From an uncultured virus (IMG/VR IMGVR_UViG_3300009285_007005) (taxonomy: Duplodnaviria > Heunggongvirae > Uroviricota > Caudoviricetes): a stretch of DNA of 64,000 bases. The notes beneath the pieces were generated by a model. That model was not told where the DNA came from. It searched no databases and was given only the letters and a program-made list of their open reading frames with translations. The translations under genes were made by a program, and so were the position numbers. Numbering within the stretch: position 1 is the first letter of the stretch; the number at the start of each line of letters is the position of its first letter. Below are positions 1 to 64,000 of the stretch, in pieces. Location of the stretch: the IMG/VR virus record IMGVR_UViG_3300009285_007005; one strand, 5' to 3'.

Positions 1-31
1 TTTTACCATACCAAAAGTCTAAATTATTAAT

Positions 32-724
32 ATGAAAATATTGATCAACAACAGGACATTTTTAGGCGTGTTTTTCTCGGTTTTGGTAACCGTTTTCGCG
101 GTTGCCGTGTTTACTTACGCGACGACTATCGGAAGCGATGTTTCTGTGACGGGGGCGTTGACCGTTACCGGAGCCACGACCTTAAATGGCAAAGCTACTT
201 TGGGAAATGCCGTGGGAGATGTCATTACCGCCACAGGCTATTTTACTCAAATGAGAATCGGCACGGATTCCACATTTGACGATATTGGTACTGTCGGCGC
301 AGATGAACTTGGCGTTGAAGGGGCAATGGAAGTTGATGGAATATCGTATTTGGACGGCGGCGCGATAACTGCGGCTTCATCCACTCATTCAACAGGCGTT
401 TTTAATGTCGGAAGCGGGAGTTTGGGAGTTGCTTCTTCAACTCCACAGCAAGAATTGGGCGTCGTGGGAGACGCGTATATAAGCGCGACTTTAGGCGTAG
501 CCACTTCTACCGCCGCTCAGGAATTAGCGGTTACCGGAGATGTCTTTCAGAGCTCTTCTGCTACAACTACGCATTTTCTATCATCTAGCGGAACTAATGT
601 CGGCGGATGTATTGAAATGTTAAGATCCAATGGCACAAAAGTGAGAATTTACATTGGTGCCAGCACTACGGCGCAAGCGACCGATACCAATTTCTTGGTT
701 GTTGAGGCCGGAACTTGCCAGTAA
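32..724 (+). CDS. Exported Thr/Ser/Gly-rich beta-strand protein, Patescibacteria(CPR)-like
   Basis: N-terminal hydrophobic segment; repeated 'GVASSTP/GVATST' motifs that I associate with Parcubacteria surface proteins; AT-richer than the downstream DNA. Confidence 0.5.
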   Translation: MKILINNRTFLGVFFSVLVTVFAVAVFTYATTIGSDVSVTGALTVTGATTLNGKATLGNAVGDVITATGYFTQMRIGTDSTFDDIGTVGADELGVEGAMEVDGISYLDGGAITAASSTHSTGVFNVGSGSLGVASSTPQQELGVVGDAYISATLGVATSTAAQELAVTGDVFQSSSATTTHFLSSSGTNVGGCIEMLRSNGTKVRIYIGASTTAQATDTNFLVVEAGTCQ

Positions 725-756
725 TAATTAGCTAAGTTGACATCTAAATTTATTTT

Positions 757-1500
757 ATGAAAATTTATCAAAAAATTTTCCTCGCCGGCTTGCTTATTAC
801 TCCTATTTCTGTTTTTGCCGTTACAATGACTAATGATGTAACTTTGCAGCTGGCTGATTCATATACTTTAACGGGCAATTCGTCTTATGACAGCATGGTT
901 GTTAATTCTGATAATTTTGTTTTTACCTTGTCTAACGGACAAAGTGCCAAGATTATATCAGCCGATTTAAGGAATTTTACGGTAAGTCCGAGCGTAAACG
1001 GAGCCCAAACCTGTGGTTCGTCTTCTTCTGAAGTTGCTATTAGTGTTGCGAACGGAGTTGCCGCAACAGCTATTACTGTAACTCCTTCCGGTTCATGCAC
1101 TACGTCTGCGGGCGGAGGCGGAATAATTGGCGGAGGGGGTGGTGGTGGAGGAGGCGGTGGTGGCGGTGGCAGCGCGCCTTATGTTCCGGCACAAACACCG
1201 GCTTCATCGTCAGGGGCTTCAGCGGCACAAAAAGCTCTCATAGAACAGTTACAATCTCAAATTGCGATGCTTATGGCCCAAATTACGGCTTTGAAAGGGG
1301 TTCTTTCGTTGCCTTCGCAGGCCTCGCCTGTAGCCGGCATTGCGCGGGCTTTAGCGTTTGGCGCGCAGGGAAGCGATGTTACTCTGCTTCAAACTTTTCT
1401 TGCGAAAGACCCGTCGATTTATCCTGAAGGGAAAATAACAGGTTATTTTGGAAGACTTACTTCAGCAGCAGTTAAGCGTTTTCAAAAGAAGCATGGAATC
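757..1500 (+). pseudogene. Secreted protein with a peptidoglycan-binding (PG_binding_1-like) domain, cut off at about 1500
   Basis: Signal peptide, poly-Gly linker, coiled coil, then 'LAFGAQGSDVTLLQTFL...ITGYFGRLTSAAVKRFQKKHGIE'. The ORF continues to 1773 only as an off-frame read of the recombinase. Confidence 0.65.
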
Positions 1501-2332
1501 GAGAGGGCTTTCGCCGAAAACGGTGGCAGCCTACATGAGCGATTTGGTCCTTGCCCTTGGCTCGACGGCTCCCGACCGCCTGTCGCTGGAGGCGACCCTG
1601 GCGAGATCCCGCGAGAGCGGCGCTTCGCCCAAGACCATTGCGCGCAGGCTGACGGCTGTACGCTCTTTCTTCCGATGGATGCGCGAGACCGGATACGCTG
1701 GGGCCGATCCGACGGAAGGCCTGCGGGTGAAGCAGACCACGCAATTTGTGCCGGCCTTTCTGACCGAAGATGAAACCGCGAGACTCCTGCGGACCATCAA
1801 GACCAGCGGAGACCGCAACAAGACGAGGGACTTGGCGATGATCCTGCTCATGTTGGAGCGGGGCTTGCGCGTTTCCGAAGTGGCTGGGATTGACTTCTCG
1901 GATATTGCCGAGGATGGCGACCACATGGCCGTCGTGGTGAACGAGAAGGGATTGAAGCGAAGCAAGAAAGCCCTCGGGCCGATGGCCAGGGCTGGTTTGC
2001 GCGCCCACATGCTTTCAAGGGTCTATGCGGAGAATGAGGCTTCTCCGGACGAGAAAAAGGTTTCCCTGGTCGGACCTGTTTTTCTCTCGGCTGAAAATAG
2101 CCGGATTTCCATCGGGCAAATTGAAAATCGCGTAAAGAAATGGGTGATGGCGGCCGGAATCGAAAAAAATGTCACTCCGCATTCCCTTCGGCACACCTTT
2201 GCTACGAAAATGTTCAAGGACTCGAACAACATCGTACTTCTCCAAATGGCGCTGGGCCATGCCAGCATCACCACGACAATGCGGTACGTTCATCCCATGA
2301 ATGACGATCTCGAAAAGGCTCTGGGTGCATGA
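1493..2332 (+). CDS. XerC/XerD-like tyrosine recombinase (N-terminus possibly clipped)
   Basis: 'GLSPKTVAAYMSDL', 'TIARRLTAVRSFFRW', 'GLRVSE' (catalytic R), 'TPHSLRHTFAT' (HxxR), 'LGHASITTTMRY' (H, Y). Confidence 0.93.
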   Translation: MESRGLSPKTVAAYMSDLVLALGSTAPDRLSLEATLARSRESGASPKTIARRLTAVRSFFRWMRETGYAGADPTEGLRVKQTTQFVPAFLTEDETARLLRTIKTSGDRNKTRDLAMILLMLERGLRVSEVAGIDFSDIAEDGDHMAVVVNEKGLKRSKKALGPMARAGLRAHMLSRVYAENEASPDEKKVSLVGPVFLSAENSRISIGQIENRVKKWVMAAGIEKNVTPHSLRHTFATKMFKDSNNIVLLQMALGHASITTTMRYVHPMNDDLEKALGA

Positions 2333-2865
2333 TGAAGGCCATAATCGGAAATCGCACCGAAGAGAATGAAAAAAATCCGCTAGAGGGATTCGTAAGCCTC
2401 TCGAAAGCGGCGAAACTCCTTGGATTGGCAAGTGCCATCACATTATATCAGGCCGTCAAGCGTAAGAGATTCAAGGTGTTTCCGATAGAGGGCGGTGGAT
2501 ATCTGACCACTCTTACGGAGGTCGAAAGATATAGGCGAGAGAGCCGGAACAAAAAGCTCGGACGCGAGCCGAAGCCGCCGGTACTTCCCTTCAAAATCAG
2601 CGAAAAAGACAGAGCGATTCTCCAGAAAATCGCAGACGGGGAACGCCCGGAAAATCTGCCCGAAGACCTGAAGATCAGCGAAAACGCCATGATGCGCGCC
2701 GATGTTATCTTGAAAGCGTCCGTCGCTAAAGTGGGCGCCGAGGTTGCCAGAAGCGCCGGAGTCACCGGACCAACCATGTATTTTTACCTGAATGAATTTT
2801 CCAAGAAAGGGGTGCACGGCGTCTTCCGCGGCAGGATCGGCCGCAAACCTAAGACAGACTCCTAA
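2329..2865 (+). CDS. Double-HTH DNA-binding protein (excisionase-like N-terminus, IS630-like homeodomain HTH C-terminus)
   Basis: 'VSLSKAAKLLGLASAITLYQAVKR' and 'RADVIL...AEVARSAGVTGPTMYFYLNEF...GRKPK'; ATGA overlap with the recombinase. Confidence 0.6.
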   Translation: MMKAIIGNRTEENEKNPLEGFVSLSKAAKLLGLASAITLYQAVKRKRFKVFPIEGGGYLTTLTEVERYRRESRNKKLGREPKPPVLPFKISEKDRAILQKIADGERPENLPEDLKISENAMMRADVILKASVAKVGAEVARSAGVTGPTMYFYLNEFSKKGVHGVFRGRIGRKPKTDS

Positions 2866-2913
2866 TTTCCCAATCTGCTGCCCGTTCCTGACTGACGGGA
2901 TAAAAATTACTCT
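2864..2913 (+). promoter_or_regulatory. Putative late promoter with conserved upstream box (copy 1)
   Basis: AATTTCCCAATCTGCTGCCCGTTCC (2864-2888), 19 bp, then TACTCT; GTG start at 2920. Confidence 0.5.
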
Positions 2914-2919
2914 TGCGGC

Positions 2920-4278
2920 GTGAAAGCCGTCGAAAAAATCAAAGATGTGGTCCGGAATCTCGCCACCGGCATTTCCTACACCCTCGATGAACTCCGCAGC
3001 GGAGTCCCCGCCGATCCGATTCCTGCCGATTGGGATAAAAAGGTCCTGAAATCCAGGGAGATGTATTACACCATCGGGGCGGTCAAGAAATCCGTCTCGA
3101 CCTGGCTGGCGCTGGTCCTGGGGGACGGAATCAGGATCGAGGCCGTGGGCGACAAAGAGGCTACGAAAACCCTCAAGAAATTCGTGCGCCGGATCAATCT
3201 CGACCTCGCCTTGCAGGAAGCCTTTCTGCAATTCTGTCTGGCCGGCGAAGGCGTCTGCGCGAAGGCCCGGAAAAGCGGAAAAATCACCCGCCTTCGCTCC
3301 ATGAATCCGCTCTCCATCGAGCCGACCTGGACGGAAGGAATCCTGACAGGGGTTCAGCAATATCCGGTCGATAAAGACAACAAGGTCAACCGCACCGGAA
3401 CTCTCAAAAATATTCCGAATCAAAAAATCGAAGACATCTACTTCATGCGCCACGACGGGCCGGAATGGGAAAAGCACGGCTTCCCAATTACGCTTCCGGC
3501 TTTTGAACTCGTGGACATCCTGGCCGACCTTCGTAAGGCCGACAAGGCTACGGCGAAACGATGGAGTTCGCTGCTTCGGATCATCACCCTGGGCGGAGTG
3601 TTCGGCAATAAATTTGTCAATCCGACGGATGCGTATCTTGCGAAATGGAAAAAGCTGCTGGATGAGCAGGATCAAAACAAGGGATTGGTGGGTCCCTGGC
3701 ATTTGAAGGTCAATGACTACGGCGGCGAGGGAATAGCCCTCAACACCGCGGAACGAACAAAGCTGCTCACCGAGGAAATCGCGCAAGCGATCCTGCTCTT
3801 CCCGGTTTTCCTGACCGGAACTGCCGGCGACTTTGCCACGGCGAAATCCCTGCTCAAAGTTTTGAAATACCAGATCCACGGATTCCGGCTGATCCTCCGC
3901 GGCATGCTGGACTGGTTCTTTTCTCCGGACGAACTTGAGAAAATGGGGCTGAATCCCGAATTGGAACTCGAATACAGCTTCGACACCTTCGACATCGACA
4001 CGGAGAATGACGAAAAGAAAATCATGATGCAACTCTACGAACTGAGCGGATTGAGCCGTGAAACGATTCAACGCTTGTTCGGTTTTGACCCCGAGACGGA
4101 AGCCAAGCAACTGGAAAGCCAACCCGCTCCCGCCGGGAAGCCGTTGTCGGCGCAGGATATCGTCGCAATGGTCCAAAACGGGATCATCAAAGCCAAAGAA
4201 GGCAAAACGCTCATCGAAAATATTTACAAAATGAATCTCGGCTCGACGACCGGCAAACCCGATCAGAACATGCAATAA
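2920..4278 (+). CDS. Portal protein (probable)
   Basis: 452 aa, first gene of the head module; portal-like segments 'LRSMNPLSIEP', 'EDIYFMRH...GFP', 'LSRETIQRLFGFDPETE'. Confidence 0.7.
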   Translation: MKAVEKIKDVVRNLATGISYTLDELRSGVPADPIPADWDKKVLKSREMYYTIGAVKKSVSTWLALVLGDGIRIEAVGDKEATKTLKKFVRRINLDLALQEAFLQFCLAGEGVCAKARKSGKITRLRSMNPLSIEPTWTEGILTGVQQYPVDKDNKVNRTGTLKNIPNQKIEDIYFMRHDGPEWEKHGFPITLPAFELVDILADLRKADKATAKRWSSLLRIITLGGVFGNKFVNPTDAYLAKWKKLLDEQDQNKGLVGPWHLKVNDYGGEGIALNTAERTKLLTEEIAQAILLFPVFLTGTAGDFATAKSLLKVLKYQIHGFRLILRGMLDWFFSPDELEKMGLNPELELEYSFDTFDIDTENDEKKIMMQLYELSGLSRETIQRLFGFDPETEAKQLESQPAPAGKPLSAQDIVAMVQNGIIKAKEGKTLIENIYKMNLGSTTGKPDQNMQ

Positions 4279-4321
4279 TAAAGCCTACCGTTCACTTTTC
4301 TCCCTACAAAAAAGCAGAAAA

Positions 4322-4372
4322 AATTTCCCAATCCGTTGCCCGTTCCATTTTTACCTCCAATATTTCTACGAT
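4322..4372 (+). promoter_or_regulatory. Putative late promoter with conserved upstream box (copy 2)
   Basis: AATTTCCCAATCCGTTGCCCGTTCC (4322-4346), 20 bp, then TACGAT; ATG at 4381. Confidence 0.5.
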
Positions 4373-4380
4373 TAGGACCG

Positions 4381-5169
4381 ATGAACACGAAATTTTGTAA
4401 ACCAGACATTCGGATGGAAAAGAAGGAAGACGCGGGGATTGTCAGTTCTCATTTCGACCCGAACCTTTTCCCGTGGCGCGACCTTCCTGGAAATGCCCTG
4501 AAATCAATGGGCTTCCAAACCGGAGCGGAAAGCACCCTCCCGGATAAACTCATGATCGTTCGACCGCCCGAGCCCAAGCTTCCGCGGACGATCTGGGTCC
4601 ACGGTTTCTATTACCCCAGAGATTTCGTCGAACAATTCTATAATTTACTCGCTGAAGACGGCAAAAAAGACATCCTGGTCGCCATCGACAGTTTCGGCGG
4701 GAGTGTTTACGGGCTGAATCAGATTCTCTCCGTGATCGAAGTGAGTCCGGTTGATGTCCGTACTTGTGTTTTCGGCGTGGCGATGAGCGCTGGCTTTGTT
4801 CTGGCCTCGGCCGGAACCAAGGGCAAGCGGTCTGCCATGCCCAATGCGACAGGGATGATGCACCAAGCATCAGCTTGGAGCGGCGGCACGATCAGCCAAA
4901 TGGAATCCGATCTCGATGAGGCCAAGCGTCTGAATGAAAGTATGCTGAAGAAAATCTCCGATAATACCGGGAATTCGGTCTCCGATCTGGAAGCCATCAT
5001 CAAGGAAAAACCCGAAAGTTTCTATGATGCCGAAGGACTCGTGAAATTCGGTTTGGTTGATGCCGTCGTGAAAAACCTGATGGAAATTCTGCCAGCCAAA
5101 GATGAGCCCGAGGCTGGAACCGGATCGGGCGGTGAACCTCCTCCAAATCAGGAGGGCGCGGATGGCTAA
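4381..5169 (+). CDS. clpP: ClpP-family serine protease (head maturation)
   Basis: 'IDSFGGSV', 'GVAMSAG' (catalytic Ser), 'MPNATGMMHQ' (His), 'FGLVDAV'. Confidence 0.88.
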   Translation: MNTKFCKPDIRMEKKEDAGIVSSHFDPNLFPWRDLPGNALKSMGFQTGAESTLPDKLMIVRPPEPKLPRTIWVHGFYYPRDFVEQFYNLLAEDGKKDILVAIDSFGGSVYGLNQILSVIEVSPVDVRTCVFGVAMSAGFVLASAGTKGKRSAMPNATGMMHQASAWSGGTISQMESDLDEAKRLNESMLKKISDNTGNSVSDLEAIIKEKPESFYDAEGLVKFGLVDAVVKNLMEILPAKDEPEAGTGSGGEPPPNQEGADG

Positions 5170-6304
5170 TGAAGGTCTGAAGTTCCTCAAGGCGAAAGGC
5201 ACGCCGGCCCAGCCCGGAGGCATGGCGAAAATCCTCTCGGAAGGCGAACGCCGTTTTCAGGCGAGTCTCTGCCATGAAGGGGCCAACGGAAACGGCCAAA
5301 TCTATACCAGAGAGGAACTGAAGAAAGCAGCCGCCAACTTCAAAAAGAATTTCAAGATTCGCATGACCGAGGGTCCGGTCGAAGGCCGTCATGATCCCGC
5401 CAATCACCCGAAAAAGGTTGTGGAGATCATCGGCAGGGGCATCCATCTCGAATTTATCGATGATGCCGAAGGTCCGCGGCTGGAATTCGTGGGCGAGGTT
5501 TACAAGACCACTCCGCACGCCGATCAGGCCTACGAAGTCATCAAGGACAGATTCTACGAATTCGACAGCGTCGAAGTCGATTACGCGGAGGGCGAGTGCT
5601 CGACCTGTCATAAGCGGTTCGTAAACCCCAGGGATATCTGTCAGCACCTCGAATTGTTCAACGGAATGCCCGTCGGGACGAAGCGCGGGCAGGTCATCAT
5701 GCACGACATCACCATTACCGGAGCGGCCATGCTGGAAAACCAGGGCGCCGATCCGAGAGCCAAAGTCAAAGCTGTTGCTCATCTGGTATCACAGGAGGAC
5801 CCCATGCCCGAAGAGATCAAGGACACGACCCCGAAGCCGGAGGGCAACGCCGTAACCACGCCGCCCGCCGCACCAGTTCCGGACCCCAAGTTGGCAGAAC
5901 TGGAACAGAAGCTCACCGACACCGAAGCCAAGCTGAAGGTCTACCAGGACGCCGAACGCAAGGCGCGTTGCGAGTCCATCGTGGAAGCGAAGATCAAGCG
6001 CGGCGCGACGATGACGCCGGAGGCCAAGAAGACTGCCATCGACGACCTCATGAAGAAGTCGGACGAGATTCTGGTCGAGATGGAAGCGTTCCTGAAGGAC
6101 GTTCCGGAAGCCAAGGCGGAACCGGCAAAAGAGCCGGAGAAGCCGGCGGAAAAGCCTTCCGCGAAGGCGACCCAGAACAAACCGGGAGAGGAAGAATCCC
6201 CCCTGAGCACGGCCGGCGATCCGGCGAATACCCAACTCACAACCAAGGAAGTTGTCCAAAACTTCTTGAAAGCTCGCGACGGCAAAACCGGCGAGAAGGA
6301 GTGA
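5162..6304 (+). CDS. Prohead protease / scaffold fusion (probable)
   Basis: N-domain 'GANGNGQIY', 'ECSTC...ICQHL', 'TGAAMLENQGADPRA'; C-terminal coiled-coil, Pro/Lys/Glu-rich scaffold; directly upstream of the capsid genes. Confidence 0.65.
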   Translation: MANEGLKFLKAKGTPAQPGGMAKILSEGERRFQASLCHEGANGNGQIYTREELKKAAANFKKNFKIRMTEGPVEGRHDPANHPKKVVEIIGRGIHLEFIDDAEGPRLEFVGEVYKTTPHADQAYEVIKDRFYEFDSVEVDYAEGECSTCHKRFVNPRDICQHLELFNGMPVGTKRGQVIMHDITITGAAMLENQGADPRAKVKAVAHLVSQEDPMPEEIKDTTPKPEGNAVTTPPAAPVPDPKLAELEQKLTDTEAKLKVYQDAERKARCESIVEAKIKRGATMTPEAKKTAIDDLMKKSDEILVEMEAFLKDVPEAKAEPAKEPEKPAEKPSAKATQNKPGEEESPLSTAGDPANTQLTTKEVVQNFLKARDGKTGEKE

Positions 6305-6307
6305 TCC

Positions 6308-6667
6308 ATGAACGTTGACATGCTTTATCCCGATCAGGCGGTCGTGCATGGCACCGGGGTCGCCGTTGCGGATACCACGGCAGGCCAGTTCGTCTACGTG
6401 ACGGCGGACGATGAATACACGGTGCAGACCAACACAAACGGTCTTACGGCCGGTGTCTGCTACACCGACACCCTGGCTGGCGCCCTGATTCCCGTCATCG
6501 TGCCTCCCGCAGTCATCAATTTCGCGACCATTGCTGGCGGAGCCGCTGCCGGTGACGAGATCGAAATCGACACCGACGGGTTCCCGACCAAACTTGCCGC
6601 CGGCATCGCACGCGGCGTCATCCAGAGCGACAGCGACGGCTTCGTTGTTCGCCTCTACGGCATTTAA
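6308..6667 (+). CDS. Head decoration / cement protein
   Basis: 119 aa, Ala/Gly-rich beta protein between scaffold and capsid gene ('IAGGAAAGDEIEIDTDG'). Confidence 0.6.
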   Translation: MNVDMLYPDQAVVHGTGVAVADTTAGQFVYVTADDEYTVQTNTNGLTAGVCYTDTLAGALIPVIVPPAVINFATIAGGAAAGDEIEIDTDGFPTKLAAGIARGVIQSDSDGFVVRLYGI

Positions 6668-6672
6668 GGAGG

Positions 6673-7536
6673 ATGAACATGAATAACACCCCGGAATTCG
6701 AAGCCGCCCAGAAAGACTTGGCAATCAAGGTCCAGGCTCTTTACCAAGCCGACAAAAGCCTCAAGGCCATCGCGGCGGAAGTCGTCCTGCCGATGGTCGA
6801 AGCCGACGTTCAGGCAGAATCCATCCTTGATGTCGTTTTCGAACGCATGCCGACCAAGGTGGGCAGCGTGAAATGGGCCAAGAAGCCGACCCACAAGGCT
6901 TATTTCATCAGCGAGGACGGAAGCTTCGTCGCCAGCAAGGACAAGAAGGCTTTCGTCGAGCCCGATGGCTACCTCGTCACCGCCGAGGCCGTTTTCAACA
7001 GCCTTGACATGGAACGCGGCTACGTCGCCGGGATGACGGATCAAAGCACGGCCGCCAAGGACGCCATCGTGAAGAAACTGAACGCTGCGGCCTTTGCGCT
7101 GCTCTTCGGCGCCGCCGATCCTGCCAATATCATCGCGGCCGGCGGCCTCGGCTTGACCGAATCCAAGCTCAACGCCGGCTTCTCAAGACTGGAAGAGTTG
7201 GGCGTCCTGCCGCAACTCATGCTCATGCGGGGCGCTCGGTTCAATGACATCCGGAACATCACGCTTCCGACGGACGTGAAAGCCGATCTGGTCCGCAGGG
7301 GCGTTCTGGGCGTCATGTTCTCCGGCGCGAAGCCGCTGCTCAACGTCGAGTGCCAACTGACTTCCGTGTATCTCATCGGGAACAAGCTCCCCGGTCGCGT
7401 CATGGACGAATTCCCTCTGACGCAGAAGGCCGCTCGTGATGTCCTCGGCACCCTCGATATCGAGATCCCGATGTTCCAGGTCGTCAAGATGGCGATCACG
7501 AACAACACGCGGTACGTGCGCATCGATTGCGTCTGA
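6673..7536 (+). CDS. Major capsid protein (HK97 fold, probable)
   Basis: 287 aa, strong AGGAGG RBS, position in the head module, followed by a terminator. Confidence 0.7.
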   Translation: MNMNNTPEFEAAQKDLAIKVQALYQADKSLKAIAAEVVLPMVEADVQAESILDVVFERMPTKVGSVKWAKKPTHKAYFISEDGSFVASKDKKAFVEPDGYLVTAEAVFNSLDMERGYVAGMTDQSTAAKDAIVKKLNAAAFALLFGAADPANIIAAGGLGLTESKLNAGFSRLEELGVLPQLMLMRGARFNDIRNITLPTDVKADLVRRGVLGVMFSGAKPLLNVECQLTSVYLIGNKLPGRVMDEFPLTQKAARDVLGTLDIEIPMFQVVKMAITNNTRYVRIDCV

Positions 7537-7553
7537 TTCTGACCTGACACGAC

Positions 7554-7595
7554 GACCCCGGGAGCCGAAACGGAGCGAAGGCCCCGGGGTCTTTT
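7554..7595 (+). terminator. Rho-independent terminator after the capsid gene
   Basis: GACCCCGGG...CCCGGGGTC followed by TTTT. Confidence 0.7.
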
Positions 7596-7619
7596 GATTG
7601 AAAACCTGGAGGCCCAGCC

Positions 7620-8087
7620 GTGGTTCTGACGGATCTCATCGCCAAGCTGAAAATTGATGCCGAGGACGATAGCCTTGGTTTCAATAAGGCTAAACGATGT
7701 TTCGAGTACGCCGTGGTCCAGGTCAATCAGGACCTCAGCACGGTTTACGCCATTTCCGGCACGCTTGAGGCCGACACGGAGATCCTGCCGGACCCCCAGG
7801 CACGGGATCAAGAACTTCTCCTGATCCTGGCGCGGTTCCATTTGGCCGACATGAAAAGGCGGGCCGCCGCAAGCGCTCTTTCGTGGAAATCCGGAGACAA
7901 ATCCGTGGACAGGAGCCGCATGGCCCTGTCCTACTCGGAACTCACAAGGGACCTTTGGAAGCAATATCTGAGACTGGCCGGTCTCCCGGAAGACTACATT
8001 CCGCTGTCGATGGGAGCTTCCTTCGAATCGGTCGGCGGGGATGTGGACTGGTCCGCCACGCGACAAGCAACCTGGGCGGGAAAGTGA
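7620..8087 (+). CDS. Head-tail adaptor (probable)
   Basis: Position; 'SWKSGDKSVDRS' resembles adaptor beta-hairpins. Confidence 0.55.
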   Translation: MVLTDLIAKLKIDAEDDSLGFNKAKRCFEYAVVQVNQDLSTVYAISGTLEADTEILPDPQARDQELLLILARFHLADMKRRAAASALSWKSGDKSVDRSRMALSYSELTRDLWKQYLRLAGLPEDYIPLSMGASFESVGGDVDWSATRQATWAGK

Positions 8088-8090
8088 TGA

Positions 8091-8492
8091 ATGAGCGATT
8101 TCGACCTTATGCCAGACGAAATAATCCAGGTGGAAAGCGATTCCACGGGGATTGTCGAGGCAGATTTGACCGTGGCGGAGGTCTTCAGGCCGGTCGTAGC
8201 GGGACAGGGCGAGTTCGACGGGCCCTACCACGCGGACATGACGAGCGTGGGGAGCATCAAAATCGAGTTCGTCACCGACAAGGACGCCGAAGTGATGGAG
8301 CCGGATGCGGATGGAGTGGCTGATGCTTTGCCGGATGCCGATGTCAAGAAATTCGACGAACTCCGGTTCACGCGGAACGGAGAAAATCACGTCCATGTTG
8401 TCCGGCACGTCAAGCCTTTCCATCCCTTCGGGGCGGAAACGCACAAGAGGCTGACGCTGAAAAGGAAGTATTTGAACGAGGCGAGTCCGTAA
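8091..8492 (+). CDS. Head closure / stopper protein (probable)
   Basis: Size and synteny. Confidence 0.45.
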   Translation: MSDFDLMPDEIIQVESDSTGIVEADLTVAEVFRPVVAGQGEFDGPYHADMTSVGSIKIEFVTDKDAEVMEPDADGVADALPDADVKKFDELRFTRNGENHVHVVRHVKPFHPFGAETHKRLTLKRKYLNEASP

Positions 8493-9154
8493 TGGCCAAT
8501 GTGCAACTCAAAGTCCATGTCGATATGGAGAGCCTGTTCAGGACCCGAGGCGGGCTTAATCGCTTCGATTATCTCCTGCGCCTGGAGAGCCGCCGAGCCG
8601 TTCGGACTACGACCGTTCAGACTGCGGACTTTGCAAAAAAGGTCGCCCCCGTCGGCGAAACGGGCGAACTCCGAGATAAGATCACTTGGCGGCTCAACGC
8701 GGAAAGCACTCGGGGAATCGTGGACAGCAAGGACCCCGCCAGCCAAGCGGTCGATATGGGCGCGAAGCCGCACGTCATCGAACCGCGAATTGCCGGAGCC
8801 CTCACGATCCCGATCCAGCAATGGACTCTGGGTGGGCCGATTTACCGCCAGACCAATTCCAACATGGGTGGGCGTGGGATTGGTCAAAGAAGCAAGAAAA
8901 TATTCACGACGGTTTCGAAGCGTCTTTCCCACCGGATCGGCCAGAAATCGATTTTCGGCGGGACTCGGATGACCAAAGGCCAGACGAGGCTCGATGTCGA
9001 TTTCACCTTCAGCCAGCACGTCGATCATCCCGGCACCGGACCCATTCCGTTCTTCCGTGAATCCGCAAAATTTGCCGAGCGCGTTCTGATCCGGGAAGCC
9101 AACATGGCGGTTGACCGAGCCATCAAGAACAGCCGCACGATCGGGGGCCGGTAA
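8492..9154 (+). CDS. HK97 gp10-like neck/tail completion protein
   Basis: 'AKKVAPVGETGELRDKI', 'VDMGAKPHVIEP', 'VDHPGTGPIPFF'. Confidence 0.75.
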   Translation: MANVQLKVHVDMESLFRTRGGLNRFDYLLRLESRRAVRTTTVQTADFAKKVAPVGETGELRDKITWRLNAESTRGIVDSKDPASQAVDMGAKPHVIEPRIAGALTIPIQQWTLGGPIYRQTNSNMGGRGIGQRSKKIFTTVSKRLSHRIGQKSIFGGTRMTKGQTRLDVDFTFSQHVDHPGTGPIPFFRESAKFAERVLIREANMAVDRAIKNSRTIGGR

Positions 9155-9714
9155 TGGCCAGCATCACCTGCGCCGTCGGCGAGTTCATCACCCGGAAGAC
9201 GGGGATTCCCTCCTTCGCAGATAGGGACGCGAATACGAAATATACCTATCCCTGTGTCGAGGTCGCCCTGGTCGGCGAACCGGAGCCGTTCCTGGTGCTG
9301 CCGGGGAGTTACTACGAATACGACACCACATCGGGCGAACCGACCTTCACCGTGAAAGAGCACAAAATCAGGGATTCGATACGGATCACCGTAAAGTCGG
9401 TGATGGCGACGGACGGATCGTCCGAACGCGAATGCGTGAAAAACCGCGACGCCATTCGGACTATGTTTCTCGACTCCATTTTCGGTGAAGGCGATTGCGC
9501 CATTTCGGATTCGAAGGACCCCGGCGTTGACCTGGGACTCATCCGAATGGCGGTGGGAATGGCCATCGGCCCGACCTCCGATCTATCCGGCGAGCCCCAC
9601 CTGCATACCGCCTCGCTGATGATTACGACGGATCGGCGTGAAAAGATCAGGAGAGTCGTAACGCAGTTCATTGAAGGCCCTATCGGCTTGGTTCCGGAGG
9701 TTCTGCATGCCTGA
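9154..9714 (+). CDS. Tail terminator (probable)
   Basis: Synteny, just upstream of the sheath. Confidence 0.45.
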   Translation: MASITCAVGEFITRKTGIPSFADRDANTKYTYPCVEVALVGEPEPFLVLPGSYYEYDTTSGEPTFTVKEHKIRDSIRITVKSVMATDGSSERECVKNRDAIRTMFLDSIFGEGDCAISDSKDPGVDLGLIRMAVGMAIGPTSDLSGEPHLHTASLMITTDRREKIRRVVTQFIEGPIGLVPEVLHA

Positions 9715-9889
9715 AAAAGCCGCCAAGAGATCATTCCGGACCCTTTGCGAACGCTTTGGCGTGAAATCCGTCGAGGCGGCGGGGCTCCGGAAATACCTTC
9801 AGAAGAAATTGAACGCTAACGGCATGATCGACTCGGATGAATTCCGAAAGGGTCGAGAAGCCTTTCTCAAATCTCCGGCCGGGAGGTAA
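9707..9889 (+). CDS. Small protein preceding the sheath
   Basis: GGAGG RBS, coupled to neighbouring genes. Confidence 0.5.
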   Translation: MPEKAAKRSFRTLCERFGVKSVEAAGLRKYLQKKLNANGMIDSDEFRKGREAFLKSPAGR

Positions 9890-9892
9890 ACA

Positions 9893-11311
9893 ATGGGTGA
9901 GCCCAGAATCAATCTGTCTTTCGAGGATCTGTACCAGTCGGATGTCGAAAGCAACACCGAAAACACGCTTTTCCTGATCGGCTTGGCCTCGGACGGGCCG
10001 ATGGACACCGTGGCGACCCTGCAAGGCATGAGCGGCCTTCGGGCCTATGAAGCGATCGCGGGTACAACGGGGCGCTTGCCTCATGCCTGTCGGGAAGCCA
10101 TCGATGTGGCGACGCAGGCAAAGAAGGCGATCACCGTCAAGGCCATGCGATGCGGGGCTGACGCCGCAAAAGCCTTTATTGAATTCCAGAACGACTCGAC
10201 AACCGCCGTCGCCCTGACCGTCACCTACGCCTATGACGGAACCGCCGGCAACAGTTGCGTCGGCATGGTCGCTCACGATGTCGCCACGATCATCGTCACC
10301 CTGTCGAAGACAGGTCTCGAAGAGGATGAGGTCGATTACGAAGGCGATACGCTGGCGGAGGTTAAGGCCGCCATCGATGCCTCCGGATATTTCACCGCCG
10401 AAATCGCATTGGGCGAAACAACCCTTGCCGATGTCGAAGCGGCGAATTTCGCTGGCGGGCTGGATGGCGAACTCACGGCCGCGGAGGTTATCCGGGCCTT
10501 GCAGATCACGGAAGGCTTCGACCTGCCGAACGTCATCGTTCTCGGAGCCAATACGACGGCGATGCGGGCCAGCATCTCCACCCACTGCGCCAATCAGCTT
10601 CTTACCCGGCAGAATCCCCGGTATGCCTTCGTGGAGATGGATACCTTCGACAGCACCAACGTCGAGAATTCCGCGCTCTGGCGGATCGATGTCGAGACCT
10701 GGGCTGCGGGAATCGTGGCCGATCTCGAAGAGGAAACGGACTACAACCTTATCGCGTTCGCCGGGCAAGCCAAGTTTCTCGATGCCGCCGGGGCCGAGTA
10801 TGAAGCGCCTTCCGTCGCGACGGGCGCGGCGCGGGTCCTCGGAGAACCGATCCACCGGAGCATGATAAACCTTCAAACCCCGACGGTTCAAAGCCTCGTC
10901 CCGAACATTCCCCCGGAAATCCGGGATACGCTGGCCGACGGCCGCGTGAACTACCTGAAATATGAAAAGGGCCGCGGCTACATCACCGCAAACGACCGGA
11001 CTCTTGCGGAGAGCACGAGCGACTTCAAGTACGCCCAGACCGTCCGGACTCTTTACACTTGCGGTGCGGAAGCCCTGGAGGCCGGAAAGCCGGTCTGGGG
11101 CACTCCGAACGATCCGGCCAAGGATGACGGCCTGGCGAAAATCAAGGCGGCGATGGAAAAGCCTCTTGAAAACCGCAAGGGCGTCAACATCTCCGATTAC
11201 GAGGTCACGCCCAAGTTCGTCGGAGAAAACCAGGTCGAGGCCACCGTGGGCATCACCGAATACGAAACCATGCGGGATATCGAAATCGTCTTCTACGTGA
11301 AGAGATCATAG
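9893..11311 (+). CDS. Contractile tail sheath protein
   Basis: 472 aa; 'LIGLASDGP', 'NFAGGLDG', 'LADGRVNYL', C-terminal 'MRDIEIVF'. Confidence 0.85.
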   Translation: MGEPRINLSFEDLYQSDVESNTENTLFLIGLASDGPMDTVATLQGMSGLRAYEAIAGTTGRLPHACREAIDVATQAKKAITVKAMRCGADAAKAFIEFQNDSTTAVALTVTYAYDGTAGNSCVGMVAHDVATIIVTLSKTGLEEDEVDYEGDTLAEVKAAIDASGYFTAEIALGETTLADVEAANFAGGLDGELTAAEVIRALQITEGFDLPNVIVLGANTTAMRASISTHCANQLLTRQNPRYAFVEMDTFDSTNVENSALWRIDVETWAAGIVADLEEETDYNLIAFAGQAKFLDAAGAEYEAPSVATGAARVLGEPIHRSMINLQTPTVQSLVPNIPPEIRDTLADGRVNYLKYEKGRGYITANDRTLAESTSDFKYAQTVRTLYTCGAEALEAGKPVWGTPNDPAKDDGLAKIKAAMEKPLENRKGVNISDYEVTPKFVGENQVEATVGITEYETMRDIEIVFYVKRS

Positions 11312-11321
11312 GAGGATCGTC

Positions 11322-11795
11322 ATGGCTGAACTTTTGGACATCACAGACGGATATCAACTCGAAGATGTGACCGTCCTCCTGGACGATGTTGAGGTCTGGA
11401 CCGCGCAGTCCGTGAAATACGGTATCAAGCAGGAAAAGAAGCCCCTGTACGGCTCTGGAACTCGAAAAGCTTACGGACGCACGCGCGGGCCGAAGGTCTA
11501 CGAATTCAGCATGGAGTGCAAGACCGTCAACATGGCCCTGCTTTCGGCGCCGGCCGATTGGGACCCGGGGCAGGGGGACATCAAGGATTTCACGGTCAAC
11601 GGGGAAACCTACAAATCCCTCATGGACCTTCGGAACTGCACGCTCGTCCTTTTGGGAACCGCTCTCGACGGGACGCGGCGCAAGGTGACTCTGAAGAAAG
11701 TTGAGTTTTCGGAAGATTCCCGCTCCCTCACGCTGGGAGATGCTGAAGGCGCCACCCTGACCGGGGACGCGCTTGACGCGGAGGGAATCGTTTAA
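11322..11795 (+). CDS. Tail tube protein
   Basis: Follows the sheath; 'QSVKYGIKQEKKPLYGSG..KAYGRTRG' tube-like motif. Confidence 0.8.
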   Translation: MAELLDITDGYQLEDVTVLLDDVEVWTAQSVKYGIKQEKKPLYGSGTRKAYGRTRGPKVYEFSMECKTVNMALLSAPADWDPGQGDIKDFTVNGETYKSLMDLRNCTLVLLGTALDGTRRKVTLKKVEFSEDSRSLTLGDAEGATLTGDALDAEGIV

Positions 11796-11815
11796 CCACT
11801 TGAAAGAGGTCGGCC

Positions 11816-12363
11816 ATGGAAAAGATCAAGATCACCCACCTGAACCTGCCTGACGAGATCGAAGACGAGCAAGCGAGGCTCGCCTACGAGGTATGGCGCG
11901 AGAAAAATCCCGAAAAACGCGCCTTCTACTTCACCTTCAAGGACGTATGGCACATCGGGTCCGTCATGACCCGCGAGCGGTTCAACCATTTCGGACGGCT
12001 CATGGCCTCGAAGGGGCCGCAATCCGACAAGGCCATGCTGACGTTCTGCCAGGAAAGCCTGGTCCACCCGGTTTACTCCCGGGATGAGTACGATCTGGTC
12101 TTCCTGCCGGGAGAAATCGGCAAACTGCTTCTGTTCCTCCAGGTCGGCAACGGAAACGAAGTCGATGAGTTCACCGGCGAAATAAAAAACCTCTGGACGC
12201 GATCCGGCGCGAATTCCGGAGAGACGAGTACAAGAAAGGACGAGCAGTAATTTGTTCAACGTTTCCGGCATATACGTTTCGCGATGTGGACCAGATGAGC
12301 AATGCCGATTTTTTTGAGCACATCGCCGCCTACGAATTCCTGGCCAAAAGAGGTCGAACTTGA
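11816..12363 (+). CDS. Tail assembly chaperone G (11816-12250) with a -1 frameshift extension GT (to 12363)
   Basis: In-frame slippery heptamer A AAA AAC at 12184-12190; the -1 frame is open to TGA at 12361-12363; directly upstream of the tape measure gene. Confidence 0.8.
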
Positions 12364-12466
12364 AACAGGGCGGACGGACATCTCCCCCGGCGATCCTCGC
12401 GGTTCATGGCCGACCTATGCCGGTGTCCGCCCGCCTTTTCCTATCCCCTGACGCCGGAGGTGCCTG

Positions 12467-14674
12467 ATGTTCGGCGCCCTCGGTAAATTTTTCCACCAGA
12501 TCGTCATCCAGATCAGCACGCAATTCTCCAGCGTCGGCATCAAGAGCGCCCTGGCCGGACTCGAACGCCTGCGGTACGCGGCGATTTCAATCACGGACGC
12601 CTCCCGCCGATTGCTCTTCATGGGCGTGGCCCTTTCCGCCGCCCTGATTTTTCCGGTCAAGTCGGCGGTCGATTTCAACTGGGCCATGACGGACATCCAG
12701 AAGACCACGAGACTGAGCATCGAGGATATACAGAGCGGGGTCTTCGGTCTGGTCAAAAAGGGCATCCCGGAAACCATCGAGGGCTTCCTGAAAATCGCCA
12801 AGATCGTCGGTCAGGCCGGCGTCGAGGGGAAAGATGCCATTTTCGGCATGACCCAAATGCTGGCGAAACTGGATATCGTCTCGGACGTCACGGCCGAGAA
12901 GGCGGGCGAATCCATCATCAAGATGGCCCGGCTCTTCAAGGTTCCGTTTGAGGACTCCGAAAAACTCGGTTCCACTCTTGTCCACTTGGCCAATATCACG
13001 ACCACGACGGAAATGCAGATCATCTCCGCAGTATCGAAGGCCGGTAAGGCATTCGATGTTTTGACCTTCGACAAAGTGGCCGGATTGGCTGCGGGCTTGA
13101 TGGATCTCGCGGTCCTTCCGAACGTGGCCGGAACGGGCCTGCGCAACATTTTCTTGAGGGCGCAGACCAACGCCGACAAGGCCGCAAAGGCTTTCGGGGT
13201 GACGAAAGCGGCGTGGATGGGGATGCTTACCAAAGACCCCATTGAGACTATCTTTGCATTCGCTCAAAAAATGAAGGGCGCTAAACTCGAAGATCAGGCC
13301 AGGACTCTTAAAAATTTGTTCGGTGCCCGTGAATACCTCATCATGAGCAAATTCATGAACAATGCCGACCGACTGCGGCAAGTTCTGGCTCAGGGTTCCA
13401 AGGCTTATCTGGAGAACACGACCCTCAGCGAGATGATGGCGATCAAGATGATGTCGCCGATGGCTAAACTGATCGTATTCTGGAATCACCTGAAGATGCT
13501 CTTCATCACCACGGGTCAAGCCATGCTTCCCATGCTCGATTCCATCGTCGTCAATCTCACCAAAGCCGTGAAGGCGATGGTTGAATTCGTCGAGCAGCAC
13601 CCGAGGCTTGCGAAAATTGGGGGCCTTTTCCTTATGATCTCCGCGGCCTCGGCGCTCCTTTCCGGCGGTATCCTGCGTGTGGTTTCCACGGCGCTCTCAC
13701 TAACCGTCGGCTTTGGGATGCTGAAAATACTTTCACCAGGGGTCATTACCTCGTTCAAGGGAATCGGATTGGCGGTTCGTGGGATGCTCGGCCCTATCGG
13801 ATGGATTCTGCTGGCGTTGGGTGCCTTGATTTTTATTTTCAGAGACCTTTACAAGCACAATGAGGATTTTCGCAGAAGTATGGATATGTTGAAATTTTCT
13901 CTTGGCGAGTCTTTAAAACCGGCAGCTTTAACTTTGGCATATACAGCAGGCGTCATCGTTGGAATCTTTAGGCGCATAGGCGATGAATTCGGGAAACTTT
14001 CAACCGTATTTTCTACTGAAACCTCTTCCATAAGTCAATCAGCTATTGGTTTTGGCGCTATTGTTGATACTTGGCTAGCACCAGCTTTGGGGCTTGTTTT
14101 GCAACTCCTAATCGGCGTTTGGCAGGCATTGCTGGGAGTGGCTTTTGCATGGAAAGTCGCCATGATCGCCTTTTCAAATATGGATTGGTCGGAACAAACG
14201 AAGCGGTGGGGAATTGCCTTAGAGCAATTCAAAACCGGGTGGGCCGCTTCCGATGTTGCCGCCAACTCAGTATTTGATCGCATGATAAAGCCGACTTTTA
14301 CGGGGAAGTCAACTCTCGGCACGTCAATGTATGACCCGAATTACCACCACAACAAACTTCTGGGTTCCTATGGTCCTTATGCGGGTCAATTCGGGTTGCC
14401 GGCCACACCCAATTTCATGCCGTCCGCTAACGTCCCCACATTCGCGCCTTCGGGAGAATGGCTTGGTGCGGATACGAATGTAATGAATATCCCAGCGCCG
14501 TGGTCTGTAAGACCTACGGAAAAACCACAAGCCGGGATGCAAAAGGAATTCAAGGTTGTTTTCGAATCCGGCGCGATCCAAATTGTCGCCTCCGACATGG
14601 ATGATGCCGAGGAAACGATGAAGGACAGACTGGCAAGGATTTTCAAAGACATAACCGTAACGGCCTATAAATGA
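12467..14674 (+). CDS. Tape measure protein (TP901-like)
   Basis: 'AVDFNWAMTDIQK', 'AGTGLRNIF', 'LFGARE', followed by hydrophobic helical repeats. Confidence 0.9.
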   Translation: MFGALGKFFHQIVIQISTQFSSVGIKSALAGLERLRYAAISITDASRRLLFMGVALSAALIFPVKSAVDFNWAMTDIQKTTRLSIEDIQSGVFGLVKKGIPETIEGFLKIAKIVGQAGVEGKDAIFGMTQMLAKLDIVSDVTAEKAGESIIKMARLFKVPFEDSEKLGSTLVHLANITTTTEMQIISAVSKAGKAFDVLTFDKVAGLAAGLMDLAVLPNVAGTGLRNIFLRAQTNADKAAKAFGVTKAAWMGMLTKDPIETIFAFAQKMKGAKLEDQARTLKNLFGAREYLIMSKFMNNADRLRQVLAQGSKAYLENTTLSEMMAIKMMSPMAKLIVFWNHLKMLFITTGQAMLPMLDSIVVNLTKAVKAMVEFVEQHPRLAKIGGLFLMISAASALLSGGILRVVSTALSLTVGFGMLKILSPGVITSFKGIGLAVRGMLGPIGWILLALGALIFIFRDLYKHNEDFRRSMDMLKFSLGESLKPAALTLAYTAGVIVGIFRRIGDEFGKLSTVFSTETSSISQSAIGFGAIVDTWLAPALGLVLQLLIGVWQALLGVAFAWKVAMIAFSNMDWSEQTKRWGIALEQFKTGWAASDVAANSVFDRMIKPTFTGKSTLGTSMYDPNYHHNKLLGSYGPYAGQFGLPATPNFMPSANVPTFAPSGEWLGADTNVMNIPAPWSVRPTEKPQAGMQKEFKVVFESGAIQIVASDMDDAEETMKDRLARIFKDITVTAYK

Positions 14675-15354
14675 GCAACGACTACAATCCCTACGGCGAA
14701 GACGACGAGACCGGACCCCTTCTGGAATTGTGCGGCGTCAACTGGCCGACTTCCAAGACTCCGGTTGTGAACTACGGCAGCCTCATCTATTCGTTCCCGC
14801 CGATAGGGCAAGTCAGGGTAAGGGGCCGAGCCAACGCCCGCGAGACCGGAATCCAGGGAAAGAAAATCAAGGCGTCCAAAATCGAACTTCAGGGCTTCGA
14901 AAGTTCGATGGTGAGTTTTGAAATCGATCTCATCACGGATGAGGATGGAATCGCCGTTGAAAAGTATGCCGAGATGTACACTCAGTTCCGGTCCCTGGAT
15001 TCCAAGAACCGGAACCAGCTTTTCGCCTTGAGTTACCCGACCGCCGCCGATATCCAACTCGTCTACTTCGACGAATTCGAGGTCGAGGACAACCCCGGCG
15101 AGGACCGGCTTCGGGTCCGCTGCACCCTCAAAGAAATCACGCAACTTCAATCCGCCGTTTCGTTCGGGGCCTCGGAAGGTGGTGGTGGTGGTGGTACGGG
15201 GGCTGGTGGCGCTGGGGCCGGCGGTTCCAGCGGAAGCGGCGGTTCTGGTGGCGGAGAATCATTCTGGGAACAAATCGATGCGGCTTACGACAAAGGCAAG
15301 GGGTCCGTTTATAGGCAATCCGAGCAAGAAGAAGCGGGATTGAAGGACAACTGA
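14671..15354 (+). CDS. Tail tube initiator / baseplate protein with Gly-rich tail
   Basis: Synteny after the tape measure gene. Confidence 0.5.
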   Translation: MSNDYNPYGEDDETGPLLELCGVNWPTSKTPVVNYGSLIYSFPPIGQVRVRGRANARETGIQGKKIKASKIELQGFESSMVSFEIDLITDEDGIAVEKYAEMYTQFRSLDSKNRNQLFALSYPTAADIQLVYFDEFEVEDNPGEDRLRVRCTLKEITQLQSAVSFGASEGGGGGGTGAGGAGAGGSSGSGGSGGGESFWEQIDAAYDKGKGSVYRQSEQEEAGLKDN

Positions 15355-16124
15355 TGAACACCTACCAATCCATAAGCCTGCTCACGAAAATCGGCGACGG
15401 AACGATTCTGGATTCCGTCCTGAGCATGTCGGTGGAGGCCTCCGCGAAGTCGCAGCCGCGCGTCCTCCGTCTGCTGCTGAACGATCCCACGGATGAGATC
15501 AAGGCCCTGGCCCTGGTCGGATCGGAAATGTCATTTTCTTGGTCTTTCGATGGCGACACTCCCATCCAAATCTTTTCCGGGTCGATCCTGAAAGCCGATC
15601 TGACCAAACCGCACGAAGTCAACATCACGGCGCACGATCTCTGGAACAAAATCGCAACGGTGCGGCACACGCTGACCTACTCGAAAATGCCCGCGCCCGA
15701 CATGCTGAAAGAACTGATCGGGACGGAACTCGCCATCCCGACGGGTAGAATTTTCGACCTGGATAACTGGCTTGACCGCCTTCCGCTGTTCCGGATGACC
15801 GCGGCGCAAGGCATCGATGCCGTCAACCGGAAGTTGGGCCTGGATTACCTGTCCTTCGTGGACGAGGATGGCATATTCGTCTGGATGCCGAAGGATTACA
15901 CCGCGGACCCGATCACGACGCTCATCGAAGACGAGGATATCTTCGAACTCGACATGAAGGAAACCCTGTTCATGACCTGGGGCCGCGAAATCCGGCTCGC
16001 CGGACTCTACGAAATCGCCCCCGTCGATGCGGACCCCTTCAAGGCTATCCTGACGGGCCTGAATTACGAATTCGGCAATAAGGGTTCCCTCATCACGGCC
16101 GGATTCGAACAGGAGGCGGTATGA
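15354..16124 (+). CDS. Baseplate hub protein (probable)
   Basis: Synteny; 'IFSGSI...VNITAHD' hub-like segment. Confidence 0.6.
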   Translation: MNTYQSISLLTKIGDGTILDSVLSMSVEASAKSQPRVLRLLLNDPTDEIKALALVGSEMSFSWSFDGDTPIQIFSGSILKADLTKPHEVNITAHDLWNKIATVRHTLTYSKMPAPDMLKELIGTELAIPTGRIFDLDNWLDRLPLFRMTAAQGIDAVNRKLGLDYLSFVDEDGIFVWMPKDYTADPITTLIEDEDIFELDMKETLFMTWGREIRLAGLYEIAPVDADPFKAILTGLNYEFGNKGSLITAGFEQEAV

Positions 16125-17263
16125 ACGCTGGGCACCGCCTCTCCGAGGTTATGAAAAAGTTCTTTGAAGAATTGGGGCCGGACCTGCGCAAGCATATGAA
16201 ATTTGAACTGCCTGGCAAGGTCATTGCCGTGCGGAGCGAGGACCGGCTGACGGTGGATGTGCGGATCGATGATGTCCCTGTCGCCGGCGAAGCTGCGGGC
16301 GAACCTCTCTTTTTGCCCGACGTGCCCGTCAATGCCCTCGTGGCCGGCGACGGATGGGGGATGTGGGCAACGCCGGAAGAAGGTTCCGAGGTCAAGGTCG
16401 CGTTCCGGGACGGAAATATCACGGACCCGAGCATTAGCGGGAGTGAATACCTGAACAACCGGACACCGATCGGCAGCCGGATCGGGTCCTTCACGATTGC
16501 GGATAAGTCAGGGCAACGCTTCGTCCTGCGCCCTGACAAAGGCATGGTGACGATCCGGTCCTTCAATGTGGATGACGAGACGGCTGGCACACGTAGCGAG
16601 CGGACGGGCGGCGCGCGGCGGATCGATGTGAAGGGCGATAGCGAGGTCAAGGTCGGAGGGCATTCAACTAGGACTACGGCGGGCAATCTGCGCGAGTTCG
16701 TGGACGAGGGCGAGATCACCCGCGCCTGCCGGAATTTCCAGGAATTTTCCGATTATACCGAGGAAATCGGGGCCTCCATCCAATTTTTCCAGCACGCACT
16801 TATTGTGAACGGAGCGGCGCGTCACAAGGTCGCTGGCCGCGAGAATTATCAGGTCGGCGGGGACCGGATAAAAAAGATATTAGGCGATAGCTATGGAGCG
16901 ATTGCCAAAGGCGAACAGAGTCTCATCGGCGGCCGTCTGCGCTTGATTCCTCTTGGACTCAATTCGGATGGAACACTTCCCACCCCGGACAAACTGGTCT
17001 GCACGGAAATCGGTGGTCCGGGGATGAACGTGTGGGGTGGGATATTCGTTCCTGGGGTTTCGCAGCCGATGGTGAATGGATTGAGCCTTGCCGTCAATCT
17101 GGCCATTTGGGTGAATGCGGTCACTGCCGCCCTCTCTTCGGCGGGGTTTCCCATTGCCGCCGCGACAGCCGCCTTTCTGACGGCGCTCTTCGGCAGTCCG
17201 ACTGTTCCGGCTACTCCAACACAGCCGATTCTTTCGGCGCGTTCCTATACGGCGGGGTTGTGA
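16121..17263 (+). CDS. Baseplate spike (gpV/gp5-like)
   Basis: OB-fold 'LPDVPV...GMWATPEEGSEVKVAFRDG' followed by beta-helix-like repeats ('VKGDSEVKVGG'). Confidence 0.8.
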   Translation: MNAGHRLSEVMKKFFEELGPDLRKHMKFELPGKVIAVRSEDRLTVDVRIDDVPVAGEAAGEPLFLPDVPVNALVAGDGWGMWATPEEGSEVKVAFRDGNITDPSISGSEYLNNRTPIGSRIGSFTIADKSGQRFVLRPDKGMVTIRSFNVDDETAGTRSERTGGARRIDVKGDSEVKVGGHSTRTTAGNLREFVDEGEITRACRNFQEFSDYTEEIGASIQFFQHALIVNGAARHKVAGRENYQVGGDRIKKILGDSYGAIAKGEQSLIGGRLRLIPLGLNSDGTLPTPDKLVCTEIGGPGMNVWGGIFVPGVSQPMVNGLSLAVNLAIWVNAVTAALSSAGFPIAAATAAFLTALFGSPTVPATPTQPILSARSYTAGL

Positions 17264-17436
17264 TGACAGAGTGGAAAAGAGCGGATTTGGCGGGGTTGAT
17301 GAAACGGTTGAAAGACCTTGCCGCGGGTTTACGGGAAGCGGCCGACCAGGCGGACAAGGATATTGAAAAGCGGATCGAAGTCATGAAGGAGCAGGCGTTG
17401 AAAGTGGTTCCGCAAAGTGAGGAAAAGCATGGCTGA
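17263..17436 (+). CDS. Small coiled-coil protein
   Basis: Coupled to neighbours; 'MTEWKRADLAGLMKRLKDL'. Confidence 0.45.
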   Translation: MTEWKRADLAGLMKRLKDLAAGLREAADQADKDIEKRIEVMKEQALKVVPQSEEKHG

Positions 17437-18832
17437 GTGGACCGAAGCCAACTTGTCGCAGATCCTTCCGGGGGCCACCAAGGAAATCCTGCGTGCCGCT
17501 GGGGCGGCGGCGAATACGGTGGGAACTACGGCCGAGGCCATCGCTTCCGGCATTGAAACCGCGGCGGACCTGCTCTATGACATCACGGACCCGGCCCGCG
17601 CCCTTCTGAAGATCGTCATCGACCAACTGAAGGCCCTCATAACCGACCTCATGGCGACCGGCATCTACCTCTATTACGACGCCAACGGGTTTCCGTTCTA
17701 CCAGACTCGAACCTTTTCGTTTCAGCAGATCGTCCGGTACATGGACATCGACGGGCAGGAAACGGCGGCCCGGGCCAGATACGAGCGCGACGCCGATGCG
17801 GCGAAACATCACGGCGACATCTGGCCGCCTTACGAAGTGGCCGTGCTTCCCCTCGTGGCCGCGACGGCTTACGGCTGGAACGGCTGGGCGCGGCGGTTCA
17901 AGGATTCCTGCTACGACCAGGGCGACAAGCAGCGCCCGGACTTCTCGGAACAGGCCCAAGTCACTTGCATCCTAATGGTCGCCGGGACGCCCTCCTTCGA
18001 TGCCCTTCCGGCGCTCCTGAAAGCCCTCGGCATCTTCCTCGGAATCAAGCCCTTCACGGACATCCTCGATCATCTCGCCATTACCGAGATCGCCGTGGAC
18101 GCCAAGGCCGGGGAAACGGTCATTGAAGTCAAGCCTTGGGGGCGCGGGAAGAACTTCGTCGATGACGACATGGTGTGGATCAGGCCGACCGTATCGGATG
18201 ACGGAGGCGCATTCTCGGGCGACCAATTCGTGACCCTCCGAAGCGTCAATAGGCGCTACAAGACCTTCCAACTCTACGATGCGCTCAAACAGGATTACCC
18301 GGCCGGAACTCTCGTTACGAAGACAGGCACAAATCCGCAGGTCCGGCAGGCCAGCGTGGAGCCGGACTGGATCAGCCGATTCTATCTGGGCAGGAATGTA
18401 GACGAGAACGCCGTTCGTAACGCCGTCTATGACCCGGAGGAAATGGAATATTTCCTTCCCCTGACGGTCGGCGATCTTCCGTTCATGAAGCCCGTGGACC
18501 GCGCCGTGAAAAACCTCATCGGTTTGCTCGAAATGGCGGACGGCTTCATCGCGCTGATTCAGGAACTCGCCGACGCGCTCAAGGAAAAAGCGGAGCAACT
18601 TCGGAACCTCGCCCAACTCATCGAGGATGTCATCGAACTGATCGCGCAAATCCTGACCCTGACGGGCCTCTACATCATCCCCCTGTCTTCGGATACCGGC
18701 ATGGAGGGAATCTTCAGCCAGATGGATTCCATCGGAGGCCCGCCGTTGCCCGATAAATCCTTCCTCGTCGGCGGCGCTTTCGTGGCCGGCACGGTGAACA
18801 TCGGCCCTCTGGCCGATCTGCTTGGAGTGTGA
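17429..18832 (+). CDS. Virion/baseplate-associated hypothetical protein
   Basis: Long ORF with RBS within the baseplate module. Confidence 0.45.
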   Translation: MAEWTEANLSQILPGATKEILRAAGAAANTVGTTAEAIASGIETAADLLYDITDPARALLKIVIDQLKALITDLMATGIYLYYDANGFPFYQTRTFSFQQIVRYMDIDGQETAARARYERDADAAKHHGDIWPPYEVAVLPLVAATAYGWNGWARRFKDSCYDQGDKQRPDFSEQAQVTCILMVAGTPSFDALPALLKALGIFLGIKPFTDILDHLAITEIAVDAKAGETVIEVKPWGRGKNFVDDDMVWIRPTVSDDGGAFSGDQFVTLRSVNRRYKTFQLYDALKQDYPAGTLVTKTGTNPQVRQASVEPDWISRFYLGRNVDENAVRNAVYDPEEMEYFLPLTVGDLPFMKPVDRAVKNLIGLLEMADGFIALIQELADALKEKAEQLRNLAQLIEDVIELIAQILTLTGLYIIPLSSDTGMEGIFSQMDSIGGPPLPDKSFLVGGAFVAGTVNIGPLADLLGV

Positions 18833-18833
18833 A

Positions 18834-19973
18834 ATGGCTTTGACCAGAAAAACCCTTCCCCAGATCAAATCCTTCCTGGCGATGGGGTATGCGAACGGCG
18901 GAATAACGAATTTCAACGCTGGAGGCGTTGCCAATACGGTCATCGAGACGCAGGGCGATGTCGTCGATGAGCTTTACGATTACGGCGAAGCGTGCCTTCT
19001 GTCCGGCCTTGTCTCCAATGCGGCCGGGGAATGGCTTGAAAAGCGGGCTTACGAGCGCGGGCTGACCCGTCTTGCCGCCGTCAAAACCACCGGCACGGTC
19101 TACTGCGGGCGCTACACCACGAGCACGACGGCCTACCAGATCCATACCGGCGATATCGTCCAGACCAAGAAAGACCTGAACGGAATCCGATACCAGTTCC
19201 TTGCGACGGCGGATTTCGAACTTGCCGCCGGGGAGCTTGAAGTGGCCGTCACGGTCGAAGCCTCCGCGGAGGGCGTCGCCTGGAACGTGGCCGTGGGCGC
19301 CATCAGCGAATTCGGCCAGACCACGCCCGGATTTGATTACGTGGAAAACCGCGAGGATTGGATCACTTCCGAAGGTGCCGATGAGGAAAGCGATGACCGC
19401 CTGCGGGCGCGGTACGTTCTGGCCTGGGACGCCGCCACGCGGGGGTCTACATCCGCGGCTTACCTGCTCTGGGCTCTGGCCGATATCCGGGTGGCGGTGG
19501 CCTGGATTGACTGCAATGAACCAAGGGGACGCGGAACCATCAACGTTTACATCATCGGGACGGCGGGCGCTCCGTCGCCGGAACTCCTGGCTGATGTCAA
19601 GGAATACATCGATGCGAAGCGGCCCGGAGCGGATTATGCCCTGGTCTATGCGCCTTACACACGCCCGGGCGGCATCCCGCTGACGTTCAAGATTTACAGG
19701 TACGCCAACAACGACCCCGTGGCGCTGGAAGCGACCGTCCGTGATATGCTCGACGCCTATTTCAGTCCCTTGGGGTCGGAACTCTACACCTGGATCAAGC
19801 CGCTCGGCGTCGGCCGGAAGGTGGTTCACTCGCAACTGGTTGAAATCTGCACGCGGCCTGATTCCGTTTACGACGTGGTTTTCACCGATCCGACTGAAGA
19901 CGTGGTGGTGGCCGAGAATGAGCTTCCGGAACTGGGAACCGTTACAATCACGCATGAAGAAGTGTCTTTCTGA
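18834..19973 (+). CDS. Baseplate J-like wedge protein
   Basis: 'AAGEWLEKRAYERGLTRLAA', 'GADEESDDRLRARY', 'PRGRGTINVYI'. Confidence 0.92.
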   Translation: MALTRKTLPQIKSFLAMGYANGGITNFNAGGVANTVIETQGDVVDELYDYGEACLLSGLVSNAAGEWLEKRAYERGLTRLAAVKTTGTVYCGRYTTSTTAYQIHTGDIVQTKKDLNGIRYQFLATADFELAAGELEVAVTVEASAEGVAWNVAVGAISEFGQTTPGFDYVENREDWITSEGADEESDDRLRARYVLAWDAATRGSTSAAYLLWALADIRVAVAWIDCNEPRGRGTINVYIIGTAGAPSPELLADVKEYIDAKRPGADYALVYAPYTRPGGIPLTFKIYRYANNDPVALEATVRDMLDAYFSPLGSELYTWIKPLGVGRKVVHSQLVEICTRPDSVYDVVFTDPTEDVVVAENELPELGTVTITHEEVSF

Positions 19974-19985
19974 AAGGAAGAATAA

Positions 19986-20294
19986 ATGGCTACTCTCGCT
20001 GGTAAAAAAGTGGTTCCGACAGGCGTGGCAACGCCTATTTCTGATTCCAGCCTCAAGGTTGTCCAAGTGACGGTTTTGAGCGATGACTGCTCCATGCCGA
20101 ATAATGGGAACACAGGTATTATCTATTTGGGCGGAGCAGGAGTCACGCCAGACGACGGCTATCCATTGCGACCTGGTTACTCGGAAACTAAGGAAAATAC
20201 GCTTCACCCAACTTACGTCAATTTGAATCAACTATACGTCATCGCTGAAGATCCGAACCAAGAAATTCGCTGGATCGCCGTCCTGGAGGACTAA
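19986..20294 (+). CDS. Small beta-strand virion protein
   Basis: '[23 protein letters not shown]', a pattern I recall from small phage structural proteins. Confidence 0.5.
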
Positions 20295-20295
20295 A

Positions 20296-21531
20296 ATGAA
20301 ACGCCTTTCTCTTCTCGTCGCCATTCTTTTGCTCGCCTCAGTCGGCCTTGTCATCGGCGGATCGACCACAACCCCCCCGCTTTTCAACCCGGCTATTTGG
20401 AATCTCAATGAGTTTCTATCCACCGGCGCAACGAACCTCCAGGTGCCCGTGGCAAACGGTTCCGGCGGGATCGCGTGGGGAAATCAACAGCAAGGCCCTC
20501 TCGGTCCTAGCGGCCCTACAGGACCCACCGGACCTACCGGTTTGACAGGAGCGGTGGGAGCGACAGGGGCGACGGGTCCGGTGGGACCGACCGGGCCGCA
20601 AGGCGTTATCGGTTTGACAGGTCCGACCGGGCCATCTGGTCCGACCGGGCCTCAAGGCGATACCGGTCTGACCGGCGCTACCGGGCCTACGGGTCCGAGC
20701 GGCCCGAGTGGGCCGACGGGTCCGACCGGTCCTCAGGGCGATCCCGGGGCTGCGGGTGCGACGGGCGCTACAGGACCGAGCGGGCCGATAGGCTACATCG
20801 AAACATATACCACTGTGTGTGCATCCGGATGTGACTATACGACGGTCGGCGCCGCCGTTGCGGGGGCCGGGGCAAATGCTCGAATTTATGTCAAAACCGG
20901 AACGTACACGGAAGCGGCGGCGATCACTTTTCAAAATGGTCAATCCATCCACTATTCGCCATCCGGTGTCACGCTCAATATGGGTACAGACGCCGGATAC
21001 CTGGTTCCGGCTGGCGTAACGATCCATTCATTCGGGGATGTCGTCATAAACGGAATGGCTAACTATTGCTATTTTGCTATTAAAATCGAGGGGACCTATC
21101 ACGGCATAGATACCATGATTAATTTCACGCCGCGCGCTGTCACGCCGGTAGCCGGATGTCATATGGTGTGGTTCCAGGCGAATTACAGCGAGTTCAAAAT
21201 TACAGCGGAAACGGCTGCGGTGACGGTCGGAACCGATGACATGAACGCCGTACTTCTTTATGAAGCGGACCATAATTACATTGTGATCAGAAGCAAGGGT
21301 CAGACGGATGGTTCGGCGAGCGCGAGCTATGTAAACGCGGTCCACGCTGTCGGCGCCGATTACAATACCGTGGTGCTGGACGTAGTAAACACAACCACGA
21401 CGACAGGGAATCGCGGGCGGTGCGTCTATTGGGAGGCAGGAGCATACAATCAGATTAGCGGAGTCGCAAGGGATTGCGACTCGGGAAATTTTTTCGCGGC
21501 AAATAACAACGTGGCGGCTTTGCAGCAATGA
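20296..21531 (+). CDS. Signal-peptide-bearing collagen-like protein with C-terminal beta-helix (pectin-lyase-like) domain
   Basis: '[22 protein letters not shown]'; about 33 Gly-X-Y triplets; '[16 protein letters not shown]...[10 protein letters not shown]'. Confidence 0.75.
20494..20793 (+). repeat. Collagen-like (GPT/GPS/GAT) coding repeat
   Basis: 300 nt of uninterrupted Gly-X-Y codons. Confidence 0.9.
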
Positions 21532-22379
21532 CGTCTCGGAACTACAGCTTCTGTCTCGCGCTCGCAGGACTCCTGGCGTGGCTGTGCCCCGTCGAATCTC
21601 ACCATTTGCGCCATCTCGTTTTCGGGCCGGATATCGGAGCGCCGTTTCATTTTCGTCTGCTTGTGCCGCAGACGTTGCTTTTCATCCTAAAGCAAACTGG
21701 ATGGTCGCTGAAAGACGTTGCCCCTGTATTTTTCGGGCTCCTGAATTTCGCTCTGCTCATCCTCTGCATGGAATTCGCTGAAAAAAAATTAAAACTGAAT
21801 CAGCCGATCCTGGCCCCATGCCTGATTTTCGTTTTGATGCTGGGCGGGAAAATGGTTTTCCCTTGGGATACGCTCGGGGCGATTTTTTTTCTAACTCTCT
21901 CCGTCGCAATATTGGATCGGAATTTCAAGCTTTGGTGGTTGCTGTTTCCGATTTCGATTCTGAATCGAGAGACGGCGATCTGCCTTATTCCGGCGGCGCT
22001 CATAATCTGGGGACGCGTCAACATCCGAAGCGCTGCGATCCATGCGATAGCCTCCGTTGCGGTGTGGTTCGCCATCAAGGGGCTACTCTTCAATGTCATG
22101 GGCGGCGCGTCGTTCGGTTGGGATAATTTGTCTCGAAACCTGGATATCTGGCCGCAAGTTTTTTTCGCCTTCAAGGGCCTCTGGGTTGTTGCTCTATTCG
22201 GAATTCTTTTGCTGGAAACCGACCTGAAAATAATCATGATAACGATTCCAGTTTACGCAACGGCCATGCTTTTTTTTGGAGCATTCGACGAGCCGCGAAT
22301 CTGGACAGACCTTTTTCCCGTCGTCCTCCCCGCGATCCTGGCGGGCCTGGGCGCGAAACCGAAAGGGGTTGAAGCATGA
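21528..22379 (+). CDS. Polytopic membrane protein, possibly a GT-C-type glycosyltransferase
   Basis: Many hydrophobic segments; 'PFHFRLLVP', 'PWDT', 'LNRET', 'EPR'. Confidence 0.5.
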
Positions 22380-22834
22380 TGGCAGGACCGCCCGTAAAAT
22401 TAATCCGCCCGGAACCGGGCTGGCTGAAAATCGCACGAGGGGAAATGGGCGAAGCGGAAGTTCCCGGCCCGGAATCGAATCCCCGAATTGCGGAATACCT
22501 GGGCACGGTTGGCATGGCGGGAGACGATGAAATCGCGTGGTGTTCCGCTTTCGTGAATTGGGTCATCACGATGGACGGGCGAGAAGGCACGAATAAGCCG
22601 AATGCCCGCTCCTGGATGAATTGGGGGCGGATGGTCAACCTCGACGACGTGCTTCCCGGCGACGTGTGCATTTTCAGCCGGGGCAACTCCTGGCAGGGAC
22701 ACGTCGCGTTTTACATGGCGCACGACGATACCGCCGTCCGTGTTCTTGGCGGCAACCAAAGCAACGCGGTTTGTCTGGCGACGTACCTGCGAAACAGATT
22801 GATCGGCATCCGAAGGCCGGCGGAGGCAACATGA
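22376..22834 (+). CDS. Endolysin, TIGR02594 / NlpC-P60(CHAP)-like
   Basis: 'SNPRIAEY', 'DDEIAWCSAFVNW', 'ARSW', 'GHVAF', 'VLGGNQSNAV'. Confidence 0.9.
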   Translation: MMAGPPVKLIRPEPGWLKIARGEMGEAEVPGPESNPRIAEYLGTVGMAGDDEIAWCSAFVNWVITMDGREGTNKPNARSWMNWGRMVNLDDVLPGDVCIFSRGNSWQGHVAFYMAHDDTAVRVLGGNQSNAVCLATYLRNRLIGIRRPAEAT

Positions 22835-23070
22835 ACATCCTCGAAATTCTCGGAAACATCGCGTCAAAGAAACTCGGCGCGGTCATCGTCATCGCAATCG
22901 CCATTTACCAGATTCCGGCAGCGGATCAACTCACGACCATTGTAAAAATTGTAGCACTGACGATCCTCGGCGTCGGCTACATCATCATGCAGGGCAAAGT
23001 CGATTCCAAGAAGGTTGAGGCGGGGTTGCCGGTTTCCGAGCCTGAGAAACCTGAGACGCCCAAGGAGTAA
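22831..23070 (+). CDS. Holin (two transmembrane helices)
   Basis: 'SKKLGAVIVIAIA', second hydrophobic helix ending 'YIIMQGKVD', charged C-tail; adjacent to the endolysin. Confidence 0.7.
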   Translation: MNILEILGNIASKKLGAVIVIAIAIYQIPAADQLTTIVKIVALTILGVGYIIMQGKVDSKKVEAGLPVSEPEKPETPKE

Positions 23071-23072
23071 TA

Positions 23073-25226
23073 ATGATCCTTCTTGATCCCCCCATCATCG
23101 CCCTGGACTGGTCCGACGACTTCTCGGACGGCGTGGTCGATTCGCGCTTTGTCGTATTTGGGGCGGGATCGGTTGTTGAGACCGGAGGCATCCTTCGTCT
23201 TTCCACGCCAGGAGTTTCCGGCATCGCCGTCTATTTCCCGGCTCACCGGAAATTCACCTGCGACATCACTCTCTCCGCCATAAATTTTCCGGCCACGCTT
23301 TTGGGATGGAGCCGCTTTGAATTCGCCTTCGGCGACGCTGAAAATCAAAATACCGACGGCCTTCAAGTCGTCACCGACAATGCACATGTGAACCCCTTTT
23401 TCCGGACGAATATCAAGCGGGGCGGGGTTACGACCACGGCCGAACACGGCGATGCAACAATTCCCCTGACGCTCCGGTACGAGCGCGACGGGGCCGATAC
23501 TTCTTTTTCTCTCATGGTCGGCGGAGTGCCCACGCTTCTCTGGTCCGCTTCCGATTTCCCCGATATCGCGGTCGTCGGGGGTTTCCTGGCTGCAACAGCC
23601 GCGCCTTCCACCGCGTCCGCCGATTTGGATGATTTTCTCTACTCGCCGACCTTTGAAATCCTTCAAGCCTCCACGCTGCTTTTCAGCCTCCATAAAACAT
23701 CCTCCATCACGCTCATCGGTGAGGGGTTCGGCGCCGGCCTTTCGGCCTCCATCGACGGTGTTGACTGCGGCATATCCTTCGAATCGGAGACGCGGATCGT
23801 CATCGCCTTGCCGGAACGGAACAGCCCCGAAAAGGAAAGCTTGCTCCTGGGCTATGAAGTCGCCGGCATTGGAACGCCGGAAACGATCCCGATCTATTAT
23901 TCCTCGTTGCTCGGCGCCTACCTCTGGTGGATGCTGCCCGATTTCCTGACGCATTACCCGATGGAGATATCCGCCTCCGGGGATCTGGCACTCACCCCCG
24001 ACGGTTTGACCTGCCTCATGCAGGACGCGGCGGACATCCTGGATACCGTGCAGGGTGACATCCCGGATCATCCCGACATCGGGGCCGGGTTGAATCAATT
24101 TCTCGGCGAATCAAGCCAGGGGCAGCCCAAGGCGCGGCTGGCCCGCCAGATCGCCGCCAGTCTGAATCGACACGGACTGACGCCGCGGATCGTGCCGGGC
24201 AAAACCAGCGTCGTCGTCACAAGTCTCGCCAGGGACAGCCTGAGCGTGACGGTGAGCGCCGTGGCCATCGACGGCACAACCCTCGTGGATCTGAATTTCG
24301 TCTATCAGTACGGCATCGACACGCTTTCCGAGATTTATGCCGATCCCCCTACGGCGACGAAGACGACGGTTCCAGCCGGACCTGACGGCTATCTCTATCC
24401 GTCTCTCGGCTGCGACCTGCTTCTGGACCGGGAAAACGGAATCACCGACCCGGCTTACGAAGACAACCTTCCGCAACGGCACATGACGGATGTGTTCGGC
24501 TGTATGTTGGATGACGTGCGCGAAAGCTACCGTGAATTCCGAAGGGACATGGCCCTGGGCGACGCCGAAACGGCCGGGCTGGACGAGATCGGGAAGAGGC
24601 GGGACCTGCAACGGCTGGCGAATGAAAGCAACGACGACTTCCGGCAGCGGATTCTCGACGAGTTCGAGAACAAGCAGCAGGACGGGACCATTGCGGGCAT
24701 CGGCTTCTTGGAATATTTCGATCCGACCACCGCTCTCCCCGCCGATCCCGATGACGGAGACAGGTATCTGTCGAACGGAACGGGCAACGGCTGGCTCGAC
24801 GGGCACTACTATGAATGGAACGGCTCTGCTTGGATTGATGTTTCCGAGACCAAAAAAGGCGGTATCGTGGGCCTCTGCAAGCTCTACGGCTTCGATTGCA
24901 CGGCCGTCGAGGGCTTCACCATCGATACGGTCGGAGAAGGCCTCCCGCCCGATTGGGATACTTCGGGGGACGAGAAAACGCCCTTCTGGGCGCAAATCTG
25001 GCTCTACCTGACGCCCACCGATATGACCTCGTGGGCGACCGCGCAGGAGTTCTTCAGCCGCGTCTGGCGAAGGAAGCGGGCCGGCCGCCGGTACGTTTAC
25101 AAGCAGATCGGGGACGGGACCACGGAAGGCCAGCGGACACGTTGCTGGGATCAAGGAACGTGGGATGAGGCTACCTGGGAAGAAAAAGAAGCTTTCACAA
25201 ACGACTTTACCTTTTGGGGAACTTAA
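23073..25226 (+). CDS. Multidomain baseplate/tail protein (beta-sandwich N-terminus, wedge-like and gpI-like domains)
   Basis: 'ISASGDLAL', 'HPDIGAGL' (gp25-like); 'LDEIGKRRDLQRLANESNDDFRQRI...GT' (gpI-like); 'PADPDDGDRYL...EWNGSAW' insert. Confidence 0.65.
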   Translation: MILLDPPIIALDWSDDFSDGVVDSRFVVFGAGSVVETGGILRLSTPGVSGIAVYFPAHRKFTCDITLSAINFPATLLGWSRFEFAFGDAENQNTDGLQVVTDNAHVNPFFRTNIKRGGVTTTAEHGDATIPLTLRYERDGADTSFSLMVGGVPTLLWSASDFPDIAVVGGFLAATAAPSTASADLDDFLYSPTFEILQASTLLFSLHKTSSITLIGEGFGAGLSASIDGVDCGISFESETRIVIALPERNSPEKESLLLGYEVAGIGTPETIPIYYSSLLGAYLWWMLPDFLTHYPMEISASGDLALTPDGLTCLMQDAADILDTVQGDIPDHPDIGAGLNQFLGESSQGQPKARLARQIAASLNRHGLTPRIVPGKTSVVVTSLARDSLSVTVSAVAIDGTTLVDLNFVYQYGIDTLSEIYADPPTATKTTVPAGPDGYLYPSLGCDLLLDRENGITDPAYEDNLPQRHMTDVFGCMLDDVRESYREFRRDMALGDAETAGLDEIGKRRDLQRLANESNDDFRQRILDEFENKQQDGTIAGIGFLEYFDPTTALPADPDDGDRYLSNGTGNGWLDGHYYEWNGSAWIDVSETKKGGIVGLCKLYGFDCTAVEGFTIDTVGEGLPPDWDTSGDEKTPFWAQIWLYLTPTDMTSWATAQEFFSRVWRRKRAGRRYVYKQIGDGTTEGQRTRCWDQGTWDEATWEEKEAFTNDFTFWGT

Positions 25227-27404
25227 ATGTCGCAGACTGTTGACACGACTTGGAAGGGCAACCTTGGCTCCAAGGCCATGAACGAGAAATTCGGCACCTT
25301 GATCTCTCACGGGAACAAGGAAGGATTCGAGTGCATCGAAGGCTCGACTCCCGATGCCGTCACGATCAAGGCGGGGAAGTTCCTGACGAAGCACGGCGAA
25401 CTGGTTACGGAGACGGCCGACAACCCGGATTATTTCGGACCGGGGGGAGTCGGCGGGGCGATCCCGGAGAATACCGATTCCTCGGCTCGGCTCGACCTCA
25501 TCGTGGTGGAATGCCAGTATGCGGAGAGTGTGCCCTTCCCGCCGGCGACCTACCATATCCTTGAGGGAGTGCCGGGAAGCCTGGTTCTTCCGACTTGCGA
25601 TGGTTATCAGACCCCGCTCGCCCTTGCGGTCATCGACGGTTCACCTGACGGAACGCCTGTAACCGCCTACAGCAAGATCGCGCCCTGGCCCAAGATGTTC
25701 TACTCGAACGTCGATTACGACTCCCTGACGGGGAAATGGAAGGTCCGGCACGGCGATTCGATGGCGTTGCGCATCATGGTCATCTCTCAGGACATGGCCG
25801 ATGTCTTCGAGGGCTGGGATGAAGGCTTGAGAGTCGAAACGGTTCCGGCCGGGACCTTGAGTGACGGCGACGAGATCACGGAAGCCGATTGGGTCTTCGC
25901 CTTCGACCTCAGCCAGATCATGACGCAGATGACGAACCACTCGTGGGAGAACATCCACGCACCCGGCGTTTACGAGGGCATGGAGGCGCACAAGACCGGC
26001 GACGACCCGACGGCCACATCCATTACAATCGAGCCCGGAGTCATTGTCACGAGGGGCTTCATCCGGGTTGCGCACCTGGTTGCCGTGGATCTCGTCATCC
26101 CGCCCAATACCGACTTGACCCGCCCACGGATCGATGCTTTCGTGGCGCGGCACGCCTATTTGGGAGAAGGACCCGCTGGCGCTCCGTCTCTTCACATCCT
26201 GGAAGGCACGCTCGGCGCCCTTCCCGTCTGGCCCAATCTCACCGATGACGACATCATGATCGGCTGGGGCGTCATCAATGCCTTCACCACGACCTACGCG
26301 GCGATCTTCCGGCCTGTCCGCACCTTCTTCCTCAACTGCACGAGCGCACGGCCGCCCGCGGCTTACAGGTCCTACCCCACCGGCATGTCCGTAAACGACT
26401 ACTGGCACGGCGTCACCATCACGGACGGCAGCATGCCGGCCTGGATTGCCGAATACACCCCCGACACCTCCGTTCCTTATCACCTGACGGCCGGATGGAA
26501 GCTCTATTACAACGCCGGGGGAGTCGCCGACGGGGCGCTGATTGCGCTCACGGAAGTCGTCGGAATCACGGAAGACGGCATTACGGAAATCGTGACGGCG
26601 CGGGGAAGCCTGAGTTCCCTCGGTGCGCGGCTGAATGTCTCGCTGGAACAGAACGGGACGCTCAAGGCCGATACGGTCGGCGTCACTCAAATCACGACGG
26701 CTGTTGCCGGTGCGGGACTCGGCGGCGGCGGAGGAGATGCGCTTTTCGTCAAGGTGGACGACGCCGAGGTCAGCCCGACCCTGGAAATCTACGCGGCCGG
26801 GATGGAAATCACGCCTGACCGTCTGCGCGTGAAGCCGAAGGGGATCGGGACAGGACAACTCGCCGACGATCTCACCATAAACAGCCTGACGGTTCCAGCC
26901 ATTGAAAAACTCACGATGGCGGCCCTGTCAGAGTTGGAAGTGAATTATCTGGCGAATTTCAAAACCGGCAGCTTCCTGCATTTAGAAAGCGGGGCCTATG
27001 CCCAAGTGCATTCCGGCGCGATTATTCAGAAAGACACGGGCGGCCGCATTCTCCTTAATGACCAGGAGGTTACAGGGACGCCGGGGGCTACAGACCTTTA
27101 CGGCGCGCAACTTTCCAGAGCGATAGCTGTGGTAACATCGCCGGACACTCTAGCCTGGGGATTAAATATTGCTTCCGTGACCCATACAGGTACGGGCTAT
27201 TACACAATACTATTTAAGAGGGCAATGATCGATTCCGATTACGGCGTATTCATTAGTGTCCTTGGTAGCGCAGGAGCAGCTCAACGGTTTACAAGTTATG
27301 TGGCTTCACCGGCGGGAATGGTCATCTACATACTTGATGAAACTGGCGCATACGTTGACAACGATTTTATCGCCGAAGCAAAGGGCGGACAACTCACAGT
27401 GTAA
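25227..27404 (+). CDS. Tail fiber / receptor-binding protein
   Basis: Two copies of a baseplate-attachment-like module; 'EIVTARGSLSSLGARL'; C-terminal 'NIASVTHTGTGYYTILF' tip. Confidence 0.75.
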   Translation: MSQTVDTTWKGNLGSKAMNEKFGTLISHGNKEGFECIEGSTPDAVTIKAGKFLTKHGELVTETADNPDYFGPGGVGGAIPENTDSSARLDLIVVECQYAESVPFPPATYHILEGVPGSLVLPTCDGYQTPLALAVIDGSPDGTPVTAYSKIAPWPKMFYSNVDYDSLTGKWKVRHGDSMALRIMVISQDMADVFEGWDEGLRVETVPAGTLSDGDEITEADWVFAFDLSQIMTQMTNHSWENIHAPGVYEGMEAHKTGDDPTATSITIEPGVIVTRGFIRVAHLVAVDLVIPPNTDLTRPRIDAFVARHAYLGEGPAGAPSLHILEGTLGALPVWPNLTDDDIMIGWGVINAFTTTYAAIFRPVRTFFLNCTSARPPAAYRSYPTGMSVNDYWHGVTITDGSMPAWIAEYTPDTSVPYHLTAGWKLYYNAGGVADGALIALTEVVGITEDGITEIVTARGSLSSLGARLNVSLEQNGTLKADTVGVTQITTAVAGAGLGGGGGDALFVKVDDAEVSPTLEIYAAGMEITPDRLRVKPKGIGTGQLADDLTINSLTVPAIEKLTMAALSELEVNYLANFKTGSFLHLESGAYAQVHSGAIIQKDTGGRILLNDQEVTGTPGATDLYGAQLSRAIAVVTSPDTLAWGLNIASVTHTGTGYYTILFKRAMIDSDYGVFISVLGSAGAAQRFTSYVASPAGMVIYILDETGAYVDNDFIAEAKGGQLTV

Positions 27405-27406
27405 TC

Positions 27407-27895
27407 TTAGAAATCGCCGCAAATCCATGCTTGTTGGGCATCGGCTTGGCAAAGCGCATAAGTCCCACCATCCACGGCCTCTGTCGCACAGACTATAAGG
27501 GCGGCATGATATCCGGCCTCGCAGGTATAAAAATCAAACTTCCAGTCCGTGCATTCATTGGCCATACCACAATCCGCTAATACTTGATTTCCGTCCCGAA
27601 GTATTGTCTCGGTGCAGACATGCCAAGTTTTCCATTCCTCGCCGAAATCCGTAGGCATCACACCGCATTCGATTTCCGGATGCTGATCGACCGGATTCTC
27701 ATACTCGCATTCCATCCAGACCTCGGCGCAGGAAGGGGCGTCCGTATCGTCGCCTCCCGTGTCATCATCGGCGTCGTCGCCTTCCGTGTCGTCGTCCAGA
27801 ACCGCATCCTCGCCCGGATCGCCCTTCTCTCCAGCCGCGCAAGCCGCCAGGGCAAGGATGACCGCCAGAATCCCGAATCCCCAAAAGCGTTTCAT
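27407..27895 (-). CDS. Lipoprotein moron with Asp-rich linker and Cys-rich domain
   Basis: Lipobox 'LALAAC'; 'DDDTEGDDADDDTGGDDTD'; about 10 further Cys. Confidence 0.75.
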   Translation of the reverse strand: MKRFWGFGILAVILALAACAAGEKGDPGEDAVLDDDTEGDDADDDTGGDDTDAPSCAEVWMECEYENPVDQHPEIECGVMPTDFGEEWKTWHVCTETILRDGNQVLADCGMANECTDWKFDFYTCEAGYHAALIVCATEAVDGGTYALCQADAQQAWICGDF

Positions 27896-28068
27896 TTTGA
27901 GCCTCCGTCTAAAATTGTTTCACATGAAACATCTTGTTTCTTTCCCATCTCGGCGACAATCAGGTCCCGGAGAACCTGGGAAATCGAACAATGCCGGGAT
28001 TTGGCCTGTTTTCGAGCCCATTCCTTCATTTCGTCGTCGAGGTGGATTTTGAGTTCTTTCTTCCTCAT
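27892..28068 (-). CDS. Ribbon-helix-helix (CopG/Arc-like) protein, 58 aa, absent from the ORF track
   Basis: MRKKELKIHLDDEMKEWARKQAKSRHCSISQVLRDLIVAEMGKKQDVSCETILDGGSK*; ATGA overlap with the lipoprotein. Confidence 0.8.
   Translation of the reverse strand: MRKKELKIHLDDEMKEWARKQAKSRHCSISQVLRDLIVAEMGKKQDVSCETILDGGSK
27916..27931. promoter_or_regulatory. parS: parS-like centromere site
   Basis: TGTTTCACATGAAACA, one mismatch from the canonical palindrome TGTTTCACGTGAAACA. Confidence 0.75.
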
Positions 28069-28103
28069 GGACCCACTGTGGACCCACTTTAGCCCCTTGT
28101 CAA
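28068..28103 (-). promoter_or_regulatory. Sigma70-type promoter for a leaderless RHH mRNA, with tandem operator repeats
   Basis: TTGACA(28103-28098)-17 bp-CACAGT, then 6 nt to ATG; AGTGGGTCCA occurs twice across the -10/+1 region. Confidence 0.6.
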
Positions 28104-28522
28104 GAACTAAATTTTAGCGACGAGAAAGAGTTTTTGGGTCGATCCATCTCCGTCCGTCTTTCATCCCATCCGCTCCCATCCGGCTTGCCCACCCTGCCAT
28201 CCATCCTCTGCCCGCTTCATCCATCCCGTCCTTTCCGGCATGGCAACCCCTGTTGGTAGATTCAGAGGGCGATTGGCAGAGCGGCGCTTCCCGGGGCCGT
28301 TGTTTTCGGCCTCGGTGCACCCTCTGCTGTCTCCCCCGCCGGTGAGTTCGTCGGTTAACGGCACGCCTCATTCGAGTTTCGGCGTTCGCCAGCTGCTTCC
28401 CGGATTACTCGCAATCCGCCCGGACGACCCCTCTAGCTTTCGCGGTAGGTCTGCGCTGTGTCCGATTCCCCTGGTAGCGCATCACTTTTCAGACAGCGCC
28501 AGCGTTATCCGTCCACGGCCTG

Positions 28523-28562
28523 AAAACGCAAAAGGCCCCTCCGGGATTGCCGGAAGGGCCTT
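28523..28562 (-). terminator. Rho-independent terminator (minus strand)
   Basis: AAGGCCCTTCCGG-CAATC-CCGGAGGGGCCTT followed by TTGCGTTTT. Confidence 0.7.
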
Positions 28563-28650
28563 GGTTCATCGGTGCGGCCTTTTGTTGCTGAGGCGCGAAG
28601 CCGCACGGAAGGGAATTTTCGAGTTTTGTCTTGCACCTCAGCATAAGCCG

Positions 28651-28679
28651 AAAATAAACAATCTCTCCAGGTTTGTCAA
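28651..28679 (-). promoter_or_regulatory. Sigma70-type promoter driving a short structured transcript
   Basis: TTGACA(28679-28674)-17 bp-TATTTT(28656-28651). Confidence 0.6.
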
Positions 28680-28700
28680 GAGAAATCTCGTCAAGAGGAA

Positions 28701-28760
28701 ATTTTCCGGTAATTTCACCGTAATTTCGGCACGTGCAGATTTTCCGGTAATTTTACCGTA
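28701..28760. repeat. 22-bp direct repeat pair with internal dyad (operator- or iteron-like)
   Basis: ATTTTCCGGTAATTTCACCGTA (28701-28722) and ATTTTCCGGTAATTTTACCGTA (28739-28760). Confidence 0.8.
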
Positions 28761-28872
28761 CAAAAGAAGGTGAACGTCTCTTTTTTCCCAACCCACCGCT
28801 CCTATCGCTTGTTGCGTCCTTTCTCTTATGCTATTCAATTAGTGGTGGTTTCACGTCTTTGGAGAGGCGCTG

Positions 28873-29382
28873 ATGGACCTTGAAGCACGTTTTCACGAAT
28901 TCCTCGAAAAGTACATCGAAGAAAAAACCCAGACAAGAATGCGTTTGGAGCAGGGCGAGGGGATCATGGAAGCCCTGCGGGTGACGGACGAAAAAGTCAC
29001 CGAGGCCATCGCCAGACTTACGGAAACCGTGATGAATATGCGTTTTGTTTGCGCGCAAAACCATCCCGACGAGAACACGGAAAGGCGAAGAAATCGGTTG
29101 GTTTCCCCGCAAACTATGGGGGAGTGGATTCGATCTATCAGTGTGCTCGTCGCCATTGTAATCGGCATTCTCGGCGGGGCGATCTCGGGGATCAAGGCGC
29201 TTGTTTCGCCGAGTCCGTCCGGCTCCCTGGTGACGACAACCGAGGCCGAGAAGACCGCCGCAGCCCTGGAAAGGCTCGGAGTCGCCTTTGCGAAACTCGA
29301 AAAAGAGGTTGACGGAACCCGATGCATCGTCCTGCCCGCCGGTGAAGCCCCGCTGAAGGGCGATGCCGGGAGCAATCCATAG
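28873..29382 (+). CDS. Coiled-coil protein with a single membrane helix
   Basis: GGAGAGG RBS; 'ISVLVAIVIGILGGAISGI'. Confidence 0.55.
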   Translation: MDLEARFHEFLEKYIEEKTQTRMRLEQGEGIMEALRVTDEKVTEAIARLTETVMNMRFVCAQNHPDENTERRRNRLVSPQTMGEWIRSISVLVAIVIGILGGAISGIKALVSPSPSGSLVTTTEAEKTAAALERLGVAFAKLEKEVDGTRCIVLPAGEAPLKGDAGSNP

Positions 29383-29539
29383 TGCGCTGACAGTGGCCGA
29401 AGATGATGAAATGCTTGACTGACAAAATCCCAAAAAACTCCGCGCCCAGGACTTCCGTTTGCGTAAGCGGCGGACGGTTTCCATCAAGCAGCCGCATCGA
29501 GTCCTGGACGCGGATTCATTTCGGAAGGGGAAAATCATC

Positions 29540-30178
29540 ATGAATCAATGCCCGATCTGCGGCTTTAAAGGAAAATTCAACGATTTTCGCGGTCGGGTCG
29601 AAGCCCGCTGCCCCAAATGCGGCTCCCTTGAGCGCCACCGTTGCCAGTGGATTGCTTTTCAAAAGGAGGTGAAGCCCAAACTTCCACCCTTTCCGACGAT
29701 TCTTCACACCGCTCCGGAACCGTGCATCGCCGGTCGTCTTCAAGCATTGACTCATCCCGGCCGATATCTCGGGGTTGACATCGCTCCACGAAAGGACTGC
29801 ATTGAAGCGGATCTTCGCAGACTTCCTTTCGGGCAACATTTTGTCGATTTCGTCTGGAGCAGCCACGTCCTCGAACACATCGAGGATGCCGCTGCGGCGA
29901 TTCATGAAATCGTCCGCGTGATGAAGCCGGGAGCCTTGGCCCTTCTGGACGTGCCGGTCTGCTGCCACGTCAAGGAAGTCGAGAAGTACCGGAAAGTGAC
30001 GGCGGTGAAAAATACCGGGCCGGACGCTCAGGGGCATTGGTGGAAACCGGGCCTGGATTGGTTCCACCGGTACAAGTCGGCGGGACTCGTCATCGAAAAG
30101 CATTTCAGCCCCGGCGATTTTGACGCCGGAATCCGTCCTCCCGCCACAATGGACCTCATTCTCGCGCGGAAACCCTGA
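29540..30178 (+). CDS. Class I SAM methyltransferase with N-terminal Zn ribbon
   Basis: 'CPICG...CPKCGSLERHR', 'ILHTAPEP', 'SHVLEHI...EIVRVMKPG'. Confidence 0.88.
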   Translation: MNQCPICGFKGKFNDFRGRVEARCPKCGSLERHRCQWIAFQKEVKPKLPPFPTILHTAPEPCIAGRLQALTHPGRYLGVDIAPRKDCIEADLRRLPFGQHFVDFVWSSHVLEHIEDAAAAIHEIVRVMKPGALALLDVPVCCHVKEVEKYRKVTAVKNTGPDAQGHWWKPGLDWFHRYKSAGLVIEKHFSPGDFDAGIRPPATMDLILARKP

Positions 30179-30180
30179 CG

Positions 30181-31704
30181 ATGAAAAAAGACGCCGTTTT
30201 CTTTTCCAACGGGATCGGCAACTTCATCCTTGCGACGCCGCTGATCCGGCAACTCGATAACCCCGAAATCGTGATCCCGGCGGATGATGCGCGGGCCGCG
30301 GCCGTCGAAAGCCTCTCCTTGTGGCCGGTGCGTCGCGTAAGCCGGTCCGAGATAGCCGCATGCGCCGGCCAATACGGCCGGTGTCTCGTTCTCTGGTGTT
30401 TTCCGCAGGAATGGGCGCCGCAAGGACCGAACGTCATCCTGCAGCCATCTCCGGATTGGAGCAAGAGCGCCCACGAGACCGAAACCTACCTGAGTCTTTT
30501 GCCGGGAGCAAAGCCGGAAAAGACGGCCATCAAAACACGGCGCTCCTGGGATTTGCACCTCGGATCGCATCAACGCCTGGTTGCGATCTGCGACGGCGCC
30601 AATTCGCGGGCTCGCTGGAGGAATAAACGGCTGCCGGCAAGGGTTGTGGCGCGCCTCGCCCGCGAGCTTCTCGAAGCCTATCCCGATCTCCAATTCGTTT
30701 ACCTCGGAGACGAATCGGAAAAGATCATCGGCGATTCCGTCAAAATGCTGATCGGGAACCGCTGTTGGAACTTCGCCGGGCTGCTTTCCTTCGCCGAATC
30801 CTGCGGCCTTCTCGCTCAGTCGGATATGGTCATCACGAACGATACGGGGCTTATGCACGCCGCGGACGCGCTCGACCGGCCGATCGTGGCGATATGGTTT
30901 TGGACAAGCTGGGCAAAAAACCATCCCTGGAACGCAAAGGAGATTCGAGCGGTTAAGAGCCCCGGCGGCGGCTGTCCTCATTTCCCCTGCTTCGGCAAGC
31001 CGGAAATGTGGTCCTGCAATAATCCGGTCTGCACGTCCATTCCCTTCACCTGGATTTTTGAAGCCGCGCGGGAACTCGTCGTCGAAGCCTTCGCGGAAAA
31101 ACACGAATCCCCAAAGCCCCGAAAAATCCAGCCGAAGGAAATTCAAAAAGCCGTGGAGGATTACGGGGTCAACCACTGGCTGAAAAATCACGTATATCGA
31201 AACCTCCACACGAAGCCCTGGCACGCTTCCAGAATCAAGACGGTCTGCGAGAACATCCGCGGGAATTCCATTCTCGACGTGGCGTGTGCGACGGGCGAGC
31301 TGACGGCCGAGATCAAAAAAGCCGCAAACCCGGCGCGCATCGTCGCTTACGAGGGCTGCGGGGCCGTCCTGGAACAAGGGCGGGCGTGGCATCCCGACAT
31401 CGAATGGGTGCAAGGCCTGGTCGAGGATCTTCCAAAGCCGTTCCCGAAAAAGTCCTTTGACTCCATTCACGCCGGAGAAATCCTGGAGCACGTCACGGAC
31501 CCCAAGGGATTCATCAAGCGCCTCTCCGGGTTGACGCGGAACCAGCTTGTTCTCACGACCCCGAAAGATGTGGTGGTGGACCCGGGGCACGTTGCGATCT
31601 TCACCGAAGCCGCGCTCAAGGAACTTCTGGAAGTGCGTTTTCGGCAGGTGCGGATATTGGAATCCGAGCGTTCTTTCGTTGCCGTTGCGGAAAGGCCGCG
31701 ATAA
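30181..31704 (+). CDS. GT9 (heptosyltransferase-like) glycosyltransferase fused to a SAM methyltransferase
   Basis: 'GIGNFILATP', 'ITNDTGLMHAADAL'; C-terminal 'ILDVACATG', 'GEILEHV'. Confidence 0.88.
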   Translation: MKKDAVFFSNGIGNFILATPLIRQLDNPEIVIPADDARAAAVESLSLWPVRRVSRSEIAACAGQYGRCLVLWCFPQEWAPQGPNVILQPSPDWSKSAHETETYLSLLPGAKPEKTAIKTRRSWDLHLGSHQRLVAICDGANSRARWRNKRLPARVVARLARELLEAYPDLQFVYLGDESEKIIGDSVKMLIGNRCWNFAGLLSFAESCGLLAQSDMVITNDTGLMHAADALDRPIVAIWFWTSWAKNHPWNAKEIRAVKSPGGGCPHFPCFGKPEMWSCNNPVCTSIPFTWIFEAARELVVEAFAEKHESPKPRKIQPKEIQKAVEDYGVNHWLKNHVYRNLHTKPWHASRIKTVCENIRGNSILDVACATGELTAEIKKAANPARIVAYEGCGAVLEQGRAWHPDIEWVQGLVEDLPKPFPKKSFDSIHAGEILEHVTDPKGFIKRLSGLTRNQLVLTTPKDVVVDPGHVAIFTEAALKELLEVRFRQVRILESERSFVAVAERPR

Positions 31705-32423
31705 TGGACCCGCGCGACATTCCCCGCGTCTATCTCACGATGGCCTGCAACTTCCAGTGCGCTTACTGCCCGCAGATCCGTCCGCCGAAAAACAGGGCGT
31801 CGATCCCGGCCGGAGAGTGGATCGAAATCCTCAATTCGTGGTCCGGCGACGCGGTGATTCTCGCCGGCGGGGAGCCGACCATCCGGCTGGACTTCGCGGA
31901 GATCGTCAACGGCCTGCGGCACAAAGAGGTCAGACTTTACAGCAACCTCTCTTTCTCCGTTTCGCTCCTAGACCGGATTAAGCGCCCCTTGGCCTTTTAC
32001 GCCTCTTTTCATCCATCGGGGAAAGTGGATGCTTCAAGGGCCGCATCCCTTTTGCTGGCGGCGCTTGCCAAAAAGCACCGGCTCATCAATGTGCATATAA
32101 ATCGCGCCGCTGGCGATCCGGCTACTTATATCAGGATTTTCAGACGCCAGGGCTTCGACTTGAAAATCGAAGACGATCTTTTTAAGCATCCGAATCTGGC
32201 CGCGATGAGGAAATTTCCTCTGGGAAAGGTCGTCTGTTCTCTCCGGCGCACTTATCTGGGGCCGGACGGAAAGCGATATATCTGCGTCCGCAAGCTCGAA
32301 GAAGCGGACCCGACCGGCATCGTCGATCATCGGAATCCCGTTGCGGTTCTTCCGTGTGATAGGTACGGCGAATGCAGTCCGTGCGACTGTCCCCACCGAA
32401 CCGTCGCGAGTGGAAAGCCATGA
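31704..32423 (+). CDS. Radical SAM protein with Cys-rich C-terminus
   Basis: 'CNFQCAYC', 'GGEPT', 'LGPDGKRYIC', 'CSPCDC'. Confidence 0.88.
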   Translation: MDPRDIPRVYLTMACNFQCAYCPQIRPPKNRASIPAGEWIEILNSWSGDAVILAGGEPTIRLDFAEIVNGLRHKEVRLYSNLSFSVSLLDRIKRPLAFYASFHPSGKVDASRAASLLLAALAKKHRLINVHINRAAGDPATYIRIFRRQGFDLKIEDDLFKHPNLAAMRKFPLGKVVCSLRRTYLGPDGKRYICVRKLEEADPTGIVDHRNPVAVLPCDRYGECSPCDCPHRTVASGKP

Positions 32424-33484
32424 AGCCGGAAATCAGGATTTTATGGGTGACGGATATCCGATTTGACCGCGCGAAAGGCGATTGGTCCCAGACGATTTAC
32501 AACCTCCGGGCCATCGCCTCCCAGGAAATCGTGGTTGACGTGATGCATCCTCCCGGCGACGCCAAGCAGCAGGCGAACTTCGAAGTTTCCATCCCCGGCG
32601 TCGCCTATCACCGGAATACGAACGTCGGAAGAGCGGCCGAACTTCTTTGGAGGAGCGGGAAATATGCGGCGGCGATCGCGCGCGGCCCCGTCATCGCTCT
32701 CGACCTCGCAAGGTTTGTGCCGAAAAACCGCCTGATCGCTTATATCTATGGAAATTATTTTTCCGCGCCTGACCGGACGCTCAATCTGGTTTGGAAGTCC
32801 TGCGGCCAAATCATCGTCCAGGGAGAAGGACAATTGGCTTACATTAAAGCCAAGGGGCTTCCGATGGATCATGTCGTTGCCATCCCCAGCGTGATCGATG
32901 CCCAAAGATTTCTATCGGAAGTGCCCGTTGTCGGCGCAATCGGGTCTCTTTATACCTTCCAGTGCGTGGACCTTTGCATTGATGTCGTCAACAATATTCG
33001 AAAGAACATTCCGAACTGCCGGCTCATGGTCATCGGGAACGAAATGACCCAACCGCCTTCGGCATGGGAAGATAATCTTCTTCGTTGTATTCGAGGGACT
33101 CCCTGGATTGACTGGATTCCGGTTATCACTCACGAGGCTTTGCCGCTCGTTTATCATGAAATGAATCTGCTGCTTTCTCTTTTTGATCCGAACAGGGATC
33201 TCAACCGACCTTATTGCGCACATCTGCTCAAAACCAAGGTTCTGGAAGCTATGGCGGCCGGCGTTCCCGTCGTGGCGAACCGCTCATGGGGGAATCGTCA
33301 TCTACTTGGGGAAAATTACGAATATTTTGCGGATACTGTGGAAGAAGCGGTCCCGATCACGGTTCAAATTCTGAAAAATGCCTCGCTTCAGGAAAAAATA
33401 GGGAAAGAATTGATTGCTAGAGCCGCAGGTTTTGATCTTCCCGTCATCGGCAAAATGTATGCTGGGCTTTTTAGGAAAATTTAA
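32420..33484 (+). CDS. GT4-family glycosyltransferase
   Basis: 'TKVLEAMAAGVPVVAN'. Confidence 0.85.
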   Translation: MKPEIRILWVTDIRFDRAKGDWSQTIYNLRAIASQEIVVDVMHPPGDAKQQANFEVSIPGVAYHRNTNVGRAAELLWRSGKYAAAIARGPVIALDLARFVPKNRLIAYIYGNYFSAPDRTLNLVWKSCGQIIVQGEGQLAYIKAKGLPMDHVVAIPSVIDAQRFLSEVPVVGAIGSLYTFQCVDLCIDVVNNIRKNIPNCRLMVIGNEMTQPPSAWEDNLLRCIRGTPWIDWIPVITHEALPLVYHEMNLLLSLFDPNRDLNRPYCAHLLKTKVLEAMAAGVPVVANRSWGNRHLLGENYEYFADTVEEAVPITVQILKNASLQEKIGKELIARAAGFDLPVIGKMYAGLFRKI

Positions 33485-33524
33485 TGGCAAATGTTTGCAG
33501 AAACCCGTTCCAAGGAGGAATCAA

Positions 33525-34643
33525 ATGAATGACGACAAATTGATCTTCGACGCTCCGGACATCCCTGAAGCGGATGCCAAGGGGCAGGCGGAAATCGCCG
33601 ATACGTTCACCGCTGCCGAGAAGGTTGCGTTCATCGGCGCCGGGGCGGGAGGGTGCCGGGTCGCGGATGCGTTCTGGAAACTCGGATACCGGCGCGTCCT
33701 GGCCTTGAACACGACCGATCAGGACATGGCGCAACTGGCTTGCCCGAATCGTTTGATTATCGGGGCCGCTTCGGGCGCCGGAAAAGACCCAGCCAAGGGT
33801 AAACTGGCGGTTGAAGCCGAGATGGGAACGGTGGTTGACAAGATGCGTGAGGTCTTCGGTCCCGCGAAGCGGATTCTGATCTGCTGCGGGGGAGGCGGGG
33901 GCACCGGCACCGGGGCCGCGATTCCGCTGATTGAAGCGGCCAAGCGGTATGCCGACGCGACTGGCATGGAGAAAAAGATCGGCCTGATTGTCACGGTTCC
34001 CAAACGCACCGAAAGCGCCAAGGTGCAGGGCAACGCCTATCATCTGCTGGCCGAACTGTTCAGCCTGGTTGACGCCGGTTCGATCTCGCCCCTGATTCTG
34101 ATCGACAACGATACCGTGATCGGGCAATTTCCCAAGCTTTCAGCAGGCCCCGCCTATTGGGCCACGATCAACGATTACGTGGCCAGACTGTACCACGCCT
34201 TCAATCTTCTGGCCGGCCGCGAATCCGATATGGAGGTCTTCGATCCGCAGGAGTACAGGTCCGTCCTCGAATCCGGCTTCGTGGTCTTCGGGGCGGCAAG
34301 AATCGACGCTATGGACCGATCCTCAATCAGCGAAAGTATGCGCAAGGCGCTCCAAGCCAATTTCCTTTCCGAAGGCGTTGACTTCGGGACGGCCAAGTTC
34401 GCCGCGGCCTTGGCGGTGGCAAACGCTGAAACCCTGGATAAGATCCCGCGCGACGACATCGACCACGCGATCTCCATGCTGGCTCAATTCCTGAAGGTGG
34501 AAACGGTCTGCCTTGGGATTTACGAGGGCAACAACCCCGACCTACGGCTTTATACCATCGTGGGCGGACTGGAAGCCCCGCACGCACGGCTGGCTGACCT
34601 CCAAAAGCGCGGGATGATCGAAGAGAACGGCAAAGAAGGCTGA
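33525..34643 (+). CDS. FtsZ/tubulin-superfamily GTPase (TubZ/CetZ/PhuZ-like, not canonical FtsZ)
   Basis: 'FIGAGAGGCRVAD', 'ALNTT', 'GAGKDPAKG', 'GGGGGTGTG', 'ILIDND', T7-loop-like 'VFDPQEY'; AAGGAGG RBS. Confidence 0.9.
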   Translation: MNDDKLIFDAPDIPEADAKGQAEIADTFTAAEKVAFIGAGAGGCRVADAFWKLGYRRVLALNTTDQDMAQLACPNRLIIGAASGAGKDPAKGKLAVEAEMGTVVDKMREVFGPAKRILICCGGGGGTGTGAAIPLIEAAKRYADATGMEKKIGLIVTVPKRTESAKVQGNAYHLLAELFSLVDAGSISPLILIDNDTVIGQFPKLSAGPAYWATINDYVARLYHAFNLLAGRESDMEVFDPQEYRSVLESGFVVFGAARIDAMDRSSISESMRKALQANFLSEGVDFGTAKFAAALAVANAETLDKIPRDDIDHAISMLAQFLKVETVCLGIYEGNNPDLRLYTIVGGLEAPHARLADLQKRGMIEENGKEG

Positions 34644-34645
34644 GA

Positions 34646-35425
34646 ATGACCGCCGTCAAGATTTTCGTCTCCGTCCGCGACCGCTACCGTCAGACCGTGG
34701 CTTGCGTCGATTCGCTCAGTGCGACGACGGCGGGAAAGGCTGATATCTGCATTTACGACAACGGTTCGGAAGCGGAATTCGAGCCGCTGCAAAAGGCTTA
34801 TCGGGGCTGGCTTGCAAGTTGGAAGGTTTCGCAAGTCGTCTTGAATCGGCCGGACCTGCTATCGGGAGTCTACTGGTCCAAGAATTTCGCTTGGGCGCAG
34901 TTCCTCGCCATGATGGAACTCCTGCCGCCCTCGGAACGGGAATACCTCGTCATGGCCGACAACGATATCGTGGCAAAGCCCGGATGGCTGGAAGCATCCC
35001 TTAAAATCCTGGGCAAAGCCGAAAGCGATATCGCGGTGGTGAGTCCCTACGACGGGCCGCCCGACCCCAAGAGCAATCCGGAAATCTTCCATGTTCTCGA
35101 AGAAGCCGTTATTCAGGGACATAGGATTGAAATCCGCGACGCCTGCTGCTCCCGCCTCTGGGTTGCGCCCTACCGCTTCTGGCGGCGCTGGCCTCCTCCG
35201 ACTCACGAGCGGATTGAGCGGGATGGAAAACCCGACCGGATGCCGACCGACTGGTACTACTGGACGAAGATGCGGGAGGCGCGGCTGCGCTTCGCCGTCC
35301 TGACGCCTCCGCTTGCTCACAATCCGCAGCATTCGTGGTCTTCCGCCCGAATGGGCAACGGCATCGGAGCCGATTGCAAGGGGGAAAAGTCAACTTCTCC
35401 CAGCTTAAAGCCTGGGAGTTTGTAA
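34646..35425 (+). CDS. GT2-family glycosyltransferase
   Basis: 'ICIYDNGS', DxD 'ADND', 'PGWLE'. Confidence 0.82.
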   Translation: MTAVKIFVSVRDRYRQTVACVDSLSATTAGKADICIYDNGSEAEFEPLQKAYRGWLASWKVSQVVLNRPDLLSGVYWSKNFAWAQFLAMMELLPPSEREYLVMADNDIVAKPGWLEASLKILGKAESDIAVVSPYDGPPDPKSNPEIFHVLEEAVIQGHRIEIRDACCSRLWVAPYRFWRRWPPPTHERIERDGKPDRMPTDWYYWTKMREARLRFAVLTPPLAHNPQHSWSSARMGNGIGADCKGEKSTSPSLKPGSL

Positions 35426-35481
35426 CTGAGGGGTGCTCGATTGCACAGTGCTCGCTACTATAAGCCGTCGGTGAAAACTCA

Positions 35482-36594
35482 ATGAAAGTTCTGACGTTCC
35501 TGGAAAAGCCTGATCCGAAGGGAAAGCTGGTCGGAATTTCCGTCAACGGTCTCAGGATGGGCGGCTGCTCTTTCGTATTCCCCGACGGCATGGTCGATCA
35601 TCTGAAAAAGACCAAATACGCCTCTTACATCGCCAAATGCGAGGACCTGGTTGCGAAACCGTACAATGGCGAGCCGCTTCACGGAAAAACGATCCTCATG
35701 GTTCGCGCCGGCGGCTACGGCGACCTGCTCTTCCTAACGCCGTTGATTCGGAAGCTGAAACGGCTCTATCCGTCCTGCCGGATCGCCTTTGCGACGATGG
35801 GCGACAACACAATGGTTTTTTCCGGAAATCCGGATATCCTGAGATATTATTCCTATCCGATCCCTCTCCCGGCTTTTGAATCGGCTGATTTCCACATCCT
35901 CTTCGAAAATACGCTGGAAATGTCGAAGGACCCCGAACTGCACGCCGTCGATCTCTTCGCCGCCCATGCGCACGTCTCGCTTAATTTCGATGAAAAGATC
36001 CCGATCTACAGCCCGAGCCCGGCGAGAGTGGAGGCGGTGAGGCTGCGGCTGATCGAAAAGGGAATCCGACCGGACGTTCCCTGGATTGCCGTTCAACCGG
36101 CGGCGTCCTCTCCGATCCGGACCTACCCGGAACACCTCATGGCGAAAGTGATCGAAAAGCTCGTCCATTGCGGGAATGCCGTTCTTGTGCTGGGGAAGAA
36201 AGGCAATTTCCCCAAAAAGGCCCGGCAGGGCGGCGTATTCGACCTCTGTGGGGCTTTTGACGGCATGGCCGACTCTGTAGCTGCTCTCGCATCCTGCCGC
36301 GCCCTGGTGGCCCCTGATTCGTCCCTGACGCACTTCGCCGCGGCGATAGGCATTCCCACGGTCGCGCTCTACGGACCCTTCCCTGGGGCCGTCAGGACGA
36401 AATACTACCCCCGCTGCGTCACCCTGGAAGCCAAGGCGGACTGTGTGCCCTGTATGCTCCATGGCCACAAGCCCTGTCCGGAAGCGCAGAAGCTCTCTCA
36501 AGTGTGGTCTCCCTGCTTCGAATCCGTCTCTCCGAAGGCGGTTGTCGAGCAGGTCATGAATTTGAGGATGCAAAATGAGCAAAAAACAGCCTGA
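35482..36594 (+). CDS. GT9 (heptosyltransferase-like) glycosyltransferase
   Basis: 'RAGGYGDLLFLTP', 'VAPDSSLTHFAAAIGIPTVALYGP'. Confidence 0.9.
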   Translation: MKVLTFLEKPDPKGKLVGISVNGLRMGGCSFVFPDGMVDHLKKTKYASYIAKCEDLVAKPYNGEPLHGKTILMVRAGGYGDLLFLTPLIRKLKRLYPSCRIAFATMGDNTMVFSGNPDILRYYSYPIPLPAFESADFHILFENTLEMSKDPELHAVDLFAAHAHVSLNFDEKIPIYSPSPARVEAVRLRLIEKGIRPDVPWIAVQPAASSPIRTYPEHLMAKVIEKLVHCGNAVLVLGKKGNFPKKARQGGVFDLCGAFDGMADSVAALASCRALVAPDSSLTHFAAAIGIPTVALYGPFPGAVRTKYYPRCVTLEAKADCVPCMLHGHKPCPEAQKLSQVWSPCFESVSPKAVVEQVMNLRMQNEQKTA

Positions 36595-36784
36595 CGATGA
36601 ATTCGACGACGCCGATATCCCGCTACAGGACTTCAGCGAGCCCGAGCAGCCGGCTCCCGGCCAAGGTGATCTTTGTACGCGCTGCCAGTCCTGCCTCCCC
36701 AAGCAGCGGTGCGCAAGGCAAGCCGAGATGCCGGACCTGTATCTGACAGAATCAGGCGAAGAGAACTGCGACCTCTTCACCTAG
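36575..36784 (+). CDS. Small acidic Cys-containing protein
   Basis: GAGG RBS; 'CTRCQSC'. Confidence 0.45.
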   Translation: MSKKQPDDEFDDADIPLQDFSEPEQPAPGQGDLCTRCQSCLPKQRCARQAEMPDLYLTESGEENCDLFT

Positions 36785-36844
36785 AAGGAAGAAAAAACCC
36801 AGCCCCTTCCCGCCGTAAGGCGTTACCCAAGACCTCTCCCATTC

Positions 36845-36872
36845 GGCCCGGATGCGTCCGGGCCTCTTTTTT
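36845..36872 (+). terminator. Rho-independent terminator ending the glycan/tubulin operon
   Basis: GGCCCGGA-TGCG-TCCGGGCC followed by TCTTTTTT. Confidence 0.8.
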
Positions 36873-36873
36873 C

Positions 36874-36902
36874 GTGTGCAGCCGGTGTGCATCGGTTGGC
36901 AC
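36874..36902. promoter_or_regulatory. Putative integrase arm-type sites
   Basis: GTGTGCA (36874), GTGTGCA (36885), TTGGCAC (36896) at 11-bp spacing, about 120 bp from the att core. Confidence 0.5.
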
Positions 36903-36921
36903 TAATTACCATCAATTACAA

Positions 36922-37161
36922 TCAATCTCTCGCAATTCCCATTGTCCAGAAGGGAGAGATGAGGCCATTGGGGCGGGATGCAACTTGGCGATATTTAAGA
37001 GATTTCCATTCAATTCCAACGGTTTGCGAAAGGGGGGACTCGAACCCACACGGGCTAAGCCCACTGGACCCTATCGCCTTGGCGAGCCGAAAAGGCTTCC
37101 CGTCAAATTTTTTCTTGACCAACTCCCGTATTCGATCAGATATGATTGGAATATCCAGCAC
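36922..37161 (-). pseudogene. N-terminal fragment of an XRE/CI-type repressor interrupted by the att core
   Basis: 'ISDRIRELVKKKFDGKPFRLAKAIG' then tRNA-derived 'SSGLSPCGFESP'; divergent from the early promoter. Confidence 0.6.
37025..37073 (-). mobile_element. att core: 3' half of tRNA-Leu(TAG)
   Basis: Minus strand TAG GG TCCAG T GGGC-TTA-GCCC GT GTGGG-TTCGAGT-CCCCC CTTTCGC A: anticodon, long variable arm, T arm and acceptor 3' strand; the 5' half is absent. Confidence 0.85.
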
Positions 37162-37194
37162 TTAAAAAATTCTTTAAAATCTTTTATTTTTTTG

Positions 37195-37223
37195 TTGACA
37201 AGGCCTCTGTTTTCTTTTACTCT
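37195..37223 (+). promoter_or_regulatory. Early rightward sigma70 promoter
   Basis: TTGACA-17 bp-TACTCT with an AT-rich upstream region. Confidence 0.7.
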
Positions 37224-37282
37224 CGCAATCGCTGAATCGGGGAAAACCCGATTTCGAGGAAATAGTGGGGCAAAATAGCAAA

Positions 37283-37534
37283 ATGCAAGAAGGAACGCAA
37301 TCCATCCAACCCCCGGATGAACTCGTTTCCCCTACCGAAGCCGCGCGGAGGCTTGGCATTACTCCGGGGACATTGGCGATCTGGGCGGATGAGGGGAAAG
37401 TTCCCTGCATCAAAACGGAAGGCGGGCATCGGCGATACCTGATTTCCGCTATCGATGCTCTCCTGAAAAAATTGTCCTGCAAACCAGAGACCGAAATCCC
37501 GGATGAGCCGAAAACTGAACCGGAGGCGACATGA
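37283..37534 (+). CDS. Excisionase-like / MerR-type HTH protein (Cro position)
   Basis: 'VSPTEAARRLGITPGTLAIWADEGKVPCIKTEGGHRRY'. Confidence 0.85.
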   Translation: MQEGTQSIQPPDELVSPTEAARRLGITPGTLAIWADEGKVPCIKTEGGHRRYLISAIDALLKKLSCKPETEIPDEPKTEPEAT

Positions 37535-37842
37535 AAACTCCGGCACGCGCCACCTCCATCCCCAAACGCGGATTCTCCGTCAAAGAATCTGCCATCTATC
37601 TCGGCGTCTCCCAGTGGACCGTCCGAAAGTTGATCGCTGCCGGACGATTGCCTCACTGTTTTGCGGGGGAGCCTTTCGATCCCTACCGGTTCACCCGCGG
37701 AAAGCGCAGCAAGGGGAAAATCGTCATCCTCAAAGAAACGCTCGATGAACTTCTCGACAATATGCACCAGTATGGCGCTCTTCCGGACCTTGAATCGCCA
37801 AATCCTTTAAAATTAGCCTCCGGCGGTCAGGCTCCGGTTTAG
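37531..37842 (+). CDS. Excisionase-like HTH_17 protein
   Basis: 'FSVKESAIYLGVSQWTVRKLIAAGRLP'. Confidence 0.8.
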   Translation: MKTPARATSIPKRGFSVKESAIYLGVSQWTVRKLIAAGRLPHCFAGEPFDPYRFTRGKRSKGKIVILKETLDELLDNMHQYGALPDLESPNPLKLASGGQAPV

Positions 37843-37901
37843 TTTCGATTTTCGTATTTCGTTTCATGCCGGCAGAATAAGCCGGCCGTGGGAGAAGGGG
37901 A

Positions 37902-38375
37902 ATGAGAGATTTGAAAAATGATTCTCATGTTAGTTTTTTCGAAATCATCCAATCCGAAATCCACCACCATCCGGAATTATCCGCCGCACAGATAGCGGAT
38001 CGCGTCGGCAAGGCCTTATCGACTTTTTATAACGAATTGAATCCCGACGTTAAGGAGGCGAAACTCGGCGTTGGAACCTACAGAATCTATCTGCGCGAGA
38101 CGCATTGCCTTGCCTCGCTGGATCTCATCGAATCGGAAAACGGCCGCGTGGCCATCGATCTCCGCAAGATCGGGAACGGATCGAAGGATGTCCAGGTCTG
38201 CGCCGCCGCCATGCTCAAGGGTGCCGGCGAACTCCTCGAAATGTTCACCTCCTTGAACGGGAAAGGAAACGCTCAGGAAAGGCGGCGGGAACGGGATCAA
38301 TTCAACAAGAAGGCCGATCAAGCCATCGCGGCTGTCGAACTTTTCCGGCGGGCCGTAGTGAAGGGGAAATCATGA
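37902..38375 (+). CDS. Phage CII-like regulatory protein
   Basis: 'AQIADRVGKALSTFYNELNPD...AKLG'. Confidence 0.65.
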   Translation: MRDLKNDSHVSFFEIIQSEIHHHPELSAAQIADRVGKALSTFYNELNPDVKEAKLGVGTYRIYLRETHCLASLDLIESENGRVAIDLRKIGNGSKDVQVCAAAMLKGAGELLEMFTSLNGKGNAQERRRERDQFNKKADQAIAAVELFRRAVVKGKS

Positions 38376-38923
38376 AAACTTACCGTATCCGAATCAACGG
38401 GCAGCTTTTCGAGGTCGAAACGGATCAAAAGTATATCACCAATGAGCAATTAAAAGAAATCGGCTGTATCCCCCCAGATCACATTTTTAAAAGATCAAAC
38501 GTGGGCGAATTCGACAGCGGGGAATTATGGTTTGATCCCTCCGATGACGTGAGCGGCGGGCAATCAGCCGGAAAAAAGATTTACGAATTTGTTTACGAGC
38601 CTCCTTTCAAATGGCGAAAAATCAACGAGGACGGCAAGGATTTTCCAGGGGAAGACCTCACGCCGGAAGAGCAGCAGCGCGTCATCGAATACGCGACGGA
38701 GGAAGTCCGTTCCCAGCTTCCGGTCTGGATCTCCCGCATGGCGCGCGACGGGCAATGCCCGCGGTGCGGGAGCGAAGGCAAGGTGATTTCCGGCACGGTC
38801 AGTCCCGGTCTTCACGGCGATATCATCGACAATATGGGGGAATATGACTGCCCGATCTGCTCGGAATTTCGGCGGCGCGGGCGAAAGATAACGGAGGTCG
38901 AGGAATGCCTGACCCGACGATGA
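38372..38923 (+). CDS. Hypothetical protein with C-terminal Zn ribbon
   Basis: 'CPRCG...CPIC'. Confidence 0.45.
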   Translation: MKTYRIRINGQLFEVETDQKYITNEQLKEIGCIPPDHIFKRSNVGEFDSGELWFDPSDDVSGGQSAGKKIYEFVYEPPFKWRKINEDGKDFPGEDLTPEEQQRVIEYATEEVRSQLPVWISRMARDGQCPRCGSEGKVISGTVSPGLHGDIIDNMGEYDCPICSEFRRRGRKITEVEECLTRR

Positions 38924-39077
38924 CTTTTCACGGATCGACGTTTCTGGTCATGGCCGGATGCGCAATCGGGGCGTTCCTTTTCGCAAAGCCGGTTTGCCGC
39001 GCGATCCTATGGACGATCCGGATTCGGGAGAGTTTGGAAAGGCTTCTTGCGAGAGGTATTCGCGGCGGGGCGGTCGA

Positions 39078-39350
39078 ATGAAGAAACTTCTCGATTTTTT
39101 CCGCGATTTATTTACGGTCACGATGGCGATTCCTCGCCGTATTGAACATCTATTTTCCCACAGAAGCGAAAATTCTGCGGTGGAAAATGACTTCCGGAAT
39201 TACGTCAACGCCGCAAGCGCAATGAGCCGGATTCAGAAGGACATGGCGGTGCGTTGCGCGGGGTGCGCGTACGACGGCCTTTGCCGGCCCGATCGAGAAT
39301 CCTGCCCCTGGGCGGAACTCAGGCACTACATCGAGTCAACTCTTTTTTGA
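39078..39350 (+). CDS. Hypothetical protein
   Basis: 'CAGCAY...C...CP'. Confidence 0.4.
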   Translation: MKKLLDFFRDLFTVTMAIPRRIEHLFSHRSENSAVENDFRNYVNAASAMSRIQKDMAVRCAGCAYDGLCRPDRESCPWAELRHYIESTLF

Positions 39351-39810
39351 AAATCGAAACGGCGAGTCATCCCATCCGGTCGGCCTCCGCGCCTCCTTTC
39401 ACCGGATGCGGGAAAAGGCTGGCAGGCCCCATGACAAGGCGGTGCGAGTCCGCCTCTCGCCTGATCTTTGAAAAGCGAAATGGCGACTGCGGCGTGGATG
39501 GACACGCGGCTAGTTAGTAGGCGGAAGAGGTAACTGACCACATGAGATTGCGACCCGGAAAACGCGAACGAGAGGCTGAAAAACGGCGAAGGCGGGGTAG
39601 CCATAGCTACTACTGCCCAACCGCTGCGGGGTGGATAACGCTGAAGCTCGGACGCAAAAAGATGGGCAAGAGTATTCGCAGTTTTTTGTCTGACAGTGGC
39701 CGACGCCGAACCCCCGCCAAAAAGGAGGCGTTATGAGAGTCCATCGCTTCCTAGCCGGTATCAAGCCCAGCCAGTCGCCACCGGCGCGGCGCACGCCTAG
39801 AAATGCGCCA

Positions 39811-39885
39811 GGCGGTCAAGGTGAAGTTGAGTTCCCGTTTATGGGGAAATACATTCGACAGCCGGTTCGAGTCCGGTAGCCGCCT
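39811..39885 (+). ncRNA. tRNA-like element lacking a D arm and canonical anticodon arm
   Basis: GGCGGT/GCCGCC acceptor-like stem; GCCGG-TTCGAGT-CCGGT T arm. Confidence 0.45.
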
Positions 39886-40009
39886 ATCCAAGCCGGATTT
39901 ACCGGCGAAGGGGAGTTAGAGGATAACTGCTACCTTTACCCCAACGGAGAAAAGTCAGTCCGCTTCCCGGCTCACGGAGCAGAACCGGGGAAACCAAAAG
40001 GAGGACCGA

Positions 40010-40261
40010 ATGGAATTGAAATGGAAAGGCGACGAATTCACACAGAACGCTAATATCGGCGGCGGCTTGGCCTTCGATGTATGGAGCGAAGAGGACGATG
40101 AGTGGTGCGCGGCGTTGGTGCGACCGAAAATTGATGGTGACTGCCTACACCTTTGCAAACCGCTGAAAACAATGGCGGCGGCGAAGAAACGTTGCCAAAA
40201 AGTATATGACGGACTGGTGGATCACGCCTGCTACCGCGCTCCTGTCCGCAACCGGGAGTAA
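40010..40261 (+). CDS. Small phage protein
   Basis: AGGAGG RBS; 'MELKW...MAAAKKRCQ'. Confidence 0.55.
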   Translation: MELKWKGDEFTQNANIGGGLAFDVWSEEDDEWCAALVRPKIDGDCLHLCKPLKTMAAAKKRCQKVYDGLVDHACYRAPVRNRE

Positions 40262-40371
40262 GCGAATTGAAAAGTCATCCGGCTCCGAGGCCGTGGTGGC
40301 GGCGGAAGCCGAACTCGAATTCAGGAACGAGCACAACAAACACATTTGGGACTGAAAAGAGGGGATAACAA

Positions 40372-41631
40372 ATGAGCACGGCTGTTGCAAAAATCGAACA
40401 ATTGAACCGGATGAGTCCGGACGAACTGAAAAAACAACCCGCGGAAGCCTTGGCGGTTTACGCCGACAGCCTGCGCTCGAACAAGATCGCGGCCCTGGGG
40501 GACGGGCAGGTCTTCGTCAGGCGGGATGAGAAGGGCGTGGCGCGCGGTTTTGTCGGGCAAGTCAGCCTTTCCGTCAAGAACAACGAAATCTACAACGTCC
40601 AGGGCAAGACGAAGATTTCCGCGGACGGCTATACGAAGCTCAATCAGATTGCCGGTGTTTCCATCGTGACGCCTCCGACTCTGAGTCTCCCGGATGGTCA
40701 GCGGGTCGTCAACCCCTACATCCTGCGCGAAACGGACCCCATGACGAAACGCTCAAGGACCGTAGGCGTCTGGGTTCGGAAAACAGCGGTGGGATACGCG
40801 CCGACCGGAAGCCTCATGGTGATTGACGGGTCGCTCTATCTCGACCTGGAGATTTACTTCCTCCAGGACGTGATGAAGAAGATTTCCAAAGCCAAGGAGG
40901 CCGGTCGCCTTTGCCTCTTCGGACAGATCACGGATGAGGAGAAGAAAACCTGTCTCATCCTTCCCTACCAATTTGGAATTTACGTCGTCGCCAAACTTTC
41001 TCATCAGGAAATTCTCTCCGCGCTCGACACTCATATCCAGCGGCAGAAGTTCGCGGAGCGTGTCGCGGTCACGATCTGCGAGCGAAACGTGCTTCGGAAA
41101 CATCCAGCCATCGCCGCCTCTCAGGTCGATGCTCTCGCCAAAGGGGAAAGCTGGGACAAGATGCCCGACAAGGTGCAGGTGAAAGTCTTCGGATGGGCGC
41201 ACGACATGACTCCGAAAGATATCGAGAAAGCCGCCCATGCCGCCGATTCCGATGAGCCGACTCCAGGCGTCCAGGTTCAGCGGTCAACCGTGAAAACGAC
41301 CGAAACCGAAGAGGGCCAAACAATCGACATGGAGGATATGGAGGGAGCCTACGAAGATGCGGCAACGGAAGAGGCGGGTGGAAAAGAACCCAGTAAGCCT
41401 GCCGACGAAGGGGGCGAGGATGAACCGCCCAAGCCCTTCGAATTCGATCCCACGCAGACCCCGAAGATGCAGAAGGAAGCCCTGATCGAAGTTTACGGCC
41501 TCAATCCCTTCATCGCGGCCTGGGATGAAACGGTCGGAACGGAATGGACGAAAGCCTCTCCCGAGCAAAAGCGCGAAGCCCTCATCAAGATCGCCGATCA
41601 ACTCAAAAAGATGCAGGAGGCGACCGAATGA
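40372..41631 (+). CDS. Single-strand annealing protein-like (RecT/Bet-like), tentative
   Basis: 'ISADGYTKLNQIA', 'ERVAVTICERNVLRK', acidic C-terminal linker; upstream of the SMC ATPase and helicase. Confidence 0.5.
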   Translation: MSTAVAKIEQLNRMSPDELKKQPAEALAVYADSLRSNKIAALGDGQVFVRRDEKGVARGFVGQVSLSVKNNEIYNVQGKTKISADGYTKLNQIAGVSIVTPPTLSLPDGQRVVNPYILRETDPMTKRSRTVGVWVRKTAVGYAPTGSLMVIDGSLYLDLEIYFLQDVMKKISKAKEAGRLCLFGQITDEEKKTCLILPYQFGIYVVAKLSHQEILSALDTHIQRQKFAERVAVTICERNVLRKHPAIAASQVDALAKGESWDKMPDKVQVKVFGWAHDMTPKDIEKAAHAADSDEPTPGVQVQRSTVKTTETEEGQTIDMEDMEGAYEDAATEEAGGKEPSKPADEGGEDEPPKPFEFDPTQTPKMQKEALIEVYGLNPFIAAWDETVGTEWTKASPEQKREALIKIADQLKKMQEATE

Positions 41632-43880
41632 GGCTGACACGACTCACCATCAGCGGACTCAAGGGGCAGCAGGCAACCCATGAATTCACCGGGGCGGAAC
41701 TTCTGCTCGGCCCCAACGGTGTCGGGAAATCCGCACGCCTGAACGCCGTCGAAATTCTGATTCTCGGCTACGCTCACCGTCCCGATGGACAGCGATACGA
41801 GACGATGGAACTCGCATCGGGCGACGACCTTGAAGTCAGCGGGGAATTCGACGTGGGAGAAGTCATCAACTTCCGCGCTTCCCGCCGCTTCCATCGAAAG
41901 AAAAGCGGCTCCATCACTCAGATCGTCACGATCAACGGCGAAGAAATCTCTACCACGGATGGCGAGAGGATCATCGCGGAACGGCTCGGCAAGGTTCCAG
42001 TGATGTTCAACCCGATGGAATTCCTTTCCAAAACCCCTGACAAGCGGCGGGAATTCCTGCGACCCTATCTGCCCGCAATCGGTGGGGATGTTCTGGAAGA
42101 GATCGTTTACGGAACCTACCGGGAAGTCCTGACAGGCGAAGCGACGGATGCGGTTCTGTCGGTCATCGCCGAGGGAAAGCCCTTTCATGAACTTCCTAAA
42201 GAGCAGGGGTTGGTAGTCCTCGATCAATTGGCGTCGATGGTCCAGAAAAAGGATCAGCGGGCAATGGATGGAATCTCTGTGGTCGCCTGCGTCATGCACA
42301 ACTGCCAGAACGGCGCGCCCGAAGCCACTCTCGAAAAAGCCCACCTTCGGATCAAGGACGAGATCAAGGTCGCCAAACGGAAAGTCGGAGACGCCGAAAA
42401 GACGGTCAAAACCCTCTCGGCCCAGAAGGCGACGGCCGCGGCTACGGCATCGGGCCGTCCCGAACTCGAAACCGAGATCGCCAAGCTGAAAATCGACATC
42501 CTGAACGCCGAACGCGCCAAGTCCGCCGGTGCCGAGAAGGAAAAGGCTCACACCGAGCGCCAGGAACGCCTCAGCAAGCTCGAAACGAAGCGGGCGGGGC
42601 TTTCAAGCCCGGTGGATCTTTCTGGGCTTGAGGCTGATCTGAAGGCCAAGAACGAGGCATTGGGGAAGGCTAGGACCGCCCTGACAACCGCCCTTGACGA
42701 ATGGAAAGCCGATCAACAGTCGGATTTCCCAGAACAGAAAATCGGGGGATTTTACCTCAAATCCAATGCGGATGTTCTGGGCGCTCTTGCTCAGAAAATT
42801 TCCGGTATTGAGGTTTGCATCGGCTCAAAAGAACATTACATCGTCACCCCCCCCCTCGATCTCACCTGCCCCGGATGCGGTCTTGCGCTAAAGCCCGATA
42901 CGCAAAAGGTTCAGCAGGAAATCAGCGCACTCAATATCGATCTGAAAACCTCAAAGGCGGAATACAAGAAACTGGACGACGAAGGCAACAAATATGTCGC
43001 TGGGTTGTGCTCCAAGGCTGAGGGCATCAAGGGCCTACGGGAAAACCTGAAAACCGCCAAAGAAGAAGCCAACACCGCCGCCGATGAATTTTCGAAAGCA
43101 GTCACTTCGGAATCCGAACGGGAGGGCAAACTCGCCGAGGTCGAAGAGGAAATCTTCGCCATTCAAAAGCAGGATCAGGCCGACTCCGGGAGCAACCTGG
43201 AAGACCTGGAAGCCCAAATTCGGGGCCTGAACTCCAGCCTGCAAACAAAGGAAGCCGATCTCAAGAAAAAGGATTTGGCGCAGGGCATTCTCAACCAGAT
43301 CGAGAAATCCGTCCTGGACGCAAAGCTCGCCGAGAAGTCCCTGGAAATCTGGAAAATGGCCGAGCAGGGCTTGAAGTCCGTCCGCAACCGTCTCGTTGAC
43401 GGTCTGGTCAAAACGATCACGGAAACGGCGAACAACCTCCTGCGGCTCATCGACCCCGCGCTTTCTCTGGCCGTCATCCTGGAAGACGAGGAAGGCAACC
43501 AGGTCTTCGATCTCAGGTTCACGAAGGACGGCGCGACACGGAACCTCTCGGTGCTTTCCGGCGGAGAAACGATCCTGGCCGTCTCGGTGGCGCTGGCTAC
43601 GGCCCTCATCGCCATCGTGAAACCGCCGCTGCGCATCCTGGGGATCGAGGCCGCGGAAACGGATGGATTGAATCTGGAATCCTTACTTAAAGGAGCGAAG
43701 ACGATGCTGGATAACGGGCATCTCGACAACGTGCTCGTGGCCTCATGCGCCAAGGTTTATGACGCACAATATCTCAAGGAATTGGAAGGGCTCCCGGCGG
43801 AGATCAAGGACATCCTGATAAGGGAATGTGCGGTCGTCCCTGGCGGCTGGAACGTCATCCGGCTTGGGGGTGCGGGATGA
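41628..43880 (+). CDS. Rad50/SbcC-like SMC-family ATPase with zinc hook
   Basis: Walker A 'GPNGVGKS', coiled coils, 'CPGCG' hook, signature 'LSGGE'. Confidence 0.85.
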   Translation: MRLTRLTISGLKGQQATHEFTGAELLLGPNGVGKSARLNAVEILILGYAHRPDGQRYETMELASGDDLEVSGEFDVGEVINFRASRRFHRKKSGSITQIVTINGEEISTTDGERIIAERLGKVPVMFNPMEFLSKTPDKRREFLRPYLPAIGGDVLEEIVYGTYREVLTGEATDAVLSVIAEGKPFHELPKEQGLVVLDQLASMVQKKDQRAMDGISVVACVMHNCQNGAPEATLEKAHLRIKDEIKVAKRKVGDAEKTVKTLSAQKATAAATASGRPELETEIAKLKIDILNAERAKSAGAEKEKAHTERQERLSKLETKRAGLSSPVDLSGLEADLKAKNEALGKARTALTTALDEWKADQQSDFPEQKIGGFYLKSNADVLGALAQKISGIEVCIGSKEHYIVTPPLDLTCPGCGLALKPDTQKVQQEISALNIDLKTSKAEYKKLDDEGNKYVAGLCSKAEGIKGLRENLKTAKEEANTAADEFSKAVTSESEREGKLAEVEEEIFAIQKQDQADSGSNLEDLEAQIRGLNSSLQTKEADLKKKDLAQGILNQIEKSVLDAKLAEKSLEIWKMAEQGLKSVRNRLVDGLVKTITETANNLLRLIDPALSLAVILEDEEGNQVFDLRFTKDGATRNLSVLSGGETILAVSVALATALIAIVKPPLRILGIEAAETDGLNLESLLKGAKTMLDNGHLDNVLVASCAKVYDAQYLKELEGLPAEIKDILIRECAVVPGGWNVIRLGGAG

Positions 43881-44161
43881 GCGACCTACCCCATGTCATC
43901 ATCGAGATCGTCCGCGAACTCGAACAGGATCGAAAATCAGTCTGTGGCGATTTGGCTGATATGACTTCGGAAAAGAATCGATACCAGCGGATGCATTACA
44001 ACGCGATCAAAGAAATCGATGAGGGAAAGGCCGCACAGGATAAACTGAGAAAAGAAAACGAAGCCCTCAATACCCACCAGATCAACCAAGCCGGTGAAAT
44101 CTACAAACTGAGAAAAGAAAACGAAGCCCTTAAAAAGCAGGCCGAGAGGAAGCGGAAATGA
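43877..44161 (+). CDS. Coiled-coil protein with internal duplication
   Basis: 'KLRKENEAL' twice, with an exact nucleotide repeat. Confidence 0.5.
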   Translation: MSDLPHVIIEIVRELEQDRKSVCGDLADMTSEKNRYQRMHYNAIKEIDEGKAAQDKLRKENEALNTHQINQAGEIYKLRKENEALKKQAERKRK

Positions 44162-45999
44162 CCGAATACGAATCCGCCCTCGCATCCCTGAACGCCGAAC
44201 AACTCGCTGCGGTGAAGTCGGAAGCTGCACGTCTGCTCATTCTTGCAGGACCGGGTACGGGAAAAACGCAGACCCTCACCATGCGGATCGCTCACCACTT
44301 GAATGAATGCCGGATCAGCGGCTACAGCATCCTCGCCCTGACCTTCACCCGGAAAGCCGCCGCGGAAATGCGGACCCGCCTGGAAAAATTCTGCCCCGCC
44401 TCCGAGGTCAAGAAGATCAGGATCGGCACCTTCCACGCGGTCTGCCTGCGGATCATCCATGAATGGGCGGAAACCCTCGGCTATAAGAGCAAGATGCTCT
44501 CCGTTTACGACGAGGCGGACCAGGAAGCCCTCGTGAAGAGGATCGCGGCGCGGTTCGCGCACGGCGACAAGGTGAAGGCTCTGGCGAAGGACGCCCTGCT
44601 CATGATCCGGGAACGGGCTGAGCCTATAGACGCGCCGGACCAGGAGAGCGAAGTCAAAACCGTCGTGGACGAATACTACCTCGCCCTGCGCCGGCAGAAC
44701 GCTATGGATTACGACATGCTCGTTGGGGCGGTCATTGGCCTCTTCAAGGCATGTCCGGCTGCCCTTGCCCACTACAGGAACAATTGGGGGTACGTCTTCG
44801 TCGATGAGTACCAGGACACGGACGCGGTTCAACAGGAATTCATCGATCTGCTCTTGGGCGGTGATAACGCATCGAACCTTACGGTTGTCGGCGACCCGGA
44901 TCAGTCTGTGTTTGGCTTCCGTCATGCGGACCCTTCCATCATACTCGGCTTCGGAGAACGGTATCCCGGCTCTGAAATCGTTATCCTCGTCAAAAACTAT
45001 CGGAGCACACCACAGATCATCGAAGCGTCGAACAACCTCATCCGGCATAACCAGAATCGGTTTCCGAAGGAGTTGGAAGCGACAAGAGGAGATAATGGAG
45101 AGGTCATCGGGTTTGGATGGGGAATGGACGAACAGTCCGCCGTTGGAATCGTCGATGCGGATATCAAATATACTCTTTTCGCTGGCGGCAAGCCCGGAGA
45201 CATCACCATCCTTGCCCGCACGAACCGCCAACTGGAACCGTACGCCGATGTCCTGAGAGAATCCGGAATCCCCTATCAACTTGTCACGCCCTACGACTGT
45301 TGGAAAAGCATCGCGGTTAAACGCGCCATCGACGCCATGCGGCTTTCCGTCAACCCCTTCGACGATCACGCCTGTCTGAATCTGCTGCTCTGGCCCACGC
45401 CCGTTTTTGCCGATGACATCGACCTGCAACAATTCATTTCCGATCAAGTGGCGAAGGGCGAGTCGTTGTGGCAGGGAATCTCCGAATCAGAAAACCCGTT
45501 GTTCCTGCAACTCAAAGCAATCGTGGATTCACTATCCAAAGAGAATTTCGTCAAGAATTCTGCCGGCGCCGCCCGCTGGATACAAATGATGTGGGGATCA
45601 TGCTTCCCGGATGAAAATGATTACCGTCACCTCGCCGAATGGATTGAACAAATCGAGGAAGGAATCCCCATCCGCGCCTTCCTCGCCCGCATCGCCACCC
45701 GCAAGATCGAAGACGATATCAAGACCGAATCCGACACCGTGAAACTCATGACGGCGCATTCCGCGAAGGGGCTGGAATTCGGAACGGTCTTCGTCGTCGG
45801 CTGCATCGAAGGCAAGTTCCCCATGACGCGAGAGGATTCCGATCCTGAAGAGGAGAGGCGGCTATTCTACGTCGCCTGCACGCGCGCCAAGGACCGGCTG
45901 CACTTGTCCTATCCTAGAACTCAAGCCTTCCGCAAGATCGTGAAACCTACGGAGCCCTCGCGGTTCCTGGCGGAAATGAGAATCGGCGGTGATGAATGA
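44158..45999 (+). CDS. uvrD: UvrD/PcrA superfamily 1 helicase
   Basis: 'AGPGTGKT', 'LTFTRKAA', 'VDEYQD', 'VGDPDQS', 'NYRS', 'TAHSAKGLEF', 'EERRLFYVACTRA'. Confidence 0.95.
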   Translation: MTEYESALASLNAEQLAAVKSEAARLLILAGPGTGKTQTLTMRIAHHLNECRISGYSILALTFTRKAAAEMRTRLEKFCPASEVKKIRIGTFHAVCLRIIHEWAETLGYKSKMLSVYDEADQEALVKRIAARFAHGDKVKALAKDALLMIRERAEPIDAPDQESEVKTVVDEYYLALRRQNAMDYDMLVGAVIGLFKACPAALAHYRNNWGYVFVDEYQDTDAVQQEFIDLLLGGDNASNLTVVGDPDQSVFGFRHADPSIILGFGERYPGSEIVILVKNYRSTPQIIEASNNLIRHNQNRFPKELEATRGDNGEVIGFGWGMDEQSAVGIVDADIKYTLFAGGKPGDITILARTNRQLEPYADVLRESGIPYQLVTPYDCWKSIAVKRAIDAMRLSVNPFDDHACLNLLLWPTPVFADDIDLQQFISDQVAKGESLWQGISESENPLFLQLKAIVDSLSKENFVKNSAGAARWIQMMWGSCFPDENDYRHLAEWIEQIEEGIPIRAFLARIATRKIEDDIKTESDTVKLMTAHSAKGLEFGTVFVVGCIEGKFPMTREDSDPEEERRLFYVACTRAKDRLHLSYPRTQAFRKIVKPTEPSRFLAEMRIGGDE

Positions 46000-46361
46000 G
46001 TGAACGCGGCGTCATGGATATTATGACCGATTTTACTTACCGCCATTATTTCATCCGCGGCGAGTTCGGGGCGGTGTCCTTCAGTTTCCGAGCGGGGGTT
46101 ACAAAAGATCGGCAATTACTTGAACTCCTCGGTCATCGGGCCTTTCCGCACCAGGACGCCAATGAGCACCAATTCGAACGCCAAAACTGCATAATTTTCT
46201 ACAATAGGCATTGCTTTCCGATTCTATATCCCCATTTCTGGGATGAAGAACTTTTCAAAGCATTGAACGAAGAGGGTGCGGATGCCCTCTATGCGAAACT
46301 TCAGGAAATCTATGACCGGGATATCGGAGACGACTTCCGGGAGGTTGGTCTAGGGATATGA
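45996..46361 (+). CDS. Hypothetical protein
   Basis: ATGA-coupled ORF. Confidence 0.4.
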   Translation: MSERGVMDIMTDFTYRHYFIRGEFGAVSFSFRAGVTKDRQLLELLGHRAFPHQDANEHQFERQNCIIFYNRHCFPILYPHFWDEELFKALNEEGADALYAKLQEIYDRDIGDDFREVGLGI

Positions 46362-46627
46362 CAATCCAAAATCCAAAATCAAAAATCAAAAATCTGATTT
46401 GCCCACCCGCCGCCTCACTCCTGGCGGCTTGCCTGAATGAGCGAACTGACACGATCCAGCCGGGGGGGCACCCACTCCCCGGCCCCTACCCATCAGGAGG
46501 ACCAAATGTTCCTGATTGAACGGCGATTGACGCTCTGCGATGCGACGCGGCTGAGACGCTCTTGGTTCCTCATCGGCTTCGCGTCCGGCGGCTTGGCGGT
46601 CTGGCTGATCCTCGGATGGGCGGCGTC

Positions 46628-47029
46628 ATGAGCGAACCCTTTAGCACAACCGTTGCCCGCCTGTCCAAACAGGCCCTTGAGCATCCGGAAACAGCCGTAA
46701 AAGTTTTGACCACGCTTTCCAAGGCGGCGGATCAAATTGAGACAGCACGATACTCACGGGAGATGAAGGGCGGGCGGCTGCTCGCCCCGGATTATCTTGC
46801 CTATATCAGGAAAAAGGCTTGCGTGATCTGCGGGAAATCGCCTTGCGAACCGCATCACTTCGGCCGGAGCGGAGTCGGGAAGAAGTCGCATGATTACGAG
46901 ACGGTTCCGCTCTGCACGGCCCACCATCGAATATTTCACACTGTCGGATGCAATGAAAATCAGCGGCTTGAGTTTGCCAAAGCCGCCCTGGGCTACCTGA
47001 TCGAATACTTCACGCAGGAGAGAACATGA
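46628..47029 (+). CDS. DUF968-like HNH-related nuclease
   Basis: 'YLAYIRKKACVICG...EPHH...VPLCTAHHRIFH'. Confidence 0.75.
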   Translation: MSEPFSTTVARLSKQALEHPETAVKVLTTLSKAADQIETARYSREMKGGRLLAPDYLAYIRKKACVICGKSPCEPHHFGRSGVGKKSHDYETVPLCTAHHRIFHTVGCNENQRLEFAKAALGYLIEYFTQERT

Positions 47030-47391
47030 AAATTGCCTATGTCATCGGGCCGTATCGGGATGCTACGCATGATGGTGTCTATTGGAAAATTCAGAGGGCT
47101 CGCCTCGTCGCTACACGGCTTTGGTCGCTCGGCTTCGCGGTGATTTGCCCTCATACCAATAGCTCCTTCATGAGTGGTACCGCAGATGAAGAATTTTTCA
47201 TGCGCGGTTACATCGAAATGATCTCGCGCGTTGACTTGTGCGTTGTTGTGCATGGTTACGAGGACTCCGAGGGATCGAAAGCGGAGATTGAGGAAGCTGG
47301 CAGACATGGAATCCCGGTCTGTTATTTGTGCGACGGGAAAACGGGTTTCCACGTCATTGAGATCGGAACCGGGAAAGAGGTTGAAGCATGA
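47026..47391 (+). CDS. Nucleoside deoxyribosyltransferase-like (DUF4406/DUF1937-type) protein
   Basis: 'AYVIGPY', 'ICPH', 'YEDSEGSKAEIEEA...IPV'. Confidence 0.7.
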   Translation: MKIAYVIGPYRDATHDGVYWKIQRARLVATRLWSLGFAVICPHTNSSFMSGTADEEFFMRGYIEMISRVDLCVVVHGYEDSEGSKAEIEEAGRHGIPVCYLCDGKTGFHVIEIGTGKEVEA

Positions 47392-47876
47392 CCCGCATCG
47401 TCATCCTCATCCTCTCCCTGGCCCTTCTGGTCGCCGCGGCCTCTTCGCCGGGATGCCTGGAAAAGCCGGTGAGCGGAAAACTGAAGTGCGAAAGACCAGT
47501 TGAGCGATCCGACCTCTGGGCGCCGGGCGGGGAAGGCGAGAGGGCGGCGATCCGGTGGGCGAATAAGAAACTTGGAAAGGAGACGAAAAAATGAAAATCG
47601 GAAAAGCTTATGTCAGGGGGACAAAGGTCTATCGGCGGAGTAAAGGCGGGCTCTTCATAGATTTGCACGGCGATCCCGGAATGGCGGGGATAACGCTGAC
47701 GGCCGCTGAAGAGATCGATTATGAAATACTGGCGTTGATTTCAAGCCTTACGGGCCAACCGCTGGAAACGAAATGCGATGATAAGGACGTGCTCCAAAGT
47801 GTCGGCATAACTCTGATTTCTCGGAATCAGGTCGGTGAGGCGGCGCGAATACTCCCTCGGATTCAAGGGTAAATCC

Positions 47877-48650
47877 ATGACCCTCTCCGGCCCGCTCGAT
47901 ATCTCCCGCCGCAATCCCACCGGCTGGTGCATCTGCCAGATCGGCGGGAAGGCCGCGGTCGGAATGCTCCCGGCGGGCATCCAGGACGGGGCGGAGGTCG
48001 AGGCTGCGGGGGTGTGGGACGACTCGCCTTCGTGGGGTAAGCAGTTCAAGTTCACCGCGATCAAGGAAACGCTCCCCCGCGACCTCGCCCGCGCCAAGGC
48101 GCACCTGGCCCGCGTGCTCCCCGGCATCGGCCCGTCCACGGCGCGCGCTGTCGTCGAGCACTTCGGAGCGGACATCTACGCCGTCCTGGACGACGCCCCG
48201 GAGCGATTGAAGGAAGTGCCGGGGATCGGAGAGGCCAAGGCGCAGGACATCACCGGGGCGTGGAAGACGCTGCGGGTGAGCCGTGAGGCCGACCAGTTCT
48301 TCGCCGAGATCGGCGTTACCCCGGCCATGCAGCGGCGCATCTTCTCCGCGATGGTGCCGAGATTCGACCAATACAAGGACATGAGCGAAGTCCCGGCGGA
48401 CCTCCGGCACGCCGTCGTGGGGAGCATTCGCCAAAATCCGTACTGCCTGATCGAACTCGTGGACGGGATCGGCTTCAAACGGGCTGACGCCATCGCAAAC
48501 CGTGTCGGGATCAAGGAGGACTCGCCGCACCGGGTAAGAGCCGCCATCGTCCACACGCTCAAGGAGGCGGCGCAGCGGGACGGGCATTGTTACCTTGGAT
48601 ATGAAGAACTGGCAGAGGGCGCGACGGCGCTGCTGTGGGGGGATGTATGA
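47877..48650 (+). CDS. RecD2 N-terminal (OB + HhH) region only, no helicase core
   Basis: 'WGKQF', 'LPGIGPSTARAVVEHFG', 'LKEVPGIG', 'NPYCLIELVDGIGFKRADAIA', 'DGHCYL'; stops before any Walker A. Confidence 0.85.
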   Translation: MTLSGPLDISRRNPTGWCICQIGGKAAVGMLPAGIQDGAEVEAAGVWDDSPSWGKQFKFTAIKETLPRDLARAKAHLARVLPGIGPSTARAVVEHFGADIYAVLDDAPERLKEVPGIGEAKAQDITGAWKTLRVSREADQFFAEIGVTPAMQRRIFSAMVPRFDQYKDMSEVPADLRHAVVGSIRQNPYCLIELVDGIGFKRADAIANRVGIKEDSPHRVRAAIVHTLKEAAQRDGHCYLGYEELAEGATALLWGDV

Positions 48651-48895
48651 CTTTCGGAGATGTTTTGGAATTGGTTCTTGACGAGGTTGACCGTGCGGAA
48701 AAACTCCATCCGAAATGGCCGGATGACATCATTCACGCCGTCGGGATCGTCTGCGAGGAAAGCGGGGAGGCCATGAAGGCGGCTCTGGATCACGTTTATT
48801 TCGATGCCGACTTGACCCTGGTTGAACTTGAGAAGGAACTCACCCACACGGCGGCGACCGCGTTCCGGGCGCTGATGAATTTGAGGAAAGAATGA
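48647..48895 (+). CDS. MazG-like nucleotide pyrophosphohydrolase
   Basis: 'IVCEESGEAMKA...EKELTHTAATA'. Confidence 0.6.
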   Translation: MTFGDVLELVLDEVDRAEKLHPKWPDDIIHAVGIVCEESGEAMKAALDHVYFDADLTLVELEKELTHTAATAFRALMNLRKE

Positions 48896-49779
48896 AAATA
48901 GAAAAAGGGGAATACACTCTTTTCAACGGCGATTGCATACCTGTCATGTCGAATGAGATTGATCCGAATTCGATTGATTTATCCGTGTTCTCGCCGCCGT
49001 TCGCTTCCCTCTATACCTATTCTTCGGAAATCGAGGATATGGGAAACTCGCGGGAGTCCGACGACGAATTCCTTCTCCATTACGAGTTTTCGATCGACCC
49101 TCTTTTCAAGATCATGAAGGCTGGTGCGAACGTCTGCGTCCACATCGCGGACATCCCCCGATTGAAAGAGCAGCACGGATACATCGGATGCTATGACCTC
49201 ATGGGCGACATCATCCGAATGATGGAGCGGCATGGATTCATCTTTTATCGAAGGTGGACTATCAATAAAAACCCGCAGGCCCAAAGCATCCTTCATCATT
49301 CGATCACTCTCACGTTTACGAATTTCGAAAAGGATTCGAGACAATCCGCTGCGGCTCTGGCAGACTACCTTCTCGTTTTCAAAAAACCGGGAATTCATCC
49401 GTCGCAAGTGCATCCTCAAGCGACACGAGACGAATGGATCGAATGGGCGAATCCGACATGGTACGGAAAACATGAACGGGCTACGGGAATCGCAGAAACG
49501 GACACGCTCAACAAAGAGGCGGCGCGGTGCGGAAATGACGAAAGACACATTTGTCCTCTTCAACTTCCCTTGATTGAAAGGCTCGTGCGGCTTTATTCAA
49601 ATCCGGGAGAAATGGTTTTCACGCCGTTCATGGGAATCGGTTCGGAGATTTATACGGCTCTGAAATGGAAGCGCCGCGCAATCGGGATCGAACTCAAAAA
49701 AGAATGGTTTGACGAGGCGTGCCTGAATGCGGAAAAAGCGATTTATGAGCGCGATGCTCAGTTGGAGATGTTCAAATGA
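48892..49779 (+). CDS. N4-C/N6-A DNA methyltransferase (beta class)
   Basis: 'FSPPF', 'HICPLQL', 'TPFMGIGS', 'GIELK'. Confidence 0.9.
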   Translation: MKIEKGEYTLFNGDCIPVMSNEIDPNSIDLSVFSPPFASLYTYSSEIEDMGNSRESDDEFLLHYEFSIDPLFKIMKAGANVCVHIADIPRLKEQHGYIGCYDLMGDIIRMMERHGFIFYRRWTINKNPQAQSILHHSITLTFTNFEKDSRQSAAALADYLLVFKKPGIHPSQVHPQATRDEWIEWANPTWYGKHERATGIAETDTLNKEAARCGNDERHICPLQLPLIERLVRLYSNPGEMVFTPFMGIGSEIYTALKWKRRAIGIELKKEWFDEACLNAEKAIYERDAQLEMFK

Positions 49780-51182
49780 TTGGTGAAGAAATCAGAATTC
49801 CAATAGGCTTCGACCTGATTTCTTACGGCCTTTTTTTGAAGTGTAAGAAGCTTCCGAGATATCAGGTTATCGGGCGAGAAATCGTGACCGACAGCGTTTC
49901 CTACGCATCCATCTTCGGCGGCGAAACTTCATCAATCGGAATAGTTCCGTCTCCGCATCTTCTCGATTTTCAAAAGATGGTCGTTGAGCAGGCCCTTGAA
50001 AAACGGCGGTATGCCGGACTACTCGATTGTGGTTTGGGGAAGACGCCCATCGCCCTTTCCTACGCTCATTCTGTAGCGGAGAAAGGTAAAGTCCTTCTAC
50101 TATGCCCTCTCTCGGTTTTTGAGCAAATGCGCCGGGAATGCCAGCGATGGCACGGACACCGCATGGTTTCTCTTCGCCACGGCGAGAAGTGGACCGAAGG
50201 CATCGGCATCATGAACTATGAAGGGCGGCGCGATATCGACATGAGCGGCGTGGCGGGCGTGGTTCTGGACGAGGCGAGCATCCTGAAAAACGACACCGGG
50301 GAAACCCGGAACTACCTGACCGATCTTGTCAAGAACGTCGAATACCGGCTCACCGATTCGGCCACGCCCGCGCCGAATGACCACGGCGAATATTCAAATC
50401 AGGCCGTCTTTCTTGGGCTTGTTCAATCTTCAAAAGAATTCTACGCGAAGTTTTTCCGCAAGGAAGGCCCTACTTGGTTGCTCAAGGGATGGGCGCAAAA
50501 AGCCTTTTACGATTATCTCGCTTTATGGGCGATCTACATCAAACGCCCCTCCGACCTCGGATACGACCATACTACGGAAATGCCATGCGAGCCGGATTAT
50601 CAGTACGTCGAATGCGGCACGCCGGAATCGATCAAATCGAAAACAGGGCAGCTTTTTGCGTCGGCTGATAACGCGAGAGACCGTTCGCTTGTTTTTGGGA
50701 CGATACGCTCGGACCCCACATCCGACAGGACGCGCAGGATCCTGGATTGGGTTGATGGGCATAAATCAATCGTGTGGGTTTCCAGAAATGCCGAAGAGGC
50801 GATGTTTAAGAGGCAACTCGAAAACTCAGTTGTCATCAACGGAGATATGCCGATTGAGGAACGGGTTGAAAACGTAGATAAATGGCGGGCCGGTGAAATC
50901 GACCACCTAATCTCCAAGCCGACCGTTTTGGGGTTCGGAATCAACCTTCCAGAATGCGACCGCATGGTTTTCAGCGGGTACACCTACTCGTTTGAACAGT
51001 TCTATCAGGCCGTTCGGCGCTCTCACCGCTATGGGCGCGTCGGTCGCCTTCAGGTCATGGTCCCCTACACTTGGCCGGAACTTCCGATTCTGGATACGCT
51101 CAGAAAAAAGATGAGGACTTTCGAAGACGACACGGATAAAATTCAGCGGATTTTCAATAGAAGAATCGGCGGTGTTCAATGA
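49776..51182 (+). CDS. SNF2-like superfamily 2 helicase
   Basis: 'DCGLGKT', 'VLDEASILK', 'SATPAPND', 'GFGINL', 'QAVRRSHRYG'. Confidence 0.88.
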   Translation: MIGEEIRIPIGFDLISYGLFLKCKKLPRYQVIGREIVTDSVSYASIFGGETSSIGIVPSPHLLDFQKMVVEQALEKRRYAGLLDCGLGKTPIALSYAHSVAEKGKVLLLCPLSVFEQMRRECQRWHGHRMVSLRHGEKWTEGIGIMNYEGRRDIDMSGVAGVVLDEASILKNDTGETRNYLTDLVKNVEYRLTDSATPAPNDHGEYSNQAVFLGLVQSSKEFYAKFFRKEGPTWLLKGWAQKAFYDYLALWAIYIKRPSDLGYDHTTEMPCEPDYQYVECGTPESIKSKTGQLFASADNARDRSLVFGTIRSDPTSDRTRRILDWVDGHKSIVWVSRNAEEAMFKRQLENSVVINGDMPIEERVENVDKWRAGEIDHLISKPTVLGFGINLPECDRMVFSGYTYSFEQFYQAVRRSHRYGRVGRLQVMVPYTWPELPILDTLRKKMRTFEDDTDKIQRIFNRRIGGVQ

Positions 51183-51388
51183 CCCGCAAGGCCCTCATCA
51201 CCACCGCGATCAACACCCTGAAGTTCGAGGGGAAGATCGTTGTCGAGGCTGAAGCCTCCGCTCAGGCCAAGGACAATCCGCAATCGGACGACCGCGTGTA
51301 CCTCGCGGCGATGCACGCCCACGAGAAGGCGCTGGCGGGGAGAATCAGGGAACTAACGAAACCGGAGGTGAATCATGAGAGCATGTAA
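51179..51388 (+). CDS. Hypothetical protein
   Basis: ATGA-coupled ORF. Confidence 0.45.
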   Translation: MTRKALITTAINTLKFEGKIVVEAEASAQAKDNPQSDDRVYLAAMHAHEKALAGRIRELTKPEVNHESM

Positions 51389-52181
51389 ATTCGTTTATGG
51401 AGACGGCAGACCCTTCAATGCAGATGATGACAACCCATTCAAATATCCGCTTGAAATCGGAGCCGAGGTATCGCACAACGGGCCGGTGGGGCTCTGTCAT
51501 TCGGGACTGCACTTTTCACGCACCGAGGCCGATGCGATTGCTACGAACTCCCTGAAATTTGATTCCGAGCGCGGATTGATTTTCCTTGAAGCCGAGGTTG
51601 ACGAATCCGATATCGCCGAAACCGATTCGAATAAATTTGTTTTAAAAAGCGGAGCGAAGGCGAAAATCATCGCATTTGAAAATCGAAACCTTGTTGGCGC
51701 GGAAGGTGAACCGACTGAAATTAAATCGGGACTATGGATGCTTTCCGACTCCGCCGTGGTCAAGAGCATGGGGGGCTCCGCCGTGGTCGAGAGCATGGGG
51801 GGCTCCGCCGTGGTCGAGAGCATGGGGGGTTCCGCCGTGGTCGAGAGAATGGGGGGCTCCGCCGTGGTCGAGAGAATGGGGGGCTCCGCCGTGGTCGAGA
51901 GCATGGGGGACTCCGCCGTGGTCAAGAGAATGGGGGGCTCCGCCGTGGTCGAGAGCATGTGGGACTCCGCCGTGGTCGAGAGCATGGGGGACTCCGCCGT
52001 GGTCAAGAGCATGTGGGGTTCCGTTACTGTTATTACTTATAACGGAAAGATTGAACACATTATCGAAGATTCCAACGCTTTCATCGTCGATAGGAGCGAA
52101 GGGAAGCCAAAAGGCTACGACGCGGCGGCATGGGCGGGGAGAATCAGGGAACTCGTGAAGCCGGAGGGCGCGGATGCCTAG
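51375..52181 (+). CDS. Phage protein with 9-aa beta-solenoid tandem repeat
   Basis: 'LCHSGLHFS' N-domain; 10 copies of SAVV(E/K)(S/R)M(G/W)(G/D). Confidence 0.75.
   Translation: MRACKFVYGDGRPFNADDDNPFKYPLEIGAEVSHNGPVGLCHSGLHFSRTEADAIATNSLKFDSERGLIFLEAEVDESDIAETDSNKFVLKSGAKAKIIAFENRNLVGAEGEPTEIKSGLWMLSDSAVVKSMGGSAVVESMGGSAVVESMGGSAVVERMGGSAVVERMGGSAVVESMGDSAVVKRMGGSAVVESMWDSAVVESMGDSAVVKSMWGSVTVITYNGKIEHIIEDSNAFIVDRSEGKPKGYDAAAWAGRIRELVKPEGADA
51747..52023 (+). repeat. 27-nt tandem repeat, 10 copies
   Basis: Unit approximately CTCCGCCGTGGTCGAGAGCATGGGGGG. Confidence 0.92.
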
Positions 52182-52551
52182 ATTCAGCCGCGAGTGGTGG
52201 TCCGGGAATTACGATGGCGAGGAAGGCTACGGACGCAGGAACCGCGAGCCGGATTACGAAGATGGCTACTCATCCGGTGAACGGGCGGCGGAAGAACGAC
52301 GCGAAGAGGAAAGGGCCGAACGACGAAGGCAGGAAAGGCGAGCGGAAGAACGTGAGCAAGAGCGCCAATATGAAGAACAGATGCGCGAAGAATTCTGGCA
52401 TGGACAGGACGGGCCGGAATACTCCGAAGAAGAATATTTCACCCATATCTGCGGGGAAGGAAATCATCCCTTTCACGGTTACGACGAACTCGGCCCGCGC
52501 TGCTACTGCGGGGCTTGCCGAGAATTTTACGAAGAAGGAGGCGGGATATGA
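52174..52551 (+). CDS. Glu/Arg-rich hypothetical protein
   Basis: GGAGG RBS, coupled to neighbours. Confidence 0.5.
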   Translation: MPRFSREWWSGNYDGEEGYGRRNREPDYEDGYSSGERAAEERREEERAERRRQERRAEEREQERQYEEQMREEFWHGQDGPEYSEEEYFTHICGEGNHPFHGYDELGPRCYCGACREFYEEGGGI

Positions 52552-52892
52552 GCGAAAATAATCCTTTCCGTGATAAAGACGACAATTTGATTGACTTCGA
52601 TGACCTGCTCGTTTTTTGGGCCAAGGAGGCGATCCTGGATTTACTTGGCGATGAACCCGATTCCAACACGCAAGGCGGTATCGCCGCAATGACCTGCCCG
52701 GACATCATCGCCCGCAAGGCATGGGGGGAACTCGTCGAATACGAACTCAGTGAAATGGAGACGGAGGGGCTGGTTAAAAAATTGCCCTATCAGGATGAGG
52801 ACGTGTGGTGCCTTGCGGAGAACTACGAAGCCGAGATCGCGGCGATGAAACTTTATGAAAATATCGAAGAGGCCAAGGATGATGGGGAATAA
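52548..52892 (+). CDS. Acidic hypothetical protein
   Basis: GGAGG RBS, ATGA overlap. Confidence 0.5.
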   Translation: MSENNPFRDKDDNLIDFDDLLVFWAKEAILDLLGDEPDSNTQGGIAAMTCPDIIARKAWGELVEYELSEMETEGLVKKLPYQDEDVWCLAENYEAEIAAMKLYENIEEAKDDGE

Positions 52893-53223
52893 ATTGAAAC
52901 GCAACACGAGCCTCCGAGAGAGGCTGGAGGCATGAGAATCTTTTTCTGGTTCCTGAAACAAGCCGCGGCGATGATCGCGGAAAAACGCAAAAGGAAGGAA
53001 ATGAAAATGGAAAAAGTCTATATCTTTCATCAACTGAAACCTCTTTCAGGCGAAGCCCTCGAAATCGCTGGCGGTGAGACCTGGAGAAATATCCCCGCCG
53101 CGGAATTGGACGCGAAAATCCAAGCCCTGACGGCGGAGGGCTGCGTCATCAACCGGGATTACGAGATCATCGCCGGGAAGCCGATCAGCCTGACGGTCAA
53201 AGTGAAGGTGCGCTGACGAAACC

Positions 53224-53252
53224 GAGGGCGGGTTCGCCCGCTCCCTCATTTT
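53224..53252 (+). terminator. Rho-independent terminator
   Basis: GAGGGCGGG-TTCG-CCCGCTCCCTC followed by ATTTT. Confidence 0.6.
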
Positions 53253-53256
53253 CCGC

Positions 53257-53403
53257 TTGACAGGCGGGCGGGAATGGTGCAAGGTATGGACGCTATGACT
53301 AAAGTGGAGAATCCCCATGTTTTTCAAGATGCCTGAGAGGTCCCAAGCCGCGAGGCCGGAATTCTGCGCTCCACGCAGTCATAGCCCTCTCAGGCAGTTT
53401 TCT
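53257..53403 (+). promoter_or_regulatory. Promoter plus structured leader/attenuator of the replication operon
   Basis: TTGACA at 53257; two interleaved stems followed by a T-tract (see findings). Confidence 0.6.
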
Positions 53404-53417
53404 ATTCTGGTCGCCAA

Positions 53418-54461
53418 ATGCCGGTAAACGATGGGCTCTATGCTCATGTCGAGGTTGAATTTTTGAGAAGCGAACCCTATCAAAAATTAAGTCCTGGCGC
53501 GCGATCTCTTTATATGGCCCTATGGGGTTACGCACTCGAAAAAAAGCGTGAAATTATTAAGCGACCGGATGACTACTACCTCGCCACTATCGCGGCACTC
53601 CATCGCCACCCCATCACCACCTACCTACGACGTATGCACGACTCCCAAATCATAATTCTATCGACTACCCATATCGCTATGGTAGGACTACGGAAAAAAC
53701 ACAGCAAAATCAAGTTCCGAGACGAGTTCGAGAATTCTGGAATAATCTGGAAAAAAGTTGAAGGCTCCTCTTCCCTTTCCTATCCTTCCCTTTCCGAAGA
53801 TTCCTCACTGCGTTCGGAATCTTCAGCAAAACATGTTTTGCCTCAAGAAGAAAAAGAGAAGGTTTCCGCTCCGCCAACAAAAATGATAAAAGAAGAGAAA
53901 GAACATTCAGAAAAAGATGATATTCTGGAAAAATTAAAAATTACAGCGCGACTCTCAAAACCGTTAAAACGCAAAAGCACAACACAGGATGAAGATTATT
54001 GGAACTCTCCAAAGGCACACGAATGGGCGAACTCGGTTCGGGCTTGCTACTCCAGAATCGATCACGCCCTTGAAATCCAGAGGGCCGATGCGTGGTGCAT
54101 TTCGAATCCTGAGCGAGAACCGAAGTCGGATTTCATGAGATTTCTTAATGGTTGGTTTGGGCGTGCCGACGAACGAGCCAGAAAAGACCCAGGACTATTT
54201 CAAGTCAAAGCATCAATATCGGGCCTCCACGAATTTACCGAACTCCTGATAGAACACTGGCAGGCGCTCTATCTGATGATCCGGCATGGAATCAAACAAG
54301 AAGAGGCGGGGGTTAAGAAACTTCTTGGGGAAAAATGGTGGGAAGCCGCCTGTTGGTTCCACGAACATAACGGCTTGGATCGGTGCGACGAGGAAACGAA
54401 GCCTCTGTTCTTTAAGAAGGCTATCGAGGAAGTCATGCGGGGTTTTGAATGGAAACGATGA
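53418..54461 (+). CDS. Replication initiator (lambda O / DnaD-like position)
   Basis: N-terminal 'KLSPGARSLYMALW', Ser-rich linker, 'KSDFMRFLNGW'; directly upstream of DnaB. Confidence 0.7.
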   Translation: MPVNDGLYAHVEVEFLRSEPYQKLSPGARSLYMALWGYALEKKREIIKRPDDYYLATIAALHRHPITTYLRRMHDSQIIILSTTHIAMVGLRKKHSKIKFRDEFENSGIIWKKVEGSSSLSYPSLSEDSSLRSESSAKHVLPQEEKEKVSAPPTKMIKEEKEHSEKDDILEKLKITARLSKPLKRKSTTQDEDYWNSPKAHEWANSVRACYSRIDHALEIQRADAWCISNPEREPKSDFMRFLNGWFGRADERARKDPGLFQVKASISGLHEFTELLIEHWQALYLMIRHGIKQEEAGVKKLLGEKWWEAACWFHEHNGLDRCDEETKPLFFKKAIEEVMRGFEWKR

Positions 54462-55789
54462 TAAAAGATCCGCCCCATAGCGATGAGGCTGAATTAGCGG
54501 TCTTGGGATCGATCTTCCTCCGGAACGGGGCTTTCGATCAAATCGCTGGAATGATTTTCGAACACGACTTTTACCGGACGGCCCACCGTATCGTTTTCAC
54601 CGCCATGCAGGAACTTCACGAAAAGAAAAAGCCGATTGACGCGATTACACTTCCGGAAGAATTAACCGCGGCTGGTCATTTTGAGGATGTGGGCGGGCTG
54701 GATTTCATCCTGAAACTCGGCGACGCCGTTTCCACAAGTGCGGCGATCAGACATCAGACCGAAATCGTCGTCGAAAAATCGCTCCGTCGGCGACTCATCG
54801 CCGAAGCCAATGGCATTCTCGACAAGGCATATGGACTTAACGGTGACTCCCAAGAAATCGTCAACGAGGCCCTACAGAGCCTCTCTGATATCCAAGCCTA
54901 TTCACTCGCCTACGAACCGGAGACGGCGAAACAAATCACTGTAAGAGCGCTGGAGAGGGCCAGGGCGGCGGCGAACAGTCAGCGGACACATCCTGTCGGG
55001 ATCGATTGCGGACTTCCCGTTTTGGATAAGTTTCTGCATGGCTTCGTCCGGTCAAGGCTTTATCTTATCGGAGCACGTCCGGGCGTCGGAAAGACTGCGG
55101 CCGGTATTCAACTCATCGACGGAATTTCACGGCGTACTCATGAGAACTGTTTGGTGTTTTCGGTGGAAATGTCGGGCCGGGATCTGATCGACAGGTATTT
55201 CGCGGGGCTGGCTGGTTTTTCAACCTATGAGGTTTTTTTCCGCGGCGTTCCTGAGTTAGACCTGAGACTTCTTGAAACCACGTCGGAAGAGTTTGGAAGC
55301 CGGATTTTCATCGACGACCGCACTAACACCATCGAAAACATGATGAAAATCGCCAAGACGATGAAATACCGGAAAGGCTCCCTGGCGGCTGTCATGATTG
55401 ATTATGCCCAAATTATCTGGACTCGAAAAAGGGTAAATTCCGAGCGGGAACGGGTATCCTGGGTTGCGGCGTTCGCGGCGCGCATCGCCAAGGAACTCAA
55501 CTGCATCGTCATCATGCTTGCGCAACTCAACCGGGATGTGGAAAAGCGGAATGCTCAGGTCCCTCATTTAAGGGATTTCAAGGAGTCTGGAGCCTTGGAA
55601 GAAAACGCCGCGACGGCGATCCTGCTCCACCGTCCGGACATGGGAAAGCAGGATTGCGTGAATGAAAATTGCTTTTGGATTATCGATAAAAACAGGTTCG
55701 GGAAAATTGGAAAAGTGAACTTGACCTTTAATGGACCCATGACGCGGTTTTTCGATTTTTCACAGTCGGAATCGGATAGGGAATATTAA
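54449..55789 (+). CDS. dnaB: Replicative DNA helicase DnaB
   Basis: 'PPHSDEAELAVLGS', 'GARPGVGKT', 'FSVEM', 'IDYAQ', 'AQLNR', 'ESGALEE', 'KNRFG'. Confidence 0.95.
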   Translation: METMIKDPPHSDEAELAVLGSIFLRNGAFDQIAGMIFEHDFYRTAHRIVFTAMQELHEKKKPIDAITLPEELTAAGHFEDVGGLDFILKLGDAVSTSAAIRHQTEIVVEKSLRRRLIAEANGILDKAYGLNGDSQEIVNEALQSLSDIQAYSLAYEPETAKQITVRALERARAAANSQRTHPVGIDCGLPVLDKFLHGFVRSRLYLIGARPGVGKTAAGIQLIDGISRRTHENCLVFSVEMSGRDLIDRYFAGLAGFSTYEVFFRGVPELDLRLLETTSEEFGSRIFIDDRTNTIENMMKIAKTMKYRKGSLAAVMIDYAQIIWTRKRVNSERERVSWVAAFAARIAKELNCIVIMLAQLNRDVEKRNAQVPHLRDFKESGALEENAATAILLHRPDMGKQDCVNENCFWIIDKNRFGKIGKVNLTFNGPMTRFFDFSQSESDREY

Positions 55790-56247
55790 TGAGTTCCAGA
55801 ATCAAAGCGGTCGGGAATCTGGTCTGGGAATACCGATTGACGGAAAAAATTTCGTTCGGCGTCCACTTCGCCGTGAAGGACGTTTCGACCGGGGTTTTTA
55901 CGATAATTCGAATCGGCCGGCTGAGAATATTTTTTCTACGCCAGTCGAAGGAAATCGTTCTTCGGCGGCAGGCGCTCCGAGGCAAATCATGACCGCCTTC
56001 ACGGCTTGGCTTGACGGAGGGGGAGGATGACCTGGTTTTCCGCCCTCCCCGCTCCCGATTGGACCTCGCATGACGGGTCCTGCGTTCGGTTGCGAAAATC
56101 AGAGTGGGAAGTGCGACCTATTAAAATTGATTTGGCTCGACGATACAGAAATAAAAAAAATCTTAGGATGCGCTATCATGTCGGTTTTCCGCGCTCGAAA
56201 GAAGCGTGGCATTCCGGCATTCAAGAGGAAAAGCTGCGGAGGGCGCG

Positions 56248-56628
56248 ATGCCTGATCCCTGTCCGGAAATGAATGTGGATGTGGGTCGGCTGGAATCGCT
56301 GAAGCGGCGTTATGACGCGAAGCCGGTGGGGACGTATGCGAAGGCGGCAACTCAGGAGAAAACGACGCCCGAGATGAAGACAGAACCAGCGACAAAACCA
56401 GAACCGAAAAAGCCAAAAGCGGCGAAAATCGTTGATGTTAATCCCTGCCTGAGTTGCATCCACGGAAGCAACCGGCACACTCTGCGGCAGGAGCAAAAGG
56501 GTGAAAGGCGCGAAAAAATTCTCCTCGCCTTTGGGGAAAACGGCAGGAATATCCGCCAAACCGCCAAGGCGCTTAGGGTGGGACGAAACACAGTTCGGCG
56601 GGTTATCCGAGAGAGTGGTGAAAAATGA
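56248..56628 (+). CDS. Fis-type HTH protein
   Basis: 'NGRNIRQTAKALRVGRNTVRR'; start codon uncertain. Confidence 0.6.
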   Translation: MPDPCPEMNVDVGRLESLKRRYDAKPVGTYAKAATQEKTTPEMKTEPATKPEPKKPKAAKIVDVNPCLSCIHGSNRHTLRQEQKGERREKILLAFGENGRNIRQTAKALRVGRNTVRRVIRESGEK

Positions 56629-57131
56629 AAACCTACATCGGCATCGACCCGGGACTGGATGGCGGAATCGGATTTCTTTCCGAGGCGGGAATGAGCGCCT
56701 TCCCGATGCCCTTCGTGATTTCCGAAAAGAAAAAGGGCGGGAAGACGACGCACAAAAGGAAACTCGATATTGCGGGATTGAAGAGTCTTTTAATCAGTCA
56801 ATCCGCGATTCATCCCCAAATCGCCATTATCGAGCGCCAGGGTGCCATGCCGGGGCAGGGCGTCGTCTCTCAATTCTCCATCGGCCTGAACTACGGGATG
56901 ATCCTGGGGCTTCTTGAGGGCCTTGGAATCCCCGTCGTGATCATCGCGCCGCAGTCCTGGAAAAAGGAAATGTTGGCGGGAACCCTGAAGGACAAGGCCG
57001 CGTCGATTCAAACGGCGCAGAGGCTTTTCCCGAACATCAACCTGAAGCGGACGGAGAAATGCACGGTGCTTCACGACGGCATGGCGGAAGCCGCGCTGCT
57101 GGCGGAACTCGGAAGAAGGAAGAACCTATGA
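56625..57131 (+). CDS. RuvC-like Holliday junction resolvase
   Basis: 'IGIDPGLDGG', 'IIERQ', 'PQSWKK', 'DGMAEAALLA'. Confidence 0.88.
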   Translation: MKTYIGIDPGLDGGIGFLSEAGMSAFPMPFVISEKKKGGKTTHKRKLDIAGLKSLLISQSAIHPQIAIIERQGAMPGQGVVSQFSIGLNYGMILGLLEGLGIPVVIIAPQSWKKEMLAGTLKDKAASIQTAQRLFPNINLKRTEKCTVLHDGMAEAALLAELGRRKNL

Positions 57132-57442
57132 GGGGCGGAATGAAACCCTCTCTCCAGAAGACGAAATGCCGCCGCTGTGGGGAGTGCTGCGAGAAAGACG
57201 CATGCACTATTTCGTGGGGCAAGGAGTTTGAAGGGCTGGCGGCTGCGATCCCCGAGGTCGCGGCTTTCCGGTCGGAAGGATTCTTCGCAACCCACTTCCC
57301 GACGACGGTCAACGGGGTCTGCATCCACTATTCGAAAAAAGACAGAAAGGCGACGTGCGCTCTCTGGAAGTATTCGGCATGGCGGAAGTTCTGGCGGGAT
57401 GGGGTGTGCGAAAAACTCAGGTTCAGAAAGGCGGCGGGATGA
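57128..57442 (+). CDS. YkgJ-like Cys-cluster protein
   Basis: 'CRRCGECC', 'C...CALW'. Confidence 0.55.
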   Translation: MRGGMKPSLQKTKCRRCGECCEKDACTISWGKEFEGLAAAIPEVAAFRSEGFFATHFPTTVNGVCIHYSKKDRKATCALWKYSAWRKFWRDGVCEKLRFRKAAG

Positions 57443-57587
57443 GCGACTTATCCTTGAAGAAACTAGAACAACTTGCCAGCGATCTCGCATATGCGAAAAA
57501 AGAACTCGAAAGGGCGGAAAGGGACGGGCGCTATTATCAAGAGGAAATTTGGAAACTAGAAAAAGAGATTGCGGAAAGGGCGGCGGG

Positions 57588-58064
57588 ATGAAAAAGCAAA
57601 AACCTGAAACCACCCTCCTCCTCGCCGTGGACCCCGGCGCGACGTGCGGCTACGCGTGGAAAATCGCGGGCATCAACAACGAAAGCGGCACATCTGAGTT
57701 GGTGAGAATCGGCGGTTTCCTGGAAAATCTGAAATTGATGGCGCAATCCTACGGCGCAACCCGCGTCATCGCAATCGTAGAACGCTCCACAACCAAATCC
57801 CCGCGCTATCGAGCGCACGCGGCCGATGCAAACAAGGTCATTGACGCGATCAAGCGGACGTGGCCGCGCCGGAATACGATCCACACGGTTGATCCCCGGA
57901 CGTGGCAGCCCGCGATGCTGAAAGGCGCTCCGGGGGCCGACACGAAGGCGCAGAGTATTTACCGCGCCCGGCTGGACGGCTACCAGGGCGACGACCACAA
58001 CGAGGCCGACGCGCGGAATCTTCGGACGTATCTCGAAACAACGATCCTGAGGGGGATGAGATGA
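57588..58064 (+). CDS. Second RuvC/RNase H-fold nuclease
   Basis: 'LAVDPGATCGYA', 'IVER', 'PRTWQ', 'DHNEADA'. Confidence 0.75.
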   Translation: MKKQKPETTLLLAVDPGATCGYAWKIAGINNESGTSELVRIGGFLENLKLMAQSYGATRVIAIVERSTTKSPRYRAHAADANKVIDAIKRTWPRRNTIHTVDPRTWQPAMLKGAPGADTKAQSIYRARLDGYQGDDHNEADARNLRTYLETTILRGMR

Positions 58065-58477
58065 GCGAAAATTCTCGAATTGCGAGAAGTATGATCGATA
58101 TAGCCAAAGAGATTACCGGCGGAAATTTGAAACCAACAATAGCAGGCATATTCGATCAACTCGAAAAACTCTGCGACGAAATCGACGCCCTTGAACGCCT
58201 CCGGGTTCAAGACGCCGTGCTGATTGAGACGCTGCGTAAAACAGCGATCAAATGCCCCGAATGCGGCAAATATCTATTCGGAGGCTCTCACCACGACGGG
58301 AGCGATACGGTTGCGGGCGGATCGCTCAAATGGCTCGATGACTTGCGTATGGAGGTCGTTGAACTCCGCAAGGACCGCGCGCGGCTGAAATATCTCCTGA
58401 GCGTTTCAGACGAATTCGACACGATTGAAGAAATCGACGCCGCCATGGAATCAACCAGAGAGGGGAAACCGCGATGA
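58061..58477 (+). CDS. Hypothetical protein with Zn ribbon
   Basis: 'CPECG', 'KDRARLKYL', 'EIDAAM'. Confidence 0.45.
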   Translation: MSENSRIARSMIDIAKEITGGNLKPTIAGIFDQLEKLCDEIDALERLRVQDAVLIETLRKTAIKCPECGKYLFGGSHHDGSDTVAGGSLKWLDDLRMEVVELRKDRARLKYLLSVSDEFDTIEEIDAAMESTREGKPR

Positions 58478-60158
58478 AAAAGCTTTGGTACGTGCTGGAT
58501 AAAAAGGGGTTTGTACGGGGGAGTGAAGCGACAAAAAGAAAAACACTTTCAGCTGCCTCAAGGTTGCCGCGCCAGCGCTCATTGCGGATTATGGATGTAA
58601 TGACTTGGTGGGCAGAAGCGGAAAAGCGCGGCTGGACCTGCGTGCCCGCCTTCCCGGTGCAAGCGCCGGAAAAAGAAATCCAATGCCACCGCGATCTCAA
58701 AAAGCATCCCGACTGCGACGTGGAGAACGCCCTGGTCTGCCTGTCTTGCCCCGAATCGAAACCCGCGAAGAAAAAGCGAGGCGCGAAATGATCGATCTTG
58801 AGGCGGTGAAAAAGCTGGCGGAAGAGGCGCTGGGTGATTCGGCTCTTCTGAAAAAACCTTACTGTAAATTAACCAGCCGTTCCGACGTGCCCTACCTCGC
58901 CAAAGCGGTGAAGGACATGGCGGTGGAACTCGGTGAGAAGGATCGGGAGATCGCACGGTTGAAAAAACTTCTTTCCGAATATCGGGAAGACTTTGCGGCG
59001 AGGCACGATCATGATTGACCTCGAAGGGCGGAAAATGAAACCAGAGACAAAACTTGTATGGAAGACGTTTGGATCGGGACGTATCAAAGTCACACTCCAG
59101 ACATCCTATGTCTTCGCGCATGTCCTTGAGGACAAGGATGACACAATCACCCTGATCTATCCGAGCGAGGCGAGACGGCTGATTCGTCTTTTGACGCAGG
59201 CGTTAGATTGGCATGAGGGGAGGCTTAGGAAATGATTCTCTGGCTTTCAATCGACATGCCCATGCTCGACGGTAAAGCGTGGGCGCAATTCCCGGAGGTG
59301 AAAACGTGAAGCGCATCAACGAAACAGCTTTTTTGCATTGGCTTTTTGTGGGGCGTCGTGAACGGACATTTCTCGATTGGTACGCTGAAAACACGCGCTC
59401 TGCCAGGATCGGACAATGGATGCTCGATTGGGATTTGCTTTCCTGGAAAAAGGTGTGGTCGCTTCTGAAGCGCATCCGCTACCGCTTTTGGGCCGCGTTG
59501 GCCTGGGCGCGTTTCCTAGATCGATTCACGAAACGCCGATACACCTGCGCCTTTCAAACGCGATGGTTCGGCGCACAGTATGAAGACGGCATCTGCCGTG
59601 GCGGGCGGATGTGGGATTTAGATTCCGACAACAATACAGGAGACGGCCTTCTTTATTCCGGCGGCGAGGATCGATGCCCTATTTGCAAAGGCGCTGGGAA
59701 AATCGGCCCGCATCTTTATTTTCTCGCACATGGACGGAAGCAACGATGACATGCTTGAACTCGAAAACGATGCAACGGGGCATAAAAAGCCTCGCGAGGA
59801 ATTCTGATATGACCGACCTCTTCGCACTCTTCGCACACTGCCGCGGCTGCCAGGCGTTCACGAAGGCCGGATGCTCCGAGGGCGTCTGGGCTACAAGGAC
59901 GGTCTTCGAAAAGCCGCCGCCGACAACGCCCTGCGAGATGTGGGCCGAAAAGCCACGGAAGCCTCGGGACGACACAAAGGTCAAGGAGTATTGGGAGCGC
60001 TACCGGAAAGAGGCGAAGGCGGAGCGCGCGAGGCTATATAAGCGATTCAAGGCGAGCAACCTGTGCCGGTCGGCGTTCCGCGACGAGGAGCGGATCGGCT
60101 GGGACAAGCTGAAGCAGGCGATTGCGGAGAATGAGAAACCGACGGAAAGGATTGACGG

Positions 60159-61190
60159 ATGACCGAACAGGATTTGGAATACAAAGTTCACCCGTACACC
60201 GAAATTTTTCCTTTGATGACGGAAAAGGAACTTTTGGATTTGTCCATCGATATCAAGGATCACGGCTTGGAATTGCCGATCCTGAGACTTCCCGACGGCC
60301 GGATTATCGACGGACGGAACCGCTTTCTTGCATGTAAACGTGCCGGCGTCACTCCCATTTTTAAGGATCTCCAGACCGGCGGGTCTGCAAAAGTTCTCCT
60401 GGCCAAGGTCGTCAGCTTGAATCTCCCCCGGCGGCATCTCACGGAATCGCAACGCGGCATGGTCGCGGCGAAGATTGCGAACATAAAGTTTGGCGACAAT
60501 CAGTATCTCAGAAAGGGTACATCAACTGATGTACCCATAGTTTCCCAGACGAAGGCTGCTGAGATGCTTCAAGTGGGGAAAGCCACGGTTCAACGCGCTA
60601 AAACCGTTCTCACTTCCGGCACTCCCGAACTCCAAAATGCCGTCGAATCCGGCGCCATCTCAGTAAATGCCGCCTCCCGTGTCGCCGCCCTTCCTAAGAA
60701 GGATCAACGCGAGATAGCCAGCTTCGGCGACGCCCGGAAGGCTGCGGGAGCACTGGAAAAGATTCGATCACAAGCCCCTTCCGCGGTGGTTCATCTACAT
60801 GCCTGTATGCTCTGCGGGGAATGCCGGCAAGTTCCTCTCGGAAAAAATGACGAGGACCGCAAGCCCCTCCTGCATTGTAGAAAAAAGCGATTCGAAGCCA
60901 CCGAGCAGAGCAACCTTCCGGCGATCAACGTCTATCAAAACGGCACCTGCGATTGCCCGAAAGCCGATCTCGACGAGGACTATTTCCGGGAAGTCAAAAC
61001 CGACTGCCAGATCAAGATGTCAACGCACCTGAGCGCGTCCATCATTTTCCCGGAAAAACTCCTTGTGAAAATCTACAAGCATCTCCCGATCTCGCCTTGT
61101 AAGGTCTACTTCAAAGCCGAGCACCTATTGTGGCCTGAAAGGAAATCGAAGAGTGCGACGAAGCAAGGAGGCTGTGTTGTCCGGCGATGA
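60159..61190 (+). CDS. ParB/Srx N-terminal domain protein with HTH
   Basis: 'HPYTEIFPLM', 'DIKDHGLELPI', 'IIDGRNR', 'NLPRRHLTESQR', HTH 'SQTKAAEMLQVGKATVQRA'. Confidence 0.85.
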   Translation: MTEQDLEYKVHPYTEIFPLMTEKELLDLSIDIKDHGLELPILRLPDGRIIDGRNRFLACKRAGVTPIFKDLQTGGSAKVLLAKVVSLNLPRRHLTESQRGMVAAKIANIKFGDNQYLRKGTSTDVPIVSQTKAAEMLQVGKATVQRAKTVLTSGTPELQNAVESGAISVNAASRVAALPKKDQREIASFGDARKAAGALEKIRSQAPSAVVHLHACMLCGECRQVPLGKNDEDRKPLLHCRKKRFEATEQSNLPAINVYQNGTCDCPKADLDEDYFREVKTDCQIKMSTHLSASIIFPEKLLVKIYKHLPISPCKVYFKAEHLLWPERKSKSATKQGGCVVRR

Positions 61191-61215
61191 AGACCCCAAA
61201 GCCGTCGAAGCCCGG

Positions 61216-61869
61216 ATGGATAAAAACGAAGAGCCGCCGCAGTGCAATTGGATCGATCAGACGAGCGGCCGGCGGTGCGTGGCCACGTCCCTGTTCGGTT
61301 ATCTCAGGTGCGCGAAGCATCTTGTCGAGGAAAAGGCCGCTCCCGAACCGCCGCCGGAAATTACAACCGCCCTTGCCAAATTGCCGCCGGAAGGCACGAA
61401 TCTGCCGGGACTCGCGATCCATTCGGCGCAACGGATGAGCCCGACGGAGCGGTACATCTACGATCTCACCCGCAAGGGCCTTGTGGAAGAGTACCCGGAA
61501 TTGGATAAGGGCGCCGATGCGATGATGCTGCACCTGGTCTGCTTTCACTTCGCACGGTTCCAGAGCCTTCTTTTCTACGGCGGAAGGCCCCTGAGTCTGA
61601 AACGGAAGGGGAAGGAACAGCAGGTCGAAGAGCACGAGCATCGTGTCAGTGTAATTCTGAGTCAGTTGGGGATACGCCGCGATGTCCGGAAAAAAGTCGA
61701 GGCGCCGCCGAAGGGACGCGACCCGGCCAACCTTAACGTCCTCATCATGGAGGTCATGAAAGCGAAGGGCTCAGACGACGCTTTTTCTGGCAAGGTTCTT
61801 CCGGGCAGGGTTATCGACATGGAGGACGCCGAAATGCAAGAGGAAGACGAAAACGAGGGAGAGGAATGA
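61216..61869 (+). CDS. Terminase small subunit-like protein (tentative)
   Basis: N-terminal 'C...SGRRC...RCAKH' Zn motif; helical body ending 'LSQLGI'; end of the early/middle region; start uncertain. Confidence 0.45.
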   Translation: MDKNEEPPQCNWIDQTSGRRCVATSLFGYLRCAKHLVEEKAAPEPPPEITTALAKLPPEGTNLPGLAIHSAQRMSPTERYIYDLTRKGLVEEYPELDKGADAMMLHLVCFHFARFQSLLFYGGRPLSLKRKGKEQQVEEHEHRVSVILSQLGIRRDVRKKVEAPPKGRDPANLNVLIMEVMKAKGSDDAFSGKVLPGRVIDMEDAEMQEEDENEGEE

Positions 61870-62463
61870 GCGGAATCAGGTTTACGATTTCTCCGGGCAC
61901 CTTGACGATTCAGGTTGCTGAAAAATTACGTGAAGCCGTGGAATCCGGGGAATTCGCAGAAAAGATTGTCGAGGTGGTGCGCCGCGAAGTCCGGAAAGCC
62001 TTTCCGGGTTGGGAGTTCAAGGAGTGGTACGGCATTTTCAAAACGCCGGAGCGGGGCGGTTATTGGATGGTGGTTTCGGAATTCCCGGTCGGGCAAGCGG
62101 ACCCGGACGGGCATTTGAAGGAGGTGGAAAGATGACCAATCAAGAGGTTTTCAACCGAATCCGGGAAGCCCTCGACCTCCCCATCGCGGAAGTCGAGCGG
62201 CGGCTTGATGAGTTCGAGCGGGACGACGTGCTGTTTCACCGGCTGCGGGAGTATGAGGGCGATTCGAGGCGGCTGCTCCTGGCTGTTTTGGAGCATCGTG
62301 GGATGCTCCTACGGTCTGAGTTTATCCGTGCTTTGGAGCAGGTTGTAAATCCGTTCATCATCCCTCCATCCCGGCCACCCGCAGCGCCACCGCCTCGCAT
62401 GGGAGTGAAGTATGAATGATCCCCTTATAGTGCCATTCTATATAATGCTTCGCAATTATCCCC

Positions 62464-62492
62464 TTGACAAAGCAGACAAAAAGCCTTATATT
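62464..62492 (+). promoter_or_regulatory. Sigma70 promoter of the IS1595 transposase
   Basis: TTGACA-17 bp-TATATT. Confidence 0.65.
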
Positions 62493-62517
62493 TTAGCTTA
62501 GAAAGAGGGGAAATGCA

Positions 62518-63423
62518 ATGAATCTGCTTGAAATAGGAAAAATGACCGAAAGCGAAGCCCGGAAACTTCTTGAGGGTATCCGATGGCCGAACAGTGTCCG
62601 TTGTGCTCATTGTGGTTCCGAGAAAGTGACCAAGCTTGAAGGCGACAAGCACCGCGACGGCGTTTACCAATGCAACGAAACAGCATGCCGCGAGCAGTTT
62701 ACGGTGACTGTCGGAACGATCCTGCACAAGTCGAAAATACCTCTCGTTAAATGGGTCATGGCTTTCCATCTTCTTTGCTCCAGTAAGAAAGGCATCAGCG
62801 CTCATCAGCTTTATCGACAGTTGGGGCTTGGGTCTTACAAAACGGCGTGGCATCTTTGCCACAGGATTCGTTGGGCTATGTGCAATGGGGAAGACAAGGT
62901 TTTGCTTGGATTGAATGGTGGAATCGTCGAAGCTGACGAAACCTACATCGGCGGAAAACCGCCAGAATATTTTTCCGAAACTGCTATCAGGTCCGCTAAA
63001 AATCTTGCCGATGCGGTGGGCACGACAGAGGATGACGACACAAGTTTAAAACTTTTGTTCAATCAATCGACAACCCAAATAACGCATCATATATCCGCGA
63101 ATATAATAGATATGTTCAAGGCGGCATATGAGGATTACGGCTCCATCGAAGGGCGCGTAAACCTAATTTCCGACAAGGGACAACTGAAATTCGATGTTCA
63201 CGACGACCTTTATGATAAAGATATTCATTGTATTGCAAAAGATGAGCATTTAGAAATATTTATGCAGGCATTCCGAAAACGAGTTGAAGTTTATGGAATG
63301 ATTCGCTATCGCCGCGACGGTGTTCCAAATAATATCGTTGTGGAAAGAGTTGAAATTTTCCCGGCCCCAGAGGATCTGCCAAGTTTTGATGATGTTAGGG
63401 GAATTTTAAGGGGATTGCTTTGA
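62518..63423 (+). mobile_element. Truncated IS1595-family transposase fused in frame to an unrelated C-terminal domain
   Basis: 'IRWP..VRCAHCG', 'FTVTVGT', 'KKGISAHQL', 'YKTAW', 'VEADETYIGGK'; the later catalytic D and E motifs are missing. Confidence 0.8.
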
Positions 63424-63600
63424 AAGATCGCATTTATTGGGATTCAGATTGTTTCTTGGGTTGGCTCCAAGGTGAGCCGGGAAAAGAGAAACTATGCCAT
63501 GATACGATAGAGAAAGCAAAAAAGAGAGAGGTACTAATTGTCACATCAGCCTTGACGCTGACTGAAGTTCTGGCGGTGAAAAAATTAAAAAAAATTGGCG
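63420..63600 (+). pseudogene. PIN-domain (VapC-like) nuclease, truncated
   Basis: 'IYWDSDCFLGWL', 'IVTSALTLTEV'; similarity lost after the A-rich run at about 63580. Confidence 0.65.
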
Positions 63601-63662
63601 ATTATGCACTTGACAAACCAAAGCCCGATTCCGGACTTTTCTGGCGCGATCCGCACCCGATC

Positions 63663-63827
63663 CTACCGGCCCGACTTCGCCGTCAACTTCCGACGAGCCG
63701 TTTTCCGGCGTGGCTTCGGTTTTGCGATCTTCACCTTGCGGATGGGCGGCACTCCTAGCGCCTGACTCATCATCGCGTCGAAGTCAGCCATGCTGATCCG
63801 CTTCTTGGGTGTCTCTTTCGGCGGCAT
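63663..63827 (-). CDS. Small basic protein (54 aa), absent from the ORF track
   Basis: MPPKETPKKRISMADFDAMMSQALGVPPIRKVKIAKPKPRRKTARRKLTAKSGR*; GAGG RBS upstream. Confidence 0.45.
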   Translation of the reverse strand: MPPKETPKKRISMADFDAMMSQALGVPPIRKVKIAKPKPRRKTARRKLTAKSGR

Positions 63828-64000
63828 TGCCAGTTTCCTCTCTACAGAAGATCGATTTGCTTGCCCGCATTCGCGGCGCGTTGAGCAGCCTTTAATACTT
63901 CAAGGCTCATCGGAATTTCTAAGCGCTTACCGTCCTCTACTATCTCGCGTATCGTAACGATTTCGATCTTGTCATAACTTCGGCCCATATCTTCATGTTT

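Follow-up and report, generated by a model that had tools for sequence, protein, structure and literature searches.

This locus raises the question of what a tubulin-like GTPase is doing among the sugar-transfer genes of a tailed phage. The gene (P0001, positions 33525 to 34643 on the plus strand) lies in a stretch of 64,000 nucleotides from an uncultured member of the Caudoviricetes (IMG/VR record IMGVR_UViG_3300009285_007005), the whole of which we call the window. Phage tubulins are known in two settings, i.e., PhuZ in the nucleus-building jumbo phages, and TubZ together with TubR in the plasmid prophage c-st. A preliminary interpretation made from the letters of the DNA (hereafter, the sequence-only reading) had placed the gene in neither setting, and had suggested that its product scaffolds the glycosylation enzymes, poisons host division, or partitions an episome. 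It had also called the phage a myovirus, and the window does carry a myovirus-type virion module, with portal, protease, sheath, tape measure, and baseplate genes. A megablast search of positions 29000 to 38000 against deposited phages returned nothing, the baseplate protein matched only distant phages of many hosts (at most 31% identity), a 419-aa protein (40372 to 41631) had no match among deposited phages, and neither the Rfam nor the tRNA scan gave a match in the window.

The tubulin ORF translates without a stop into a protein of 372 aa. Its start was placed at the ATG at 33525 rather than at an alternative upstream TTG at 33414 because close relatives begin at the same point in the alignment, and a ribosome-binding site, AAGGAGGA (33513 to 33520, plus strand), ends 4 nt 5' of this codon. 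The strong ribosome-binding site and the complete set of GTPase motifs reported by the sequence-only reading were both found again. The T1 glycine loop GAGAGG (residues 38–43, 33636 to 33653) has glycines G38, G40, and G43 that are nearly invariant in a 54-row family alignment, and the tubulin signature (T4) GGGGGTGTG (residues 122–130, 33888 to 33914), which follows the superfamily pattern GGGTG[ST]G, has glycines G125, G126, G128, and G130 that are invariant in all 54 rows. In the tubulin/FtsZ superfamily, acidic residues of the T7 synergy loop activate hydrolysis in the next subunit. The T7 loop of the window protein, FDPQEY (residues 239–244, 34239 to 34256), differs from that of FtsZ, as had been remarked, but retains both of the acidic positions. 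The first, D240, is the same in all 54 family members; the second, E243 in the window protein, is D in at least 90% of the 54. The loop aligns with FDASEF of RepX, and the two have the pattern DxxE in common.

The protein passes the Pfam Tubulin model (PF00091) with an E-value of 3.9e-12 and 47.3 bits against a cut-off of 33, and the Pfam search gave no match to the FtsZ_C domain (PF12327). In an AlphaFold2 model (pLDDT 92.6, pTM 0.90), the two-domain fold is present (GTPase domain, core helix, and activation domain) and runs as a globular structure to the C-terminus, with the last helix at residues 353–369 of 372. The linker and peptide that end FtsZ are absent, in agreement with the sequence-only reading, and so is a flexible C-terminal tail of the TubZ kind. 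By base composition, the gene is a resident, non-decaying one, with a GC3 of 0.737 versus 0.746 for the sheath gene; the same figures led us to reject a recent acquisition as judged by composition.

The window protein is a real phage member of the tubulin superfamily. Sequence profiles and the predicted fold place it nearest, among characterised proteins, to TubZ and RepX, the partition tubulins of plasmids. The best PDB sequence match is RepX of the Bacillus pXO1-type plasmids (4ei7, E 7.7e-15; the RepX entries are 4ei7–4ei9), and a profile built from 54 family sequences matches RepX at 6e-37 (131 bits), followed by archaeal FtsZ (7e-28), CetZ2 (1e-23), TubZ of the Clostridium phage c-st (3v3t, 4xcq; 6e-23), and TubZ-Bt of pBtoxis (2xka, 2xkb, 3m89; 6e-20). 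In Foldseek, the top places go to TubZ-Bt 2xka (E 1e-24, TMq 0.79) and 4ei7 (0.79/0.78), at a TM of about 0.79 over about 385 columns, with CetZ2 (0.73/0.80) and FtsZ (about 0.65) lower down. At least 500 PDB chains were matched at E≤0.001, and among the matches listed, 38 of 38 were TubZ, CetZ, or FtsZ. The best viral fold match is a protein of an "uncultured Caudovirales phage" (TMq 0.87). RepX and TubZ-Bt share with the window protein the two-domain tubulin fold, the helical C-terminal end, and carriage on a mobile element, although identity in the Foldseek alignments is only 20–23%, and the plasmids of RepX and TubZ-Bt belong to Bacillota, whereas the window family is found mostly in phages of uncultured hosts. 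The model for the TubZ-like C-terminal domain (PF22453) gives the window protein 18.3 bits (E 0.0023), short of its cut-off of 26, and is passed by some relatives (30.8 and 35.2 bits).

FtsZ and CetZ belong to the same superfamily, and we therefore considered whether the gene could be a host FtsZ. The window protein scores 69.7 bits against the FtsZ equivalog TIGR00065, whose cut-off is 295.2, and our tree groups the 16 FtsZ rows in a single clade (SH-aLRT 100, stem 1.34) with the window protein outside it. The phiKZ PhuZ is the longest branch of this tree and c-st TubZ sits on a long separate one. The backbone is poorly supported and joins the window protein in no clade with TubZ and RepX, so we use the label "TubZ-like" on the strength of the profile scores and the ranking of folds, and not of a supported grouping in the tree.

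The protein is also not a PhuZ of the kind found in the nucleus-forming jumbo phages phiKZ and 201phi2-1. Its match to phrog_4733 has an E-value of 0.032, its TM to PhuZ-type viral models is 0.53–0.58, no PhuZ chain appears among the PDB sequence matches of the window protein or the family profile, and the acidic C-terminal tail of PhuZ is missing. Among about 70 window ORFs scanned, we noticed no shell gene or other marker of nucleus-building phages, and the window phage looks mid-sized, in contrast to the jumbo phages that carry PhuZ. A canonical TubZRC system was likewise not found. The flexible C-terminal tail of TubZ binds TubR, and a gene for a protein of 81–119 aa stands directly upstream of the tubulin gene in five of five reference loci; in the window, that slot, held by tubR in TubZRC systems, is occupied by a glycosyltransferase gene. 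Searches of 470 window ORFs with TubR and TubR-like profiles found no TubR-like ORF (best E 0.24), which extends the earlier observation that no TubR is adjacent, and no iteron array or tubC lies near the gene, where only chance-like two-copy repeats occur (32300 to 36700). A 27-bp × 10 array at 51749 to 52023 was rejected as a centromere or origin, as it encodes in-frame nine-residue repeats. The earlier placement of the protein as neither PhuZ nor canonical TubZRC is thus upheld.

The tubulin gene lies in a seven-gene sugar block on the plus strand. The block opens with a SAM methyltransferase (29459 to 30178; PF08241, E 5e-12), followed by a GT-9 (heptosyltransferase-like)/methyltransferase fusion (30181 to 31704; PF01075, E 1.3e-14, and PF08241, E 1e-10, with TIGR02195 at 2e-18 but below its cut-off), a radical-SAM protein (31704 to 32423; PF04055, E 2.3e-8; phrog_13987), and a 370-aa GT-1 (GT-B fold) glycosyltransferase directly upstream of the tubulin gene (32372 to 33484; PF13692, E 7e-10). 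Downstream, a GT-2 glycosyltransferase begins just past the tubulin stop (34646 to 35425; PF00535, E 5e-6), and a heptosyltransferase-like GT-9 follows (35482 to 36594; PF01075, E 2e-12, with TIGR02201 and TIGR02195 below cut-off). Glycosyltransferase genes on both sides had already been seen in the sequence-only reading. The block including the tubulin gene is probably co-transcribed, since the gaps to GT-1 and GT-2 are only 40 nt and 2 nt, and a local role for the tubulin within the block is conceivable because co-expression is likely.

This arrangement is what suggested a filament that arranges the neighbouring glycosyltransferases as an assembly line, and one distant relative (L037) is reminiscent of it, with its tubulin gene directly after genes for a methyltransferase, a radical-SAM protein, and a GDP-mannose dehydratase. 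In a few other relatives, a GT-2, LicD, or cytidylyltransferase gene lies one to three genes from the tubulin gene. However, a search through the ORFs at 128 relative loci found no real homologue of the seven sugar-block proteins (E 4e-4 for the best outside match), glycosyltransferase genes flank the tubulin gene on both sides in none of the relatives, and the closest relative with genomic context (L049, 57% identity) has no such gene in the vicinity. Sugar-type ORFs made up 8 of 208 at a gene distance of 1, two of which are the window's own, and their share was 3.8%, 2.8%, and 2.5% at distances 1, 2, and 3 versus 7.8–10.4% at distances 5–7; they are no commoner next to the tubulin gene than 5–12 genes away. 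The homologues thus have no consistent linkage to sugar genes, and the scaffolding proposal of the sequence-only reading did not survive the comparison: the neighbourhood data bring it close to refuted, and we regard it as extremely improbable. That the tubulin gene sits among sugar-transfer genes looks like a chance outcome of gene order and no sign that the products work together.

The dominant neighbourhoods of the relatives are those of replication and packaging. In a survey of 117 sources (116 loci and the window), the preceding ORF could be read in 108 and the following ORF in 100. The next gene encodes a DnaB helicase, in an operon with RecA, primase, exonuclease, and Pol III-alpha, in 23 of the 100, and the tubulin gene is preceded by terminase and a 680-aa gene in 23 of the 108. 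The type of neighbourhood varies by lineage, i.e., replisome operon, terminase/portal block, or FtsK with a TubR-like gene. The last of these was seen at three loci, two from Chloroflexi MAGs (L042 and L045) and one on an IMG/VR contig (L038), where the tubulin gene comes after genes for FtsK and for a tandem winged-helix protein; hhalign matches the latter to a TubR alignment with a probability of 86.6% (E 4e-6). A 93-aa acidic protein upstream in the replisome-type loci was also considered as TubR-like and was rejected (hhalign probability 0.1%). Apart from the tubulin, the window phage has in common with the other loci only DnaB, RuvC, a collagen-like fibre, and a marginal methylase (E 9.4e-6). 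It would appear that the gene moves as a single accessory gene among unrelated phages, and that in the window phage it may have landed inside a glycosylation block.

The family to which the gene belongs is large and mostly on viral contigs. We found 53 relatives at E≤5e-45 with identities of 33–71%, the next match being at 1.8e-13. Among 1.84 billion representatives, the family comprises 159 clusters (50% identity) at E≤1e-30 and 431 at E≤1e-10, with at least 41 loci in IMG/VR versus at least 7 in a set of prokaryotes with one genome per species. No member was found by tblastn in 50,697 deposited phage genomes at E≤1e-5; at E≤10, the only matches were the TubZ proteins of c-st and D-1873, both with E=3. 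Ten unusually long family members were tested, and in 6 of them an intein with a homing endonuclease interrupts the GTPase domain, in most carriers at or adjoining the signature motif; the presence of inteins there suggests functional constraint on the family. The clade was described in none of the papers found by full-text searches of the freely available literature, so "undescribed" applies within the literature searched; to that extent, both the family and the role of the window tubulin are apparently undescribed, as the sequence-only reading had said of the role. PMC9871819 contains none of the words "phage", "virus", and "viral", and PMC7824862 speaks of two tubulin representatives in jumbo phages.

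Taken with the motifs and the fold, these neighbourhoods lead us to favour, at somewhat better than an even chance, the view that the protein is a functional GTPase of the tubulin superfamily, from a large clade carried mostly by phages, and that it acts as a mobile cytomotive filament by which phage DNA is positioned. We infer that, with GTP, the protein would polymerise head to tail, and that T7 of one subunit (D240/E243) would complete the GTPase site of its neighbour, which would make the filaments dynamic. What such a filament would most likely move or position is phage DNA, either in replication or packaging factories or as an episomal copy. The functional analogy that we favour is PhuZ, a phage tubulin credited with positioning phage DNA in the lytic cycle.

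The episomal version of this idea can be made specific. TubZ segregates the genome of the Clostridium phage c-st at host division, and c-st resembles the window phage in being a tailed phage with a tubulin-family gene, although its TubZ has TubR directly upstream and is only 22.8% identical to the window protein (tblastn). The nearest characterised relatives are themselves partition proteins, and the window tubulin could then segregate the genome of an episomal prophage through an adaptor other than TubR, e.g., a ParB-like protein on a parS-like site. The sequence-only reading had pointed to a ribbon-helix-helix (RHH) gene, repeats, and a parS site upstream of the tubulin gene, and all of these exist about 5.5 kb away, with the RHH character judged by eye. 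The candidate parS-like near-palindrome (27916 to 27931) has one mismatch to the parS consensus, and 0 of 100 shuffles matched at one mismatch or fewer. It lies inside the 58-aa RHH-like ORF (27892 to 28068, minus strand), which has no NCBIfam match and is followed by a lipoprotein gene (27407 to 27895) in a separate minus-strand unit; the two-copy repeats are at 28068 to 28088 and 28684 to 28759. A candidate ParB-like gene at 60159 to 61190 matches phrog_4715 (E 3e-10).

Temperate-type regulators, namely a CII-like activator (PF06892, E 2e-8) and an HTH_17 protein, agree with an episomal life, as do the lack of a recognised integrase and of a recognised ParA among the window ORFs scanned. Some relatives, like c-st tubZ, have FtsK-like and ParB-like genes nearby; the ParB-type gene of c-st is four genes from tubZ, and L038 has an HTH_ParB protein two genes downstream. 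Nevertheless, the parS-like site is 5.6 kb and the ParB-like gene 25 kb from the tubulin gene, and the site belongs to a different transcription unit, one read from the other strand. We did not retain a firm ParB identity for the latter gene, which has no Pfam or NCBIfam match and a PDB E-value of 0.78, so that the PHROG match alone stands. The window ORFs scanned include no recognisable terminase, so the genome may reach beyond the window and an integrase may lie outside it. Most relatives are in replisome or packaging operons of phages without signs of lysogeny in the stretches seen, and we know of no ParB-TubZ system. We therefore consider an episomal partition motor of this kind unlikely, though worth keeping in view.

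How the filament would hold its cargo is a related matter, as no cargo adaptor for it was identified in the window. A conserved acidic peptide near the N-terminus is the putative docking element. In the window protein it reads FDAPDI (residues 8–13, 33546 to 33563, plus strand), and the family motif is hydrophobic-D-[L/I]-P-[D/E]-hydrophobic. A loose pattern fits 38 of 54 alignment rows at a near-constant distance before the G-box, and a strict pattern fits 74 of 202 family proteins, while many of the remainder have variant forms. From the motif to the core, the distance is nearly fixed, with modes of 30–33 residues. We suggest that this short peptide, on a flexible N-terminal arm, may dock the filament to cargo or an anchor, and so replace the TubR-holding C-terminal tail of TubZ.

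The same peptide admits a different reading, in which it mimics the C-terminal peptide of FtsZ and the filament docks on, or competes for, anchors of the FtsA/ZipA type, so that phage factories would be tethered to the membrane or division blocked. The family core D-[L/I]-P-x-hydrophobic equals the five-residue core in the C-terminal ...LDIPAFIRKK of two bacterial FtsZ proteins (P0105 and P0118), the motif occurs four times in one relative (P0009), a habit common among docking peptides, and the peptide region is modelled with low confidence (pLDDT 62–69). A likeness of five residues is weak evidence, however, and the residues past the motif are acidic, in contrast to the basic ones of FtsZ. 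The near-fixed distance to the core is more in keeping with a structural contact than with a free linker, and the FDAPDI of the window is among the less FtsZ-like variants. Such a take-over of host anchors strikes us as quite improbable. Only a little less doubtful is a broader proposal, in which the family would be a third phage cytoskeleton, belonging to ordinary-sized, nucleus-free phages, whose FtsZ-mimicking N-terminal peptide plugs the filament into FtsA/ZipA-type anchors and so positions phage DNA or stops division, or which here, alternatively, would form a hybrid partition system free of ParA and TubR with the parS-like site and the ParB-like protein.

The clade is much larger than the known phage tubulins and extends across unrelated, mostly uncultured phages, some of ordinary size and some large. 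The known adaptor is missing from it, and its conserved peptide is at the opposite end of the protein. If filaments form in infected cells, active cytoskeletal organisation would be far commoner among phages than the work on jumbo phages suggests, and the family would offer small, simple tubulins for study.

The tubulin gene at 33525-34643 (+) translates as an uninterrupted frame of 372 codons, and on reading the sequence its ATG was found 4 nt downstream of a ribosome-binding site (AAGGAGGA, 33513-33520, +). This ATG was preferred to an alternative TTG start at 33414 because the longer frame would overlap the upstream gene and because the closest relatives begin at the ATG position. The product carries the full GTPase motifs attributed to it in the sequence-only reading, namely the T1 glycine loop GAGAGG (residues 38-43), the tubulin signature GGGGGTGTG (residues 122-130), and the T7 loop FDPQEY (residues 239-244). 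That reading had also called the T7 loop divergent; the loop is indeed present, but it aligns with FDASEF of RepX in the 4ei7 alignment and is therefore a RepX-type DxxE loop, as in RepX itself, with both acidic residues kept. The Pfam Tubulin model was passed (47.3 bits against a threshold of 33) and Tubulin_2 marginally so, and TubZ-like_C stayed under its threshold (18.3 bits against 26). PHROGs returned an unnamed family, a marginal PhuZ match (E 0.032), and nothing else. Pfam, PDB sequence, and fold matches together confirm a phage gene for a tubulin/FtsZ-family GTPase.

The top PDB sequence match of the window protein is RepX (4ei7, E 7.7e-15), which is the TubZ of pXO1-type plasmids; next, in this order, come an FtsZ (9v7v), Aquifex FtsZ, TubZ-Bt, and c-st TubZ. 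A profile of 54 family members, used against PDB sequences and as the AlphaFold2 alignment, likewise matched RepX best (6e-37, 131 bits), ahead of M. jannaschii FtsZ (7e-28), CetZ2 (1e-23), c-st TubZ (6e-23), and TubZ-Bt (6e-20). The AlphaFold2 model is confident overall (pLDDT 92.6, pTM 0.90) and uncertain over the first 20 residues. When searched with Foldseek, it retrieved TubZ-Bt protofilament chains on top (E 1e-24, TMq 0.79), with B. cereus TubZ 4ei7 at 0.79/0.78, then CetZ2 at 0.73/0.80 and FtsZ at about 0.65. Of the predicted viral structures, that of an uncultured tailed phage protein matched best (TMq 0.87). PhuZ is only weakly similar to the window protein: no PhuZ chain appeared among the PDB sequence matches, the PHROGs match was marginal, and PhuZ-type proteins among the predicted viral structures reached a TM of only 0.53-0.58.

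A quick LG+G4 tree was built from 85 aligned rows chosen from a set of 266: the window protein with its six nearest relatives, one in four of the remaining family proteins of 320-560 aa, one in four of the weak FtsZ-type matches, 11 proteins from long contigs and MAGs, and six references in all (c-st TubZ, phiKZ PhuZ, and four plasmid RepX-like proteins, with no CetZ sequence). The 16 canonical FtsZ rows group in one clade (SH-aLRT 100), and since the window protein stands outside it, the protein does not nest within host FtsZ. FtsZ identity was rejected on this ground and on the FtsZ equivalog model, where the protein reaches 69.7 bits and the cut-off is 295.2. The window protein instead falls in a group of eight (SH-aLRT 100) with P0002-P0005, P0121, P0122, and the tubulin of locus L049. 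The backbone does not resolve the deep branches, and a joint clade of the window protein and RepX is not proven by the tree.

The family to which this protein belongs is large and mostly phage-borne. A word-indexed search turned up 188 proteins at E<=0.001, including 53 relatives at E<=5e-45 (33-71% identity), after which the next match was only 1.8e-13. When 1.84 billion cluster representatives were searched exhaustively, 1918 passed E<=0.001, of which 431 passed E<=1e-10 and 159 E<=1e-30. Relatives occur at no fewer than 41 loci in IMG/VR and at least 7 in a one-genome-per-species collection, where the loci among the matches listed lie on five Chloroflexi-type MAG contigs, one deltaproteobacterial MAG, and one Woesearchaeota MAG. 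Metagenomes gave 121 relatives, of which 80 were kept, some being duplicates of IMG/VR contigs. The 50,697 deposited phage records held no member at E<=1e-5, the only matches being the c-st and D-1873 TubZ at E=3, and plasmids gave seven weak matches (25-30% identity), all in Bacillales and mostly annotated as 'plasmid replication protein'. No published description of the family was found in those parts of the literature that our search reached.

As had been noted from the sequence, the window protein has no FtsZ-type C-terminal extension: there is no C-terminal tail, and the model ends in a helix at 353-369. What the family has is an N-terminal arm of highly variable length ahead of the globular domain, bearing a motif (hydrophobic, D, L/I, P, D/E, hydrophobic, then acidic and proline-rich residues) that reads FDAPDI at residues 8-13 of the window protein. 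The distance from motif to G-box is nearly fixed, with modes at 30-33 residues. A loose pattern matched 38 of the 54 rows of the first alignment and a stricter one 74 of 202 family proteins; among those missed, many show visible variants or have too short an N-terminus. One protein has four copies. We read the motif as a putative docking element, in place of the C-terminal tails of TubZ, PhuZ, and FtsZ. Two bacterial FtsZ proteins have a C-terminal ...LDIPAF... peptide to which the five-residue core of the motif is similar, a resemblance in sequence that we regard as a lead.

Of ten unusually long family members tested, six (P0137, P0139, P0165, P0182, P0208, and P0040, none of them in the window) have their tubulin GTPase domain interrupted by an intein with a homing endonuclease of the LAGLIDADG or Hom_end type. 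The second matched stretch restarts at query residue 126-127, within the GGGTGTG signature, in P0137, P0139, and P0182, and elsewhere in P0165 and P0208. To our knowledge, inteins have not been described before in proteins of the tubulin family.

The tubulin gene does have glycosyltransferase genes on both sides, GT-1 at a gap of 40 nt and GT-2 at a gap of 2 nt. They belong to a block, all on the + strand, that lies between the tail-fibre region and the CII-type regulatory region; its other members are a methyltransferase, a GT-9/methyltransferase fusion, a radical-SAM gene, and a GT-9 gene. A role as scaffold for the glycosylation enzymes had been proposed on this basis. Outside the window, however, the seven sugar-block proteins found no homologue better than E 4e-4 (phmmer, 1794 ORFs), and at L049, the closest relative with gene context (57% identity), the flanks are a GroES-like gene and unknowns. 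A Pfam scan of the ORF clusters lying up to three genes from the tubulin, through representatives of 150 of the 153 clusters of at least 105 aa, found a few sugar-related neighbours: GT-2 in L117, L056, and L042, LicD/cytidylyltransferase in L113, and a methyltransferase, a radical-SAM gene, and a GDP-mannose dehydratase immediately upstream of the tubulin in L037. When all ORFs were searched with 15 sugar-type seeds, which came from near the tubulin and so bias towards enrichment, sugar-type ORFs made up 8/208 at gene distance 1 (two being the window's own), 5/178 at distance 2, and 4/159 at distance 3, versus 13/125, 9/115, and 9/104 at distances 5, 6, and 7; there was no enrichment beside the tubulin, despite a seed choice favouring it. 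Sugar genes are common in these phages, without concentration at the tubulin. Since relatives show no consistent linkage to them, an outcome named in advance as refuting, the scaffold proposal is not supported, and the glycosyltransferase neighbourhood is best seen as incidental.

Besides the tubulin, the window and the other loci have in common only DnaB, RuvC, a collagen-like fibre segment, and one marginal methylase match, which argues that the gene passes from phage to phage across unrelated lineages. In GC3 it is level with core virion genes (0.737, against 0.746 for the sheath gene), which rules out a recent arrival.

ORFs were called and clustered in 128 loci, and the tubulin ORF was recognised in 116 of these plus the window. 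Three layouts recur. The replisome layout runs RecA/UvsX, a 138-aa gene, a 93-aa acidic gene (at -1 in 27/108 sources), tubulin, DnaB (at +1 in 23/100), primase, PD-(D/E)XK exonuclease, PHP, exonuclease, and Pol III alpha. The packaging layout runs sigma-like gene, ERCC4 nuclease, large terminase, a gene of about 680 aa (at -1 in 23/108 sources), and tubulin. The third, with distant members in the Chloroflexi MAG loci L042 and L045 and the IMG/VR viral contig L038, consists of FtsK/SpoIIIE, a tandem winged-helix protein, and tubulin. Immediately upstream of tubZ, each of the five reference loci (c-st and four plasmids) carries a gene of 81-119 aa, and the winged-helix protein matches the alignment of these small genes (hhalign probability 86.6%, E 4e-6), so that a TubR-TubZ layout exists in part of the wider family. 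In phage c-st, FtsK-like and ParB-like genes flank tubRZ, an arrangement echoed by L042, L045, and L038; L038 also encodes an HTH_ParB protein two genes downstream of the tubulin. The 93-aa acidic protein is always directly upstream of the tubulin in replisome-type marine loci (L018-L032 and similar), with invariant P12, D17, S20, E21, G25, and G26 and a NAMSLQY motif. It was ruled out as TubR, having no match to the TubR alignment by hhalign, and is a candidate partner or regulator of the tubulin.

That the tubulin segregates an episomal prophage seems unlikely to us. Consistent with such a role are a single parS-like 16-bp near-palindrome at 27916-27931 (one mismatch to the parS consensus; sites with at most one mismatch in 0/100 shuffles), a weakly ParB-like gene at 60159-61190 whose one line of support is a PHROGs match (E 3e-10), and a CII-like activator and HTH_17 protein, which suggest a temperate phage. 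However, no TubR-like ORF exists, whether adjacent, as first noted, or among all 470 ORFs of the window, and no iteron array lies near the tubulin gene. The RHH, repeats, and parS once cited from upstream are real but belong to a transcription unit separate from the tubulin; the parS-like site is contained in the 3' end of the RHH-like ORF (58 aa, 27892-28068, minus). The RHH-like gene precedes a gene for a predicted lipoprotein (162 aa, 27407-27895, minus) with a signal peptide, an LAAC lipobox, and many acidic residues and cysteines; this lipoprotein gene is a moron-like unit of a kind typical of temperate phages. The window ORFs scanned include no recognisable integrase, ParA, or terminase, and the genome may thus extend past the window.

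Several other features of the window were recorded. On the minus strand, a good sigma-70-like promoter (28679-28651; TTGACA, 17 nt, TATTTT) lies about 90 nt ahead of a strong terminator (28562-28532, 13-bp stem), with two 38-nt direct repeats (28684-28759) just upstream; this unit (28525-28760), for which Rfam gives no match, could specify a small RNA about 100 nt long, with the repeats as operators. At 51749-52023, a 27-bp unit repeated 10.2 times (92% identity) encodes, in frame within ORF 51375-52181, ten SAVVESMGG-like nonapeptides, and the ORF's protein has a weak DUF7666 match. A gene pair at 40372-43880, ahead of a UvrD-type helicase, encodes a 419-aa protein (phrog_32428, E 2e-69) and a 778-aa SMC/RecF-like ATPase (NF045487, E 4e-16, under cut-off) and may be a recombination or anti-defence module.

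The tubulin gene represents a new form of the TubZ kind, 'tailed' at the N-terminus and lacking TubR. By analogy, and because of the family's association with replication and packaging genes, the window tubulin would most likely form a GTP-driven filament that positions phage DNA.

Follow-up and report, generated by a model that had tools for sequence, protein, structure and literature searches.

A tRNA gene fragment fused in frame to a short open reading frame (ORF) of possible repressor origin raises the question of what such a site is: an attachment site still in use, a regulatory switch, a joint between two genomes, or the remains of a lysogeny module. One such junction occurs in an uncultured virus of the Caudoviricetes (IMG/VR record IMGVR_UViG_3300009285_007005), of which a stretch of 64,000 nucleotides (nt), here called the window, was analyzed. 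A first-pass annotation of the sequence had proposed that recombination between an att core and a TAGGG-containing pseudo-core in a CI-like repressor gene removed the integrase, one att arm, and the C-terminal part of the repressor, either by accident or as a programmed excision switch. Our analysis indicates that the site is likely to be a scar, left when a deletion removed part of the lysogeny module of a myovirus that was once temperate and integrated at a tRNA gene.

The identity of the tRNA part was examined using the minus strand of 37020-37080, which was compared by blastn with 50,697 phage records. Positions 8-56 of the query (37073..37025) aligned, and the best matches were annotated tRNA-Leu genes (81.6% identity over 49 nt); a further match, 88% over 42 nt, was to an unannotated place in the phage records. 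Read by eye, the sequence is the 3' part of a class II tRNA with the anticodon TAG, G37, and the 3' strand of the anticodon stem, followed by a long variable arm (GGGC-TTA-GCCC), a T-arm (GTGGG-TTCGAGT-CCCCC) with a single mismatch (U50-C64), and an acceptor strand (CTTTCGC) ending in discriminator A. The bases 5' of TAG are GA, where YU is expected in an anticodon loop; U33 is not kept, and tRNA identity therefore starts at position 34. The initial reading of a tRNA-Leu(TAG) 3' part that begins in the anticodon loop is borne out by these matches. ARAGORN called no tRNA genes in the window, and at relaxed settings its sole model was forced and mispaired. Without a 5' half the sequence cannot form the complete cloverleaf of a functional tRNA-Leu, and Rfam returned only a weak clan match for the core (17.7 bits, E 1.2). 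The absence of an ARAGORN call and the weak Rfam match identify the core as a tRNA fragment, and the agreement of its 49 nt with tRNA-Leu from the anticodon to the discriminator is that of an attP core with the 3' part of its target tRNA. A 36-mer from the core occurs once in the window, where none is expected by chance. Exact matches were absent for a core 36-mer in viral contigs, for a core 47-mer containing two N in a search of one genome per species, and for a core 23-mer in metagenome contigs.

The tRNA part is joined, in frame and in the same orientation, to 31 codons that end in ATA GGG (Ile-Gly); the predicted ORF of 79 amino acids (aa) confirms this element of the first-pass annotation (Table 1). 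The start codon of the ORF is a GTG immediately after a TAA, and it lacks the Shine-Dalgarno sequence present at 18 of 25 confident genes. The stretch was found in four sequencing runs from two samples of one groundwater study, the first of which (S1) is possibly the source of the window. The junction is bridged by a 27,056-nt Logan contig from S1 and by a 7,220-nt contig from the second sample (S2; 33589-40808), both with 0 differences and with neither joints nor loose ends at the junction. The junction is not a misassembly, a possibility that had been raised at the outset. No alternative continuation at 37073 was found in the contigs of the four runs, from which rare forms may have been dropped. 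The suggestion of a programmed excision switch gains nothing from these data: only the deleted form is present in the contigs of the two samples, and such contigs drop rare variants. The contig search of the four runs also reported a 35-nt partial match elsewhere.

Table 1. Features of the window at and around the junction, with the distant recombinase gene
Feature	Position	Strand	Basis and remarks
Xer-type tyrosine recombinase, the only recombinase in the window	1448..2332	+	Pfam, own HMM; 35 kb from the core
GT2	34646-35425	+	Pfam; 54% identical to the G001/L033 gene, 52% to L091
GT9, heptosyltransferase-like	35482-36594	+	Pfam; 45% identical to G001/L033, 44% to L091
69-aa Cys-rich ORF, last gene of the cassette operon	36575..36784	+	ORF list; no family match
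Intrinsic-terminator-like hairpin and T run, ends the cassette	36845..36873	+	Also weak terminator-like Rfam matches
Retained att flank, P-arm-like, ~150 nt, AT-rich center	36874..37024		Short repeats; length and place as for the P arms of L033 and L091
79-aa ORF	36922-37161	-	31 codons to ATA GGG (Ile30-Gly31), then tRNA part and left flank, in frame
tRNA-Leu(UAG) 3' part, positions 34-73 (att core)	37025..37073	-	49 nt; blastn, Rfam, reading by eye
First 31 codons of the 79-aa ORF, probable stub of a leftward repressor gene	37069..37161	-	Position, ESM lead
Divergent intergenic region, AT-rich, 103 nt	37162..37264		Equivalent gap in L091, 111 nt
First rightward HTH_17/MerR/BldC-like regulator, 89 aa	37265..37534	+	Pfam, NCBIfam; family conserved in relatives
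Excisionase-family HTH protein, 103 aa, right syntenic anchor	37531..37842	+	TIGR01764, 29.9 bits (cut-off 28.8)
CII-like transcriptional activator, probable leftover of temperate circuitry	37902..38375	+	Pfam Phage_CP76, 34.5 bits; phrog_101

The genes on either side of the site place it in a phage genome of recognizable plan. The first 30 kb (1-30 kb) encode sheath, tape measure, baseplate, and collagen-like fiber proteins (Pfam, PHROGs). An operon at 31.7-36.8 kb carries genes for a radical-SAM protein, GT1, an FtsZ/tubulin-like protein, GT2, GT9, and the 69-aa Cys-rich ORF; its GT2 and GT9 genes, at the end of a cassette for glycan modification, provide the syntenic anchor on the left. Early and replication genes occupy 37.2-64 kb (two HTH_17, CII-like, UvrD, methylase, SNF2, DnaB, RuvC-like, and ParB-like). 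The proteins of the window lie on a 78,307-bp contig, 14.3 kb of which is outside the window. Alignment of GT9 homologues led to a locus in IMG/VR, L033, whose full record (IMGVR_UViG_3300048839_001709; G001) is 67,603 bp long, with direct terminal repeats and 100% CheckV completeness. Twenty of the 78 window ORFs match G001, and their order is colinear: head and tail genes (window 5102-27404, G001 20639-38590), GT2 and GT9 (34646-36594, 49053-51064), DnaB (54449-55789, 65783-67126), and early genes (60159 and 61153, 2001 and 8017). This colinearity identifies the window as a myovirus-like phage genome in vegetative gene order. Closer relatives were not found by megablast of 36800-46000 against phage records, by tblastn of a 419-aa protein, or by searching loci with one protein at a time (CII-like, 419-aa, GT9, or sheath), and in a blastn comparison of 36785-37265 with 166 loci the matches, 14-22 nt long, were all attributable to chance.

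Two earlier candidates were dropped on the strength of this map. One was that the site is an attL and the integrase lies at the opposite end of a prophage, which conflicts with the tail genes on the left and the colinearity with G001. The other was that the GT cassette is freshly captured host DNA, with an origin resembling that of a transducing phage; it was rejected because G001 and L091 carry GT2-GT9 at this position too and the best homologues of the pair are only 52-57% identical. The same map bears on the idea that the two halves of the window derive from different genomes, meeting either at an attL beside another prophage or host DNA or in an assembly chimera. An attL would indeed show a tRNA 3' fragment out of place beside phage early genes, and the early genes on the right resemble a module of unrelated prophages in which the integrase lies at the prophage end. 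Against this, both halves, including the genes on each side of the junction, are colinear with one complete relative, the 78.3-kb contig fits a single genome of that plan, GC content is uniform, and bridging contigs from two samples show 0 differences; a two-genome origin is very improbable. An HMM of the first HTH_17 family recovers, besides L091, L089, and L090 (all three in the model), L033 and L100, and the presence of this family in the relatives argues that the DNA to the right of the stub is native to the phage group and not a foreign module. The neighboring excisionase-family protein likewise has homologues in G001 (54976-55365; E 5.8e-6, phmmer) and L091 (E 2e-5). No consensus promoter was detected by a sigma-70 scan of 36500-37600.

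Comparison with relatives had been called for by the first-pass annotation. In G001/L033 and in L091 (Ga0307928_10000050; a 60,968-bp metagenome contig), the order at this place is GT cassette, attP with a tRNA core, integrase, nuclease, CI-like repressor gene, and rightward HTH_17 genes. In L033, GT9 ends at 11032, and the next 248 nt (11033-11280) carry a minus-strand tRNA 3' fragment (T-arm GCAGG-TTCGACT-CCTGC; Rfam tRNA, 19.4 bits) flanked by repeated TTGACAAYATRTTGACAA motifs. There follow, all leftward, genes for a tyrosine integrase (11281-12357), an SNase-like protein, and a CI protein with HTH_3 and Peptidase_S24 domains (12902-13531). L091 shares 66-85% nucleotide identity with L033 in matched segments (66-72% in the longest); its core differs by 1 nt and its integrase is 69% identical. 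The integrase of L091 is followed by an M78-like gene (by eye, HExxH), an SNase gene, an IS3 insertion (by eye), and a CI-like gene of 126 aa (14756-15136), and then, after a gap of 111 nt, by two HTH_17 genes. The integrase gene is 40-90 nt from the core in L033 and L091. Like the window, these relatives have the same genome plan, a site directly after GT2-GT9, a minus-strand tRNA 3' core that begins in the anticodon loop, a left arm of ~150 nt, and rightward HTH_17 genes beyond; unlike the window, they keep the P' arm repeats, the tyrosine integrase, the nuclease, and the CI-like gene. Their core, read by eye, has the anticodon of tRNA-Arg(ACG), a different tRNA from the Leu(UAG) of the window. 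tRNA identity starts at loop position 32 (CTACGAA) in L033 and L091, directly past which their sequences part company, as compared with position 34 in the window.

Five relatives share genes with the window beyond the cassette (L033, L091, L089, L090, and L102), and core and integrase are present in two. In L089, L090, and L102, the 10 kb retrieved to each side of GT9 contain no integrase gene. In L089 and L090, as in L091, the HTH_17 gene is immediately preceded by a leftward CI/XRE-like gene, and the short CI-like gene of L089 abuts GT9 directly. Comparison of these loci shows the lysogeny module to be variable, with frequent apparent gain and loss, in this group of 60-80 kb groundwater myoviruses; an orphan core is peculiar to the window. 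A module encoding the 419-aa protein, an SMC-like protein, and UvrD also occurs in 31 more distant IMG/VR loci. Eleven of these, with a contig end <7 kb upstream, were examined, and 48 of their 110 ORFs were scanned. Nine of the 11 follow the same general plan: an integrase at the end (seven tyrosine, two serine), a leftward XRE-type HTH gene, and a rightward HTH gene, with the XRE-type gene weak in one locus (L019).

The window has 936 nt between the GT9 stop codon and the excisionase-family gene, vs. ~3.9 kb in G001. Retained within these 936 nt are the 69-aa ORF, the terminator, the ~150-nt flank, the core, the 31-codon stub, and the 103-nt AT-rich gap. The left flank (36874..37024) contains short repeats (GTGTGCAGCCG/GTGTGCATCGG and TCAATTACAA/TCAATTCCAA) that may represent arm sites. 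Arm structure was assessed by counting the 8-mers common to both flanks of each core, in either orientation, relative to 500 dinucleotide-preserving shuffles. The flanks of L033 share 10 such 8-mers (null mean 1.6) and those of L091 share 12 (null mean 1.3), counts reached in 0 of 500 shuffles in both cases. The window flanks share four, from one 10-mer and one 8-mer (null mean 1.4, P 0.09), and arm-type repeats on both sides of the core were thus not detected. The count fits a site minus one arm. Of the arm sites claimed for the left flank, the short repeats stand; they may not exceed chance. The mismatch in the T-stem is as expected of a core copy that is no longer used.

The reported lack of an integrase holds for the surroundings of the core and not for the window as a whole. 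There is no recombinase within ~25 kb on either side, and Pfam, PHROGs, and our own HMMs identified none from ~2.3 kb to 64 kb; an integrase adjoining the core is absent. At the left end of the window, however, an HMM of eight tyrosine integrases applied to 1196 ORFs gave one strong hit (1439-2329, E 3e-15; next, E 1.5), corresponding to the Xer-type gene with Phage_integrase (118.6 bits) and Phage_int_SAM_1 domains in Pfam. A two-sequence HMM for serine recombinases found none among the same 1196 ORFs (best E 1.6). The Xer-type protein is 31% identical to the product of G001 13762-14865 (E 2e-40) and only 24% identical, over 161 aa, to the attP-adjacent integrase of G001. Because G001 has both enzymes, the Xer-type enzyme would have another, conserved role, and the window lacks a counterpart of the integrase proper.

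These observations bear on the proposal that the core is part of a working attP, used for integration into a host tRNA-Leu(UAG) gene by a recombinase encoded elsewhere, either the Xer-type enzyme or one in the 14 kb of contig outside the window; the 79-aa ORF would then be a chance open frame over the P' arm. The core and ~150 nt of left flank are intact, two excisionase-family genes and the CII-like gene still adjoin the site, and the window does encode a tyrosine recombinase. The stub lacks significant homology to anything, and one 10-mer (CTCTCGCAAT) and one 8-mer are found on both sides of the core. Yet in G001 the Xer-type enzyme co-occurs with a separate attP-adjacent integrase and so is not the integrase there, and the flanks in the window lack the shared arm repeats of both intact attP sites. 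The core itself has lost U33, with tRNA identity two bases short of the loop start of the relatives, and carries the T-stem mismatch. None of the contigs of the four runs contains half of a host tRNA-Leu gene or a hybrid junction, a weak argument given that contigs drop rare forms. On balance, we regard a working attP as unlikely.

For the first 31 codons of the ORF, the label "CI-like" was not sustained by homology searches, and what favors it is a lead from a protein language model and the position on the map. Read by eye, the stub has a helix-1/helix-2 pattern (DRIRELVKKK...LAKAIG) and ends at the turn glycine. Pfam searches with 31-, 48-, and 79-aa versions returned nothing even at E 10, no match to the stub was found among PDB sequences, and BLASTP against the CI proteins of L033 and L091 gave E values of 0.2 and 4.0. 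An HMM of 16 XRE proteins from distant prophages ranked the stub 23rd of the 1196 window ORFs. A three-sequence CI HMM ranked it 54th, or 49th with the N-terminal part only, in the same register (7-23), and a two-sequence CI HMM reported no domain; repressor HMMs from relatives scored it at 0.5-0.7 bits. In the ESM Atlas, the nearest clusters are viral HTH_3/HTH_26 proteins of ~80 aa (0.90-0.92, 127/256 features), a result that was classed as a lead. In terms of position, the stub is a leftward gene start divergent from the first early gene, the place held by CI/XRE genes in L091, L089, and L090; its start is 103 nt from the HTH_17 gene at 37265, and the CI gene start in L091 is 111 nt from the HTH_17 homologue. 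All in all, we give descent of the stub from a repressor gene a probability a little over one half.

The 79-aa product as a whole is a poor candidate for a protein. A word-indexed protein search found no homologue, and an exhaustive search of 1.84 billion representatives found two repetitive ORFs only, which were taken as artefacts; at least one of them (P0157) has in common, by eye, the stretch encoded by the T-arm. The model called for by the first-pass annotation gave little encouragement: AlphaFold2, run on the 79-aa product without an alignment, predicted one helix at 7-18 with a mean pLDDT of 46 and a pTM of 0.21, and no recognizable five-helix HTH domain was seen in the stub. Codon usage of the ORF (-0.003 bits/codon) is ambiguous, falling between real genes (0.33 +/- 0.20) and wrong frames (-0.49 +/- 0.41). 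The ORF is probably a by-product of the junction that makes no working protein.

Integration-dependent immunity offers a different account of the fusion. It is described for mycobacteriophage BPs and for clusters G, I, N, and P (PMC4557955). By analogy, attP would lie inside a small repressor gene whose viral (79 aa) and prophage forms differ at the C terminus. As in BPs, a leftward regulator ORF divergent from a rightward early gene contains the att core, and the ORF of the window, which starts at the divergent promoter region, reads across the core in the same orientation as the tRNA. The proximity of the full 79-aa sequence to the ~80-aa viral HTH_3/HTH_26 clusters is also in keeping with such a system. 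However, in BPs the repressor gene is immediately followed by the integrase gene, on the same strand, and the exchange affects no more than the last 33 residues (PMC4557955). Downstream of the ORF in the window are instead 150 nt of noncoding DNA, a terminator, and a convergent operon, with no integrase gene. Its core, at codon 30-31 of 79, precedes the recognition helix and is not near the C terminus, so a crossover would replace that helix and not merely a C-terminal tag. The product is not predicted to fold (pLDDT 46, pTM 0.21), has no homologue in the 1.84 billion representatives, and starts at a GTG with no Shine-Dalgarno sequence. The parallel with BPs drawn in the first-pass annotation is not upheld by this arrangement, and we consider a switch of this type highly improbable.

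A deletion scar accommodates these observations. The stub occupies the position of the CI/XRE genes of the relatives, and the integrase, its neighbors, and the P' arm are absent, which makes a deletion from the core to the repressor gene the most economical account. The ancestor would have had the GT cassette, an attP (P arm, tRNA core, and P' arm), a leftward integrase gene with accessory genes, and a leftward CI-type repressor gene facing the rightward HTH_17 genes. A single deletion of ~2-4 kb would have taken the P' arm, the integrase, the accessory genes, and the repressor beyond approximately codon 31. What remained would be the P arm, the 49-nt tRNA-Leu(UAG) core, and a repressor stub whose reading frame, by chance, meets no stop codon in the tRNA sequence. 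Such a scar would have no function. A phage of this form would not integrate by its own enzyme and would have no CI-type repressor at this place, and most likely would grow lytically. Some observations count against this reconstruction. The relatives are distant (30-55% protein identity) and have another tRNA core, and the deletion is deduced from them, not read base by base. The integrase-less state is not rare in the group, and the orphan core is the sole sign of a loss in the window lineage. An integrase could be carried by the 14.3 kb of contig outside the window, and an Xer-type recombinase is present within it.

The break lies within the anticodon loop, which is the usual overlap region. 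If the Ile-Gly codons were those of the repressor, TAGGG would have been common to both partners, and crossover at a pseudo-core and deletion by microhomology fit the resulting junction equally well. Of the recombination originally proposed between att and the repressor gene, the deletion finds support in the map of the relatives and the absence of the integrase and P' arm, but a crossover made by Int at TAGGG is indistinguishable from a microhomology event. The most specific version, in which the phage integrase joined the attP core to a TAGGG-like pseudo-core at the turn of the repressor HTH and released the integrase and repressor genes as a circle, is unlikely. The Ile/Val-Gly turn codons of many such repressors may resemble anticodon loops, and for that reason integrase self-deletion would be expected to recur; if true, temperate phages would have become lytic repeatedly by this enzyme-driven path.

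Loss of lysogeny genes by deletion is well known in temperate phages, and lytic or integration-defective deletion derivatives include mycobacteriophage D29 relative to L5 and the virulent lactococcal P335-type phages. The window resembles these in that CII-like and excisionase-like genes are kept, repressor and/or integrase genes appear deleted, and a readable scar is left; it differs in that the deletion is deduced from distant relatives and one end is a tRNA-derived core. Genetic studies of phage lambda in the early 1970s described Int-promoted deletions that extend from the att crossover point to secondary sites in the phage's own DNA. As in those deletions, one end here is in the presumed overlap (the anticodon loop), and one att arm is lost and the other kept; in contrast to them, the enzyme, the partner site, and the reciprocal product are not visible, and microhomology accounts for the junction just as well. 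If the break was made by an integrase, the site would bear on the origin of lytic from temperate phages. The core also provides a clue to the host, which would be a bacterium with a tRNA-Leu(UAG) 3' half that matches it. For annotation, pipelines that meet a tRNA fragment beside excisionase-like and CII-like genes would classify this phage as temperate and would place its integration site in a tRNA-Leu gene, when comparison with the relatives shows that, within the 64-kb window and leaving aside the Xer-type enzyme, the integration and repressor genes are gone from the site.

At the map position of the window's att core, L089 (a locus from another relative) has a short CI-like gene directly adjoining GT9 and overlapping its 3′ end; neither an att core nor an integrase lies between the two genes. 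This is a further arrangement in which the position lacks an integrase. The 79-aa ORF, in which the putative repressor stub runs through the 3′ part of tRNA-Leu(UAG), had only two matches in an exhaustive search of 1.84 billion library representatives. Both proteins (P0156 and P0157) are long repetitive ORFs with eight matched stretches each; they resemble translated tandem arrays of tRNA- or SINE-like repeats, and both are probably artefacts of gene calling.

The glycosyltransferase genes belong to a phage-borne operon. Its FtsZ/tubulin-like gene scored 69 bits against TIGR00065, far under the cut-off of 295, and a search for a tubulin-like match in G001, the complete colinear relative, found none. 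The GT2–GT9 pair occupies the same place in G001 and in the relative locus L091, where it lies inside larger glycan-modification islands.

Features of the window and related loci
Feature	Location	Strand	Remarks
Xer-type tyrosine recombinase	window 1448-2332	+
Small HTH-like protein	window 2329-2865	+	next after recombinase
Radical-SAM, GT1, FtsZ/tubulin-like, GT2, GT9, 69-aa Cys-rich ORF	window 31704-36784	+	operon
tRNA-like element	window 39805-39884	+	in ~650-nt non-coding stretch 39350-40010
Shared 35-nt stretch	window 41960-41994
IS1595-family transposase-like gene	window 62518-63423	+	NF033547 81 bits; Zn_ribbon_IS1595
CI-like gene	L089 10769-11332	-
GT9	L089 9917-11077	+
Xer-type recombinase	G001 13762-14865
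Two overlapping IS3-type orfA/orfB-like ORFs	L091 13299-14473		resemblance by eye

The Xer-type recombinase is retained in G001, which also carries a separate integrase; possible roles are dimer resolution or an inversion switch. Directly downstream of the recombinase and HTH-like pair are a 452-aa ORF, which matches no family and is assigned as portal solely from its position, and a ClpP-protease head gene.

The IS1595-family transposase-like gene has no counterpart in G001. The two ORFs of L091 that resemble an IS3-type transposase are inserted in its lysogeny module, with the nuclease gene on one side and the CI-like gene on the other.

The acceptor stem of the tRNA-like element has 7 bp, its T-arm (GCCGG-TTCGAGT-CCGGT) is perfect and its D-arm is poor; the loop of its anticodon arm is GTTTATG, whose TTA anticodon would read the stop codon UAA. 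ARAGORN reported tRNA-Stop(tta) at a relaxed threshold only, the Rfam score was 17.9 bits and the fold z-score was -3.15. The element is possibly a suppressor-type tRNA that has decayed or is unusual.

An unrelated 1,375-nt contig, found in all four groundwater sequencing runs and with loose ends on both sides, carries the 35-nt stretch with three differences.
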